From assembly GCA_032718475.1 (NCBI GenBank), contig JAUCBJ010006988.1, forward strand, positions 62,001 through 126,000: a stretch of DNA of 64,000 nucleotides, in the 5' to 3' direction. Each line of letters opens with the position of its first letter. The first letter of the stretch is position 1. Shown here in pieces: positions 1 through 64,000 of the stretch. The position numbers and the translations under genes are program-made. The notes below the pieces were generated by a model, which made no database searches, was not told the origin of the DNA, and saw nothing but the letters and a program-made list of their open reading frames with translations. This stretch comes from Nemertoderma westbladi. Lineage: Eukaryota > Animalia > Xenacoelomorpha.

Positions 1-542
1 TTGGGAGTAATCCGCTGTTACTTACAACAATTTTCCCCCTTGGGAGGGATGGATTTTAATTGGGTAGATTAGATTAAAGAAGTGTTTCAAACGTGCCTAA
101 ATCATGGAGCAAATTTGGTCTCTTCGGAGAGGCAGTTCAGTAATATTTAGGTAACAGAATGTTTTTTAAAGTAATACTATATTATTTTGATATTAGTCTA
201 TACTGTTTATTATATTATATAGCGAAATATTATTTAATATCTTAAAAAGTGAGAGGGGCTCCCAAATTCCTCTCAGTCCCGGGTCCAAATATGGCTTAAT
301 CCGGCCCAGATGATAGCCATATGTAAATTGTGCAGGAAATTGCGGGATTTATGCATCCGTGGGTTATCATTTGTAAGAATCGTGAAACTTTCTGTAATCA
401 TTTTTGTAACTCAAATAGGATGTGAATTCATATTTTATCAAATTTATTGATATCAGATTCTAGGTCTACCAGTCGAAGAACTTTACGTAATATTGCAACG
501 GAGTGCGGAATATTGGATGTATCTAATTTAAATCCTGATGTA

Positions 543-1381
543 ATATGTGGCTGGCCACGAGAAAAGGGACCTTATGTCGCAAAACCTGATTCTGAGTTAA
601 TCGCGTTTAAAGTTTCCCTCTATTTTTGAACAAATTTAATTGGATTATCAATTTAGAAATGTATAAAACGATGAGGGAAATTCAAATTGGTTCTGATATT
701 CAATATACCTAGGAAATAACTAATTACAGGAAGCAATATAAGATGTTGCAGTGTTGTATACAACACTGTCTTAGGGTTTTCATGTCTGAATTTAGGACTG
801 TAATAAATTGAAATTGTAATACTGTAATAGGTAGCTGTACTGTAGGCCTACAGTTATTTTTTAAATGTAATATGGCTGTCATTTTCTTAATTTAAATTCG
901 TTAGTTCTTAAATTTTGTAATCCCAATAAAGAATTCAAAATACAAATAATTTTAAATTTTGTTAAAAAAATTTATCTTTTTGAAAAAATTTTAAATTAAA
1001 AAGAAAAATTTTTTTGGTTACATGTTTTTTTGAAAATTTTTTAAAATAGTTCATGAACAATATTAATACTTTCAAAGTGTTAAAAGTTGTATAAAAAGCC
1101 GAATAACATTGAACTGCCTAACTATATAGTAAGAATTGCTATGATATTATTAATATTTTCAATTTTTTTAAATAATCGCTTATTATAACCGCTATTAATA
1201 AAAATTTTTTTGCTACCCGATTCACCTTCACATAAATCGATATAACTTTTTTTTGGAAATAGATATTGAGACACCGTTTTTTTTGTTAAAATCTCTGGAA
1301 AATTCTGCATCTCATAGGCCTAATAACTCAAAATCGACCTCCGGTGACATAAGGTCCCTTTTCTCGTGGCCAGCCACATAT
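543..1381. mobile_element. Non-autonomous DNA transposon (MITE), superfamily unassigned
   Basis: About 37-bp terminal inverted repeats: ATATGTGGCTGGCCACGAGAAAAGGGACCTTATGTC at 543 and GACATAAGGTCCCTTTTCTCGTGGCCAGCCACATAT ending 1381; AT-rich non-coding interior. Confidence 0.8.
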
Positions 1382-4300
1382 GTAAACAATTACAATATGC
1401 GCGCATTCCGTTGAATAATGAATGGAAGGTTGATTGTTGTAGAGAGTTAATTGACTCAATAACAGGTTATTCTGGTGATACCGGGGTTCTCAGTTTAGTT
1501 TGTACTGTTTATAATTAGCCCAAACTTTTCTTTTTTTATTTTCTTTTGTTCTCTCTTTTAATTTTGTAGTCAAAGTGTAACATATTTTCATATTTACGTA
1601 TTTGTACGAATATAAGAAGTAAATGAAAATAAATAAATTAGCTTCCGAAAATTATACCTTTACGACAAAGACGATACACAATACACATAGACGATAGACT
1701 TAGGGAAAAACTGACCGTTCGCTATAGTCCACCGCTCTTACTCGCCGCACAACCTGCAAAAGTTCAGATATTCGCTGTCACAAAGGAGCAATAAATGTCA
1801 TACACTCTCAACACCCGTCCCTCCCGTCTTATCATATTCTGTTTACTTCTACAAAATATTGCGATGTTCGTAATTGGTTTAGTTGACATGAAATATGTTA
1901 GAATAAGCTATAAACTTTTATTACTGTATGATGCGTGACCTAAATTAATGGCACACAAGAGTATTGTAGCCTAGATAGTTAGTATTATAACCTGTGGATG
2001 AGACGGGGGGAGGGGGGCTGGACGCAATAATGGGGAAATAATATCTCACCTCAATGTTAAATTCCAAAATTTATGGAAAGCAGCAGGTTACAGTGGTACG
2101 ATATTCTAACAAAAATGAGAATGTAAGTGTCTGAGGTCCTGAGTGTCTGTGTCTGGGGCAAGTGGCTGAACTGGTTATTTATCGCTACTGTTAAGTAGGA
2201 AACGAAACGTACGTATAGCCGTGGTTCAACCCCCCGGAACGTGTTTCCTCGTTTTTTGCATTTCTGAACGAAACCATAATATTATAACAAAAAGAAACTA
2301 TAAACCAATTTAACACGTTAGTGGGGGCTTTGCGCAAGTTGAAGCTTATCATATGGGTATTCCAAATGGGTACCACTAATTCAACCGTTCCTAGTCGCCC
2401 TCTAGCGCGTGACTGGGAGTACCCCCTCGCAAATCTGTTCGGAATTTTGACAGACTTGTGTCTGTCAAAGTTAAATTTCATCAAAGATTGACCGAGTTGT
2501 TAGCCTTCAAATAATTGAAGACAGAGAGACCGACACACAACGGTTGAATAAACATCGGTACCCGTATGCTAGGCCGAATTACTTAGTCGCTCGCCCCAAA
2601 GACACTAATGATTGCATTAATGTTGCTGAATAATCAAAATAAATAATTCTTATTTTTATAAACAATTAACAAATCCCATAGACGCAAAAAATAATAGAAA
2701 TATTAAAACCACAAATGTTGTCAATGTTTTCTCCCGCCGGGAATTAAAGTGCAATATGAATCCGGAAATTTGTTCTAAAGAGCGAAACAGAAATCTAATT
2801 TTAGGCATATAGAATATTTTATTTACCTCCTCATCCCTCGATAACTTAATGCAAATTTTATTAAATGTATATGGGGCTAATATATATGGGGCTAATATAT
2901 ATGGGGCTAATATATAGTTATAATTAGATTTACAGATTTTTATTGATTGCATTTGTAGGCATTATATCGGTGCAGCCTCATTTCCAGGCCGGTGTTGAGA
3001 AGAATAAATCAATGATTAATTGCTATTATTTACTTTAATATCAAACTTGTTGTAGAATAATATTCAACATCCCTCGCCATACGCACTCTCTCACACACAG
3101 GCCCCTCAATTTGTACTTGCTGAGAGATATTTTCACGTCTACTGGTATGTAAATCATGCATCTTTAACTATTATTGGTAACTATTGTAAATACGGTACCA
3201 TAGTAGTCTACAATAATATAAAATAAATAAATTGGAGTTTGAGCTGTTAATGCAACTGAAACGTACGTATAGCGCTGGTTCAACCCCCGGTGACGCGCTT
3301 TCTCATTTTTTCAATTTCTGAACAAAACCACAATATACCATAATATAGGCCTATCTATCTATATATCATTAATTAATTAAATATCACTCACCAGATTGAG
3401 AATATTCAATTACGTCTCTTTCTATCCAAACGCAATATATTATATGCCGGTCCCAGCAACGTTGACCTTTCAATAATCACCCTCGGGTCAAGGGATATGT
3501 GAAGCGCACACTTGACAACCCATCCTATGTCACATCTGACATTGTGAATAATTTATGATATTGGTTGTATAGTAAGGACGAATAAGATAGCTATAGTTCA
3601 TTATAGTGGCACACAGCAGAACTAAGGAATATGATACTGATGTAGTAGCACAGCATGTGTAGTGTGTACACCATGTCCTGGAACTGGAATATAGTGTAGT
3701 TCATTAGAATGTTGCATGTATTTGCTTCCACTTCAGGCCATTTTATTATATTTAATAAATGCACAATATTCTGAAACATTTTGTTTATCTCATAAGTAGC
3801 TGGCAACAATGCAATGCCTATATGATATTACATAACCAAAATGTTCTAGAACATGATGTATTAATTAAATAGCCTGCATCAGTGGAAACAAATGCATGCA
3901 ACTTTCGTATGCCCATATCTCAGTTATTTCAAAAGATAAATTCAAATATTTGTACATGTTTTGGAATCCTTGCACGGCCAGCTTCCCACTCCACTAGTAC
4001 CAACAAATCACTATAAGGTTGAAGAATAACTGTGCTCTAACAGGTGCAATATCGACGGAGACACATTTTTTAAACGGTTGAAGCTAAAGAATGAAGGCAT
4101 AATGAAAATTGTGGCTCAACTACTAAGGAGGAGTGAGATGAAACTATCTCTGTTTCAAATTTCATGCAATCTCATTACGATTTGTTGAAAACAATTTTTT
4201 TTTGGAGGGGGGGTCTTATGTACGTCGTACCAGAATAACGACACTATATTCCAGGACATGCTGTACTACGTATCTATTTGTAGAGATTAGATTGTAGATT

Positions 4301-5120
4301 ATATACATCTTATTTACTTTATATCAAAATAAAGTATAAAAAGTTAATATTTGATATTTATTTAATTCCGTTACCACATAACATAATAATACAAACATAA
4401 TAATAATTAACACCTGTGATTGATGAATATTGATATTGGTGTTAGTGTTAGTAGCGGCCGATTTATTGTAGGTAGGGCAGTAGCTAGCAAAGCTAGTGTA
4501 TAGCTACTACTTGACCTGGAAGTTATATGGAAGCGATTTATTCCAAAGTTTAAACATTTACCTAAGGCAGCAGCACCCATGTGAAGATACCAGGTTTTAA
4601 CTTTTTAGTCGAAATTTTATTAAAAATATGTTGCAAATCTTTATTGCTCTAAAGATTGATATTATAAAAGTTGTGGAATTCCACCAAAGACTGTAAACTG
4701 TTATATAAAACCGGGTTACACGGTAACCCCGGGTTACACATGCTGTTCTTGTTTTTACAATTTTCGAATAATATAACGAGGGTACTTTTTAAGAAGTTTA
4801 TTACAGTGTAAAAATTATTCGAATTATTACACTACTACAGACAGTAGATACAATTCATAATTTCATCATTAATTATAGTAAATTTATTGAATAAAAATAT
4901 TCTACGTTAGTAGGACTTCAGGTATTACTGCATGTACAGGACAGTAGCCTATATTGCTTTTAAAATTAAGAAAACAAAAGCTTTACTGAATGGTAAAAAC
5001 TTATAAAGTATATTTAACTTGATTGTTAAAGGTAGCAAATAAATATATAAAAATGTGAAAATACAAGACCAGATTCTTATAGTTTGATGATAGTAAAATC
5101 ATTTACTATTATAAAAAACA

Positions 5121-5161
5121 AGCAGTGGGTACACCACTGCTGCAGTGGTGTACCCACTGCT
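5121..5161. repeat. Perfect palindrome, 20-bp arms with 1-nt spacer
   Basis: AGCAGTGGGTACACCACTGC-T-GCAGTGGTGTACCCACTGCT. Confidence 0.95.
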
Positions 5162-5280
5162 GGTACATGGATAGTTGAGTCTGAATGGCTGCATGTGGCT
5201 AAGATATTATTATTCATATAGTGGGCCTACATCTGGTGACAATATGACCATGACACCCCTTATATAAAATTATAATTTAC

Positions 5281-5385
5281 GTTGGGCATTGGCTGAAGCT
5301 ACGTAACTTCGGTATGGGCACCAAGGTGGGATCGAACTGGTGACCCCCAGGTCGGAAGTCTGGCGCCCTACCCTTCTATCTGCAA
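5281..5385 (-). mobile_element. tRNA-derived SINE head remnant
   Basis: Minus strand reads GGGTAGGGCGCCAGACTTCCGACCTGGGGGTCACCAGTTCGATCCCACC: degenerate D-arm, anticodon-like stem and B box GTTCGATCC, with no intact acceptor stem. Confidence 0.5.
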
Positions 5386-6174
5386 TTTACCTACTTATGG
5401 TCGTTCTCCCGTCTATCAATACCATTCTATTTATCCATTATGCTCATCTGAACCGCAATGTAGGCTACATCAGAGTCTGACAGTTTATGTGTTAATGCAC
5501 ACAGCATATGTGTTGTATATGTATTGATTAATATGAAATTGGTTAGCGATTTCCTTCAAAGATGCGCCATGACTACGACACCCTAGAAGCCCATGATGTT
5601 CAAACCAAATTAGAGTTAAGTTGATAATACAACAGTAAATACATATGGAAAGTACGATAATGACGTAAAAATAATACGTTCCGTGTGTAAACCAAACCAT
5701 TTGTTTGTCACTATTAGGCCTATTATAATATACTGTACAGAAATATAATAATTTGATAATTATAGTATTATATATAGTAACTAGTAACTAATTACGAAGT
5801 TAGTGTCATTATAGATCACTCTAATATTGTCGTTTACTTTTCATATTGATTAAATGTATAACTACATAGTTACATATAAAATAATGTTCCTAATTATAAT
5901 TATTTATATATATTTAATAGTTTTTCCCGTAAATAAAATAAATGTAAATGGATAAAACAAAGATACATAATATGTATAAATACCGCCGTAGGCCATATTA
6001 TAATAGAATTATTACACAACTGAATAGTTCAAAAGCAACATAGCTATGTAAGATAATCAATATTGTCAGAAACGCCATATGCTTATTCAATCTTCATTTG
6101 ATTTCATGAGACTTCATGAATTTGATGCTTACGAGCCCTGGTTGTGGAAAATGTGAAGTAATCTACAAATTCAT

Positions 6175-7664
6175 GACGTCATACAACCAACTCGTCACAC
6201 AACCAACTTGTCACACAACCAATTCGTCACACAACCAACTCGTCACACAACCAACTCGTCACAGAACCAACTCGTCACACAACAAACTCTTCACACAACC
6301 AACTCGTCACACAACCAACTCGTCACACAACCAACTCGTCACACAACCAACTCGACACACAACCACCTCGTCACACAACCAACTCGTCACACAACCAACT
6401 CGTCACACAACCAACTCGTCACACAACCAACTCGTCACACAACCAACTCGTCACACAACCAACTCGTCACACAACCAACTCGTCACACAACCAACTCGTC
6501 ACACAACCAACTCGTCACACAACCAACTCGTCACACAACCAACTCGTCACACAACCAACTCGTCACACAACCAACTCGTCACACAACCAACTCGTCACAC
6601 AACCAACTCGTCACACAACCAACTCGTCACACAACCAACTCGTCACACAACCAACTCGTCACACAACCAACTCGTCACACAACCAACTCGTCACACAACC
6701 AACTCGTCACACAACCAATTCGTCACACAACCAACTCGTCACACAACCAACTCGTCACACAACCAACTCGCCAAACAACCAACTCGTCACACAACCAACT
6801 CGTCACACAACCAACTCGTCACACAACCAACTCGTCACACAACCAACTCGTCACACAACCAACTCGTCACACAACCAACTCGTCACACAACCAACTCGTC
6901 ACACAACCAACTCGTCACACAACCAACTCGTCACACAACCAACTCGTCACACAACCAACTCGTCACACAACCAACTCGTCACACAACCAACTCGTCACAC
7001 AACCAACTCGTCACACAACCAACTCGCCACACAACCAACTCGTCACACAACCAACTCGTCACACAACCAACTCGTCACACAACCAACTCGTCACACAACC
7101 AACTCGTCACACAACCAACTCGTCACACAACCAACTCGTCACACAACCAACTCGTCACACAACCAACTCGTCACACAACCAACTCGTCACACAACCAACT
7201 CGTCACACAACCAACTCGTCACACAACCAACTCGTCACACAACCAACTCGTCACACAACCAACTCGTCACACAACCAACTCGTCACACAACCAACTCGTC
7301 ACACAACCAACTCGCCACACAACCAACTCGTCACACAACCAACTCGTCACACAACCAACTCGTCACACAACCAACTCGTCACACAACCAACTCGTCACAC
7401 AACCAACTCGTCACACAACCAACTCGTCACACAACCAACTCGTCACACAACCAACTCGTCACACAACCAACTCGTCACACAACCAACTCGTCACACAACC
7501 AACTCGTCACACAACCAACTCGTCACACAACCAACTCGTCACACAACCAACTCGCCACACAACCAACTCGTCACACAACCAACTCGTCACACAACCAACT
7601 CGTCACACAACCAACTCGTCACACAACCAACTCGCCACACAACCAACTCGTCACACAACCAACT
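6175..7664. repeat. Minisatellite, 16-bp unit AACCAACTCGTCACAC, about 93 copies
   Basis: Directly visible and nearly homogeneous; the 16-aa periodic ORFs correspond to 3 units (48 bp). Confidence 0.98.
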
Positions 7665-10458
7665 GAATGGTTTATTAACTAAACTGACAATGATTATATC
7701 GGAATAACTATGTAATGCTTGTGTGTTAAGCAGCACATCAAGTGCGTTTTTTCAAGAACGATGGTCGCATTTGGGACGGCAAGATAATAAAGATACAGTG
7801 TAACAAATATGAGTTGTCGTATTCTAAAATATGATGACAAGTTAATTGTTTAGTTTTCTACGGGCATGGCTAGTCCCTTTTAATGGATTGATTAACGAGG
7901 TATTAATTCGCCGAAGTAGGATTTGTGTCAATAAGTGTCCCCCCCCCCCCCCCCCCCCCCTCCCTGTCACGATTAGGGCTATTTAATTGTTTAAGGATAA
8001 AAATACATGTCGACATGAAGTCGGTAAAATAGGATAAGATTATTACACGAATACTAATGATAATACACAGGATAGTTGTTATTTACAATGTAATTAATAT
8101 AGGCTGGGCGAGCCGCAAAATTATTCGCTCACTAGTACTACTACTACATGGAATTTTGGAAATTTGAATTTCTTTGAAATATTAAAATTTGCCATTTGCA
8201 CTTAAAAGTAAGTAAGGACGAAATTATAATAAAGTAGAACGGTCAATTTACTGTAATAAACTTTCATGTGTGGAAAATGTTTGATTTATCACAAACTGAA
8301 AGCAAATATACAAAGTAAAAATAAAACTTATAGTGTATAACTAGTACAACGCTAATATTATATATGTTTTTTTATGTAAATTAAAAAAATATAAATAATA
8401 AACTCCGCTGAATCTGAACTTGACCTGATTTCATTTTAAAAAGAAACAAACAATACTTGTCTAGGCCAGAATTCAATCAAAGGTAACTAACTACCTACAA
8501 AGACAATGAAATTGCTCATCAATAAATTAACTTAGTTCTAACTAGCGTATATTATTTTCTCAATAAAAATATTCACACAATAGTATTGCTATATAAACGG
8601 TTATGCAGGACTATTAATTGATAGCTAATGGACGGATGGTAGGATTAATAAGCTCTTGAGAAATAGGACACAGTTAGGAATCTATCTGTGGAATAATTCC
8701 GTTCAGTTTTAAGCAAACAGTGCGGCTTTAGCCAGGCGGCAGTGATGCTTGCACATGGTGTGGCCCAGTTGCACAGTCAGAGTAGTGTGGAGCAGCCAGT
8801 AGGATGCGTTCAACCCAAGAGAGGCACAAGAATCCCGTTTATTTTAGACCAACCAGGAGTTGGAATCAAGGGACGTTGGTTGAACGAGGAGTTAGATAGC
8901 TGGGCAACATCAACCTATTGAGTTGGAGGAATAGAGAAGCAAGGGAGGAAACGAATGAAAGAAGAATCAGGGATAAAGATCAAATATTTAGATGGAAGCT
9001 TGACTATCAGAGTATTGGTTAGATGGGCCCACAACAAATCAACTTATTCATTCTTCGATCCACCATCACCCACAAACACTGAGAAATACAACCCACGCAA
9101 GCTGTTGTTATTGTTGATATATTATATAATGTATTTCAATATTTATTTAATGGGTGGGGGCCCTCGCTTTGAAAGTTAAGCCCGTATCTTAGTCTTTTAT
9201 CTACCACGCCGCTAGGATGCATAATAGGTTGCCCCGCAACGCAACTCCGACAGAGGTCGCGGTCAGCCCTGTAAATCTACCAGTCATCAGCATTATAGAG
9301 AACCGGTCTCTTTTAGTACGCGTTTCAGGATTGACATTATTGACTGGCCTTTAGATTTCCTCGCTCAATCACTTCAGTTCTACAATCCGAGTGGACGGCA
9401 AGACTCATCCGTTGTGTCTGCCGTGTGCTCCTGGGTTTTCACAATAAGATAATACCAAGGTTGTACAAAGCCTCGTTTATTAAGTAAGCATTGTGCTGGG
9501 GTGTGCTGTCTTCAGCTGTAAGATCCCTGCAGATTGTAATCCAAGTATACAGTCTGTATTTTGGCCATTATTGCGTCGAGAAATAATAATAATATTGGCT
9601 TATTAAAATAATATAAAATTAATAATTAAATAATAAAATAATTAATAATAATAAAATAATTAAAATAACATCGCGTACCTTCCACTCCACAGTGCCTATT
9701 TTTCCTCCATAATGACAGTAAATTCTACTGTACAACATCTTAATTAAACACAACATTCTATATAGATTACAGAAATAATAACTCCCCAGTGATAACTTGT
9801 GGCCTACGGTACTTGCGATCTTACAATAATGAGTAAGGGATAAGGGAAAGGTCCGACGCCAACGGGTTGTCTTTAACCAGCCTACCTGGCACTGACACGA
9901 GTGGAAATTATCCAAATCTGGGAGCATGTACTACATTATTAAACATATGACTGGGAGGGAATATATATCGGTTTTATGTGGATTTAATTGATGGTTGAGC
10001 TAGTACCATGCCGAGAGGAAGAGCAGGTGCAAAACTGAGGAATAATCTAGTGCAGCCCAGTCGTCGATTAGTTTGCGTTGCATTGAAACCCGAGCGTCCC
10101 TTATTGTACATTAAGACAGGAAGGTTCAGCTACACCGGGTATACAAATATTGTGAGCGATGATAAAGATCCGAGTCAATATATTATATTCCAGGATGAAG
10201 AAACTAAAAAATGTATCAAACTTACTACTAAAAATTACATTAATCATGGAATACTAAATATACACGGAACCGCATTAGTGTTATTTTTTCGGCCCCGAAA
10301 TTTTTTTCAATAAAATGGTAGTATATGCCATAGAAACCTCAGAAAAAAAATTTAAGCAAATTTGACCGGAGCGTTTCCATGGAAACCGGGCAAACATAAA
10401 ATTTCTAGGTTTTGCCATGAATTAATTATTTTTTCCATCTACTACCCTATTTATTTTT

Positions 10459-10836
10459 GGCAGTGATTTTTTATGTCCTTTTATTTGACTTTTTTTGTCC
10501 TTTTTTTTACGAATTATGCATAATGACTTTTGTTGTCCTTTTAATGACTTTTATTGTCCTTTTAATGACTTTTTATGTATGTATTTCTTCAAACTGTCAG
10601 ACTGCTGATTTCTGGACTGTCAGACAGTTGATTTCACTATGCCTGTGCCAAAACATTCCATGATTCCATGATTTATAGACTATGAGATAGATTTCCATAT
10701 GCGCCTGTGGTAAAAAGACTCTATATTTAATAGTTTGTGGTCGTTGTCGATAATCGATAACCACATGACGGAGCAAAACACTCATTTTATAGCCAAAAAC
10801 AATCACCAATTGATGGAAAGGAGCAGGTTAAGGCCG
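10459..10836. repeat. Interspersed repeat nested in the P-like element; inverted copy at about 47503-47860
   Basis: Near-identical reverse-complement match; both copies give the same spurious 70-aa ORF MVIVFGYKMS. Confidence 0.85.
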
Positions 10837-10899
10837 TTATTATATATATTATTAATATACATTGTATATATATATTATTATATATTATTATATAATTAT

Positions 10900-12263
10900 A
10901 CCCACTTTTGTTACGTGGTAAATAGCTAAAATTAACGAGGGGTATTTTAGAGGTATTTTGAGAAACAATAAAGTACGTCGTTGAGATCTTAAGGAAGTAA
11001 TTCAGTTTTAGATTTTCGGGGGAAATTTCATAAATCATAATTCCATCTTCAATTTCAACATCACACTTACACGCATGTACCTCTCTATTCTTAAAAACAT
11101 CCTCGTCTTCAATCCATTTCTTTATATTTCCCAACTGCCACTCCAATTTGTCTTCTTCAACTAATTTCTATTTTCGAGTAGGTTGTATAGTGTGGGATCA
11201 ACTTTTCGTTTAGTTGGTGACTTGCGTAGTGGAGATGTCAATGGCCCAACCAATGTAAATATTGATGGAATTGATTCCTTTTTGAGATTGGAACTTCGAA
11301 ACTGCAAATTTCTGTTCATCATAAAATCCTTCGGCTCGAAGTGAACTTTGCAAATTCGTCTTTATCGTAATCGAATTCTCGACCTAACAAAAATATTAAT
11401 CTAAAATAATTTATAGGGCTAGTGTTCCGCCCGTGCCAGTATTTATATTTCACATTGCAATGTAAACTAATTAGGCCTACTACTGAATACAAAAACTCGA
11501 TCAATAATCAATAACTCAATATCAAAACTCAATAATCAATTAATTTTTTACGAGCTAGTATCTTTTGAAACTATAAAAATGTTGAAATATTTGGCAATAA
11601 ATTGTTAAAAGTTGAAATCTGATTTTTTTTTAAATTACTAGCTAATTTAAAATTAAAAAATAACTATAGCTATATGTTCTAGATCATTTTATTTTTTATT
11701 TTATTCTAGAATAGTTAAATAACTTTTATATGGTGTTCTATAACTAATATTGAAGCCATAGTAACAATGATTAAGGAACATACGCATACGCACGGATAGC
11801 CGTTTTTTTTAACTAGCTAGTAATTTTTGAAATTATAAAAAAATGTGAAAACATTGATTCTAGAATGTTTTCCAATATTAAAAAAACACTAAATAAAATA
11901 TTATTTTTTTTATTTTCAAAAATACTAGCTAGTGAAAAAAATACTACTAGATGTCAGAAAAAATGTCTACTAAGGTTCTAGAACAATCACCAATGTTCTA
12001 GAACATAATAAAATGCAATAAAACCAAATAAAAAGAAATACAAATTTTATAAATTTGCTGTACCATGGCTACACACATACTATAGTAGTACCAAATAGAT
12101 AACATGTCGTAGAACATTTCATGCATGATATAATAATAAAATCCTTACCTGGCGTATTCAGCCCCTGACGAATCGCTTGTTTCCATTCATTGCAAACAGC
12201 AACATCAATAGGAAACCGGTGCAAATGGTCTTTTGACTTGCATACTAAACAAGTACGTGGCAT
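10900..12263 (-). pseudogene. Spliced THAP zinc-finger transposase N-terminus, frameshifted and truncated
   Basis: Exon 1 MPRTCLVC...LHRFP...EWKQAI ends at donor G/GTAAGG near 12149. Exon 2 follows TTGTTAG near 11383 and gives RICKVHFEPKDF...NLKKESIPSIF (THAP CxxHF and AVPTIF box) after a 1-nt frameshift. No catalytic domain seen. Confidence 0.75.
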
Positions 12264-12904
12264 GATGTAGATAGTTCACTATGTGTAGCCAGTGAAGTAC
12301 AGTAGTGTAGGCCCTACTGTGTAGGGACTAAAGGTTACTGGTACTAGTGATGTACTGGTTAATTGTAATCGAAAAATTATCGGTTAATATTGTTTTAAAA
12401 TAGTGCAGCTGTAGCTACAGTAGTTGTGGTAATAATAATATTGTTGACAAACCAAAGCATCAATATTACAACAGCGCAGTTCAAGAATAATGGCACTACT
12501 ACTTGTTGCCATAGAAATATATCGCAAATAAGCTTAAATCGCCCCCAACACTGCATTTTTCTTGTTGGCAAATATGAAAACTTTGACGGATTATATCTCG
12601 AGAACGCTCCGGTCGAATTTGCTTAAATTTTTTTTCTGGGGTTTCTATGGCATATACTACCACTTTATTGAAAAAAATATCGGGGTCGAAAAAATAACAC
12701 TAATGCGGTTCCGTCTATATTTAGTATTCCATGCATTAATTTAACAAATCAAAGCAAAATACATAATCCCTTAGGGCTTAGTATTTTTTTTATATACTGA
12801 TAGCTTTTATGTTATTCATTTCTTACGTTTAAAATTTATTATATTTATATATATCATTTCAAGAGAGCATTATTGGATAATCCAATAATTTTCAAGAGAC
12901 CTGT

Positions 12905-13195
12905 GTGGCTGGCGTGTTGGCAAAGTTATATGATCAACTGCGATGTGATCCCGACCACAGATATTTGCGAATTATAATCACATTTCCGTCCATTGGTGAT
13001 GGAAAGACCCGAAAATGTAGCACCAAGTTTAGAAAACGGATTGGAGCGAAGGAAAAACTGCTAGTGCCACTGCGGTGGTACAGCGTACAGTGTAATATAA
13101 TATTGGGTGGCAACACACGCTAATATTATACTTTGATTATTTTTGTATTTTTTAAAGAATTGATCATGCATCTTGCATCTCTAGTGGACGGCCTC
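12905..13195 (+). mobile_element. PIF/Harbinger transposase remnant with possible terminus
   Basis: YLRI...STKFRKRIGAKEKLLVPLR resembles the Harbinger N-terminal motif T.FR..I...E.L..TLR; followed by GCATCTT repeats and CTAGTGGACGGCC. Confidence 0.5.
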
Positions 13196-13381
13196 CCATA
13201 GTCTACCGTTGCATTCTATAATTCAAGATGCAAGATGCAAAAATAGAACATCGATGATGTCCTATTTGCATCTTGCATCTTGTATCGCGCATCTTGCAAC
13301 TCTAGTGTGCGTGGTCTGATAGGAAATAATGTATTCTAAAAAAAATTTGAATCTTGCATCTTAGGATTTAGTATTGTACAT

Positions 13382-13708
13382 GTTCCACCTTGGCAAAGTG
13401 GTTAAATCCATTGCATTGAATTTACATCCCTCCGGAGGTCATGGGTTCGAACCCCGCATGGGGGTCAGGGAAGTTTTCGTTTCGGCACGAATGCTTTCAA
13501 GGGAATACTGTAGTAAGTGCGCATCTCTGTCTTGCATCCTTAAGTGGTAGCTAAATGAGTACTGGAGTTTCCTCTGGGGAGTAAAGTTCTGGGGGGACCG
13601 CACTGTAAATAAGTCGCAAGACTTTGTGGGTTGTGGGTAATCCATATAATGTAATAACCGTAATGGATATATATAAAAACACATAATATATATGTATATA
13701 TATATATA
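13382..13708 (+). mobile_element. tRNA-derived SINE
   Basis: A box TGGCAAAGTGG (13391), B box GGTTCGAACCC (13444), non-tRNA body and TA-repeat tail. Confidence 0.75.
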
Positions 13709-14517
13709 CGTACAGTAGATGCACCTTTAAAAAACCGCGGGAATATATATAATGAATTGATACGATAAATGATTAACATATATAAGGTACTCTGCACCTG
13801 GTACTACTACTAGGTACTACTGTATTAGCTTAACATGTTCGCGCATAAATTTATTTAATTTAATTTGATGTTTCGCACCAAATCCCTTTTACTGGACATA
13901 TAGGCTATATCTTGCACAACCTCTCGCATTTATTTCACTTTAACACGGATCTAATGAATTGATATTGGAACATCTATTTACCTTTGTGAGATGTGTGAGA
14001 ATTACTCAAACTGCTTTCTGACCATGCTTTCAATCCTGTGCTGTTCGATCTATACAATAGATCGCCACTCATCCAAATATTTTCCTCCATTGTTAGACAT
14101 AACCATTGTAATGTCGCCATCCTTTATGCCACTTTCACACACATATTGCACAAATTTCCACAACACGGTTGTCATATTATCACATATTTTAAATTAATTG
14201 AATATGAAATAAGTTTAATAAGTTTAATCTGTATTAGAGGTGCAAATATTTCATTCTTTATTAGCGATAACTCAAATCGGACGTGGTTCTTTAATACTTA
14301 TCACTCACTACCAGGCTGTAAATGAGTATAAGATTGAATTTAAGCTTCCATCATTGCGGATGTTTATTTATTTATACTGCTAAGCTCCTGCACTGGCACC
14401 AGTGTGTGCGGTTGCAAGTCCATTTTTTATATCCTGCATTATGTGGGGGTAGTGTAAAGTGCAAGTTTGCAGCAGTTTATAGGTCTTGTCAGCTATGCCA
14501 GCTTGTCGACAAAATTG

Positions 14518-14851
14518 AACCGCCACAACTCCCTATCACCCATGACATTTGCTAGATCATCCGCCTCTTCAAGGCCTGTGTCCTTTAAGGTGCCTCTCAA
14601 GAAAGTCATGGGCTGTCCACCAGGCTTATTCACTCCATGAGGCTGCAAAGCACAAGATTGTGCACTGGCTGGTCCTCAAGGCGAAAGCAAAGCGTCCTGC
14701 AAAAATGTCCTGCAAAGCAGAGGCGGCTTTGTTCTAGTGTCAAGCTAGGGGGAACCAATGAGACACCTCCAATGTTATATAGTGTCTGGTTGGAGATTTG
14801 TGCATTGTACTTGACACAGTGAACCCGGCATAGCATTCTTGTGCGTCGCAT
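14518..14851 (-). mobile_element. RTE-clade LINE 3' fragment, degenerate
   Basis: Across frameshifts: TRML...ISNQTLY...RLCFAGH...QPHG...GQPMTF...KDTGL...DRELWR, matching the C-terminus that follows the RT in RTE-type elements. Confidence 0.6.
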
Positions 14852-17800
14852 TTTTTCACATGAAAAATACAGTACTACTCCTGCGTGAATATTTCTTAAC
14901 CGTTTTTTGCGAATTTTGATTTATATGAAAAATAATTTAATAAGCTTCAATAAATGTCGGCCAGTTTTCTTGATTTCCCATTTTCTTTTTTGAAAAAAAA
15001 AATAGAAAAAAAACGTGGGTTTTTTTATTTATTTAAAAATTTTCAATTTTTTTTTACAAAATTGCAAAATAAAAAATGAATATAGAAAAAGTTGCTGAAA
15101 AATATGATCAAAATGGACATGTGGGTTCCAAAAAAATGTGGTATATAAAACTAACAAAATAGATAACGCCTGGCGCTCAACCAACTGAGCTAGCCCCGCA
15201 TAATGCTACAGTACAAACTAAATCTTTGAGTTTGGCGCCATTAATAAATTGAATAACTTTAATAAAGAAGGTAGGCCTACATTATTTTCTTCATTCCATG
15301 GGTTTCTCTCATTCTGAATGTCAAACCATTTAATAATGACTGGCAATAATGGGAGGTTTGATTGGCCAAATTCAAATTAGGCCCTACATTGTTTCTTAAA
15401 TCTTGAAACTCATGATCAAGTACTTTAATTAATTTACAGACTAAATAAATGGTGTCATCTATTCCCCCCAAATGGAAATCTTACTCAAGGAATAGAATAC
15501 TGCAATGCAAGGGTGTTGGAATTAGGCCTACATGCAGTACTACCGAAAATTAAACCCAGTCGAAGGTTAATCACACTGGACTTTACACACCATACAGTAT
15601 ATGTAAATATAGATACAGTAGGCTTAGCGGTATTGTATATATACCAAGTGTATTTAATTGACCTTGTTACCCGTGATGCAATGCAATTACTTTTGTTCCG
15701 AAGCAGAGCGGTCCCCATGGCCCGGTGCTACAAACTCAATTCCAGTTTCATTTATAAGACGCGGGTTTCTGGGCTGCCGCTATACTGTATACCTCTAGGA
15801 ACGCCGTCGGGTTCCGTTGATACCCTCTGTAAAGCAATTAAAATCCAAGGGAAACCTCCGAGTCCCATCTCTCACTTCGGCATGCGAGCACGTCGAATTT
15901 TAATACGTTAGAGAAACCTAGTAGAGAAATAATTCGCAGAGGAAATCGAAATTCATAGCCCCGGAGCCGTCCTCTCTACTCTATGCTAAACATAGGATAT
16001 AGTCACTGCCTAACCCAAATGGCGAGGAAGCAGAAAGAAGATACAGTAGGTTACGCGCACATATTTCTGTACCGCTGTTCTAGGAATTCTGATTATCTCA
16101 CTCTGGGGTTCAAATTATTACTCTAGCTCCGGTTATTATTGCTGGTAGAGAGGCCTACAGTACAGTAGGGGCACGCAGGATTCATGAAGCTTTAGATGTA
16201 CAATGGCTATAGGGAAATAATGTGTTATCCTAGCAGCACATATCTGAAAACCCCCGTGGACCAATGCAACTGGAAAATAACAGACCGCCTGCACTACCGG
16301 TAGCACTATAAAAAATAGGTAAAAAATTTAGACATACTGTATTTTGCGGACGCGTCAAATTGAAGTCTACAGTAGTTATATATTTCATTTAATTTATATT
16401 CAAATAAATTCATTAATTATGTACATTATTGAGGTAATTATATACCCACTATATCATCATGAGTATATCTGGTTGGGAAACAACACAATAACCATTATGC
16501 GTCCTAAACACTATAGTTTAGGAAGCCTTGGTCCATCATGCAATATCTCCATCCGTAGCTACTGTATATAAACAAAATGTTCCAGAACGTTGTGTATTTA
16601 TTAATGCACTTCAGCGAACGATAATTCATGTAATCTTTGAGCGCCGATATTTTAGTTGTTTCGCTACGAAATATTGTTAAATATTTGGAATCCTTGCAAA
16701 GTAATCTTTCTAACGATATGAAAACTAATCACGACTATCGTGAAGAATGGCCACGAAGCCGTGGGAAAATCGACGCAAATAACAGCTGATTATCACTCTC
16801 AAAAATAAAACTGTAACCTGTTCTATAGAGTTTTGTTTATTGTTTTGGTTAGAAAAACGTCCACTGTAACCTGCTCCTTTCCCAAAACTGATAATGTAAC
16901 ATTTATGCCTAATATTAATTACTAAATATTAATTAGTTAATGGGATTTGTGTCCAGTCCCCCACTGGGGGGGGGGGGGGGGGGGGGGTGGTGTGGGGGGA
17001 TATTTGCTTGAAAAAACTCATGGAAGGAGCATACTGTATGAAAATTTAATAATAGATTGGTAGGAGACACTGAGAATGTAGCTTTTATAAAAACTATAAT
17101 TAAACAAACAATTCAGCAATATGAATCACATCTATCCCAACAACAGCTACAGTATTAGAGATATTAAAAATAAATATTAGAACAGAAACTATCCCATTCT
17201 GTATCAGAAAGAAACGGGAAGAAAATATTTAAATTAACAAATTGACTGATAAAGTCAAGGACTTTCATTCAAGGGAAGCATCGTTGTCTAAACACGAACA
17301 ACTTGAGATGAGAAGTAGAGTTAAGATGATGAGCTGTATGTGAAAAAACAAAATCAGCAATTGTTTCACAACATTGAAATTAATGATTAGATTATGATTA
17401 TGATTCTCTACAAACTTTGAATTTAACAAATACGTCAATCGACCTATAGTTTTCTTAATATTCATTGATAAAACTGACCAAAATATTTTACTCCATTTTT
17501 CTCAACGTTTTATTTTCACAAAACACCAATAACAAAAAACTAGTCTGCCAATTTTTGGTAGACAACATTTTAAAATGTTTGCGGAAAGGCAGTCTGCAAG
17601 TGAGCAAGTGTTATTAAATCTTTTGTTACACTATGTCAACTTAACAGTGTTCTTAAGAATTACTCGTAACGCTGCAAAGTATTTAATAACCTGGAAACAA
17701 CTTCAATTACCGAGCAATCCGACCTTGTCCGTTTCGTTTTAGTTTTATTGATATGTTTTTTGTAAACTTTGTTTGAAAATTTTTTTTTAATTCTTTTTGA

Positions 17801-18287
17801 GTGAAACGTTTTTAAGTTTTCATATTGATCTACCTGAGATACTCATAAGTGCAGCTACTGCCTGGCTTATCTTCTTCCTCCATAAACATAATTGTCCAAA
17901 TATTTCCAGTTTTTCTTCCTCGTGTTATTTATATTTTATGCGCGCAGTTATATGCATTTTTACTTAACGTACAGTTATTTGGAGTGTCTATTACAATTAT
18001 TACGATGTCGAACGACATGCAGATATGTACCGGTAGAATCCGTTCTACAGTTCAGTAGTTCTATAGCCAGAAAGCTGCTAAATATCGAAGAAGTGTGAAG
18101 TGTATGGCCCCTAGCCCCTATCAGGTGTCGTCAGCCTACAGGCCTATGGAAGGTATCTCATACATGGACCATCGTCAGATCGTTACCCCTAACTATCTGA
18201 CTATTACTGTTACGGAATAGGCGTACCCGTACTGCTGTACTGCTGTACTGTAGTACTGTGTTCTGTTCAGTGTTCAGCATCCCAGTT

Positions 18288-18809
18288 ATGTTGAGTTCAT
18301 TGTCTAAAGTACGCGACCATCTATTTATAACTAATGCCAATGGAATTGAACGCAACATACCGGAACTTATCAACAAGGGTGTCCTATGCATTATAAATTG
18401 TACCGCGAACGTCCAGTATCCAGCTACACAGGGCGTTGAGTATGTTCGCATACCGGTAAACGACCTACCAGGCGCCAATATTAGCAAATATTTCGAAACT
18501 GTCACAGATAAAATAGAGGAAGTTAGAAAACGTGGAGGTAAAACTGTTATCCATTGTGTAGTCGGTGCAAGTCGGGCTCCGACTTTCTGCATCGCCTATT
18601 TAATGTCCTCCGAACGACTCAGTTTACTAGAAGCTCACTCGGCTGTAAAACTCTCGCGTTGGATTACCAGGCCCAATCCAGGGTTCTGGAAGCAGTTGGT
18701 TCAGTTCGAGTTGCAACTGTTTCAAACTAATTCGGTTCAAATGATTAGCACTCCGCGGGGTTTCGTCCCTGATATATATCGCGATGTATACAATAATCTT
18801 CACAATTAG
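18288..18809 (+). CDS. Atypical dual-specificity protein phosphatase (DUSP14/18/21-like), intronless, 173 aa
   Basis: P-loop HCVVGASR, general-acid Asp in IPVND, AYLM motif and RPNPGFWKQL; first ATG at 18288. Confidence 0.9.
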   Translation: MLSSLSKVRDHLFITNANGIERNIPELINKGVLCIINCTANVQYPATQGVEYVRIPVNDLPGANISKYFETVTDKIEEVRKRGGKTVIHCVVGASRAPTFCIAYLMSSERLSLLEAHSAVKLSRWITRPNPGFWKQLVQFELQLFQTNSVQMISTPRGFVPDIYRDVYNNLHN

Positions 18810-19201
18810 TACGTATTTTGGATTATACGAATGCTGCAATGCAATGTGACTGTCAGACTGTGAGTTTGTATAAATGAGTGTTCTAGATATCATTGTCTAA
18901 GAGAAAACTGCGCAAGGCATATTGGCACACCATTAGCAGACCAGGCTGTCAAATCGAATATTTCATTTATTTATTATGCATTTAAATAATCAATGAGTCT
19001 AAAATGTACTTCCATAGTTTTATACTTGTATCCAACATTTGTAAGCCTAACACCATATTCGTAAACACATGTACAGTAGGTCAGTAGCACTACTATTCAA
19101 CACGTGCTATCCATTCAGTCAGCAACCGTATTTCGTTGTTGAGCAGCAGTTTTCAATTTTTTGGTTATTGCGGCAATTTTTAACAAATATTATTCATTTT
19201 A

Positions 19202-19668
19202 CACCATGACCCGTAATATAGTGTCATTTTCTGATGACACGACAACCCCCCCCCCCCCCCCCATTTTTTTCTACAGATCTTTATCATTGCTTGAAATTTG
19301 AAACACAACTAGTTCAGCTCACCGTCGTTGTTACCATGAAGCCGGAATTTTCGATTTTGCCTTTATATTTTTTTATAAGCGTTTTAAAAAAGTATCCTTT
19401 GCGAAATTGCACATCTCCTATCATCGCCATTCTTCACATTAACCTCGCTTTATAGATATCATTAAAATTCTATTTAATAAATACACAATATTCTGGAACA
19501 ATTTGTTTATGTATGATTAGCTACGCAATATAGATATTGTATAGGCATACCACTGTTGCCAACCAACTCATAAAATAAATAACACATTCTAGAATTTTGT
19601 GTATTTATTAAATAGAATAAATGGCCTGCAGTGAACAATAATTCTTGCAATCTTTGAACGCCTATTTC
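19202..19668. mobile_element. Left part of a TA-flanked fold-back MITE, split by insertions; resumes at about 44447-44610
   Basis: Same terminus TA/CACCATGACCCGTAAT as the intact copy at 45260-46201; the sequence continues in register after 44454. Confidence 0.8.
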
Positions 19669-20560
19669 CGAAGCAGGACCTTATCGCCCCTGGGCCTTTA
19701 TCGCCCCTGTCATTATAGGCAGGATACTTTCCCCCAAATTTATCATACTTCCTCTAAGTCACATATTTTACTGTAGTTATAGTTTATATTTATACTCAAG
19801 TAGTTTCAGTTAGAGGAGGCCTACAATTAGATTAGATTTTATATTCAATTCATAGACTAAGCAGCAGCTTGATTTAGTGTTAACCCTTTGTTGCACTTGT
19901 TGCTTTTAAGCAACAGTTATATTATTAGTCTATCTCATAGAAAAACCATCAACCAACCAACCATTACTGCACCTTGCGGCTTATACTGTAGTAGGATAAT
20001 TAAATTATCCTATACAAACAAAGGGACTCTGGGGTGGGATGTTCAAATTATGCTGTAAATTAACATTCAATAATGCAGATAGGAAAATTGTGAATTTTAG
20101 TTTATAGGTGTCTTTAGGTCGGCTTTTTTTATTCCTGCGATAATTTTATGGTGCCAAAAAAATATTAACGTCTTTTTTTGTACATATATCCTGCACCTAC
20201 TGTATTACATGTATTATTTCAAATTTACAGGTTCGTTTGTAATTCTGAGGCGCAAAATAAGCCGTGTTACTTTTAAGCAACAGAGTGCAGTAAAGGACTG
20301 GGAAACGGATAAGAACAGTGGAATTTCAGGTTTTCCTTTTGTAGGATGTAAATAAAGCCTTTTTGTTTGTCACTTCTAAAGTTCATTCTTGATTGTTATA
20401 GAAAGGCAGTATATTGTTATTGTGGAAGTGGAAGATCACCCATTGTGGAGAACAGGCATTCCTTGGCTTAACGAGCCTAAAAGATTCTCCCATTCAAATT
20501 CATATTTGTGACAGTGACAGTGGCGATAAGTTACCAGGGGCGATATGTTCCCAAGGGGCG

Positions 20561-21349
20561 TGTTCGCGCTTTTAGACCTTTTAGCAGTTTAACCTGCCAA
20601 TTTTAGTTGTCCTCTTGTTTATAAATCGACTAGCCTATATCAATTATTTAATGTACTGAAGTTACATCAGCCGAAGCCAGTCTGTGCGTGATCATTCACC
20701 CACAGTTAAGGGAGACTGGATTCGGGTGCTTTGAAAGTTATTGCAATGTATACCTACTGTATTATTCGATTGATCGTTACTATATAATCTCTGACAATAT
20801 ATTTACTTTCCTTTAGGACGTGGCGCTTTAAGTATAAAAACAGAGTTATGACTTATACTAATCACAACGAGATGGCCACAGAGTTTCGTAAATAGCGCAT
20901 TCTTTAGGAGATGCTTTATTATCTTTCATACTACCTCACACGACTTCACACTACTTAACACTACTGCGCACTAATCTGCCGACCGTCACTGAATTTGATC
21001 ATATATATATATATATGATCAAATTCAGTAACGGACTTCCAAAACAGAAGTACAGAAGAATTCCAAGCCGGTTCTGAGGCTCAGAAATGTATACAAAGAC
21101 CGTAATGCATTGTGCGGGTTTCCATAGGCCCCTGTCCGACATAAAGTGAAAATCGCTCTGATTGGCTGAATAGGCAGAACAAAGAGGTTCCACGTCTACA
21201 GGAAATCAGCTGACAGATTTCGTCATCTGAGCTCCAATCTTTTAGAGTATTATGATCATTGCGGCAAAAATGACTTGTTATGTCCGCAAAAGCACCTACA
21301 CTGCGCATTGCGGGAAAAATGACTTGTTATGTCCGCAAAAGCTTTTACA
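20561..21349 (-). repeat. 3' LTR of Bel/Pao copy 1, lacking about 350 bp present in the other LTRs
   Basis: Aligns with 43214-44349 and 59596-60726; preceded on the minus strand by the purine-rich tract GGGAGCGG (21350-21357). Confidence 0.93.
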
Positions 21350-21445
21350 CCGCTCCCAGAAAATGGGATTTAAGTCTATAAAATATAAAAAATCACAGTT
21401 TCTAAAATATAAAAATACTCTAAACTATGTTAGTCCTTCCTGAAA

Positions 21446-23526
21446 TTAGTCCTTCTTACGTGAACGGTGTTTACGAAGTTTTTTGAGGCTAGCAAGAGTC
21501 CTTTTCTCTTTGAGGCGAGCCACTTTACTAGGAAGGCTATAACTCCTGGATGAAGGGTGCAATACGATTGCATCGGAAGGTTTAGGGTTACGGTCGGTGT
21601 ATCCGCCGGTCGAGGTACCCGGTTGATTGATATCAACCTCAGTGGAACGAGGTCGAACAACCTTTAGAGCGTGTTTCAGGACAGCAGCTCTTACTGGTCC
21701 CTGACGGGTCGATTGCACGAGAGCGGTAGGCGGACCGTGAGTAGTGAGAAATTTCCTCGGTTTGATGGTTCTTTCCAACTCGCGTTCTTGGGCTCTATAC
21801 TCATGGGGTCATCTAAGAACTTCTTGTAGTTCTGGATGCGAGTTGATGAACAAGTCACCATATTCCGGATCTTGACGGATGAAGTTGATTAAGTTATAGG
21901 AATTAAGGTCATTAGGATTAATATTCCTGAGGTACTTGCGAACAAATTTGGTCGAAATATTCTCGCCAACACGCTTCATTAGCTCGTAGCTAGGTGTGCG
22001 AGATTTTTGCTCAACGGAAGCAAAGAGATACGGGTGAAACGCATAAACTCCTTCATAGGCACGTCCAGTGTAGTATTGATGATGTGACTCGTAATGGAGA
22101 TCCGCGTTAGCTTCCCAGGCTCGAATGTAGCATAGGGCAACCATTTCGTCTACGCTTTCCAGATCTCGGTTGAAAGGGCAATCAAAACTTGCGTGTCCTT
22201 TAAACTGGCAATGATGTCATTGAGTCATAAATTGAGGGCAGACTGCGACAAGTTCGATGTCCTCCTCGAGATTCTGGATTTCTCGATCGAACTGAGGTAA
22301 AGCTAATTCTTTTACCGCTTGGACTTGCTGCTGCAATTTACATTTATCTAAGCAATCGTAAGTTCCTTTTCCGATCTTTTGCCGAATAGCGTCTAACGCG
22401 TTTCGTACAACGCTCTCCTCCACCTCGGTGACGGGTTGTATCGGGGTTAAACCGGGACGATTATACGGGTTGAACGGCGATATTAAATGTCCGCGTCCCA
22501 ATCCGGCTAAGTAGGATGGGTGAATATCTAGAGAGCCCACTACCGGAGTGCCACCGATTAATTGTTCGGGTAACACTAGATCTTTGAACAGTGAGTACAG
22601 TTCAGGAGGATCCGTTATACTATTAGGATCAAGAGTCTGAGGTCTCACCAGGGAATGAGGATGTCTGACCGAGTATTCCGGAACTCTGATCATCGGTTTA
22701 TTTAAGGATCGTTTGAGTTGAGCGAGCGTAGGTGATACGTCAAACAAGTTTCGCTCGAAACTCCCGTAAGTACAGCGAGTAAAACTGTGTTTAGCGCAAC
22801 GTCTCCGCGGATGTTTATGTCTTTCCGTTTGTTGGTTGGGTCTAGGGCATTCATCGCAATAATACTAAAGACGCATGTCTTGCAGGGGAAACGCGGGTGA
22901 TCTTTCTCCAGTTTTACAATATTCCTCCATCTGTTCGAAGCTGTCCGGTACAACAGGTAGCGGTCGATCGGCGGTAAGATACATCATAGTGAAATAGAGT
23001 CGTTTGAGTTCCATCATAGGGTTATGATGTATACCTTGAGGATATCGAGTTTCTAGATTTTGTTGACTGGCTACATTGAGATATGTTTCTCTCAGGAATT
23101 CCAAATATTCGTTGAAGTCACTGCGTTTATCCGGCTCTTCAACATCTTCTCTTTCGAGTCGGTTTCGAATAGAATTCTCGTGTTCGATTCTCAGTTTATC
23201 GCTCCGACTCCGCTGGGTATGATATTTAAATAGGACCATTTCCCTTTGGGTGTCTACATCGTCCGTATCGTGTAAATCGATAGGATGACCAGTAGTTAAG
23301 AAGTCCATATACGTACCATTACGATGCGTATAGCGAGCGGTGAATTTTCTATAGTCCAATTCACGCGTGAGCTGTTCTTTTGACATTGGCGGTTCGATAT
23401 AATGGCCATCGTCCTCCGTAGTGGGTTGACTAGCGTCGCCCCTTATTAAACTATCAACAAACGCTTGTGCAATGGTAGGGTATATCGCTCTCTGATACCA
23501 AGATCATCTTCTATCAACTCAGTCAT
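21446..23526 (-). pseudogene. Accessory ORF3 of Bel/Pao copy 1, exonuclease-like region deleted
   Basis: ORF-track pieces starting 23386, 22747, 22144 and 21778 share one frame, separated by single nonsense codons that are sense codons in copy 2. Confidence 0.85.
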
Positions 23527-24170
23527 AGCTGCTATATGAGTTTATCGATATTATAATTAGGGATGTCCCGGAATTCCGTTCCGGCCGGAATTCCGGTGGT
23601 TTTTGCCAGATTCCGGTTCCGCCCGGAATTGCCGGAATGGGGTCAATTCCGGCCGGAATTTTACCGGAATTACCAGTTTACTAACTAGTGTAATAGTTTT
23701 AATTAGTTTGTGAAATTATTATCACACATAATGTAAAAACAATTACAATATTATAATAGGTATTGTCCAACATAACATCGTATTACCCCTAAAGCTGTAG
23801 CTTATTTACAAAGGGGTCCTTTATGTCACTCACTATGTTACTTAATTAGGTCCTGCGTCATTAGCCTTAGGTGTTGCGTAACACAGTAGTTTTATTTATA
23901 CAGAAAATATATTTCTTACCAAAATATATTTATTCCCAGCAAAAATTAAATTGTAATATGTAATATTGACTCTCGTTTATTGATTTCGTCAGAATTACAT
24001 GTCACTGTAACCTGCTTCTTTCCATTAACGGCGCCAGGATATTGAACCTAAGCAATTAATAATACATTTTTGGTCTACGTTGGTTTTTAGGTATGAGCCC
24101 CAAAACCTAACTTTTGGCCAAGGTTATGGGTTTTTGGAAAAATAATGAAATTTAATTCCATGTCGTTTAA

Positions 24171-24998
24171 CCCTGTTTGACCCGGGGTGGTCATTTTAGA
24201 AATTTTTTTGTAACTCAACTGTATCTTTTAGCCAGGTATGGTGGGAAAACCTAGATTTCGCGACTTTTCATAAAATTTAATGGGCAATCCACCAGCGCAA
24301 ACGCCAAAAACATAGCTTTGTTAGTTTTCGTGTTGTCCCATTCTGGCACTCATCTCCAGTAATTTTCGGCGAAAATTTTTTCAAAAGTTTTAATAGCTCG
24401 ATAAAAATAATTTATTTGCGGTACCGGTATATAACGGTTCTTTTAGATGATGATCACGATTATAGAACTCAGATATAACAGACGAGGGAAAATTTATAGT
24501 AATGAAAAAAACACGAAAAAAACAAGTAGTGCAAATATGATAATGAAAAATCACCACAAATCAAACTAATTTTATGACATTAGGGGCTTTCCGGGATGCT
24601 GATCATGAAAATGAAACTCATATCCTATCACATCCGATTCATTATGGCATTTTTGGACATGTGCCAATTTGGAACGAAAAATAGAAGTACCGGTAGCACA
24701 AATTGATAAAAATTTAATGTTTACAAGCTTCCATTAAATATTCTTAACAAGTTCTATCGTGATCAGCGACCTCGACCCTATAGATTCAGAATTATCCATC
24801 CAAACACAACGTGTTTTAGTTTGAAAATTTTTCACTTGTACTTTTCGTCCTGGGGGACCAGAATAGTGCAACAAAATGATGGCTGCAATGCCAGAAAATA
24901 TTTTTAAAAAATTATATTTTCAGCCAAGATCTAAAAAAATTCTAAAAATGACAACCCACCCAGGGCCGATTACTAAAAATAGACCTGACCAGATAGGG
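24171..24998. mobile_element. piggyBac-like MITE
   Basis: TTAA/CCCT...AGGG/TTAA ends with an imperfect TIR and a subterminal inverted repeat GGGTGGTCATTTTAGAAATTTTTT. Confidence 0.7.
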
Positions 24999-25534
24999 TT
25001 AAGGCCCCCAAGTACCCCAGCCCCAATTTCAATTTCTCTTGCTTCTGGGCCAGGCCACTCTCACACCAAAATTCCCCCAAGGTGCTTTTTCATCTTATTA
25101 GTAAACTTAGTTTTAGAAATTAAAAAAATACGTATATTTCACAAAAAAATATAAAGGGTAATGGTCATTTAGTGTATTTCACTAACTACATAAAAATTCC
25201 GGTTCCGGCCGGAATTCCGGCCGGAATATTCCGGCATACTGAATTCCGGTTCCGGTTCCGGCCGTGTAGGATAGTGATCACTATCAGTATCAACTGTATG
25301 TACATATAAATGTAAACCTATAAGTAACAAGGGAGATTATTATTCTAGAACTGAGATGAAAGAACATAGCTACAGTATACGAATATCTTGTATTCTAATA
25401 TTTACATAATTAAAGTAATACATGAAAATATACTCAATGTCACTTCTTTCATTATCATACATGGCGCTGCGAGTATTAAAGAACCAGTGAGATAACCCAT
25501 CTATTTATACACTGTAGGTCACTTAACTATAAAA

Positions 25535-27172
25535 ATGGGAGATAAAACCGAATTGTCAACAGACCAATTACAGGCCATCATTAACGCTGCTGTCTCTGCA
25601 GCCGTTTCTCAGATGGCAAATGTACCGTCAAATTCAGCTCAGAATGAAACAATACGGGGACTACAGATCCCTATTCTTGATTTGGGCATCGATAAATCTC
25701 CAAAAAGTTTTTCTGACTGGAAACTGACTTGGGAAGACTATGCCAATCTCTCCGGTTTGACCACTTTCCCAGAATCAAAACAAATGCGCGTCCTTCGACT
25801 GGCTCTATCCGCTGAAACCAGGGATATTCTAAACGCATTTGATTTACCTGAAACCAGCACAGTTCCAAATGCCATTGCTCGTTTGGAGACTTATGTAAAT
25901 GGTGCAGTCAATATAACAATGGAACGACGAACATTTCGCCTAAGACACCAGGAGGAGGGCGAATCCATAGAGGACTGCTATCTTGCTCTGAGAAACCTAG
26001 CTCGTTCATGCAAATTCAATGACCCGGAAATCGATCAGTATAACCAAGCACTAAAAGACCAACTAGTTGAAGCTCTCACTAATGAAGAGGACAAACAAAA
26101 GGTCTTGAAATTACGGGATGCCCCTTTGAATACCATAATTGATGAGTTAAGAGCTGAAGAATCTGCATCAGCCAGTGCTGCTGCTATTGTTAAAAAGGAA
26201 CCAGCCATCAATGCTGCTAAGTCTTCCACCTACAAAGGAAACAAATGGAAAAATAAGGCAACTCAAAATGATGATACAACATCACACAATCAACAGAGTA
26301 AAAGGTTGTGTAAATGGTGTGGTGGAACCTGTTCATCAAAGGACGTTTGTCGTGCCAAAGATAAGATATGTGGCTTCTGCGACATAAAGGGCCATCTATC
26401 ATCTGTCTGTAGAAAAAAGAAATACTCAGGATCTCCAGAAACCCACGATATCTTGACTGTCACTATCATGCGATCAGGAGCATCTCAGAGCCCATCTGTC
26501 AAAAGTTCCCCTACAACTGTCATTGGTGTACAACATCATGATTTTAAAACATCAATTCCTATGCTTCCTGACTCTGGAGCTGACCTATGTGCAGTAGGAC
26601 CAAAATTTATCAAACTTCTAGACATTGATATTGACAATCTCGCCCCTTCACCTTATATAACCACAGTCGCGGATGGTTCTAAAATGTACCCATTAGGCAA
26701 GGTGCGAAATGTCACACTAACAAAAAATAATCAGAAAGTGGAAACAGACATTCACGTTTTCCCACACGTCTCAACTCCACTTCTGTCATGGACAGTAGCA
26801 AAGAAATTCAAGATAATTTCACCAACATTTCCAGAGCCATGGGTAACTGAAACCTGTTCAAAAAATAGTCCACCATTAAGCAATAAATCTCAAACAGCAT
26901 CAAATACAAACCAATCAAGAACTTATGCAGAAGTTGTTTGTCAACAACCTCTTACAAACACTTTTCAAACCAAAAACGCTGCCACTAATAAAGAGAATAC
27001 CAATAAAAGGGATGAGGACAAAATTAATATTTTAAAGGAGTTTAAAGATGTATTCTCCGATGAAATAAAAGTAATGCCAGGTGAACAATATCACATCGAC
27101 TTAAAACCAAACGCCAAGCCGTTTTCCATTAGTGCACCAAGGACAGTTCCATTAGCATATCGTGATAGCTGA
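25535..27172 (+). CDS. gag: Gag-protease portion of the gypsy polyprotein, ending at a lesion
   Basis: FRLRHQEEGESI major-homology-like motif, paired knuckles CKWCG...CGFCDIKGHLSSVC, protease LPDSGAD. Confidence 0.9.
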   Translation: MGDKTELSTDQLQAIINAAVSAAVSQMANVPSNSAQNETIRGLQIPILDLGIDKSPKSFSDWKLTWEDYANLSGLTTFPESKQMRVLRLALSAETRDILNAFDLPETSTVPNAIARLETYVNGAVNITMERRTFRLRHQEEGESIEDCYLALRNLARSCKFNDPEIDQYNQALKDQLVEALTNEEDKQKVLKLRDAPLNTIIDELRAEESASASAAAIVKKEPAINAAKSSTYKGNKWKNKATQNDDTTSHNQQSKRLCKWCGGTCSSKDVCRAKDKICGFCDIKGHLSSVCRKKKYSGSPETHDILTVTIMRSGASQSPSVKSSPTTVIGVQHHDFKTSIPMLPDSGADLCAVGPKFIKLLDIDIDNLAPSPYITTVADGSKMYPLGKVRNVTLTKNNQKVETDIHVFPHVSTPLLSWTVAKKFKIISPTFPEPWVTETCSKNSPPLSNKSQTASNTNQSRTYAEVVCQQPLTNTFQTKNAATNKENTNKRDEDKINILKEFKDVFSDEIKVMPGEQYHIDLKPNAKPFSISAPRTVPLAYRDS

Positions 27173-27180
27173 TATCGTGA

Positions 27181-29859
27181 CTCACAGCTGAATTAGAACT
27201 GCTCACATCTAAGGGAATAATAGAAAGAGTTAGTCATCCAACCGACTGGGTGGCTCCGATTGTTGTTGCTCCAAAAAAAGGCTCTGATAATATACGAATG
27301 TGTGTTGATCTCAGTCAACTAAATCGCCACGTACGCCGTGAACGTTATTGGACACATTCGCCAATGGAGGCTGTAGCAGGAATCCCAACCACTTCCCAGT
27401 GGTACACTGTGATTGACGCTGTTAAGGGCTATCACCAATGTCCACTTGATGATGAGTCAAAAGATCTTACAACTTTCCTCACACCGAATGGGAGATACCG
27501 CTTTCTCAGAGCACCATTTGGAGTTAGTTCAATCAGTGAACACTATAACCGAAGAATGGATGAAGCTTTGGAAGGAATTCAATTCGTGAGAAAAATTGTA
27601 GATGATGTATTGATATTTGGAGCAACCTACGACGAATTAATTAGCCGAACACATGCTGTACTACAAAGATGCCGTGAACGGGGTATCACTCTTTGTCAGA
27701 AAAAGCTTCAATTTGCTCAACAAGAAGTATGTTTTGCTGGCTATGTAATTTCAGGAGGCTCATACCACACAAATCCAGATATCACAACAGCAATAAAATC
27801 ATACCCAACACCCACAAACAGAACAGACATTCGCTCTTTCTTTGGACTTGTAAATCAGGTCTCACCCAAGACATCTGCTATTGAACCTCTCCACCATTTA
27901 CGTGAACTCCTCTCTACAAAGAAAGACTTCATATGGGATGCAACACATGACAAAGCTTTTGCACAAGCCAAAGAAATACTCTCAGAGGCAATATCATTAG
28001 GATTCTTCTCAGCAAACCATGACACCCAATTGATAACAGATGCCTCTAGAATAGGTCTTGGCTATATCCTCCAACAACGTCCTCAAGGAGAGACTGGTGA
28101 GTGGACAACTATACAAGTTGGATCTCGTTTCCTAACAGACACTGAAACAAGATATGCAGTAATAGAACTTGAACTACTTGGCATTGCATGGGCTTGTAAG
28201 AAATTGGATAAATTTGTACAAGGATTAGATTTCACTATTCTTACAGATCATAAGCCTATTGTGCCAATCTTAAACAGTCACCGTTTAGACGAAATAGAGA
28301 ACCCACGCCTCCAACGTCTTCGTCAACATCTTATGCCTTATGCTATTACAGCAAAATGGATAAAGGGGTCTACCAATATTGCAGCAGATGCACTATCACG
28401 AAATCCTGTCAATGGCGATAATCAAACAGTAGATATGGCCGATATTGAACCAATTGATGTGTCTACAAGGATATACGACTCAAATAAATCGCCTTCTATA
28501 CATGAAATCAGACTATTTTCATCCGGCACAAGAGATGAGGATCTGCGAGTTGCTGAGCTGAGAAAATATGCCATTGAGGATGGTGAATACATCCACCTTC
28601 GTGAAATAATCTCCAAAAGTGGTTTTCCAAATACTCCTTCTGAACTGCCAGAGAATATTAGGAAATATTGGAGTGTCCATTCCGATCTCACTGTTGAAGA
28701 TGGTCTTATCCTACTAGGCTGTCGTCTACTAGTCCCAGCAGCTCTTCGTGCAACAGTCTTATCACGGCTCCATGAAGCACATCAAGGTATCACCCGCACA
28801 ACAGAGAGAGCACAGCTGAGTTTGTATTGGCCGGGAATGTTTAATGACATAACCTCATTTATTAGTTCATGTCGCTTCTGTCAAGAGAGATTACCAGCCA
28901 AACCACGGGATCCTCTTATACAAAAGCCATTACCAGAACGACCATTTCAAGAAATAGCCAGTGATCTCGCTATAGTTAGTGGAAAACAATACCTGATCAA
29001 TGTATGCTGCTACAGTGACTGGCCTGAGATACATTGTTTGGGAAATAATTCCACATCCCCTGCAATCATTGACTCTCTAAAAGACTTCTTTGTCCGGACA
29101 TCAGTCCCAGATGTATTTTGGTCTGACAACGGCCCACAATTCAAATGTCATAAAATGAAAGAATTTATGGCTGACTGGGGAATAGAACATAAAACCAGCA
29201 GCCCCCACCATCCACAATCGAATGGAAAAGCAGAAGCAACTGTAAAATCAATGAAAAAGTTAATTCAATCCAACCATAAAGGACACATACTCAATATTGA
29301 CGGTCTAAGACGCGCTCTTCTTTCATACAGAAATACGCCATGTCGCCGCGATGGCCTATCCCCTGCTATGAAACTGTACGGCCGACCAATTCAGGATCGC
29401 CTACCAGCTCACCGTTCTTCCTTCGACCCAAAGTGGATAAAACAACATCGTACAATTGATGAACGAACAACAAATACACAGATGAAGGCTAAAGCATACT
29501 TCGACATACATACACGGCCCAATGACTCATTCAAAATAGGGGCAAATGTTTTAATATGGAATATGATAACCCGTCGGTGGAACTTATCTGGTAGCGTTAT
29601 AGAGGTAATAAACCCACGTAAATACGTTGTTCGAACTACCAGCGGGCGTGTTCTAACACGCAATAGAAAACATCTACATCGCCAACAAATACTACCTGCA
29701 CCCATTCCGGTGAACATCAAACCGCACGTAGATCACTCGGAAAATCCACAACCGATGAACACTATGGGAAAACCAATACATTCTACAACATGTCCACCTC
29801 TGCGTAGAAGTTCTAGACAAGTTCGAAGACCAATACGCTTAATAGAGGAGATGGAATAA
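27181..29859 (+). CDS. pol: RT-RNase H-integrase portion of the gypsy polyprotein
   Basis: RT IVDD, RNase H TDAS/ELE/TDH/ADALSR, integrase HHCC and SDNG...E. Confidence 0.93.
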   Translation, partial: LTAELELLTSKGIIERVSHPTDWVAPIVVAPKKGSDNIRMCVDLSQLNRHVRRERYWTHSPMEAVAGIPTTSQWYTVIDAVKGYHQCPLDDESKDLTTFLTPNGRYRFLRAPFGVSSISEHYNRRMDEALEGIQFVRKIVDDVLIFGATYDELISRTHAVLQRCRERGITLCQKKLQFAQQEVCFAGYVISGGSYHTNPDITTAIKSYPTPTNRTDIRSFFGLVNQVSPKTSAIEPLHHLRELLSTKKDFIWDATHDKAFAQAKEILSEAISLGFFSANHDTQLITDASRIGLGYILQQRPQGETGEWTTIQVGSRFLTDTETRYAVIELELLGIAWACKKLDKFVQGLDFTILTDHKPIVPILNSHRLDEIENPRLQRLRQHLMPYAITAKWIKGSTNIAADALSRNPVNGDNQTVDMADIEPIDVSTRIYDSNKSPSIHEIRLFSSGTRDEDLRVAELRKYAIEDGEYIHLREIISKSGFPNTPSELPENIRKYWSVHSDLTVEDGLILLGCRLLVPAALRATVLSRLHEAHQGITRTTERAQLSLYWPGMFNDITSFISSCRFCQERLPAKPRDPLIQKPLPERPFQEIASDLAIVSGKQYLINVCCYSDWPEIHCLGNNSTSPAIIDSLKDFFVRTSVPDVFWSDNGPQFKCHKMKEFMADWGIEHKTSSPHHPQSNGKAEATVKSMKKLIQSNHKGHILNIDGLRRALLSYRNTPCRRDGLSPAMKLYGRPIQDRLPAHRSSFDPKWIKQHRTIDERTTNTQMKAKAYFDIHTRPNDSFKIGANVLIWNMITRRWNLSGSVIEVINPRKYVVRTTSGRVLTRNRKHLHRQQILPAPIPVNIKPHVDHSENPQPMNTMGKPIHSTTCPPLRRSSRQVRRPIRLIEEME

Positions 29860-30963
29860 AAACTGTTTTCATTCTAAACCTGAATCAATAACTGAACAAT
29901 ACACCGATTCAGGCTGGGGGAGGTGTAGGATAGTGATCACTATCAGTATCAACTGTATGTACATATAAATGTAAACCTATAAGTAACAAGGGAGATTATT
30001 ATTCTAGAACTGAGATGAAAGAACATAGCTACAGTATACGAATATCTTGTATTCTAATATTTACATAATTAAAGTAATACATTAAAATATACTCAATGTC
30101 ACTTCTTTCATTATCATACAGGCCGGAATCAAATTATCGATTCCGGGACATCCCTAATTATAATTAATTATATTTAGGCTAGCGGTCGTCGCTGCCTCCC
30201 CCTCAATGCCCCCGGACAGCGCAAGATCCTCAGCGCTGATGTACTGTCGTCGCTGTGCCTCTCGCCAATGTAGTAGCTACACAACGACAACAATATCCAG
30301 CGAGAGTCACTCCACTGTCCGTCCCAAGTGCTTAGAATTACTTCAGGCAGGTTCTTGCTACAGAGGTAGGGCAACTTTCACAACTGCGACTCGCTACTGT
30401 AAACATACTTTAGTAGTAACATTCACCTATAAATGCACAAATTCCACACAACTGTCACAAATTGTACACATTCGGGCCATTTGTCCGTTAGTCAAGTGCC
30501 TTCCAGAATGCCACGTTATTATTATGTATCCCTGGATACTAGCAGTGTGCTATTTATTCCGTATGTTATTCAATGGTGCAAGCTTTCTATTGTTCTTTTA
30601 ACTCGCTTCTAATTCTAGCGTGGTTGTTGCTATGGTGACATTATGGAAAGCTAGCAGTAGAATTAGGGTAATTCTCATGCATACAGATCTGGGATGCTAT
30701 TTAATAGTAATTCTTTAATTGTCAATATTCCCTTTTATACATGATTTTATTAATTTTATCGGCTATTGACTATATATTGAAGATTCTCGCACACTAATAT
30801 ACTTAATAGGGTGAATCTCTGCTCCCATGATCTATTAATTAATGGAATTTTGGGAATGTTATAAATTGTATAAAATAACAATTTATCAAATTCATCAAAG
30901 GATATGAATTTAAATTTATTCCCGTAAATTTTATTATTTAATATTAAAATAGACACAATTTTC

Positions 30964-31344
30964 TTCCAGAACATGTCTGGGGACTAGGATCCTTAATTCT
31001 AGGAAATTGGTCTTTTTAAGAGTATCGGTAAGTACTACGATATCTTAATCGACTAGAATTTTAAAGGATCTGAATTTTAACAGATTTTGGATTTCTAGAT
31101 TTTCTTGGTTTACAAACTCCTTAGAGTTTATTTGTCTGCCTTTTACTCTATTATAACATTTGTCTTAATAGATTTTATAAATATTTTTTAAATATTTAAT
31201 ATTTAAGATGGGCACCGATTTATTCCAGAACATGTCTGGGGACGTTAACCACTGATTCTAGAATTTTGTCTTTCAAGAATATCGGTGGGTGCCGCGATAT
31301 CTTAATCGACTAGAATTGCAGATGGTCAAAGGGTTTAACAGATT
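30964..31344. ncRNA. Two diverged copies (30964-31088, 31223-31344) of a putative structured cis-RNA element between pol and ORF3
   Basis: Shared CCAGAACATGTCTGG hairpin and nested stems ATTCTAG/CTAGAAT and AAGA.TATCG/CGATATCTT; the outer stem differs in sequence but pairs in both copies. Confidence 0.5.
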
Positions 31345-31875
31345 TATTTTGCGTTTTACGCTACTGTTAAATGGACATAATTCTACTATATGTATTATTT
31401 AATATACGGTATGAGAGCAATATTGCAAGAAGCAATGTCAGTGAGAAGAGGCAAGTCGTTTCCAAGGTCTACCCAGAGCTTGGTTTAGCCGAGACACGAG
31501 GATCTGAACTTTGCATTCCTAATACTCTACTTACCAATAATACTTGAGTATAGTAGGGGCGTTATTTTGTACTTTAATAAGTATGGACATTTCATCTTAC
31601 TGTAGTCACGTATTTATAATATGATACGGACAGTAAGGAAAGAGAAAAAGAATTATTTCTCGCCGTTAAACTTAAAGATATATTGCTAAGTAATTAAGTA
31701 ATAAACACGAATATATATATTGTACTAATCTACTAAATAATCGCTAAAATAATATTCTACTAAATAAAATTAAAGAAAACGATTATAATAATAAAATTAC
31801 GTAATAATACATACATAAATATAAAAATAATAAAAAATATAAAATAATGTAGTCACACACCCACTCCAGACGCTG

Positions 31876-34800
31876 TTACATTGGGGAGTCCCTAAATGTT
31901 TGTTGGATTAGGGAGGTGGTCGTGGGAAGAGTATCTTGCCTTCCATAGTTTCCGGATAGTTCTCTGTCTCTTTCCAGTAAACATAAATGACCAACTGGGC
32001 GATTGAGTTGTTGTGTTTCGAATACAATTCCAGGTTTCTTAAAGTTACGTCGCATGACGATGAGTTCTACCGATCGCACTAAATCATCATCGGATATATG
32101 AGTATCGATGATACGACCTGTCTGCCACTGCTTACGTGGAAGATCTGATTCCACAATAAGGACCATGTCTCTGGCGCTGACGTTTTCTTGCTGCGCAAAC
32201 CACTTGGTTCGAAGTTGTAGCGTAGGCAGATAATGTTTTTCGAAATGGTCAGCGACACGATGGGATAACAACTGCATAAGTTGCCAAGTTTGTCGGCAGT
32301 ATTCGTCTCCGTCCGTGATTTCCGATTGCGGGAGCATGGCTACAGGTTTCTTTAGTAGGAAATGCGCGGGTGTTAGCGCTTCTAGGGAGTCGGGACTCGA
32401 TGAGACTGGCATAAGCGGTCTCTCATTAAGATAGGCGGCGATTTCTTCCATTAACGTCCGCAAAAGTTTGTCCGTGAGATACGCGCGGCAAGGCACTATA
32501 AAGTGAAATGCGGTCTTCACGCTCCTTATTAATCTCTCCCAACTTCCTCCCCACCAAGGGGCATCGGCGGTGTTGAAGGTCCAGCTAGATGCTGTTACCC
32601 TTAGCTGATCGTCCACCTGTCTTTGGTTCCAATCTTTAACGTAAGCTTTGATCTCATTATTGGCGCCAATGAAGTTCGTTCCCTTATCAGATCTCATCGT
32701 GTTGCTAGTTCCAAAGCGAGCGATCTGTCGGCATAAACTCAGTATGAAGCTGTTGGTAGATAGATCGTTCACCATATCTAGATGGATCGCTCTACAAGTC
32801 ATGCAGACAAAGATGACACACCATCGCTTGACTATAGTCCTAGCACAATATACCTCAATAGGGCCAAATAAATCCACACCAGTATTGGTAAAGGGTGGTT
32901 CATAGAAGCTTACTCGTTCCCTAGGTAATTCTGCCTCTCGCTGTGTTAAAGGCCTACTGAATGCTTTCCTACAGGGTATACAGTTCCTAAGAACTTGGTT
33001 CAGAGCTCTACGGGGCTTATGGAAATAATAGCGAGTTCGAATTTCGCTCAGAACTCATTCTCTACCAGCATGGTAAAGCCTACTGTGAACATCTACAATC
33101 ATCTTGATTTGTATTTCAAGATTTCTAATGAGTATGGGAAACTTAGTGTCAAAGGACAATGGATCATTAGTTAGTCTCCCTCCAACACGTATTAACCCAT
33201 CTATCATTGTGCTAGAGAAACGATCCCTTAAGCGCATCTGTGGATTTCTCAACAACAGGAAATACTTATCGGAATCTTCATAGCATTGCAGGAGTCTCAG
33301 TATCTGCTTATTGGTTTCTTCATGCTCTTGGTAACTGATCTTCTCCGTCAGAAACCTATCCGACACTTTGTAAGTGGGAAGATCTTTAATAGCATGGACC
33401 TTTTCGGATATTGTTGGAGCAGTATCATTAGCGACCTTCGTCCTGGAATAGTGATGATGGAAACATCTTTTCAGATACACGATGCCCTTACAAAGCCAAT
33501 TCCAGGAGCTATAATGATTTATCGCTCTCTGCAAAAGAGGTGAGAGTCCTTGCGAGACGTCTGGTGTTCCAGATTTCCAGTCTCTTTCTCTGATTTCTAC
33601 AACAGATTTATTTGTGGCGGGGGAGTTTAGATCCACAGCATCGTCCCCGGAGATGTGTAGTACAGACAGATCTATCACGGGTTTAAATAACTTTGATTTA
33701 CTCGTCCGGGTTTTAGGTTTGACTTTCTCCGTTCCCTTGGCTTGTCTAATCTCAGCCATGGTGAGATGAGGAGGCCGTTCATCCTCTTCTTTACTCAGGA
33801 AGTCGGGTCCACCTAACCAGTCTGGAGTATCTATCAGTTCTTGCGGGGTTGCTCCTCTAGAGGCAATGTCGGCTGGATTAATCGTCCCAGGGCAATGTCT
33901 CCATTGATCTATATTAGAGCGACAGACTGATAGACTTCATTGGTTATGTACTCCAAAATGAGTAAAGCATCAGTCCAATCGACAGTTTTCTCCAGTGGAT
34001 AGTCGATCTGTTCTGTTACATTCCGACCGATGGCTGTAGCGTATAGAGCCGCCTTTAACTCCGCTCGAGGAACTCGTAGTGTGGTGTTTATCAAAGCCTT
34101 AGAGGTGACCAAGGCAACTTTAATTCCATCCGGAGTTTCAACCCTCAGGTAGGCTACTATACCTATTCCCATATCGCTGGCGTCTCCAAACACATGGAGT
34201 TGATAGGAATACGTGGGGAGAACGTGACCAAAATATGAACGGGAAATCGTAAAGTTCTCGAAGGACGGTAGAGAATCTTCCCATTTCATCCACTTCTTTA
34301 GTAGTTCTCCCTGAAGTGGATCATCCCACGAGTGGTTTTCAAGCCACATTTGTTGCACTAAGCTCTGAGCAACCAATATAACTGGACTAATAAATCCCAA
34401 TGGATCGAAATAAGTGCTCAGGATACTTAGACAAATCCGTTTAGTTCTAACTGGATTATCTCGCTGTTTTAACTGGAAAAACTAGATATCTCTCACTGTG
34501 TCCCATTTTAAACCAAGTGTTTTGGTTTCCGGAAGATCGTCCTTGATGAGGTCCAGATCTTTAACACCGCGGTCTTCTACTGGGATCAATTCCAGAAACT
34601 CACGGGACTTACTAGTGAATTTGGTTAGTCGAAATCCACCACGTTGCAAGCACTCTACCATTCCCTAGGCAACATCAATGGCTTCTTCCACTGATGCGAG
34701 GGACTTTAAATTGTCGTCCATGTATATATCCTGTTTGATGTTGTCAATAACCGCTTTAGAGAAGGCGTCTCGGTTGTCATCAGCAGTGGTACGCACTACT

Positions 34801-37800
34801 GAACAAGCGTTCGAGGGGCTCGAGATAATCCCGAAAGCCTAGATGGTCATCCAGTACTCCACCGGTTTTAGGTTGAGATCTCCTTCAGGCCACCATAGAA
34901 ATCGTAGGCTGTCTCGATCCCTATCCAGCGCCTTGACTTGTAAGAACATGCCTTCTATATCTGAAGCGAAAGCGATAGAATATTGCCGTAATCTTAATAG
35001 TATTCCCAACAGTGATTGAAGTAAGTTGGGTCCCGGCAACAATTCGGAGTTCAGGGATTGACCCATGTAAAGGGCGGAGCCGTCGAACACTACCCGGACT
35101 TCGTTGGGTTTACCTGGTTTGGGAATGTAATGATGTGTTAGATAATACGTTCTCTCTGTTATGGGTGTTTCTTCCGGTACTCGCTCCGTGTATCCCTTAT
35201 CGATAAATTTCTTCAGCTAGGTTTTATACATTTCCCTGGCTGAAACATTGGCCGTAAGACGCCGATGTAGTTGCGCGATTCTCTTTTCCACTAAAGGTCG
35301 GTTATTTATAAAGTTGGGTTCTCGCCGTCGGAACGGAAGACCAATCTCATAGCAACCTTAATCTTTTAGAAAACGGGTAGTCGTTTCCTGAATCTGCTTG
35401 GCTCTCTCTTCCTCGATGGACAAGGCCTTGTCGTAGGAATTAGGCTCTACGGCTTCTTGAGTAAAGAATCATATAGCGTGTTCATCGCGAATTTTGTTAT
35501 TGTATCGATCTATCACTTCATTTAATTCGTCGTTGTATGCGAATTGTCCGCCATGATTGATGAGATGGCACAGATTTACTTGGTTTACCCAAGTTTGATT
35601 TTTGGTGAGGAGGTCGATTGTATTTTCCTCTTCATATAATTGGGTGATATCGTCATTGTCTGAGGAGTATGGTGTTCCCTCAGTTGTGGTTTCTCCATCT
35701 CTGATTTCTTCTTCCCATTCACTCACCTGATGTATCCTGTCATTAGGGAGTCTTTCCATTAGGGTTCTATGGGAAGGTCCAGTGAAGTACCAACCTACTC
35801 TCGTTCTTCCCGCGTACGTTTGTAATGGTTGCGGTCGAGCAGGCCATTTTTCTAAGGTCTCAAGCGCTTCGTGCGCATTTTGGCCGATTAATATCTGAAC
35901 TCCTGGGTAATCGGTGTTGAATCTAGGGATATCATGTTGCTGGGTAAAATGGTCTTCATCCCAGTTGTAAGGCTCCACTTGGCTAGTAGCAAAGTTATTT
36001 ATCACCACCATTTTTACCGACCTTACGCTATAATCTCCTAGTTCATCCTGGGGAGTGGGTAGCGCACCCACATAGTAATCTGTAGCTACTGTGGATTTCC
36101 AAACCTGCATAATTCCTGAAAGGTTCAACTTAGTTCGGAACTTGGGTTGTCCAGCAAAGATGTCTTCGGCTAGTTCTTTGTCAATAAATGTACCAGTGCT
36201 GCCGGAGTCAAGGAGGGCGTTTACTATGAGACTCTTCCCTAGCCCATGGACTCTCAACTGCACAACAGGAAATTCCCGGATTCCGAAGGAGGAAGTTGGC
36301 GCCTTCCAAGATGATTGTCAGTCCGGAATAGTCAGTCGAGGCTCTTCATTGTCCGTTTCATACGTAAGTGCTCGATACACCGCGATGTTTATCATATAAC
36401 AGAATTCGTTTTCGTCGGAGAATTCGTCCGTGTAGAATCCTTCCATCTCAGAGCTGTGGTCAGTGTCGTTCACATCACTGAATTGGACATGTAGTTCGGG
36501 CTCACTTACCTGACTTTTGCAGGTTCTGTCAAATTCTGTGTGCAGCAAGATATGATGTTTCGCGCCGCACTTAGCACACCTAGCATCTGAGTAACAGGTC
36601 CACCGTTGGTGTCCTCGTCTGAGGCAATTATAACACAACTGCTTATCCCACATGACATCACGTCTATCCTTAAGGGATTTCTTCAAGAATTCATCACACC
36701 CACTTAATCGATGGGGCCCGTCGCACAATGCACATTTGGGTTTGATATTGCTTTCTTCCATGAATTCTCTTAGGAGACATAGGAGGAGTTGTTACCTGTT
36801 CTCTCCTGTCACTGGTTCGAGACTTAAATTTACTTACGTCTTTTCTTGGTTTGTTGACATAATAAGATCTTACGGTGTCTTTCCCGCTGTTCTCCTCGTA
36901 TGAGGTTTGGCTTTCGCGTTGTCTGTATAACACACTGGTGTTACTTTTCTCCTAGAAATGGGTTTTTCACTCACCTTATTTTCAGGTGTCTTCTCTCGGG
37001 ACTGCTTTAGGAGCTGTAATCTTACCTCTCCATTTAAGAATGACATGAGATCAACCATGGTAGGGTCCCTTTGTTGCTGGTCCATCATATAGAGAACTCT
37101 TTTGTCCCAACGCGTACCTACTCCACCTTTTGGCAAAGTAGATGCTACAGCTCCAACAACCATAGAACTCTGATATTCCTGAGACTTACCTAGCCAATCT
37201 AACTGTCTACAGATCTCCTGGATCTCATCGGAAAATTCTATAATCCCGCTGCTAAGAAACTTTCGGGGCGCTCCTAATTTCGCATACAAATACCTAGCTA
37301 TGTTAGTCCTATTACCATACCTGATGTTTAGTGTATCCCAAACTTGTCTTAATCCATCTGGATGTCCAATAAACTTTAACGCCATTAACTTGGGAGGTCC
37401 TTCCAGGCACTCGATGAGGAATCTAAGTTTCTCTCCGTTGGATAGTACAGAGTTCTGTATGTTATCTTTATAATATTCATTAAAAGGTAACCATTTTACC
37501 GCTTGGCGAGTTTCGGTTCTAGCCATTTGACGTGTAAAACTTTCTTAAGCCATCGTATTATTTAATATCGAGTTATCAGTATATAAATTTCTCGGATTAT
37601 GGTCAGATCTATATGGGATATCATTGTCAACAGGTTTATAATTACCCTTAATAGGGTTTAATATAGGAGTTTCTACTTCACTAGCAGTATAGATGTGTGT
37701 AGGCTCCACTCCTTGCGCATGAAATACTTCAGACCTAACAGGTTGACACATTGTTACAGGGGATGGTGGTATACCCATTTGTATATTTACTAATTTATCG

Positions 37801-39900
37801 CTCTCTAAAGCGATACTCTGCTGCACTTCTTGCAACTCTAACCTACTCTCTCTTACTGTTCCCTTTAACTGCTGAACAGTCCCTTCCAACTCTCGGACCT
37901 GCTGGGAAGAATGTAATTTATGTTCTTCCAGCTGCCCGAGCAGGCGATCCATCCCCCGCCGTCCCTCGTCTACCCACTCAACCGCCGAAGCGGGAGCCGC
38001 CAACATAGTAGTGGGGTGACGCGTAGGGACGACGGGCGACAAATCATTTATGTCTTGCTCGGCGTCCAGGACCGGGAGTGATTCAGGGGCTGGTCTACTG
38101 GGCACAGGTAGTTTAGTACTGTGCAAAGGGAATTTAGAGTTAGGTTCTGTAAGTATAGGGGTCTGTATCACTGGAGTGACTTCAATGACAGGCCTAATTA
38201 TTTCGGGCTCATCTACTATAGTAGGGAGTCTGTCTACTCTAATAATTTGGTCTGTGGGTTCAGAATTACCTAAGTCTACACTAGCCAGTTGCCTTCTCAC
38301 CGCAGGAGGTAAATTAGGTAACTTCTGACGGTGTGGCGTTCTTCTACGTCCACTTGAACGAGCTTTATTACCTCTACCTTCGGGATCTGTTGTATCGCCC
38401 TCATCGGAGGAGGTAAATCCCTGTCTTCTGGGAGTAGATCGACTCAGTAACTGCATCTGAGTAGCTGTCCTTTGTTTCTTCAAGTAATCTTGTTTCGCCT
38501 GAAGGTTCTCCAGCTCTAGTTGGGTAGTCGCTTCAGACGCTTTCAGTTCTGCTTCTGCCACTGCCGCCTTTCTTTCAGCCTCTGCAGCTAACACCTTTCT
38601 CTCAGATTCTGCCGCTGCTGCTGACCTTCGGTCTTCTATTTGCCGTTTCTTTAATTGTTCTTCTTGATCCATTGTCATGAGGATGCTTTCATCAAATTTA
38701 GCCTGCTCCGCGGCTAATATTTCCGCATCTAACGAGTCCAACACAAATTTGGCTCCCTCACTATTAGGATGAAGTCCAGCTAGCCGTCTCCTTAGCTCTT
38801 TGTCACCTATAAATCGTTGATAGTCCGACAGATAGATGTCAATAGCATCCTTCTTCTGAGGTTTTTCGGATGTAGCTTCGCCTTCCACTTGAGAAAAGGT
38901 AGCGTCTGTTGATTCTCCGTGGGTTGCGCGCTCAGTTAGCTGAACTTTCCATTGTGTCGTTCCCTGGACTTTAAGACTCACCCGTTGGAACCAGGTCTTT
39001 ACGGCAACTTGCAACGACGTGTCTTGGCTTCTCTTCGAGGCTTCCTCAAAGGCTGAAAGGATTAGTCTGATCCGTAAGATTCGTTCTCGAACTTGATAAA
39101 GCAGCTCTCCCTGCTCTTGAGGTCCTTGACGTTGTTGAAACAGGTGTTCCTCTAATCGCTCCAAAGAGCTGAAGAATCCCTGGACATATCCTGCTGCCGA
39201 CCTCTTCCACACAGCTGGATCTCGAGTGTCCCTTACTACTCCCATCCTGTATAAGTCTTCCCAGGCAGCTTCTGATAAGTTGAAAGGGAGTCCGGGTCCA
39301 GGGAAGTTCCATTGCGTCTCGACAATAGACCTCAGTTCCTCCATCGTGTATCCCGCATAACTGTCCCTGGTCGATCGCTTACTTCTCGCCCAATCGATTT
39401 GATGTTCTTCCACAGCGATCAATACTCTAGTGAGTACGGCCCCAGGAAGAATTAGAAGTGGATCCGGATAAACCACTTCTGTCATCCTTGCTCCGATTTT
39501 GGGTGTCAACTCTACAGTGTCTGAACTACTGGAGTTATCGGGCTGTTGAGAAATAAGTTCTCGGTTAGGGTGCTGCTGCAGTTTAACAGCTGCCTCTTGG
39601 TCCCGCTTGACTTGAGCCCTAGTGCCTATAATAGACCTATGGTGCTTTACTAGCCTAGGGTCTGACACTACTACTGTAGGGATGACCTTTCTTACAGTAG
39701 GAGGGGACTTGGACTTTGGTCTCAGATGTTCTATACTCTTATCTGAGTCGCAGACTGTTCTTTCTAGGAGACTATCTGACAGTGTTTGCTTTGTGTTCGC
39801 GGTATTTCAACTTTTCTTAACGCGAGTTGAATATTTTTTGGATTTATTTAAAATGAATATTCCGATATCACTACTGGGTGCGGGAACATGGGATTTGGGC
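31876..39900 (-). pseudogene. Bel/Pao gag-pol polyprotein with many stops and frameshifts
   Basis: Gag core (EKLRFLIECLEG), triple knuckle CALCDGPH / CYNCLRRGH / CAKCGAKHHILLH, protease LLDSGS, RT GPNLL and YMDD (34713-34724), RNase H FGDAS and PRAEL, integrase DLFGP, SDKGTNF, GGSWERL. The start codon is uncertain. Confidence 0.93.
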
Positions 39901-40104
39901 ACATTCAATGGACTGGGGGCGATTTATGGGCGAATATTGGGGCGACTTATGGGGTACGGGACTCATTTTATGTATTTAAGGGCCAGGGGTGGGAGGCAAA
40001 GTTAAGCAGTATTCAGGTTTCTCTGATTACTATTAGGCCTAGCCAACTTCCTGCTGCCTGTAGAGGTGGATTTGGTAACTCGCTAGGTCTAAAGGACAAG
40101 GACT

Positions 40105-40930
40105 GCCCTTAGCGGTCCCTGGCTAACAGCAGTTATTACGAGCCTGAATAAGGACTCGGAAAGTCTGCGGCTTGTGTCAGGGATTTGCGACGGGAACCGA
40201 CAGACAGATCCTTAGCGGTCCCTGGTCGCCGGCAGTTAGTACGAGCCTGAATAAGCACTCAGAAAGCCTGCCGACATACGCCAGGGACTTGCGACGGGTC
40301 GACCGACTAACGGAGGAAGGGTTCGACGAGGACTGCCTTCCTGGAGTGGGTTCCACAACTGGCGTTAGTACGAGCCTGAATAAGGACTCGGAAAACTACC
40401 AACCGTTGGGGCTCACGACGGGCTGACAGACCCCTTGCCAAGCCGTACCGCTTTCCTGATGACCGATCCCCTTGGGGTTCGGGAAGGGTGGGACGGACAC
40501 GCAACGGGGTCGAAAGACAAAGGACCGGACTCTACTGGCCTACCGACTGTTCGGAGCAGCTTCTCGGCTGCCGAAGCGATTACGAGCCTGAATAAGGAGT
40601 CGGAAAGCCTAGGTGGTTGGGTCCCTGCGATGAACCGACGGACCCCTAGCCAAGCCGTACCGCTTTCCTGATGACCGATCCCTTCGGGGTTCGGGAAGGG
40701 TGGGACGGACACACAAATGGGTCCACCGACACGACAGACCCCTAGCCAAGCCGTACCGCTTTCCTGATGACCGATCCCTTCGGGGTTCGGGAAGGGTGGG
40801 ATGGACACGCAACAGGGTCTACCGACTGGACCGACCCTTAGCCAAGCCGTACCGCTTTCCTGATGACCGATCCCTTCGGGGTTCGGGAAGGGTGGGACGG
40901 ACACGCAACAGGGTCGACCGACACCGACAC
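40105..40930 (+). repeat. GC-rich array of two hairpin unit types (4 + 4 copies) in the Bel/Pao leader
   Basis: Type A core TACGAGCCTGAATAAGGACTCGGAAA near 40137, 40240, 40370, 40581; type B core CCGTACCGCTTTCCTGATGACCGATCCCTTCGGGGTTCGGGAAGGGTGGGACGG near 40443, 40655, 40751, 40847. Confidence 0.9.
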
Positions 40931-41503
40931 TACGGTACCGAGACTAGGACCGAGGGAAAATTGGGGAACATTAGTTAGGTTAAAATCTGAGCGAACAGTG
41001 AGTAATTAAATAATGTACTGTAGGGATTTATATTGTCGTGTTATATTATTGTGAATATTTGGTGTATTATATTGGTTTGTGGAAGCCCAACTTATTCTCA
41101 ATCAGGATTCAACTACAGTAAAGGTTTCATTGTTTGGTGTTCAAGATTCAGTGAGATTAGATTCAACCGTAGGGAAGTTATATTAAAGATTATATCCAAC
41201 CAATGAAACTTTTCTCAACTGCAATCTTGCATTCAAGAAAGTATTTCTTCTCCACTACCAATATCCGGTGACTGGCCGGGATTCCGTGGTCTGAAAAGTT
41301 CCACCTCAAGCATCGGCGTTTTCCCCCATGGTGTCAGGAATAACGGCAACACTTTGTGTCAGCCATGATTTATTTTACAGTTGAATGCCTACTACTATAA
41401 CAACAGTTAAAGCAAGTCTAGTAATTCAGTATCAACTGTAAGCCTAGTGATTAATTACCGATACTGTTACTCAGTGTAACGTGATATATATTAATATATT
41501 AAA

Positions 41504-41750
41504 ATACCAGTATACTTATAGTATATATATAAGTATTATTACAGACTAGGATTAGTCACAGAATACCAGTATATAATTTCAGACTAAATTTATATAAATA
41601 AATATAATAAGCCTACCGTAAATACAGGTATACACCTATAGTATATATAAGTACTATTATAGACTAGGATTAGTCTCAGAATACCGGTATATAATTTCAG
41701 CCTAAATTTATATAAATATATAAAATAAGCTTACTGTAAATACTGGTAAT
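41504..41750. repeat. Tandem duplication of about 120 bp in the Bel/Pao leader
   Basis: Two copies containing GACTAGGATTAGTC and AATACC(A/G)GTATATAATTTCAG. Confidence 0.8.
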
Positions 41751-43201
41751 GTCAATTATTTGATAATAACTGAATTTCTTGATTTTAGGGTTCCTTCCCT
41801 TTACTTTATTACTGTTATTAAGCAGTAGTCCAACTGATATTAAGACCTAATTGATGTATAACAGGCCTACTATTTTATAAATCTGTTTGAGTTGATTTAT
41901 AATATATATATATACCCGTACAATGGGTTTTGACAATGTTTGAAATAAATGTTATTATTTCTGGGTAAGGAGTCACTACACAGATAATTCTACTTTACTA
42001 AGTTACTTATCACTACAAATTACTTTACAATTACAGTTTGAGATTACAATCTCTAAATAAACACTAAAAAGTTACACATACAATTTTTAGGGTAATTTTA
42101 TAAGAAATCTACAAACCAGTCTAAAAAGGAGTTAGAATTTCTGGTTCTTACAAACTGACAGGAACTATGGTATTTGAAAACAATAAAGCAGTAGTAAGTA
42201 AGTTGCGTTGTCCAGATAAGGAAATACCACCGTCTGACGACTTATAGTCTTAGCTCTATAAGTACTACGTTATGTACCCGGAGTGTCCTTACCTAGAAGT
42301 TAATTACCGAAGCCAACCAGAGCCAACGTGCCTATTAACCACGTTACAACACAAATATACTGCCTACACACCAAATTACTTTCGGAAAGCACTGTACGCT
42401 AAACCCTAAATTGGGTACAAGTACTTATACAACAAATAATCAGCAGTTAAATATACTTAAACAGCCAAAAGAAGCACGGTAACTGCTGGAGTGACCGGAG
42501 CACAAAATCACCAGTCTTTACCTACACCAAGCAGCCCTGATGTAGTACCGGGGTTAATTTAACTATAACGGTATGTATAACAAGCACAATTACTGTAGGA
42601 ATAAACTTGGGGAGTTGTAGGTTGCGAATACTCGCATAGACTCTGAATAATAAATATTACGCTACCCGTGCAGACTATTTAAATAAAATACAGACCAAAT
42701 GCTGGCAGACTACCGTCAAGCCTAAATAAACTACAGTATATGCAGACTCCGAAATGGTTAGTTAGTAGGCGTTCTAACCGAGTAGTACGACTTATTCTTT
42801 CGGGGGGGATTTACCTTACAACAGTGGATGCCCCCACCTTCCTAACTAGCACTTTATCGGACAGACACTCTACACACACTGTAATCGCTTCAGACCTAAC
42901 AACAGTTAGACAACAATTCGGCCTACAAATTATTTATACAATCTGAGCAGGCTTACACGCCTTCTGCTCAATATTACACTTACAGATAAATAAAACTGAC
43001 AGAAATAAGTAAAATCCCAATAAAAAACCAGGGCTGCAGTCCCTGATTAAATATCAAGACCTACTGGTATATAATTATCACAATCGAATAATACTGCTGT
43101 ACCTGTAAGTACCAGTTCGGGTAGTTGGGCAGTTAGGCCTACAGCTTACCGTCCGACCGGTACATTCGACTTTATTGCCTACTGTGCAATAAAGAATTTA
43201 A

Positions 43202-43213
43202 TAAATCTATTAT
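43202..43213 (-). promoter_or_regulatory. Putative self-priming primer-binding site
   Basis: Minus-strand ATAATAGATTTA directly abuts the LTR end and is the exact complement of LTR-internal 43979-43990; no TGG-type tRNA PBS nearby. Confidence 0.65.
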
Positions 43214-44349
43214 TGTTCGCGCTTTTAGACCTTTAGCAGTTTAACCTGCCAATTTTAGTTGTCCTCTTGTTTATAAATCGACTTTAGCCTATATCAATTA
43301 TTTAATGTACTGAAGTTACATCAGCCAAAGCCAGTCTGTGCGCGATCATTCACCCACAGTTAAGGGAGACTGGATTCGGGTGCTTTGAAAGTTATTGCAA
43401 TGTAGACCTACTGTATTATTCGATTGATCGTTACTATATAATCTCTGACAATATATTTACTTTCGGGGAAATATTAACAGTTCCTTTAGGACGTGGCGCT
43501 TTAAGTATAAAAAGAGAGTTATGACTTATACTAATCACAACGAGATGGCCACAGAGTTTCGTAAATAGAGCATTCTTTAGGAGATGCTTTATTATCTTTC
43601 ACACTACCTCACACGACTTCACACTACTGCGCACTAATCTGCCGACCGTCACTGAATTTGATCATATATAAGGAGGATTGCAACTGACACATGTAGGGAT
43701 TATGAAATAGCATTTAATTCACACAAAAACCACTATAATGTAAGTCGCAATTGCTACCGGTAACCTGTTCCTCTTACCTTCAGTAATCAAGAAGATTGGG
43801 GGTTTTATGATTATTTATCGGTATTCTCCAAATATATCAGCAATATACATCAATATAACAACAATTAATAACAGGCCGTAAACAGAAGTAAAATAATGCG
43901 GTGAACAGTCAGCATGTCGATGATCCAGGTGGTTGAGTTAATGTTTCAGGCAGTTGGTGGCAAGATTGTAGGTGTCGGATAATAGATTTACATTCTTATA
44001 ATCAAAGCCATCAGATGTTTAGGCCAAAGTCTGAAACTTCCAAAAAAGAAGTACAGAAGATTCCAAGCCGGTTTTGAGGCTCAGAAAGGTAAACAAAGAC
44101 CGTAATGCATTGTGCGGGTTTCCATAGGCCCCTGTCTAACATAAAGTGAAAATCGCTCTGATTGGCTGAATAGGCAGAACAAAGAGGTTCCACGTCTACA
44201 GGAAATCAGTTGACAGATTTCGTCATCTGAGCTCCAATCTTTTAGAGTATTATGCGCATTGCGGCAAAAATGACTTGTTATGTCCGCAAAAGCACCTACA
44301 CTGCGCATTGCGGGAAAAATGACTTGTTATGTCCGCAAAAGCTTTTACA
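43214..44349 (-). repeat. 5' LTR of Bel/Pao copy 1 (1136 bp)
   Basis: Boundary confirmed by three different flanks; minus-strand CCAAT near 44161-44165 and AATAAA at 43588-43593 are present in all three LTRs; about 49-bp tandem duplication at the U3 end. Confidence 0.95.
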
Positions 44350-45259
44350 GGGCGATAAAGGACCATTTGAGGGGCGATAAGTTCCCAGGGGGCGATAAGG
44401 TCCAGGGGCGATAAAGGTGCAAGGGGCGAGATAAGGTCCTACAATCCCTATTTCTCAGCTGTTTCTCCACGAAATCCAGATATTGTTACATATTTGGAAT
44501 CCTCCTAACGCTTTCTTTCTATTGATATGAAAAAAATACGACTAATGTGAAGAATGACAATGATACGGATGGTGCGATTTCGCAAAAGACACTTTTTTAA
44601 AACGCTTATATTAGTGCTGAAATCAAAAACAGAAGTTATTGAAATCAATTGTCAATCGGGAACTGAAATTGTTTTCATATATTTTTGCAACATTTGATGA
44701 GACGGGGGGGGGGGGGGGGACTTGACGCAAATGCCATCTCGTCTTATTAATATCCTCAACTCTATGTTATAACTAAGACAACGGATCAGATTACATTGGT
44801 ACTTATTCTAACCAAAACAATAAACTAAAGTCAATAGAACAGGTTACAGTTTTATTTTTCGGAGTTGGCCGTTGCTCTGGAAACTAAACTGCCTACTACT
44901 GTTTGTACAGTAGGTATGCAAAGTTCAGTCAATATAAACCATTGGACTAAAGTTTGTCTGGCCAAATTTGTGGATAACCCAAGTAACCCCACCAAGTTAC
45001 CTTTGTGCTGTTGCCAAGTAACCGATATATCCATGTTGTTAGGGAAAAAAATAATTTGAAAGCGGAATAAGGGATCCTTTTTGGGGGGTATAATATAAGC
45101 AAAATAATGTAGAATAGAGATAATTGGTTAGATTTGGATTACCATCTCTTTTTGAGTAGATTGAGTGGACTATTACAGTACTGTATTAAGACCTACCGAC
45201 TGATGCTGATACGGTTACAGCTCCAGGGTTAGTGGTAGTGTTAGGTGTCTCAGTGTATA

Positions 45260-46201
45260 CACCATGACCCGTAATACAGTAGTGTCATTTTCTGATGACA
45301 CGGACCACCCCCCCCCACCCCCCCCCCCCCCCCCCACCCCCAAATTTTTCTACAAATCTTTATCAAATTGTTTGAAATTGGAAACACAACTAGTTCAACA
45401 CCGTGGTTGTTCATGAAGCCGGAATTTTCGATTTCGCCTTTAAATTTTATTTATAAGTGTTTTAAAAAAGTGTCTTTTGCGAAATTGCACCCTCTGTATC
45501 ATTGCCATTCTTCACTTTAGTTGTAATTTTTTCACATCAATAGAAAGCTTACGTTGAAAGGATTCCAAATATGTAGCAATATCTGAATTTCATTGAGAAA
45601 CAGCTGAGAAATAGGCGTTTAAAGATTTCAAGAATTATTGTTCGCTGCAAGCCATTTATTCTATTTAATAAATACACAATATTCTAGAACGTGTTATTTA
45701 TTTTATGAGTTGGTATGCAACAGCGGAATGCCTATACAATATCTATATTGCATAGCTAATCATACATAAACAAATTGTTCCAGAATATTGTGTATTTATT
45801 AAATAGAATAAATGGCCTGCGCAGTGAACAATAATTCTTGCAATCTTTGAGTGCCTATTTCTCAGTTGTTTCTCAACGAAATTCAGACATTGTTACATAT
45901 TTGGAATCCTTTCAACGCAAGCTTTCTATTGATATGAAAAAATTACGACTAAAGTGAAGAATGGCTACGATACGGAGGGTGCGATTTCGAAAAAGACACT
46001 TTTTTAAAACGCTTATGAATAAAATTTAAAAGGCGAAATCGAAAATTCCGGCTTCATGGTAACGACCACGGTGAGTGGAACTAGTTGTGTTTCAAATTCC
46101 AAGCAATACCGGTATGATAAAGATTTGTAGAAAAATTTGGGGGGGGGGGGGGGGGGGGGTCCGTGTCATGAGAAAATTACACTATATTACGGGTCATGGT
46201 G
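45260..46201. mobile_element. Intact TA-flanked fold-back MITE (Tc1/mariner-like target site)
   Basis: TA/CACCATGACCCGTAAT...ATTACGGGTCATGGTG/TA; arms inverted over about 400 bp, with poly-C and poly-G tracts. Confidence 0.88.
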
Positions 46202-46356
46202 TACAGTATAACGTTCTGGCATTAGGAATGCGAAGTGTAATAATACCATCCTCCATTCGTTCGTACACAGTACTGCAGTAACCCCTAGTACAAACAGCAT
46301 TTTATCGAATTTACTACTATCAGACAGTCAGACTACTGGACTATAATTGTAAATCC

Positions 46357-46565
46357 AATAATTTTTATTGTCCGTTTAAATCCTTTTTTGTCCTTTTTTT
46401 TTATTTTTTATGTCCTCCAAAAGTCTAATGTTAGGTTCCATGCTACCGGTTTCTCTACCGCAATAATTTTTATTGTACGTTTAAATCCTTTTTTTGTCCT
46501 TTTTTTTTATTTTTTATGTCCTCCAAAAGTCTAATGTTAGGTTCCATGCTACCGGTTTCTCTACT
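46357..46565. repeat. Tandem duplication of about 105 bp
   Basis: Two copies of CAATAATTTTTATTGT...GGTTCCATGCTACCGGTTTCTCTAC. Confidence 0.85.
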
Positions 46566-46908
46566 GCTGTTCTCTCAGGCTATCAGTACCGGTATTGGTA
46601 TATATAGCACTATTTTGCTGTCAGGCTGTATTGTATGTACAGATGTAGGTATAAAGCAGGTATTTCTGTATTTTAGTACCGGTACCGGCACCGGTACTGC
46701 TATAGGCCTGTGTAGCCTACCATTTAAATACGGTAATGGTAGGCCTACCGGTTGTGTTAATAAATTTTAAATAATTGATAGGCCAAACTGGATTGCAGGA
46801 TTGTGGAAAATGTGGATATACCTTTCACATAATTTAGGCCTATTACCTGATTACTGTATTAGTTTTATAATCAATAATGGATCATGACTACTGTCTGAGT
46901 GTTGTCTT

Positions 46909-47525
46909 AACCTGCTCCTTTCCCTCAATTAGTTAAGTGATCGTTTATTGTTTTGGTTAGAAAATCCCGCCTCTGTAACCTGCTCCTTTCCCTCAATTGG
47001 TAATGTTATCGTTTATTGTTTTGGTTAGAAAATCCCGCCTCTGTAACCTGCTCCTTTCTCTCAATTGGTAATGTTATCGTTTATTGTTTTGGTTAGAAAA
47101 TCCCGTCTCTGTAACCTGCTCCTTTCCCTCAATTAGTTAAATGATCGTTTATTGTTTTGGTTAGAAATTCCCGCCTCTGTAACCTGCCCCTTTCCCTCAA
47201 TTAGTTAAATGATCGTTTATTGTTTTGGTTAGAAAATTCCGCCTCTGTAACCTGTCCCTTCCCCTCAATTAGTTAAATGATCGTTTATTGTTTTGGTTAG
47301 AAAATCCCGCCTCTGTAACCTGCTCCTTTCCCTCAATAAGTTAAGTGATCGTTTATTGTTTTGGTTAGAAAATCCCGCCTCTGTAACCTGCTCCTTTCCC
47401 TCAATTTGTTAAGTGATCGTTTATTGTTTTGGTTAGAAAATCCCGTCTCTGTAACCTGCTCCTTTCCCTGATTTGGTAAAGTGACTGTTTATTGTTTATT
47501 GTCGGCCTTAACCTGCTCCTTTCCA
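46909..47525. repeat. Tandem repeat, 68-bp unit, about 9 copies
   Basis: AACCTGCTCCTTTCCCTCAATTAGTTAAGTGATCGTTTATTGTTTTGGTTAGAAAATCCCGCCTCTGT recurs every 68 bp. Confidence 0.95.
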
Positions 47526-48006
47526 TCAATTGGTAATTGTTTTTGGCTATAAAATGAGTGTTTTGCTACGTCATGTGGTAATCGATTATCGACAACAACC
47601 ACAAACTATTAAATATAGAGTCTTTTTACCACAGGCGCATATGGAAATCTATCTCATAGTCTATAAATCATGGAATCATGGAATGTTTTGGCACAGGCAT
47701 AGTGAAATCAACTATCTGACAGTCCAGAAATCAGCCATCTGACAGTTTGAAGAAATACATACATAAAAAGTCATTAAAAGGACAACAAAAGTCATTATGC
47801 ATAATTCGTAAAAAAAAAGGACAAAAAAAGTCAAATAAAAGGACATAAAAAATCACTGCCATTGTAAATAGTTACAGTTCAGCTGTTCAGTGGTTAACAC
47901 TGACAGACTGATAACTTAACCAACTGACCAATACAGGTAATAAATACTACACTGCTAGGTACACCCTCAGACTCTTACTCTTCGACTCTCAACTATCAGT
48001 ACCGGT

Positions 48007-51000
48007 ATGTCTTCCGACATTGTATCTACGTTTAACATAGGCGGATTCTACGATAACATTGACATCGAACAAGACGCAAATACAGCGCTGCTTGAGCTGG
48101 ATAAGGGGTTGCGTTCGACCCCCAACGAGCAATGCGAGGCTATAGTCCGCTTCCCGAAACTCTTCGAGAAATTTCCGTTCCCCATCGTTATCAACTCGGC
48201 TTTCCTCAAATTGGCCGAGGTTTTCCGCTCCGGTACCAACTTCCAACGGCAGTGCATCCTCGATGTTGTAGACCAGAGCGGGAAACACCTCGATAAGGTC
48301 ATCAACGTGGACGATTTCCTTCGCCGGACCACCTCAGTGTTGCATAGCAACGACCCTATAGCGAGGTCATTGACGCTGCGTGTTGTGGCCTCGGTGGCCA
48401 GTATAGTCGGCGACAGACATTCAGTGAGACATTCTGTCAGTCTCTCTCTGGGTTCTCATGACTCCGTCGAGGTGCGTACAGTGGAGGATCTAATGGGGCT
48501 GGTGCGATGGGGCCCTCGTGTCTCCATCGCGATTATGGCATGGGTGCAAAAGCAAAGGGCGAGAATTTCAGAAATACAAAAGGGGGCGGGGCGTTAATGC
48601 TGTAATGGCGCAAAAGGACCGCAAATTCCAACTTTATGTTTAGATTGTTTACAAAGTTAAATTAAATTAAACTATTAAGGAACTGAGCAGTTGTTACGGA
48701 GACGGTATTTTCTAACCAAACAATCAACGAAAGTTTATTGGCTTGTGGTCAATTTGGGCTGGCGATTACTTTTTGTAGTTGTGGTTAATTTGCGCCTATA
48801 TCTGAAATGGACCTACCCCCTACCGATACCTTTTCTCTTCAAATGCCCCTTAATAAAATTACAATATGCAATGCAAAATATGATGAATTTTTTATCAATT
48901 AATAGTAAAATTTGTAACCAAAAATGTCCATTGAGTTAGGCTTTTAGGCTTTCAACAACTAGCCAAGCATACATAGATACCATTGTGACTATTTAGTTAA
49001 TAGTTTGTTAAATTTTAGCAAAATAACTGGCTCACACTAAATAATACTCATAGACAGGGGCGCATTTTTTTTTGGGGGGGGGGGGGGGGGGGTTATTCAC
49101 CTAAAAATTCACCTTCGGGAACGTGGCTGCGCCCCGGCTAATTGGTAATTTTCTTTTTATTAATCTGGCTACTCTCGCTCGGGCATATCATAGTGAGAAT
49201 AATATTGCACTATTTTTACTGTGCAAGGAATAAATCATTATTGTATTTTATGTATTACTCGGAGCGTTTATTGATGCGGTTCAAAAAACCAAAACCCAAA
49301 AGTCCAAAACGGTTATTATATACAGTACTAAGACTGTGTGTTATTTTATATGTAAATAAGTGCAATATTGTCGGATAGGTAATCTAGTTAACCATTATTA
49401 TTAATTACCCCCCCCCCCCCCCCCCCCCCCCCCCCCAGGTTTCCGCCGCTATCATTGCCGCTGACTCTCTCGCCTCAGTCTCCCCCTCCTTCGCGGCCAC
49501 CGTGTGGCCCAAACTATCCGAGATGATCCTCTCCATCAGCACCCCCCTCTCGGTGAAACTCCACCTGATCCCGGTCCTCAGACACCTCCACACCGACCCC
49601 CAAACCGCCACACAAGTCTCCACCTTCTCCGACCGTCTGCTCTCCGACTTCCCCGTCCAGGATATGACCCGCGTGGTTCTACAAACCCTCACCCAACTAT
49701 CCCTGTCCCACGTTCTCCTCATCCCCTCCCATCTCACCCGACTCTTCCACCATCTCAACTTCGACGTACGCCTCAGTATTAAGTCCTTCTGCATCCAACA
49801 ACTACTCGCTCTCGCATCCGATGCCCCCAACCTCTGGACTCGTATAAACATTGACTCTTTATTCACCTTTATCTCTCTCCCTTCCGTCGCTCCCCAACTT
49901 CTCTACCTGTCTTTCCGTCTCGTCAACGTGCTCGCTATCTCTGTCAGCGGCGGTTTTATCGACACGAACGCTGTCTACAACGAAGTGCCGCTAATCTCTC
50001 TATTCCGACTTCACGTCTTCCATTGGCACATTCTAGTTGGCGTCACCGCTCTACAAGGTGAGTTATACAAACGAAAAGTGAAATCCTGGTATTCTTCACA
50101 TGGGCGCCAAATCTAAGCATTTGTCCCAATCCCAAATCAATTTACCACCTAGAGGTAGACTGGGTAACTGCAATCGATTTAAGCCCTCGGAATGCAGCAC
50201 CACCTAGAGGCAGACTGGGTAACTGCAATCGATTTAAGCCCTCGGAATGCAGCACCACCTAGAGGCAGACTGGGTAACTGCAATCGATTTAAGCCCTCAT
50301 AAAAACTCAGGAGGTTTAGAATATATTTGCCAGGTATCAATCAGGAAGAAAAGATTATATAAACGAATTCGCGGAAGGTTCTCCTTTTAGACATTTCTAA
50401 AATGATTTCATTTCAGCCCACTAGCGGTAGACTGGAGAACTGCTGTCCAAATAAAGACGCAGCCTATGGATGGTCTACGGTCTAGCATCTATATCTGCCA
50501 AGTTTCAGCTTAAATGGATAACAAACAACAAAATGAGAGAACGTTTTCACTTTCAGATATTTCGGCCTCGAGTGGCAAACTGTAGATGGCGTACCGTCCT
50601 ACAAAGAGGTGGTCAGTTTTCTAGTTAATATCTACCGAGTTTCAGTTGAACGGATCATAAATAACGGTATGGGTCAAGGATTTCACTATCCATCTAGCGG
50701 CAGACTAGAGAAGTGCAGACGAATTAGCCTCCTTTAAATGACACAGCTAATGGTCTAGTCTACTGTAGTGGTAGGTTTCAGCTTAAGCGGATTAAAAGCA
50801 AAAAAATGCGACGACATCTAATAAGTAGCCCCCTAGCGGGAAACTGTTGAACTAATGGTGGCGTCTGAAAGTCTCTAAAATATCTCAACTTTGGTCTTAT
50901 TGGTGCCTACAAATTTTCAACTCAACAGCTTTAGATCCGACAAAGTTATTAGCATGTCAAAATGGTAATGCAGACAGCGACAACTATTTGTCATTATTGA

Positions 51001-53340
51001 ACCACCCCCCTAACAATGTCAATTCGCTAAGGCTCCGCCAACTTCGTGGCTCGCCCCACTAATATTTTATATATTTAATGTTGTGTAAATTCTTTATTAA
51101 ATTCGCTATGTAATATTTATTTTTACGCTCGATTCTGTAAATTTATTTTTTCTTCCTCTTATACTTTAGAAGACCCAAGGAATGCATTTACAAGATTGAC
51201 TTGACAGGCTCTAGTGCGTTGTCCACCGTTTCTTGTAGCTCTTAGATATTTTCTCACCCGTTCGATAAAGTTATTCATAACATTCATCATCATCCTTCTA
51301 CCTATGACGTTGCGTGAACATTAAGTGAACCTTTTAGGGTCACGCGAAGTGCTTCTTTACTCACACACAAGATTTAAATAGTTTATTACGATAAAAAATC
51401 CACAATTATTTTATGTTTTAGGTTTCACCAACATCGTGTGTCGGAGTGCCAACGAGTTCCCAAACGATATTCAGTATGAGTTGTCCAACTGCGTCTCCGG
51501 ACTGCTGGCCCGGGTACTACAGGAGCCGCAGTGTCCCTCTAGCGTCCTCGGTAGGAACTGCAACGTCAGCCGCATCCCTCTATCGGCGACTCTCAAACCG
51601 CTGCTGAAGTGCCTCATACGTATCAGCGAGAGATTCCCGGGACCTGGCCCGGTCCTACTGGAAACCTTAACTAGTAGGTTAATGCTGCTCACTAGTTCGC
51701 AGCAATCCGACCAGCGCGATTTGCCGCAATCTGACGCCCCGCAGCAAAACTTGCAGCAATCCGCCCAACTCTTAATTTTACAATCACTAACTATTCTCGC
51801 CTCCAACAACCCCCTTCTTGTGCGCACCCAGACCGACCGCTTGGTGGCGCTATTCCAGCAGTTGTTAGCGGCTCATTGCCCTCCCGATGTGGACGGGTTC
51901 AACGACCTCCAGGTCACTGACCCCCGAGCAGAGGCCGTTGTACGACTCGCCTCGATTCTACTCCGGATCGGTTCCGCCGAGGCGGTCAGCCGGGGGGTCG
52001 GGTTGCCCGGCAACGGGTGGGTCGTCTACCGGGTGGCGCGCGCCGCCTCCCAGACGGGGCACCACGCCGCCGCGGCCGCGCTCTACGTCGCCATTGAGAC
52101 CGCGGTGCAGTCCGAGACGACCCACTATTGGTTGAACTCGCTACGTCGGTTGAGCGAAGCGGAATCGCGTTGCTTAGCGACTGATGACGCTGTGACTGCG
52201 TTGGGGGCGGCGGTTGACGGTTACCGCGGGTGTCTCTCCGCGTTGGCTGCGTCAGCCACGACCGCGGCTCCTTGTCGCTTCCAACGCGATTACGCGGCGC
52301 TGCGGTGCCGCTATCTGTCCGCGTTACGCCAACTAGCGGTGACAGTGGGCGCCGCGCGGCTGTGCCCCCCGCCGGCGCTCGCGGACGCCATGTCGGCGAC
52401 TACGGGGGACCCCTGGTTGCGTTGCGCGCGGGTGGCTTCCGCTGCGGCCCCGCTAGTTATCGAGTTGGCGGCGCTCGGGGCCGACTACCTCGCGTTGTAC
52501 CGCCGCTCGTTCGACGGGGACCCCGACTCGCTGCGCCACCTCGAGCTGCTCCGCTCGCAGTGCGCCGCGCTGGGGGCCGCGGTGGACGCCCTCCTGGTGG
52601 GGACCGGAAGGCCGTCCGCATCCGGAACCGGAACTGATACCGACTCCTCGCCGGAACTCTCGGAACTAACCGATTGGATCGCTCGTCTCGTTGCCACCGC
52701 TTTGAGCCGCGTGAAAGTCCCCGCTGTAACTCGGCTACAACTCGACTGCTTGGATTCCCTCCTCGCCGGCATCGTGCGCTGCCGTTTGCCGCTTCCCAGA
52801 CTCTACTTCCAGACACTGCAGACGACCCACATTAAACTCGCTCTCACAGCGGCCCATAAAAGCGCCGGTGAAACCGTGCTGATTAACAACGACACTGAGT
52901 TAGTCGTTAAGGTGGAGGGCGTTATCCAACAGAGCGCCCTTGGGCGCGCTCCCTTCCGTAGGGTACACCGGGTGAACCTCAGACTGGTCTCACAGTGTCT
53001 CAGCGCTCCCCAAGGTTCCGCGGGTAAGCCCCCATGTTTAGAGGAACTCTCCTCTCGGTTGGAACGCTCCGTGCAACCTCGGAACGATTACTTCTCCGTG
53101 GATTTCCTTCTCGCCTTCCCCCAGCCCGGGGTCTATCATCTCAAGTTGGTTGCTACGGTAACGGATGGCGACGGGGTGGGTTGGGACTCTGGGCCGACTA
53201 GCGAACTCACCGTTAAATCGTCCGCCCTCGATACTCTGTACAGCAGACAGACACAACAGAAAGCCATGTCTACGTCTGGCACTCCTACGAGAAGTAATGT
53301 CTTCCAATCTGGACAGACATCACTACAAACTAAAACTTAA
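48007..53340 (+). CDS. INTS7: Integrator complex subunit 7; exons 48007-48471, 49439-50057, 51422-53340 (about 1000 aa)
   Basis: EQDANTALLELDKGLRS...EQCEAIVRFPKLFEKFPFPIVINSAFLKLA, HSNDPIARSLTLR, and C-terminal YFQTLQTTHIKLAL and PRNDYFS; GT-AG junctions with matching phases (0 and 1). Confidence 0.95.
50144..50298. repeat. 55-bp tandem repeat, about 2.8 copies, in INTS7 intron 2
   Basis: ACCACCTAGAGGCAGACTGGGTAACTGCAATCGATTTAAGCCCTCGGAATGCAGC; diverged CTAGCGGCAGACT echoes occur further along the intron. Confidence 0.9.
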
Positions 53341-55610
53341 TTATATTTTAATTTTGTAATTAATTGAAAACTAAATTAATATGAAACACAGTGCAATAGC
53401 CCCTCTAGCTGTTTACTTTATAGCTTGTTTGGGTCAATTTATACTATCACAGATCGACTCTTCTACAATAATGGCAATCCTAATAATATATAAAAATGTT
53501 AGATTACACCGCGACGAACAAGTATTATTTGATGGTGAAAGGAACTATTTACAAACGTCCCAGTCGTTTCAATACTTATATGGGGGTTTACAGCACCCCA
53601 GAAGGTTGTTTATTTTAACATCTCCAGAGTAATACTAATCGTTGTTTAAGTTCAAACTTTGCGCGTCTGTAATTCAAGACGGCGAGGGATTCTGTTCTTG
53701 AGATTTCGTAGGTGAGTAAAGGGAATAAAAATCTATCAGAATATTTCCCATTTTATTTTTTTACATTCCCGTTGCCATGGTAATAGGTATAATGAAAAAT
53801 TTGAATAATTATCTGCCAATTCTATAAAACACAATTTGTATTCAGTTTGTCAGTTTAAATAAAAGTTAAAATTGCCAACGTTTTACATTTAAATCGTCAA
53901 TTGTGAATCATATTAATAAAGGTCAATAAGTGTCAATAAACACAACTGTCCAATCAGAGAGCAAGACCCTGTGAAGGCATGATGTCTTATTGATGAATAT
54001 TTACACATTTATACAAGTTTACAATATTTATAAGGAAAACACTTTATTACATTTCTATGACCCCTTGTCATCATATCCACCTAACAAAAGTAGCATTCAA
54101 AGAAGGTTCTAAGGAAATATTATGAAAACTGTGTCCTATATAAGAAAAATATCGGTCCACGCCACGCGAATTTCAGCAATCCGCTCGCTGCATGACCGAA
54201 CAGATTGCGGTATTGAATTGAAGTGTATTTAATTTATTTGTTTTATTTTAAAAACCACAATAGTTTATAATATCTGGGCGTGGTGTCCCCTGGGTTACAA
54301 CACACCCCCGTTTTATAGAGAAGTAGTGTTATGTTAATAAGCTTCCCATTTTGTACCACCCAAAATGGTAGTAAAAATGAGGAAATTATTATATACAAAT
54401 TTCCGTTGCTCCGGAAACTAAATTGGTAACTATCTAGAAGTGCATAGTTCAGTCAATCGATAGTCATTAGAGTAAAGTTTGTCTGTACTAAATTGGAGAA
54501 AATCCCTGCCTTGTTGCACTTTTTGGGGGTAGTAACAAGGTAATAGAATACAAAAAATTGGTTTGGATGAATTACGAATTTGTTGGGTTGAATCCCCTTT
54601 TTTGGCTAGATTGACTCGCCTATCAGATTAGCGAGCCTCAGTGGCGTCGCGTAGGGAGGGGGTGGGGGGGGGGGGGGGGGGGGGAGGATGGGGCGAATCG
54701 CCCCGGGCGCAGGCCAGAGGAATTAGACGGGTAGCCAAGGTTTTACTACTAAACTGTACTGAATGTTTAAGAAGTCATTCATGTGTCTCTTCATGACCGC
54801 AATAATATTTAATTACCAACGGTAGTTGGGATACTTGCATCAACTTTTTAGCTTGGCCTACAGTAGTAGTGACAGAAACAAGAAGAAAAACATACAGTAG
54901 TAAATTGAACGGGATTTGATTCTATTGTTTCTCTGGCAATTGAAGTAGCCGGCTGGCGATTGGGGAAGCCCCTTGTGTGGGCAGGGCTTCCATCCAATGC
55001 TATAACATTTACTGTAACTGTGCAATGTTAAGAATGCCAGTGAAACAAAGTAGGAGGGCCCTTAGTAGTCAATGGGAGCGGCAGCCAATGTCGTTCATGC
55101 ATAGTAATTCCAGAACATGTATTTATTTAAAACATTTCATTAGTGGCAAAGACAAGGAGACACACAGTATATTATTGAAGGTGAGTTGATTCTATTGGAT
55201 ATCAGACTCGAGGGCTGGGGTATCCCAGTGAGCGTATACAATAAGGGCTGAAACGTCACTGGCGAGCCTGACAGTTAGGATTCAATCACTGCTTTAATTC
55301 GAGTTTGGGCCACCACTCTCGTAACATACGAGGGCACTCCCTTAGTGTAGAACTGTTCGTTGCGTACTTGTGTCTGTCTGTGCTGCTAACTAAAATAAAT
55401 AACTGTTTAACAAATAAACTCCCAATTAAATAATACAATTTTAAAAGGTAAACATTTACGTTCTGGGGTGTGGTGGTGGAGGTTTTAGAAAAAAGAAAGT
55501 ATTGCTGTAATATATTTTTCACAGCTCACTAGGCAAACCAGAGCCTGATATAATTAAAAAATACCCTTAAAATATATAAAATCGAAATATTCATAATTGC
55601 ACAATGACGA

Positions 55611-56153
55611 CTATATTAGTGTGTCCTCTCCCCGTACGTAGAGTCCAACATCAGCTTGATTAAACGCGACAGTAGACATCGGGTCAGTTCGTCTGCATTC
55701 CTGGGTGGACTTCGCTGAAACTCCGAACCCAACTGGGGTATCGTTCATCGAATAAACCACGACTCCCTGGTACTGCGGCGTGTTCTCGGAGACCCTACCC
55801 AGTCCCGACTTGAGCACGTGATTCCCGTAGAGAAAACTCTGCTCCGCTCCGGGTTTCAGCCAAATCTTATGCTTAGCTAGCGGGGCCACAACGTCCAACG
55901 CCGTGACGTGAAGTCGGAATCGTTTTGTTTTAGTGAACTTTCCGAGACAAGTACCGAAGCTAGCGAGATGATCGTGGTCTATTGTCGCTGCTTGTTTCAT
56001 TACGTTGTGTGACGCGTAGAAAACACGATCGTTGTGGAGTCGGAAGCAATAATCACCGTCCTCCCGATTAATTAATGCGCTGACTTTATCTCCGATGTAC
56101 TTGGAGAGTTTCTCAAACACCGATTTGGTTTCTTCATCGGTTAGAGGTCGCAT
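55611..56153 (-). CDS. NIP7: 60S ribosome subunit biogenesis protein NIP7, intronless, 180 aa
   Basis: [43 protein letters not shown] domain [31 protein letters not shown]. Confidence 0.97.
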
Positions 56154-58511
56154 AATCAAGTGGCTAGCGGTAAAGCGTAACCAACACTAAGTCCAAATGT
56201 GCAGAAGTGTGTTGGTAGAGCGATAGAGTGACTCAAGGCTGCAAGGATAAAAGGCGTGAACAGGTGAAGGGAGACCGGTAGGCCTACTCAGTACCGGTAC
56301 CGCTGTCAGCGGACATGCAATTCAAATCCGGGAGGGCCTACTAAAACGGTTTAGAGGAAATGAAGAAAAAAATTAAAAGGATTATTATTATTATTTATTG
56401 CCATACTTAAATACAATAATGTATATAAGGCAGTTTAGAGGCAAGCCTGTTTAACTGATAATAACTGACCTCTTAAGGAGGTGAGCTGGCACTCTATCCT
56501 AATAAGTAAGTACTAAATATAAATATAAAATGCATGCAGTAAATAATAAACCTATGAACGAAATGGTTACACAATATTTCCATGCAGAAGAGCAATATAT
56601 TTATCTAGTTAAATAATTGTATGGTACGGTACTGTACTTATATTACAAGAAACTATTACATAATACATACAAGTATCTATTATTGTTGAAGTGGTAACAT
56701 TAAAATTATTAAAGTGGTAACTCGTGGTCCTTGCAATCTGAAACTTTTATCAAAACTTTTTTTATACCACCTCCAATAAGTTAGCATCTTACAACTTTTA
56801 CAGTCCAGTGTATGTGTATGAAAAACGTGTGTGAAAAGTGTCCCCCCCCCCCCCCCCCCCCCCTTAGCGACATTAAGGGAATTGGTTCTTTTCAAACACA
56901 CTTAAACTCAAGAGTATCGAATGGCCATAATGCTAACATACAAACACACTTACACCTATATAATATTCTATTTGTAATAAGTGCTAAACTAACTAACGCT
57001 AACTCACTGAATGTTGATTGCGAATACCCCTCCTTTTCGCGAATTACCAATTTCACACTGATCACTTAACAACTAAAAGTGTTTGCATTAACTCCGGGAG
57101 CGCTCAAGTCCTAACTAATTACTTTCCTTTTAGATAGCCGTTGAAATTAGTACTCTATACAAAGTCCTAACCCGATAACGATGTATTGTCACGGAAACGT
57201 AAATGTTTTCTTACCTGGACATCATCCACTACTACGTATTTCAATTTATTGCACCGGCGACATGTTGTGAGTGATTGCCGTGAAATGGATAACTTTTACT
57301 AGACAAGTTTCAAATATATTATTTCAAATTTCTAATGTAACAAAATTACGTACACCATTGTGTGAAAAGGACACTAATCAGCGTTTATTTATGTAAACCT
57401 CCCTCACCGACGACCTCGCGCGGTACTTCTTTTGGGCAACTTTTCACACAATGATGTAAAATAGTTATTGTTTCAGATTTATCCATATAAATCCTCAGTA
57501 TTGTCAGTAAAAAGAGTTCAATCCAATAATTATTCGTGTAACAAAAAAGACAAACTACTCCTAACGTTTTAAGTAATTCACTTTGAAAAAATATTAAATT
57601 GGGCACACGCTTGTGTACATTAAACAATAAATTAATGAATAAGGCATGGCCATGGGGGTAGCATGGTGGCATAGTAGCATGGCCATGGGGGTAGCAAATC
57701 GCCAGAATAACTACACGACCGTACTACAACACTACAAGTACCGGACACCGGTATACCACAAAAAAGTTTACAGAAAATACGAATACGAATTTAAATTATG
57801 TTGCTCACAGAGTTAACATTTTTCACCCACACCATGTAGGAGAAATAAATAAAACCGTAACCTATGCACACCAGTAAAGGGTGCAGGTTACTTATGTCAT
57901 ATTCTCTACGACGGTAATAGGTAATTAGCGGTTCTGCAACTGTATGTGTGGGTTATATATATACTCCCTCATAGTTCAGTAATGTGAGAAGTTGACAATA
58001 AGATTGTATGTTTTGACTCATCGCCAACAAATAATTACAAATTATAACTATTGCTTTACATTACAGAAATCTTTAGAGAATTCATAATCAATTAAATCAA
58101 AATATAGCATTGATTCAGTCAAGATTGCACGATTTATCTAATATTTAAATTGTATCATAGCTATCAACATCCAAACAACCATAACTAGTGGGTACTAGTA
58201 TTGGGTAATTGGGTGTACTTGGAATTGGTCTACGTATTATGATCACTGCGTACATTTTTATTTTCCAAATTAAGAATAAACATAAATTTAACCATGACAT
58301 TAAAAAAAAAACAAATAAACAAAGTGACTACAAAGTATAAAAAGATAATCAGGTAACAAGACCTGCCCCAACCCAACAGCCGTCTCGATAATCACTGTCT
58401 CCGCCAGAGACTGCCGCTGTCGCCCCCTTGTAGTTGCATAAGTTTATAAGCCTTTTAGAGTATTTAGCGCATTGCTCAAAATGACTTATTTTGTCCGCAA
58501 AAGCTTTTACA

Positions 58512-58955
58512 ACAGACGCAATTAATTGGATAATATTGGTTGGGACAGACGCAATTAATTGGATAATATTGGTTGGGATCGACGCAATTAATTGGATAAT
58601 ATTGGTTGGGACAGACGCAATTAATTGGATAATATTGGTTGGGACAGACGCAATTAATTGGATAATATTGGTTGGGACAGACGCAATTAATTGGATAATA
58701 TTGGTTGGGACAGACGCAATTAATTGGATAATATTGGTTGGGACAGACGCAATTAATTTGATAATATTGGTTGGGACAGACGCAATTAATTGGATAATAT
58801 TGGTTGGGACAGACGCAATTAATTGGATAATATTGGTTGAGAGAGACGCAATTAATTGGATAATATTGGTTGGGACAGACGCAATTAATTGGATAATATT
58901 GGTTGGGACAGACGCAATTAATTGGATAATGTTGGTTGGGACAGACGCAATTAAT
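58512..58955. repeat. Minisatellite, 33-bp unit ACAGACGCAATTAATTGGATAATATTGGTTGGG, about 13.4 copies
   Basis: Directly visible, with few variant units. Confidence 0.97.
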
Positions 58956-59595
58956 CGGGTATTTGATTGCATTGGAAGCATGTTGTCTTCAGTCAGCCTT
59001 ATGGCCATAAATCCTTTATAGTGTTTTCCCAAACATTATCTTGTTTAAAATCGAATAACGAGACCACAGTGTCGATGACTTCAAGTCTTTTGTCTCTAGT
59101 AGGAAATTAAAATACATGACGAAATATCGTTATCCTGCGGATTGTAATGTTAGTAATATTAATTAAACATTTTAAGCAGTCCCACATAAATGTAGGTCAA
59201 ACACACGGTAACATTATGCACACCTGCGAATAAGGGTGCAAGTCACTTCACTATTCGAACTGCTACAACAATTTAGACATTTAGTAATACAACAATGCGT
59301 ATTCATTATATATTCTCTAAGACACAAGGAATATGATGAGCTCATGTAAGACAGCGGAATTTGAATAATTACTAATAAGTAATTACGATTGTTTACAGTT
59401 AATTTAAATTCAAATTATCTTTAGGGATTTCATATTCTATTCTATCTAAATAATATCCCCTACTCAGTCAAAACAAGCATACTTTACAGATATATATTTA
59501 AATTCAATTTGAGATAACAACATCTGGACAACCAGTTGTAATACCCAATAAGGTGTAGGGCGGAGATGGGGGGGGGGGGGGGACTGAAGCAAATC

Positions 59596-62500
59596 TGTTC
59601 GCGCTTTTAGACCTTTAGCAGTTTAACCTGCCAATTTTAGTTGTCCTCTTATTTATAAATCGACTTTAGCCTATATCAATTATTTAATGTACTGAAGTTA
59701 CATCAGCCGAAGCCAGTCTGTGCGCGATCATTCACCCACAGTTAAGGGAGACTGGATTCGGGTGCCTTGAAAGTTATTGCGGTGTAGACCTACTGTATTA
59801 TTCCATTGATCGTTACTATATAATCTCTGACAAATATATTTACTTTCGGGGAAATATTAACAGTTCCTTTAGGACGTGTCGTTTAAAGTATAAAAACAGA
59901 GTTATGACTTATACTAATCACAACTAGATGGCCATAGAGTTTCGTAAATAGCGCATTCTTTAGGAGATGCTTTATTATCTTTCACACTACTTCACACGAC
60001 TCCACACTAATTCACACTACTGCACACTAATCTGTCGACCGTCACTGAATTTGATCATATATAAGGAAGATCGCAACTGACACTTGTAGGGATTATGAAA
60101 TAGCATTTAATTCACACAAAACCACTATAATTTAAGTCGCAGTTGCTACCGGTAACCTGTTCCTCTCACCTTCAGTAATCAAGAAGATTGGGGGTTTTAT
60201 GATTATTCATCGGTATTCTCCAAATATGTCAGCGATATACATCAATATAACAACAATTAATAACAGACTTCCAAAATAGAAGTAAAATAATGCGGTGAAC
60301 AGTCAGTATGTGTTACAATAGTAATTAAGCAATGTTACGAGTAATGGGCCAAGATAATAGATTTACGTTGTTGTAATCAAAGCCATCAGATGTTTAGGCC
60401 AAAGTCTGAAACTTCCAAAACAGAAGTACAGAAGAATTCCAAGCCGGTTCTGAGGCTCAGAAATGTATACAAAGACCGTAATGCATTGCGCGGTTTTCCA
60501 TAGGCCTCTGTCCAACATAAAGTGAAAATCGCTCTGATTTGGCTGAATAGGCAGAACAAAGAAGTTCCACGTCTACAGGAAATCAGCTGACAGATTTCGT
60601 CATCTGAGCTCCAATCTTTTAGAGTATTATGCGCATTGCGGCAAAAATGATTTGTTATGTCCGCAAAAGCACCTACACCGTGCATTGCGGGAAAAATGAC
60701 TTGTTATGTCCGCAAAAGCTTTTACACTGCTCCCAGAAAATGGGATTTAAGTCTATAAAATATAAAAAATCACAGTTTCTAAAATATAAAAATACTCTAA
60801 ACGATTAGTCCTTCTTACATGAACGGCGTTTACGAAGTTTTTTGATGCTAGCAAGAGTCTTTTTCTCTTTGGGGCGAGCCACTTTACTAGGAGGGCTATA
60901 ACTCCTGGGTGAGGGGTGCAATACAATTGCATCAGAAGGTTTAGGGTTACGGTCGGTGTATCTGCCGGTCGAGGTACCCGGTTGATCGATATCAACCTCA
61001 GTGGAACGAGGTCGAACAACCTTTAGAGCGCGTTTCAAGACAGCAGCTCTTACTGGTCCCTGACGAGTCGTTTGCACGAGAGCGGTAGGTGGACCGTGAG
61101 TAGTGAGAAATTTCCTCGGTTTGATGGTTCTTTCTAACTCGCGTTCACGGGCTCTATATTCATACGGTCGTCTATGAACTTCCTGTAGTTCTGGATGCGA
61201 GTTGATGAACAAGTCACCATATTCCGGATCTTGACGGATGAAGTTGATCAAGTTATAGGAATTAGGTCATTAGGATTAATGTTCCTGAGGTACTTGCGAA
61301 TAAATTTGGTCGAAATATTCTCGCCAACACGCTTCATTAGCTTGTAGCTAGGTGTGCGAGATTTTTGCTCAACGGAAGCAAAGAGATACGGGTGAAATGC
61401 ATAAACTCCTTCGTAGGCACGTCCAGGGTAGTATCGATGACGTGACTCGCAATGGAGATCCACGTTATCTTCCCAGGCTTGAATGTAGCGCAGTGCAACC
61501 ATTTCATCTACGCTTTCCAGATCTCGGTTGAAAGGGCAATCAAAACTTGCGTGTCCTTTAAACTGGCAATGATGACATTGAGTCATAAATTGAGGGCAGA
61601 CTGCGAAGATGTATAAGTTATTGAGTCTACAATACACACAATAGATTTCCATTGTGGGTTGATCTTGAAAGTAGGAGCAGGGTACGCTTGAGTCCACCGG
61701 GGTGAAATGGTCTCGTGATGCGCATAATCGGCAACGTTTCCTAGAAACATAATTGGCATGCCGATAATCGTATGCGGTGAGACATTGTGGACCTTGATAT
61801 CATTCCAGGACGTAGTCATTGTCACTGCTCCTGGGCGCTGTGGGTTGAATCTCCTCGGACTCTAAGCAAATTGGTTCGTCTTCCAATTGCATAGCTGAGG
61901 TATGTGTAGCTGTCTCCTCAAGCGAACCCACTGTTTGAACTTCCACGATAAAATAACCTGTGGGGATTCGGGGTCTTTGTATGACAGAGGAATGTAAGTT
62001 CTGTATACAAATGTCCTTGAAAATGGCGAATCCAGCGCTGTCTAACTTCTCAGCAGCTGAGTTTCTTAGGCTGAGCTTAGTCAAAGCGCGGTCCTTGAAC
62101 TGACTATCAACGTTACGGAACAGAGTCAGAAAGCGCCTAAAACATTCAAATCGGATGAATTTATTGTGTTCATCTAGCTTGGCGAGTTTGGTTCCAAGTA
62201 ACAAGGGATGAGCGCGTATGGTGCGACTGCACACATCGGCTAGCCAACCGGCAAGTGCGGCGTTCTCGAAGATAGTGTATATAGCTAATGAGGAACGAAG
62301 TGGAACACTCATGAAGCTATAAACGACGCCAGGTGCAGTTAATGGTCCGTCGAAGTATAATCGAGAATAATGATCTCCATATACTTGTTGATAGTTGATA
62401 GGGTTTCCGACTTTGAAATTCCATCCATATTCTTGAAAGGCAAGATGTCCGATGGAGGTTCGTTGGACTTTATTGATGCCGCTGGATGTATTGGCATACA

Positions 62501-64000
62501 TAGTTCGGAAGAAACCTCGGCCTTCTGCCCAGGGAGCAATCAGCTGGGTGTCTACGAAAGGATATGGGATATTCTCCATGTTCCTAAAGTCATTCTGGAG
62601 ATCTCCATAAACAGCTGAGCCGATTTTAAGGATTCTTTCGTTGAACAACATCTCGAGCACTGGCTGGGGTAACATCGATCCATCCATACCCATGGCCAGT
62701 TTGCGCTCGGTATCGGTGACGTAACGCTATGCGAGTTCGAATTGTCCATGTCGGAGTTTCTTTTGGATCTCGGTGAGAGTCTCAAAAGAATAATCGATCA
62801 CGTCGGAACACGCTCGGGTAAACACATGGGTAGAACCAGCTAGTCCACGTATGTGTATCATCCGCGTAGTTCCCAGCTCTCCAACCGGAACGCCGGTTTC
62901 ACCATATAATATTGAGTTAGATTGACGTAATAAGGATGGTCTTTGATCCCATAAAATGAGTTCGGTAAAGGTGTAGCGCGTAGGTTGACCTCGTGTACCA
63001 TACGACGGACAAGATCCGCTCGATTGTCCGGAGGTTCAACGAGTATACCGTCGACACGAGCGGCCTCAATTGGCGGACGTTGTAACATAGGAGCGTCAGT
63101 GATAAGATCTCGAGATCTTAGGTTGATATCAACCAGTTGGGGTTGTACCGTGGCGAAGAGTTTGTCTCCGAAATGGGGAACTATCGAGGGATGAATGATG
63201 GTTTTGGAATAGAGATCAGTCATAAGGATTTGAGCTTCTGGTTGGGCTAAAGCTGCTTCTTCTCTCTCGTCCATTTCGATGTGCTTCTCCTCGAGCTGAT
63301 TTTCCTCCGCTTTTCGTTGGAAGCGTTCATCTAAAAACTCTTGTAGAGAGTTTTGCCGAATAGCATCTAACGCGTTTCGTACAACGCTCTCCTCCACCTC
63401 GGTGACGGGTTGTATCGGGGTTAAACCGGGACGATTATACGGGTTGAACGGCGATATTAAATGTCAGCGTCCCAATCCGGCTAGATTGGATGGGCGAATA
63501 TCTAGAGAGCCCACTACCGGAGTGCCACCGATTAATTGTTCGGGTAACACTAGATCTTTGAACAGTGAGTACAGTTCAGGGGGATCCGTTATACTATTAG
63601 GATCAAGAGTCTGAGGTCTCACTAGGGAATGAGGAGGTCTGAGCGAGTATTCCGGAACTCTGATCATCGGTTTATTTAAGGATCGTTTGAGTCGAGCGAG
63701 CGTAGGTGACACGTCGAACAAGTTTTGCTCCAAACTCCCGTAAGTATAGCGAGTAAAGCTGTGTTTAGCGCAACGTCTCCGCGGATGTTTATGTCTTTCC
63801 GTTTGTTGGTTGGGTCTAGGGCATTCATCGCAATAATACCAAAGACGGACGTCTTGTAGGGGAAACGATGGTGATCTTTCTCCAGTTTCACAATATTCCT
63901 CCATCTGTTCGAAGCTATCTGGTACAACAGGTAGCGGTCGATCGGCGGTAAGATACATCATAGTGAAATAGAGTCATTTGAGTTCTATCATAGGGTCATG
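59596..64000 (-). mobile_element. Bel/Pao copy 2: 3' LTR (59596-60726), purine tract and ORF3; continues beyond the window
   Basis: Colinear with 20561-23030; tract GGGAGCAG at 60727-60734 on the minus strand. Confidence 0.93.
60805..64000 (-). pseudogene. Accessory ORF3 of copy 2: Cys/His motif, DEDDy-like 3'-5' exonuclease domain, three zinc-knuckle-like motifs, basic tail
   Basis: LPQPVLEMLFNERILKIGSAVYGD, FVDTQLIA, SIGHLAFQEYG, PLRSSLAIYTIFE; CRLCASRDH...C, CVYC...C, CHHCQFKGHASFDC. Lesions: stops at 63464, 62727, 61800; frameshifts near 62915 and 61262. Confidence 0.75.

Follow-up and report, generated by a model that had tools for sequence, protein, structure and literature searches.

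The Bel/Pao retrotransposon in the window (the whole 64-kb stretch of DNA that was analyzed) has no tRNA-type primer-binding site (PBS) at its 5' LTR; instead, the 12 bases adjoining the LTR are an exact complement of a 12-nt stretch inside it. Related families have sites of different sequence, and the complement in the LTR follows them. As judged from these sequence patterns, it is very likely that the elements prime reverse transcription themselves, with either the 5' or the 3' copy of the LTR stretch as the source of the primer. The most novel feature is that the primer sequence is split by a canonical-looking intron in 10 of the 18 families that have it.

The Element in the Window

Element 1 is a broken Bel/Pao LTR retrotransposon at 20561-44349 on the minus strand, with 23,789 bp between its TSDs and ~18.9 kb (about 19 kb) when a nested gypsy element is left out. 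Three copies of one LTR, all on the minus strand, were found by self-BLAST and a three-way alignment (44349-43214, 21349-20561 and 60726-59596), and together they set the position of the 3' end of the 5' LTR (...GCGAACA, at 43214). The main features are as follows.

43214..44349, minus strand: 5' LTR of element 1, 1136 bp, TGT...ACA (self-BLAST, three-way alignment)
44350..44354 (5' side) and 20556-20560, minus strand: TSD CGCCC, 5 bp
43588..43593, minus strand: AATAAA, present in each of the three LTRs, likely the poly(A) signal close to the border between R and U5
31876..39806, minus strand: gag-pol of Bel/Pao type, its frame broken by stops and frameshifts
25264..30120, plus strand: unrelated young Ty3/gypsy element nested in element 1, 198-bp LTRs, 99.5% identical
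21446..23503 (element 1) and 60805-63973 (copy 2), minus strand: extra 3' reading frame, broken, between the integrase and the 3' LTR
21350..21357, minus strand: purine-rich tract (an 8-mer) before the 3' LTR
20561..21349, minus strand: 3' LTR of element 1, in which an internal deletion took out the primer and the splice donor
59596..60726, minus strand: 3' LTR of copy 2 (the second family member), with the identical 12-mer at 60354-60365

Element 1 belongs to Bel/Pao on its proteins. The domain order of gag-pol is gag-PR-RT-RH-IN, and it consists of DUF1759 (5.7e-11), a triple Cys-His box (CX2CX3HX4C, CX2CX4HX4C and CX2CX3HX4H, at 36791-36318), a protease with the motifs LLDSG..LIG (36317-35469), an RT, the Pao Peptidase_A17 domain in the RNase H region (2e-37) and an integrase with DUF5641 (4.5e-18). 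The available text of PMC554778 gives both the triple Cys-His box and the LLDxG and LIG motifs for Pao-like elements. The RT piece in the window is 35-60% identical to the RTs of its relatives, and the 60 integrase homologues mostly have DUF5641. Thus, the traits of membership that were found are the Pao domains in order, the Cys-His box, a 1136-bp TG..CA LTR, a TSD and a purine tract, of which the CGCCC TSD is weak evidence alone because it lies within a short tandem repeat.

The 3' and 5' LTRs of element 1 are identical at 735 of 750 compared columns. The gap left by the deletion in the 3' LTR holds an inverted ~25-base copy of its far side (21007-21035), which is a fold-back junction around a TA run. 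Contigs assembled from DNA runs of the same organism are stacked on the LTR in many variants, and this fits a large repeat family, with the reservation that depth does not equal copy number. About 3.4 kb (39806-43213) separate the PBS from the first gag frame, and this region includes several tandem repeats (40107-40931, 41502-41748).

The extra 3' frame matches no Pfam family at the cut-off. It has a weak match to a CCHC zinc knuckle, and ~1.6 kb of the frame seems to be missing from element 1. One piece of it resembles 3'-5' exonucleases in Atlas at 0.87-0.88, which is below 0.9 and thus a lead only; the same piece has a single weak relative (P0181, E 3e-5).

The rest of the window contains a family of long-armed fold-back elements, built of inverted repeats (45258-46203), related pieces of which lie at 3729-4265, 16538-16880, 19200-19668 and 44447-44865, as well as tandem arrays at 6033-7800, 46840-47587 and 58413-59060 with units of 16, 68 and 33 bp. 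ARAGORN found no tRNA genes in the 64-kb window. Three host genes are present, and the coding part of NIP7 is one unbroken frame. This NIP7 is no more than 74% identical to that of any animal listed, which marks the host as an animal with no near kin among them.

18201-18809: dual-specificity phosphatase
47959-53340: INTS7
55611-56186: NIP7

The Self-Complement at the Edge of the 5' LTR

43979..43990, minus strand: predicted self-primer, 12 nt, ends A-T then C
43202..43213, minus strand: predicted PBS (from sequence), abuts the LTR at offset 0, no TGG
43914..43978, minus strand: hypervariable segment starting at the 3' end of the primer (approximate lower bound)

An earlier note on this DNA had claimed a perfect 12-nt complement at the LTR edge in place of a tRNA-type site, with the 12-mer retained in copy 2, and both claims are confirmed. 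Bases 43213-43202 are the exact complement of LTR bases 43990-43979 (12/12) at offset 0 from the LTR end, and G43991 may extend the helix by one G-U pair with 43201. TGG does not occur within 6 nt of the 5' LTR end. An exact complement longer than 8 starts nowhere else from -25 to +39 of the LTR end, sub-strings excepted, and dinucleotide shuffles of the LTR gave at least 12 bp in 6 of 5000 cases at offset 0 and in 12 of 5000 when offsets 0-4 were allowed. The identical 12-mer is present in the LTR of copy 2 (60365-60354) and absent from the 3' LTR of element 1, where it is deleted.

The LTR copies diverge starting at the primer's 3' end. The two full LTRs agree at all 14 columns of the stretch formed by the G, the 12-mer and the C that follows, and at 7 of the 10 columns just upstream of this conserved island. 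Only 19 of the 46 aligned columns beyond the island are identical, and the flanks have 49 of 50 upstream and 44 of 49 downstream. Likewise, contigs from four of four runs leave 43920-43970 uncovered, and in five of the joints listed the alignment starts again at 43974-43980. The window family is represented by a single 5' LTR-PBS junction, which comes from a dead copy.

Co-Variation of Predicted Primer and Site in Relatives

Relatives were collected with an integrase profile (22 sequences) from metagenome contigs, and the best 80 of at least 565 confirmed Bel/Pao loci were taken. The LTR end could be assigned in 29 of the 80 loci and in the window, on the basis of two LTR copies in 12 cases, a sister locus in five, terminal inverted repeats in nine and a weaker judgment by eye in four. 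The other 51 were left out as too short or without a clear 5' LTR, and L024 and L015 were excluded for want of a firm LTR end. Removal of 6 sister loci gave 24 non-redundant families. The exact LTR-end pattern had no match in the metagenome contigs, and neither of two scans of viral contigs gave a confirmed relative.

The 12 elements with two LTRs, from these best 80 of at least 565 loci, divide cleanly. All eight that do not have a TGG contain a 10-12 bp Watson-Crick self-complement that starts 0-3 nt past the LTR end, and all four TGG elements reach only 4-5 bp. In the larger set, again from the best 80 of at least 565 loci, 18 of the 24 families have a self-complement of 10-13 bp; the remaining six are the four TGG elements plus L020 and L044 (6 bp or less), whose LTRs are cut by contig ends. 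As controls, a site compared with the LTR of another family gave at least 10 bp in 4 of 552 pairs, and a window shifted downstream did so in 5 of 360. The distance between the LTR edge and the end of the helix is 0-4 nt throughout, and five of five TGG elements have no such helix. The predicted primer ends in AC in 15 of the 18 families and in AT in three, and a C follows in 13.

Each family has its own site sequence, with proteins ~35-45% identical to those of the window, and the complement in the LTR follows it; therefore, primer and site co-vary across families. The earlier note had named this as a check of its self-priming inference, which is now strongly supported. The window fits the pattern of its relatives and is an outlier in one respect, the distance from primer to LTR end (765 nt versus 73-222 nt in the 17 relatives).

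Two further observations come from individual relatives. In L051/L059, L065/L075 and L047, sister LTRs, like those of the window, differ by repeats or indels soon after the primer 3' end (seen by eye and not counted). L028 has two inverted segments downstream of the PBS, one of 14 bp and one of 12 bp and both perfect (involving L028:266-290 and L028:602-647), that pair with the first exon in the LTR, and these are possibly a flanking duplex like that of Tf1.

A Predicted Primer Split by a Probable Intron

In 10 of the 18 families (best 80 of at least 565 loci), the complement arises only after a GTAAG..AG intron in the LTR is removed. These are L013, L026, L028, L047, L051, L057, L060, L064, L075 and L078, together with the sister loci L059 and L065. 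The removed segment is 71-423 nt long, starts with GTAAG and ends with a pyrimidine followed by AG, and 4-8 nt of the primer lie after the acceptor. The primer is contiguous as read in the other eight families, including the window; in one of the eight, L062, the match stands directly after an acceptor and the first exon lies off the contig.

Two checks were run because the first search for split primers required splice motifs. In a motif-free search, the ends of the gap were GT..AG in 11 of 14 elements, and the next pair of ends occurred in five. These 11 are the ones that the splice-motif search had picked. The GT..AG join gives the best or a tied helix in eight of the 11, and a join without splice ends is 1-2 bp longer in three. 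A blind scan, made with no chosen LTR end, gave hits on the sense strand of 13 of 42 loci and on the antisense strand of none of the 42. Among these hits, L052 is new, and the one in L080 falls beyond the LTR of that element and probably reflects chance.

Two elements bear on how such introns are kept and lost. L047 retains the donor, the acceptor and both halves of the primer in two LTRs that are 71% alike. In L050, the 5' LTR carries an acceptor and the 3' LTR shows the primer joined, at the place where the sister locus L044 has a donor. Comparison of these sequences suggests a likely case of natural intron loss, although the contig may instead be a chimera of two copies.

The window itself has no intron within its primer among 28 candidate junctions, and its LTR contains a donor-like site farther on.

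43771..43777, minus strand: strong splice-donor-like site AAG/GTAAGAG, downstream of the primer, in both full LTRs (GTGAGA in copy 2)

An intron that starts at the 43777 donor would be copied out of the progeny if it were spliced from the genomic RNA, and so the donor would more likely yield an mRNA that skips the PBS.

Folding and Promoter Signals

43170..43194, minus strand: leader hairpin of 9 bp on the 3' side of the PBS, pair probability 0.24-0.96 over four folds

The main helix in the window is weak. It is AU-rich, with -10.7 kcal/mol when the G-U pair is counted, and the loop that it closes is 765 nt long. Its predicted pair probability is 0.04-0.06 for an RNA starting at 43991, 0.34-0.41 for one starting at 44030 and 0 for two earlier starts. 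Hence the fold of R, U5 and leader that the earlier note had proposed as a check came out against it, in that equilibrium folding as modeled does not favor the helix (0-0.41 over the start points). The leader hairpin and a small U5 hairpin that had been described are both present, and in one predicted structure, which concerns the window only, U5 forms a long stem of its own beside the PBS. Flanking duplexes of the Tf1 type were not found in the folds of the window RNA. A second segment (43907-43889) had been proposed to pair with the end of U5 next to the main helix; the segment is there in the sequence, but the duplex does not stand out, with -8.1 kcal/mol versus -14.6 to -16.1 for other LTR windows and a pair probability of 0.0 in four of four folds.

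The earlier note had placed the transcript start near 43990, downstream of a CCAAT near 44163. This argument is not supported; a 1-base insertion interrupts the motif in the LTR of copy 2. Seven relatives have a TATA-like box upstream, and the primer starts 31, 49, 52, 95, 124, 135 and 144 nt after it. In six of the seven, the distance is 49-144 nt and not ~30, which would imply that the primer need not be the first bases of the RNA. By this reading of the sequences, it is probably not always so.

Descent

A tree of RT-RNase H-integrase (LG+G4, midpoint root) was built from 45 rows, of which 28 were labelled and the other 17 were chosen with no label or no score. A branch with 100/99 support divides it into 27 rows, which include 18 self-complementary elements and lack TGG elements, and 18 rows that include the window. 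All five TGG elements and three split-primer elements are also on the side of the window. The branch of the window is long (1.09), and the window is unplaced. Its join with L080 was marked as a meeting of long branches and set aside.

The earlier note had suggested that self-priming arose independently in the lineage of the window. The tree does not support this, because self-complementary sites occur on both sides of the split and a topology constrained to keep 18 self-complementary elements in one group is not rejected by the AU test (p 0.157, 22 rows), a result that does not by itself show one origin. Therefore, with a single origin unrejected and the window on a long, unplaced branch, an independent origin is neither shown nor excluded. 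The end motif that the families have in common leans toward common descent.

Proposed Mechanism and Alternatives

We think it probable, from the sequence features described above, that the window family primes its minus-strand DNA from a piece of its own 5' RNA. The 12-nt stretch in the 5' LTR, which is the 5' copy of R, would anneal to the 12 bases adjoining the LTR. Since the helix is unfavored at equilibrium, it is probably chaperoned by the Gag nucleocapsid. By analogy with Tf1, RNase H would nick at the A-pyrimidine end and free the 3'-OH of the primer, and RT would extend from the nick. Strong-stop DNA would end one base past the primer and there jump to the 3' R; an end and a jump at that base would explain why the copies diverge from exactly there. 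Non-templated bases on the cDNA ends, as with Tf1 RT, would also fit variation from that base.

In the relatives with an intron, host splicing of the transcript from the 5' LTR would assemble the primer. The junction, inside the primer, would never be copied, and the LTR upstream would be templated by the unspliced 3' copy, so the intron would persist through each cycle. Priming would then be confined to the RNA's spliced 5' end, and the unspliced 3' copy would offer no full rival primer. Contiguous primers, such as that of the window, would be intron losses or the intron-free state. With somewhat less assurance, we favor the wider reading that a large and old part of Bel/Pao is self-primed, usually with a primer built by the spliceosome, and that the window is an intron-free, long-loop form.

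The elements might also be self-primed from the 3' copy of R, with a nicked or processed 3' end, on the same RNA or a dimer partner, as the primer. This is unlikely, but several observations would fit it. Because the primer is upstream of an AATAAA-like signal, each copy of R probably contains it; the distance from its end to such a signal is 1-89 nt in 13 relatives, and the 5' fold is not favored in the window. However, the signal in the window is 385 nt past the primer, so that the natural 3' end falls elsewhere, and upkeep of the intron would need a spliced 3' copy and an unspliced, cap-proximal 5' copy, which seems the less likely way round.

Priming from the 5' piece is also to be preferred to two explanations that involve no self-priming. 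The helix could have a structural or regulatory role (packaging, dimerization or a splicing sensor) while a host RNA, for example a tRNA fragment, primes at or near the site, and half-tRNA primers do exist in Ty1/copia according to the available text of PMC6317226. Nevertheless, we regard this as quite improbable: nearly every family has a different site, a change that a fixed set of host RNAs would not track; a gap of 0-4 nt always separates the end of the helix and the LTR edge, the place that the 3' end of a primer must occupy; none of the five TGG elements has the helix; and there is no Rfam match in 42600-44400. For the window, one might suspect that the match arose by chance or that a dead copy was rearranged locally, given an AT-rich sequence, a single junction, a broken element and an inverted duplication elsewhere in the 3' LTR of element 1. 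The rarity of the match in shuffled LTRs (6/5000), the conserved island in the second LTR and an offset and end motif like those of 17 other families already largely refute this explanation, to which we give very little weight.

Comparison with Known Systems

The ICTV description of the Belpaoviridae gives an 18-nt PBS for tRNA-Arg or tRNA-Gly, a genome of 4.2-10 kb and LTRs of 0.2-1.2 kb (PMC8742986). Element 1 resembles these viruses in its triple Cys-His Gag, its PR-RT-RH-IN order, its Pao-specific domains, its TG..CA LTRs and its animal host, but it has no tRNA PBS, is ~19 kb long without the gypsy element and has the extra 3' frame.

According to the available text of the papers cited, self-priming has been described for Tf1/sushi elements and the plant element Tcn1 and predicted for the copia lineage TAR (PMC6317226, PMC7175516, PMC10085805). 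The primer of Tf1 consists of the first 11 nt of its RNA and needs a three-duplex 'pretzel' (available text of PMC10085805), RNase H cuts between bases 11 and 12 (PMC7175516, likewise in part), and Tf1 RT appends non-templated bases to cDNA ends (from the accessible portion of PMC11042837). As in Tf1/Tf2 and the Tf1/sushi group (including Tcn1), so far as these sources describe them, the Bel/Pao elements have no tRNA site and have a 10-13 nt LTR-derived complement adjoining the 5' LTR. They differ from Tf1 in that they belong to another superfamily, the primer often seems internal, the loop in the window is 765 nt and the primer is intron-split in 10 of 18 families. No match to a chromodomain was found in element 1, which has Pao domains instead and so is not a Tf1/sushi element. 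By analogy, then, it likely works like Tf1 from outside the Tf1/sushi group.

The TAR lineage of Ty1/copia (Houba, Osr-1) is similar in that self-priming was predicted from sequence within a superfamily that otherwise uses tRNA, and this prediction is a precedent for a repeated origin of self-priming. TAR elements are plant copia elements, however, and the part of PMC6317226 available does not mention an intron-split primer. As for Bel/Pao, the main text of four surveys (PMC3118150, PMC554778, PMC6238403 and PMC8556966), to the extent available, is without PBS, tRNA or 'self', and the accessible parts of PMC8220671, PMC2774666, PMC12451622 and PMC3601003 have nothing on Bel/Pao self-priming. 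Thus, in the literature available to us we found neither self-priming nor a splice-built primer in Bel/Pao; subscription papers, Repbase Reports, GyDB and supplements may mention them.

Significance

If the proposed mechanism is true, it would overturn the description of the Belpaoviridae as tRNA-primed, extend self-priming to a third LTR superfamily and add a start of reverse transcription that depends on splicing. Because annotation tools seek tRNA sites, it would explain the many Bel/Pao elements that have no findable PBS. Such elements would also be predicted to evade silencing by 3' tRNA fragments. Finally, a primer that is assembled by splicing, with a junction that is never copied, would offer an answer to the question of how an intron can last in the LTR of a retroelement.

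Follow-up and report, generated by a model that had tools for sequence, protein, structure and literature searches.

A third gene in a decayed BEL/Pao retrotransposon

The window, the whole 64,000-nucleotide stretch of Nemertoderma westbladi DNA analyzed here, carries a complete copy of an LTR retrotransposon (copy 1) and parts of a second (copy 2). The features that frame the third open reading frame, ORF3, are as follows.

20561 to 44349 (−): complete BEL/Pao copy 1, with LTRs at 43214 to 44349 and 20561 to 21349
21446 to 23526, end approximate (−): copy 1 ORF3, with its N- and C-terminal parts in a single frame
31876 to 39806 (−): decayed gag-pol of copy 1, with DUF1759, aspartyl protease, Peptidase_A17, integrase zinc domain and DUF5641
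43202 to 43213 (−): primer-binding position of copy 1, without a tRNA-type TGG
59596 to 60726 (−): 3′ LTR of copy 2
60805 to 64000 (−): ORF3 region of copy 2, continuing past the window end
60808 to 60897 (−): Lys/Arg-rich tail
61536 to 61733 (−): three CCHC-type knuckles, two degenerate (61677 to 61733 and 61596 to 61640) and one canonical (61536 to 61577)
62858 to 62861 (−): ATGA stop-start, a possible ORF3a/ORF3b boundary
63770 to 63841 (−): Cys/His cluster WYYCDEC..HKH..C, a possible zinc site

The element that hosts ORF3 is a decayed BEL/Pao LTR retrotransposon. The LTR pair of copy 1 has diverged by 2.2%, is flanked by a 5-bp target duplication (GGGCG) and encloses a Pao-type gag-pol in the order PR-RT-RH-IN (DUF1759, E 5.7e-11; Peptidase_A17, E 2e-37; DUF5641, E 4.5e-18). 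In this domain order, in its Pao-specific Pfam families and in LTRs that fall within 0.2 to 1.2 kb, the element resembles the Belpaoviridae (Semotivirus; PMC8742986). Unlike members of that family as described by the ICTV, which measure 4.2 to 10 kb and carry an 18-nt primer site for tRNA-Arg or tRNA-Gly (PMC8742986), the element is about 17 kb long after subtraction of nested inserts, its third gene is not env-like, and the sequence after its 5′ LTR begins with ATAATAG, which pairs with the LTR and, by eye, is not a site for either tRNA. A gypsy element nested here has a tRNA-type primer site. The leader and 5′ LTR gave no match in Rfam.

A sequence-only reading had proposed that a non-env ORF3 follows pol on the element strand and precedes the 3′ LTR, and coding pieces were indeed found there. 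The hydropathy maximum of ORF3 over 19 residues is only 1.22, so that it has no transmembrane segment, and its N-terminus is not hydrophobic; on hydropathy, therefore, neither the membrane anchor nor the signal peptide of an env-like protein is present. The proposed length of about 1200 residues on merging the copies is close to the approximately 1,223 codons that we count (1,064 in copy 2 and a further 159 unique to copy 1), but the exonuclease domain occurs in copy 2 only. The copy 2 frame is interrupted by four in-frame stops (63974 to 63976, 63464 to 63466, 62727 to 62729 and 61800 to 61802), a frame change within 62858 to 63035 and the loss of one base near 61260. Over 555 codons, the frame with the exonuclease domain contains 2 stops, and the five other frames contain 21 to 39.

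That ORF3 is a single ORF is less secure. The frame break coincides with the ATGA stop-start, in which the TGA that ends the upstream frame shares bases with the earliest ATG in the exonuclease frame, and ORF3 may therefore consist of two natural ORFs, ORF3a and ORF3b. By chance, 19 of 201 such stops are made by ATG in this way. Codon usage gave no placement of the frame change.

Neither the N-terminal part of ORF3 nor its Cys/His cluster gave a family match. All three CCHC-like knuckles that had been proposed can be located, and the third is canonical (CX2CX4HX4C; Pfam zf-CCHC_3, E 0.00066), but in the first the His-Cys spacer is long, and the second lacks its His. The predicted basic tail is also present, with Lys or Arg at 13 of the final 30 residues.

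In copy 1, the exonuclease domain and the first two knuckles are missing and are replaced by 128 unrelated bases (22249 to 22376) that are open in frame. The merged copies thus give no second reading of the domain. The flanks, from which the domain is excluded because copy 1 lacks it, differ between the copies by 30 synonymous and 38 nonsynonymous changes in 475 codons. The corresponding dN/dS is 0.36 to 0.49 (p 0.0001 to 0.004), below the value near 1 that the sequence-only reading had named as refuting it. Purifying selection thus acted on the flanks of ORF3 as the two copies diverged.

The RNase D-like domain and its candidate active-site residues

The domain and its candidate active-site positions, numbered in the window protein (P0001), are as follows.

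62226 to 62861 (−): RNase D/WRN-type DEDDy-like domain
62781 to 62801 (−): candidate ExoI strand VIDYSFE, with Asp41 on the first ExoI acid and Ser on the second (low confidence)
62601 to 62603 (−): ExoII Asp, D105
62265 to 62279 (−): ExoIII Tyr-x3-Glu (YTIFE)

The DEDDy assignment made in the sequence-only reading is supported by one intact homolog and by several tests that agree with one another, each of them weak when taken singly. Sequence and profile similarity to PF01612 (RNase D/WRN) was found, with all scores below curated cut-offs. P0001 matches NCBIfam RNase D (E 0.0053 and 0.034), and the best ESM Atlas clusters, taken as leads only, are PF01612 for both P0001 (0.88) and its homolog P0002 (0.86), the latter being a Euglenozoa cluster with PF01612 and zf-CCHC. 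A joint P0001 and P0002 profile yielded 46 matches over 301 bacterial genomes, 41 of them beginning at profile position 83 to 86, and 26 of the 30 loci fetched from such matches are RNase D. Similarity to nine WRN-like bacterial domains, chosen by Pfam, was equalled by 2 and 0 of 500 shuffles. HHalign gave a probability of 88 to 94% against RNase D, compared with 0.1 to 0.3% for controls, figures that are partly circular because the RNase D rows had been picked by the element profile. Four of 20 regions in one fetched set had been read from the wrong strand and were left out.

Other searches were negative within their scope. The window's domain had no Pfam match and no PDB sequence match, and the PDB search returned knuckle matches only (HIV NC, E 1e-4 for P0002). 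Foldseek gave nothing at E < 0.1. An HRDC domain was matched in neither protein at E up to 10, a search that remote forms would escape. A set of seven putatively NrnC-like rows, named in part from Foldseek, produced no match. AlphaFold reached a pLDDT of 31 from the single sequence and 45 with a DEDDy alignment, where the N-terminal 61 residues were not resolved. For folding we used alignment A6, since A4, A5 and A8 misplace ExoIII; no deeper alignment that kept all anchors emerged in 40 tries. The best 30 rows of a fold search (VIA) were all DEDD-fold domains (top Z 5.6, rmsd 4.3, 136 aligned residues), a circular result in that the model was built on the DEDDy alignment.

The homolog P0002 is intact and was recovered at E 1.7e-5 among 1.84 billion proteins. 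It is 30% identical to P0001, comes from one 9,449-base contig and has the same layout of an exonuclease domain and three CCHC knuckles; the knuckle regions of the two proteins are homologous (1 of 3,000 shuffles). Against Pfam, P0002 gave E 0.2. It aligns with bacterial DEDDy domains from ExoI (confidence 6 to 7 of 9) through ExoIII, and its D62 and E64 (ExoI), D130 (ExoII), Y229 and an acid at 233 fit an active enzyme. Word-indexed protein search found no further relatives (one such search returned P0002 alone), and none were found in viral contigs, JGI metagenomes, phages or plasmids.

The motif series quoted in the sequence-only reading (WYYCDEC..HKH..C, LP..K97..D105, DTQ, SIGHLA and PL..YTIFE) occurs in the translation in the proposed order. 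The ExoII Asp, D105, is invariant across the aligned element proteins and bacterial DEDDy domains. ExoIII does read Tyr-x3-Glu rather than Tyr-x3-Asp, and the same Glu is present in P0002 (YIYCE). The placement of ExoI at the frameshift was not supported: sequence before the break has no significant similarity to the P0002 ExoI region (116 to 1,263 of 3,000 shuffles were as good). When the query began after the break, 54 of 60 alignment subsets placed ExoI at D41, three at E45, two at E49 and one at the DTE of residues 68 to 70. ExoI is therefore best placed some 40 codons past the break, as Asp-x-Ser, albeit with low confidence (register posterior 0 to 2 of 9). No clean D-x-E was found in any register of the window copy, and because the register is uncertain, loss of catalysis in P0001 is a candidate only.

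Relation to known proteins and possible roles

DEDDy ORF3s are known, as the sequence-only reading had noted for bdelloid rotifer LTR elements, from the bdelloid retrotransposons Juno1/2 and Vesta2/5 and from Athena/Terminon elements (Rodriguez et al. 2017, PMC5408684). Like these, the gene described here is non-env, follows pol, is RNase D-like, lacks transmembrane or coiled-coil segments and has an altered acidic motif. Unlike the rotifer ORF3s, which have the changed but still acidic motif DEED and gypsy-like or Penelope-like hosts, it resides in a BEL/Pao element and its homolog P0002 reads D-E-D-E. Compared by description, it also has three C-terminal CCHC knuckles and some 550 N-terminal codons as extras. 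No Juno, Vesta or Athena DEDDy sequence was among the matches returned by our protein searches, and we found no literature report of a DEDDy ORF3 in BEL/Pao. Exonuclease-type accessory genes are thus extended to a third retroelement group. Such repeated capture of an RNA 3′-end enzyme suggests a shared pressure, which could be RNA decay, silencing by small RNAs, or priming.

The layout of ORF3 resembles that of Trypanosoma brucei TbRND, in which an RNase D domain precedes CCHC fingers in tandem (PMC7797062). TbRND that lacks its CCHC domain no longer binds RNA and loses most of its cleavage, D80A and E82A eliminate activity, and D230A nearly does (PMC7797062). TbRND, however, is a cellular, mitochondrial protein with a canonical DEDD set, four fingers and a 28-residue linker, whereas the element protein has a linker of about 165 to 270 residues, three knuckles and the ExoIII Glu. 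The likeness is probably convergent. In EXD1, Exuperantia and Egalitarian, the DEDD fold is used to bind RNA, and catalysis has been lost or can be dispensed with. These three are not known to carry knuckles and, unlike the element ORF3, are host proteins with other partner domains. Egalitarian functions without its catalytic residues (10.1101/2025.08.03.668247).

We favor, at a probability of about 0.5, the view that this accessory gene encodes a DEDDy domain, CCHC knuckles and a basic tail that would bind single-stranded RNA through the knuckles, its 3′ end sitting in a nuclease site that is altered and probably weak or inactive. Its observed grounds are the position in the element, selection on the flanks, homology with P0002 and the kept ExoII Asp and ExoIII Tyr-x3-Glu. 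By analogy with TbRND, probably its closest counterpart in working, though with weak or no catalysis here, the knuckles would supply RNA affinity and hand over the 3′ end for the exonuclease domain to receive. The ExoIII change in both proteins and the absence of a clear ExoI Glu in the window copy suggest that the lineage may have bound more than it cut, as do EXD1, Exuperantia and, functionally, Egalitarian. The most likely client would be the RNA of the element itself, within its ribonucleoprotein and putatively shielded from host 3′-5′ decay and silencing.

The resemblance to DEDDy proteins might instead be a chance or fragmentary likeness limited to 46 residues in a protein of another fold, as the majority of profile matches span only residues 84 to 130 and the fold-search scores do not exceed Z 5.6. 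We regard this as very improbable, given that P0002 aligns from ExoI to ExoIII and that two methods and two proteins point to one family. It is somewhat easier, yet still hard, to credit that the domain was captured as dispensable cargo and only the flanking parts mattered. Copy 1 could represent a lineage that transposed without the domain, and two knuckles are degenerate, but the ExoII and ExoIII residues are kept, the 555-codon frame is nearly open, and a homolog as distant as P0002 retains the layout. Similarly improbable is a nuclease that makes the reverse transcription primer by trimming element RNA to a 12-base duplex between LTR and primer position and halting where the helix starts, in the manner of RNase D on tRNA. 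Beyond the missing tRNA-type site, this reading draws on a 12 of 12 complement between the first bases after the LTR and LTR positions 360 to 371 (window 43979 to 43990), reached in 4 of 2,000 shuffles, paired with a probability of about 0.57 in one fold and kept in the copy 2 LTR. The 12-mer, however, is 10 of 12 A/T and was examined after a hint in the sequence-only reading, and Tf1-type priming uses RNase H. A TATA at LTR position 680 and an AATAAA at 757 also suggest that the complement belongs to U3, with some 400 bases between it and the 3′ end of the RNA. Primer trimming is the weakest of the three roles raised in the sequence-only reading: the complement is real, but probably located in U3. 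A fuller version is more doubtful again, in which an oversized, tRNA-independent BEL/Pao lineage has an AUGA-coupled bicistronic unit whose second protein, a D-E-D-E knuckle exoribonuclease, makes the primer at that duplex.

The protein could also be, though we think it rather unlikely, an active D-E-D-E variant of a 3′-5′ exoribonuclease, with which the element would counter silencing by trimming or degrading small silencing RNAs or tailed RNAs of the host. P0002 has an acid at all four positions plus the ExoIII Tyr, and an Asp-to-Glu change common to proteins only 30% identical implies that an acid is being retained, as in the rotifer motif. TbRND, similar in layout, is reported to deplete small guide RNAs. 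Against an active enzyme stand the lack of a clean D-x-E in any register of the window copy and the rotifer DEDDy ORF3s, which have no clear tie to copy number (PMC5408684). P0002, natural, intact and bearing the same ExoIII change, is a protein on which the function of such ORFs can be tested.

Host element and accessory gene

The gag-pol of copy 1, the complete element, contains three Pao-type Pfam families, DUF1759, Peptidase_A17 and DUF5641, and the element is therefore assigned to BEL/Pao. Without its nested inserts it measures ~17 kb, in contrast to the 4.2-10 kb described for this family, in which a third gene is at most env-like (PMC8742986).

Features of the two copies and their inserts
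20561-44349 (-), copy 1, complete but decayed LTR retrotransposon; LTRs 2.2% apart, GGGCG target duplication
22249-22376, 128 unrelated bases substituting ~1,745 bases of copy 1 ORF3; in frame, open, no stop; no other copy within the window
23558-30156, non-coding TIR element, which we take to be hAT-like; 8-base duplication; inserted ~30 bases ahead of the first ATG of copy 1 ORF3
25264-30120 (+), young, nearly intact gypsy element nested inside the TIR element; 198-base LTRs 99.5% identical; ordinary TGG primer site
43202-43213, primer-binding position of copy 1; no tRNA primer site, 12 bases perfectly complementary to its own LTR (43979-43990)
59596-60726, LTR of copy 2, of which only the 3' part lies in the window
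60805 to window end (-), ORF3 of copy 2

The sequence-only reading had described ORF3, between pol and the 3' LTR, as a decayed ORF of about 1200 aa. Its position, strand, quoted motifs and lack of a transmembrane segment are borne out, and its length is ~1,223 codons. Across 475 comparable codons the two copies differ by 30 synonymous and 38 nonsynonymous changes, a dN/dS of 0.36-0.49 depending on transition weighting (p 0.0001-0.004) rather than near 1. This comparison covers the ORF3 flanks only, because copy 1 lacks the stretch corresponding to 61606-63351. Four of five other frames gave 0.96-1.28 in the same test, and the reverse frame sharing third positions with ORF3 gave 0.51. Thus, as judged from its flanks, selection acted on the gene once the two lineages had separated; ORF3 is a real accessory gene, selected and now decayed.

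ORF3 may represent two natural ORFs, a reading we hold only tentatively. The first ATG in the exonuclease frame and the stop of the upstream frame overlap at 62858-62861 (ATGA). Among 201 comparable stops in coding frames of the element, 19 are ATG-made, which puts the chance of such an overlap at ~10%. From that first ATG to the ORF3 end are ~686 codons, near the 648 residues of P0002, an intact homolog, and RNase D begins at the same strand as the ATG-started frame. AUGA and UAAUG overlaps are described as leading to reinitiation in viruses and retrotransposon SART1 (PMC10275272). Against two ORFs, both flanks in copy 1 share a single frame; codon usage was uninformative on this question.

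The exonuclease domain and its active site

Pfam and PDB sequence searches did not detect a DEDDy (RNase D/WRN-type exonuclease) domain in the window protein. When the exonuclease-bearing frame of copy 2 (P0001, translated from 62915, the stop being written X) was searched with HMMER against 1.84 billion proteins, the one match was P0002 (E 1.7e-5, 30% identity), encoded on one ENA contig. In P0002 the exonuclease-like domain is N-terminal and is joined by a low-complexity linker to three CCHC knuckles, with a basic end following; the knuckle regions of the two proteins match independently (1 of 3,000 shuffles as good). NCBIfam rnd matches P0001 at E 0.0053, and the top Atlas clusters are PF01612 for both P0001 (0.88) and P0002 (0.86), each below the 0.9 lead threshold. 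A two-row profile of these proteins gave, at E up to 0.05, 46 matches in 301 bacterial genomes where chance would give ~15; 41 of them fall at one profile position, and RNase D accounts for 26 of the 30 fetched. Against nine WRN-like domains, picked by Pfam rather than by the query, 2/500 and 0/500 shuffles reached scores that were themselves low, just 1.7 and 5.0 bits. The domain thus very probably has the DEDDy fold, as had been proposed. Structure prediction contributes little: all fold matches are DEDD, but they are weak and circular, the model having been built on a 10-row DEDDy alignment (pLDDT 45, ~70 over the ExoII core, first 61 residues unresolved; 31 from the single sequence).

In P0002, D62, E64, D130 and Y229 occupy columns invariant in 37 bacterial DEDDy domains, and Glu233 stands where these have Asp. 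The window protein retains the expected ExoII Asp (D105) and the ExoIII Glu noted earlier as YTIFE (Y213-x3-E217). Because this Glu occurs in both proteins, it is a family trait, not decay. The proposed location of ExoI at the frame break is not supported, as the stretch ahead of the break does not resemble P0002 ExoI. A tentative placement has the first acid on D41 of VIDYS and Ser at the second position. It came from 54 of 60 alignment subsets, which are not independent trials and whose query began past the break, and its posteriors were 0-2 of 9. Loss of either ExoI acid is reported to abolish cleavage by the Trypanosoma brucei RNase D TbRND (PMC7797062). Given these residue states and that dependence, nuclease activity would be plausible for P0002 and doubtful for the window element's lineage. 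At 62280-62345, a PL-x6-Y motif occurs twice in tandem ahead of ExoIII, and the acid follows the second only.

Proposed RNA binding, its alternatives and precedent

The TbRND CCHC domain is described as the source of RNA binding and most activity (PMC7797062), and both P0002 and the window protein share its layout of an RNase D-type domain followed by knuckles. By analogy, binding of single-stranded RNA probably falls to the knuckles together with the basic tail, and the RNA's 3' end would be presented to the RNase D domain. Because the active site is altered, binding is a safer reading than cutting, on the model of Egalitarian, Exu and Exd1 (10.1101/2025.08.03.668247). We place at about 0.5 the probability that the ORF3 protein mainly binds RNA, with the element's own RNA its likeliest client.

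An active nuclease acting against silencing seems rather unlikely. Trimming of the reverse-transcription primer has some footing in the sequence: the element lacks a tRNA-type site, and its LTR holds a 12-base complement matched by only 4 of 2,000 shuffles. This complement is also kept in the LTR of copy 2, the two LTRs diverging immediately past it; a 350-base deletion has removed it from the 3' LTR of copy 1. However, it probably lies in U3, and primer trimming is improbable. That the exonuclease domain is cargo we consider no likelier. A false fold call is the least likely.

The suggested rotifer precedent is confirmed: DEDDy ORF3s with a DEED motif, of untested activity, are described in bdelloid Juno, Vesta and Athena/Terminons (Rodriguez et al. 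2017, PMC5408684) and restated in two reviews (PMC6338049, PMC6431247). The accessory-gene type is therefore already published. The main text of a BEL/Pao survey of 62 genomes lacks the word "exonuclease" (PMC3118150), and we found no DEDDy ORF3 reported for BEL/Pao in the main texts of mostly open-access papers. What is new is the host superfamily, BEL/Pao, together with the TbRND-like layout and the ExoIII Glu; the finding rests on one broken copy and one homolog known from a single contig.

Other features of the window

The 5' leader of copy 1 is unusually long (~3.4 kb, 39807-43213), with tandem repeats of ~96, 103 and 118 bases and no Rfam match. A long gag N-terminal extension (37545-39806, ~650 codons from the first Met) has no Pfam match. 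The A+T-rich pol-ORF3 gap (~1.7 kb, 30165-31875) is accompanied by a 145-codon open frame (30164-30601, +), also without a Pfam match. Nearby host genes are INTS7 (51382-53340), a long single open frame with G+C up to 66%, and NIP7 (55611-56186), likewise a single open frame; their presence is consistent with an animal host. Tandem arrays have units of 33 bases (58479-58961, with a short copy of the LTR end ahead at 58497), 16 bases (6100-7700) and 68 bases (46840-47590).
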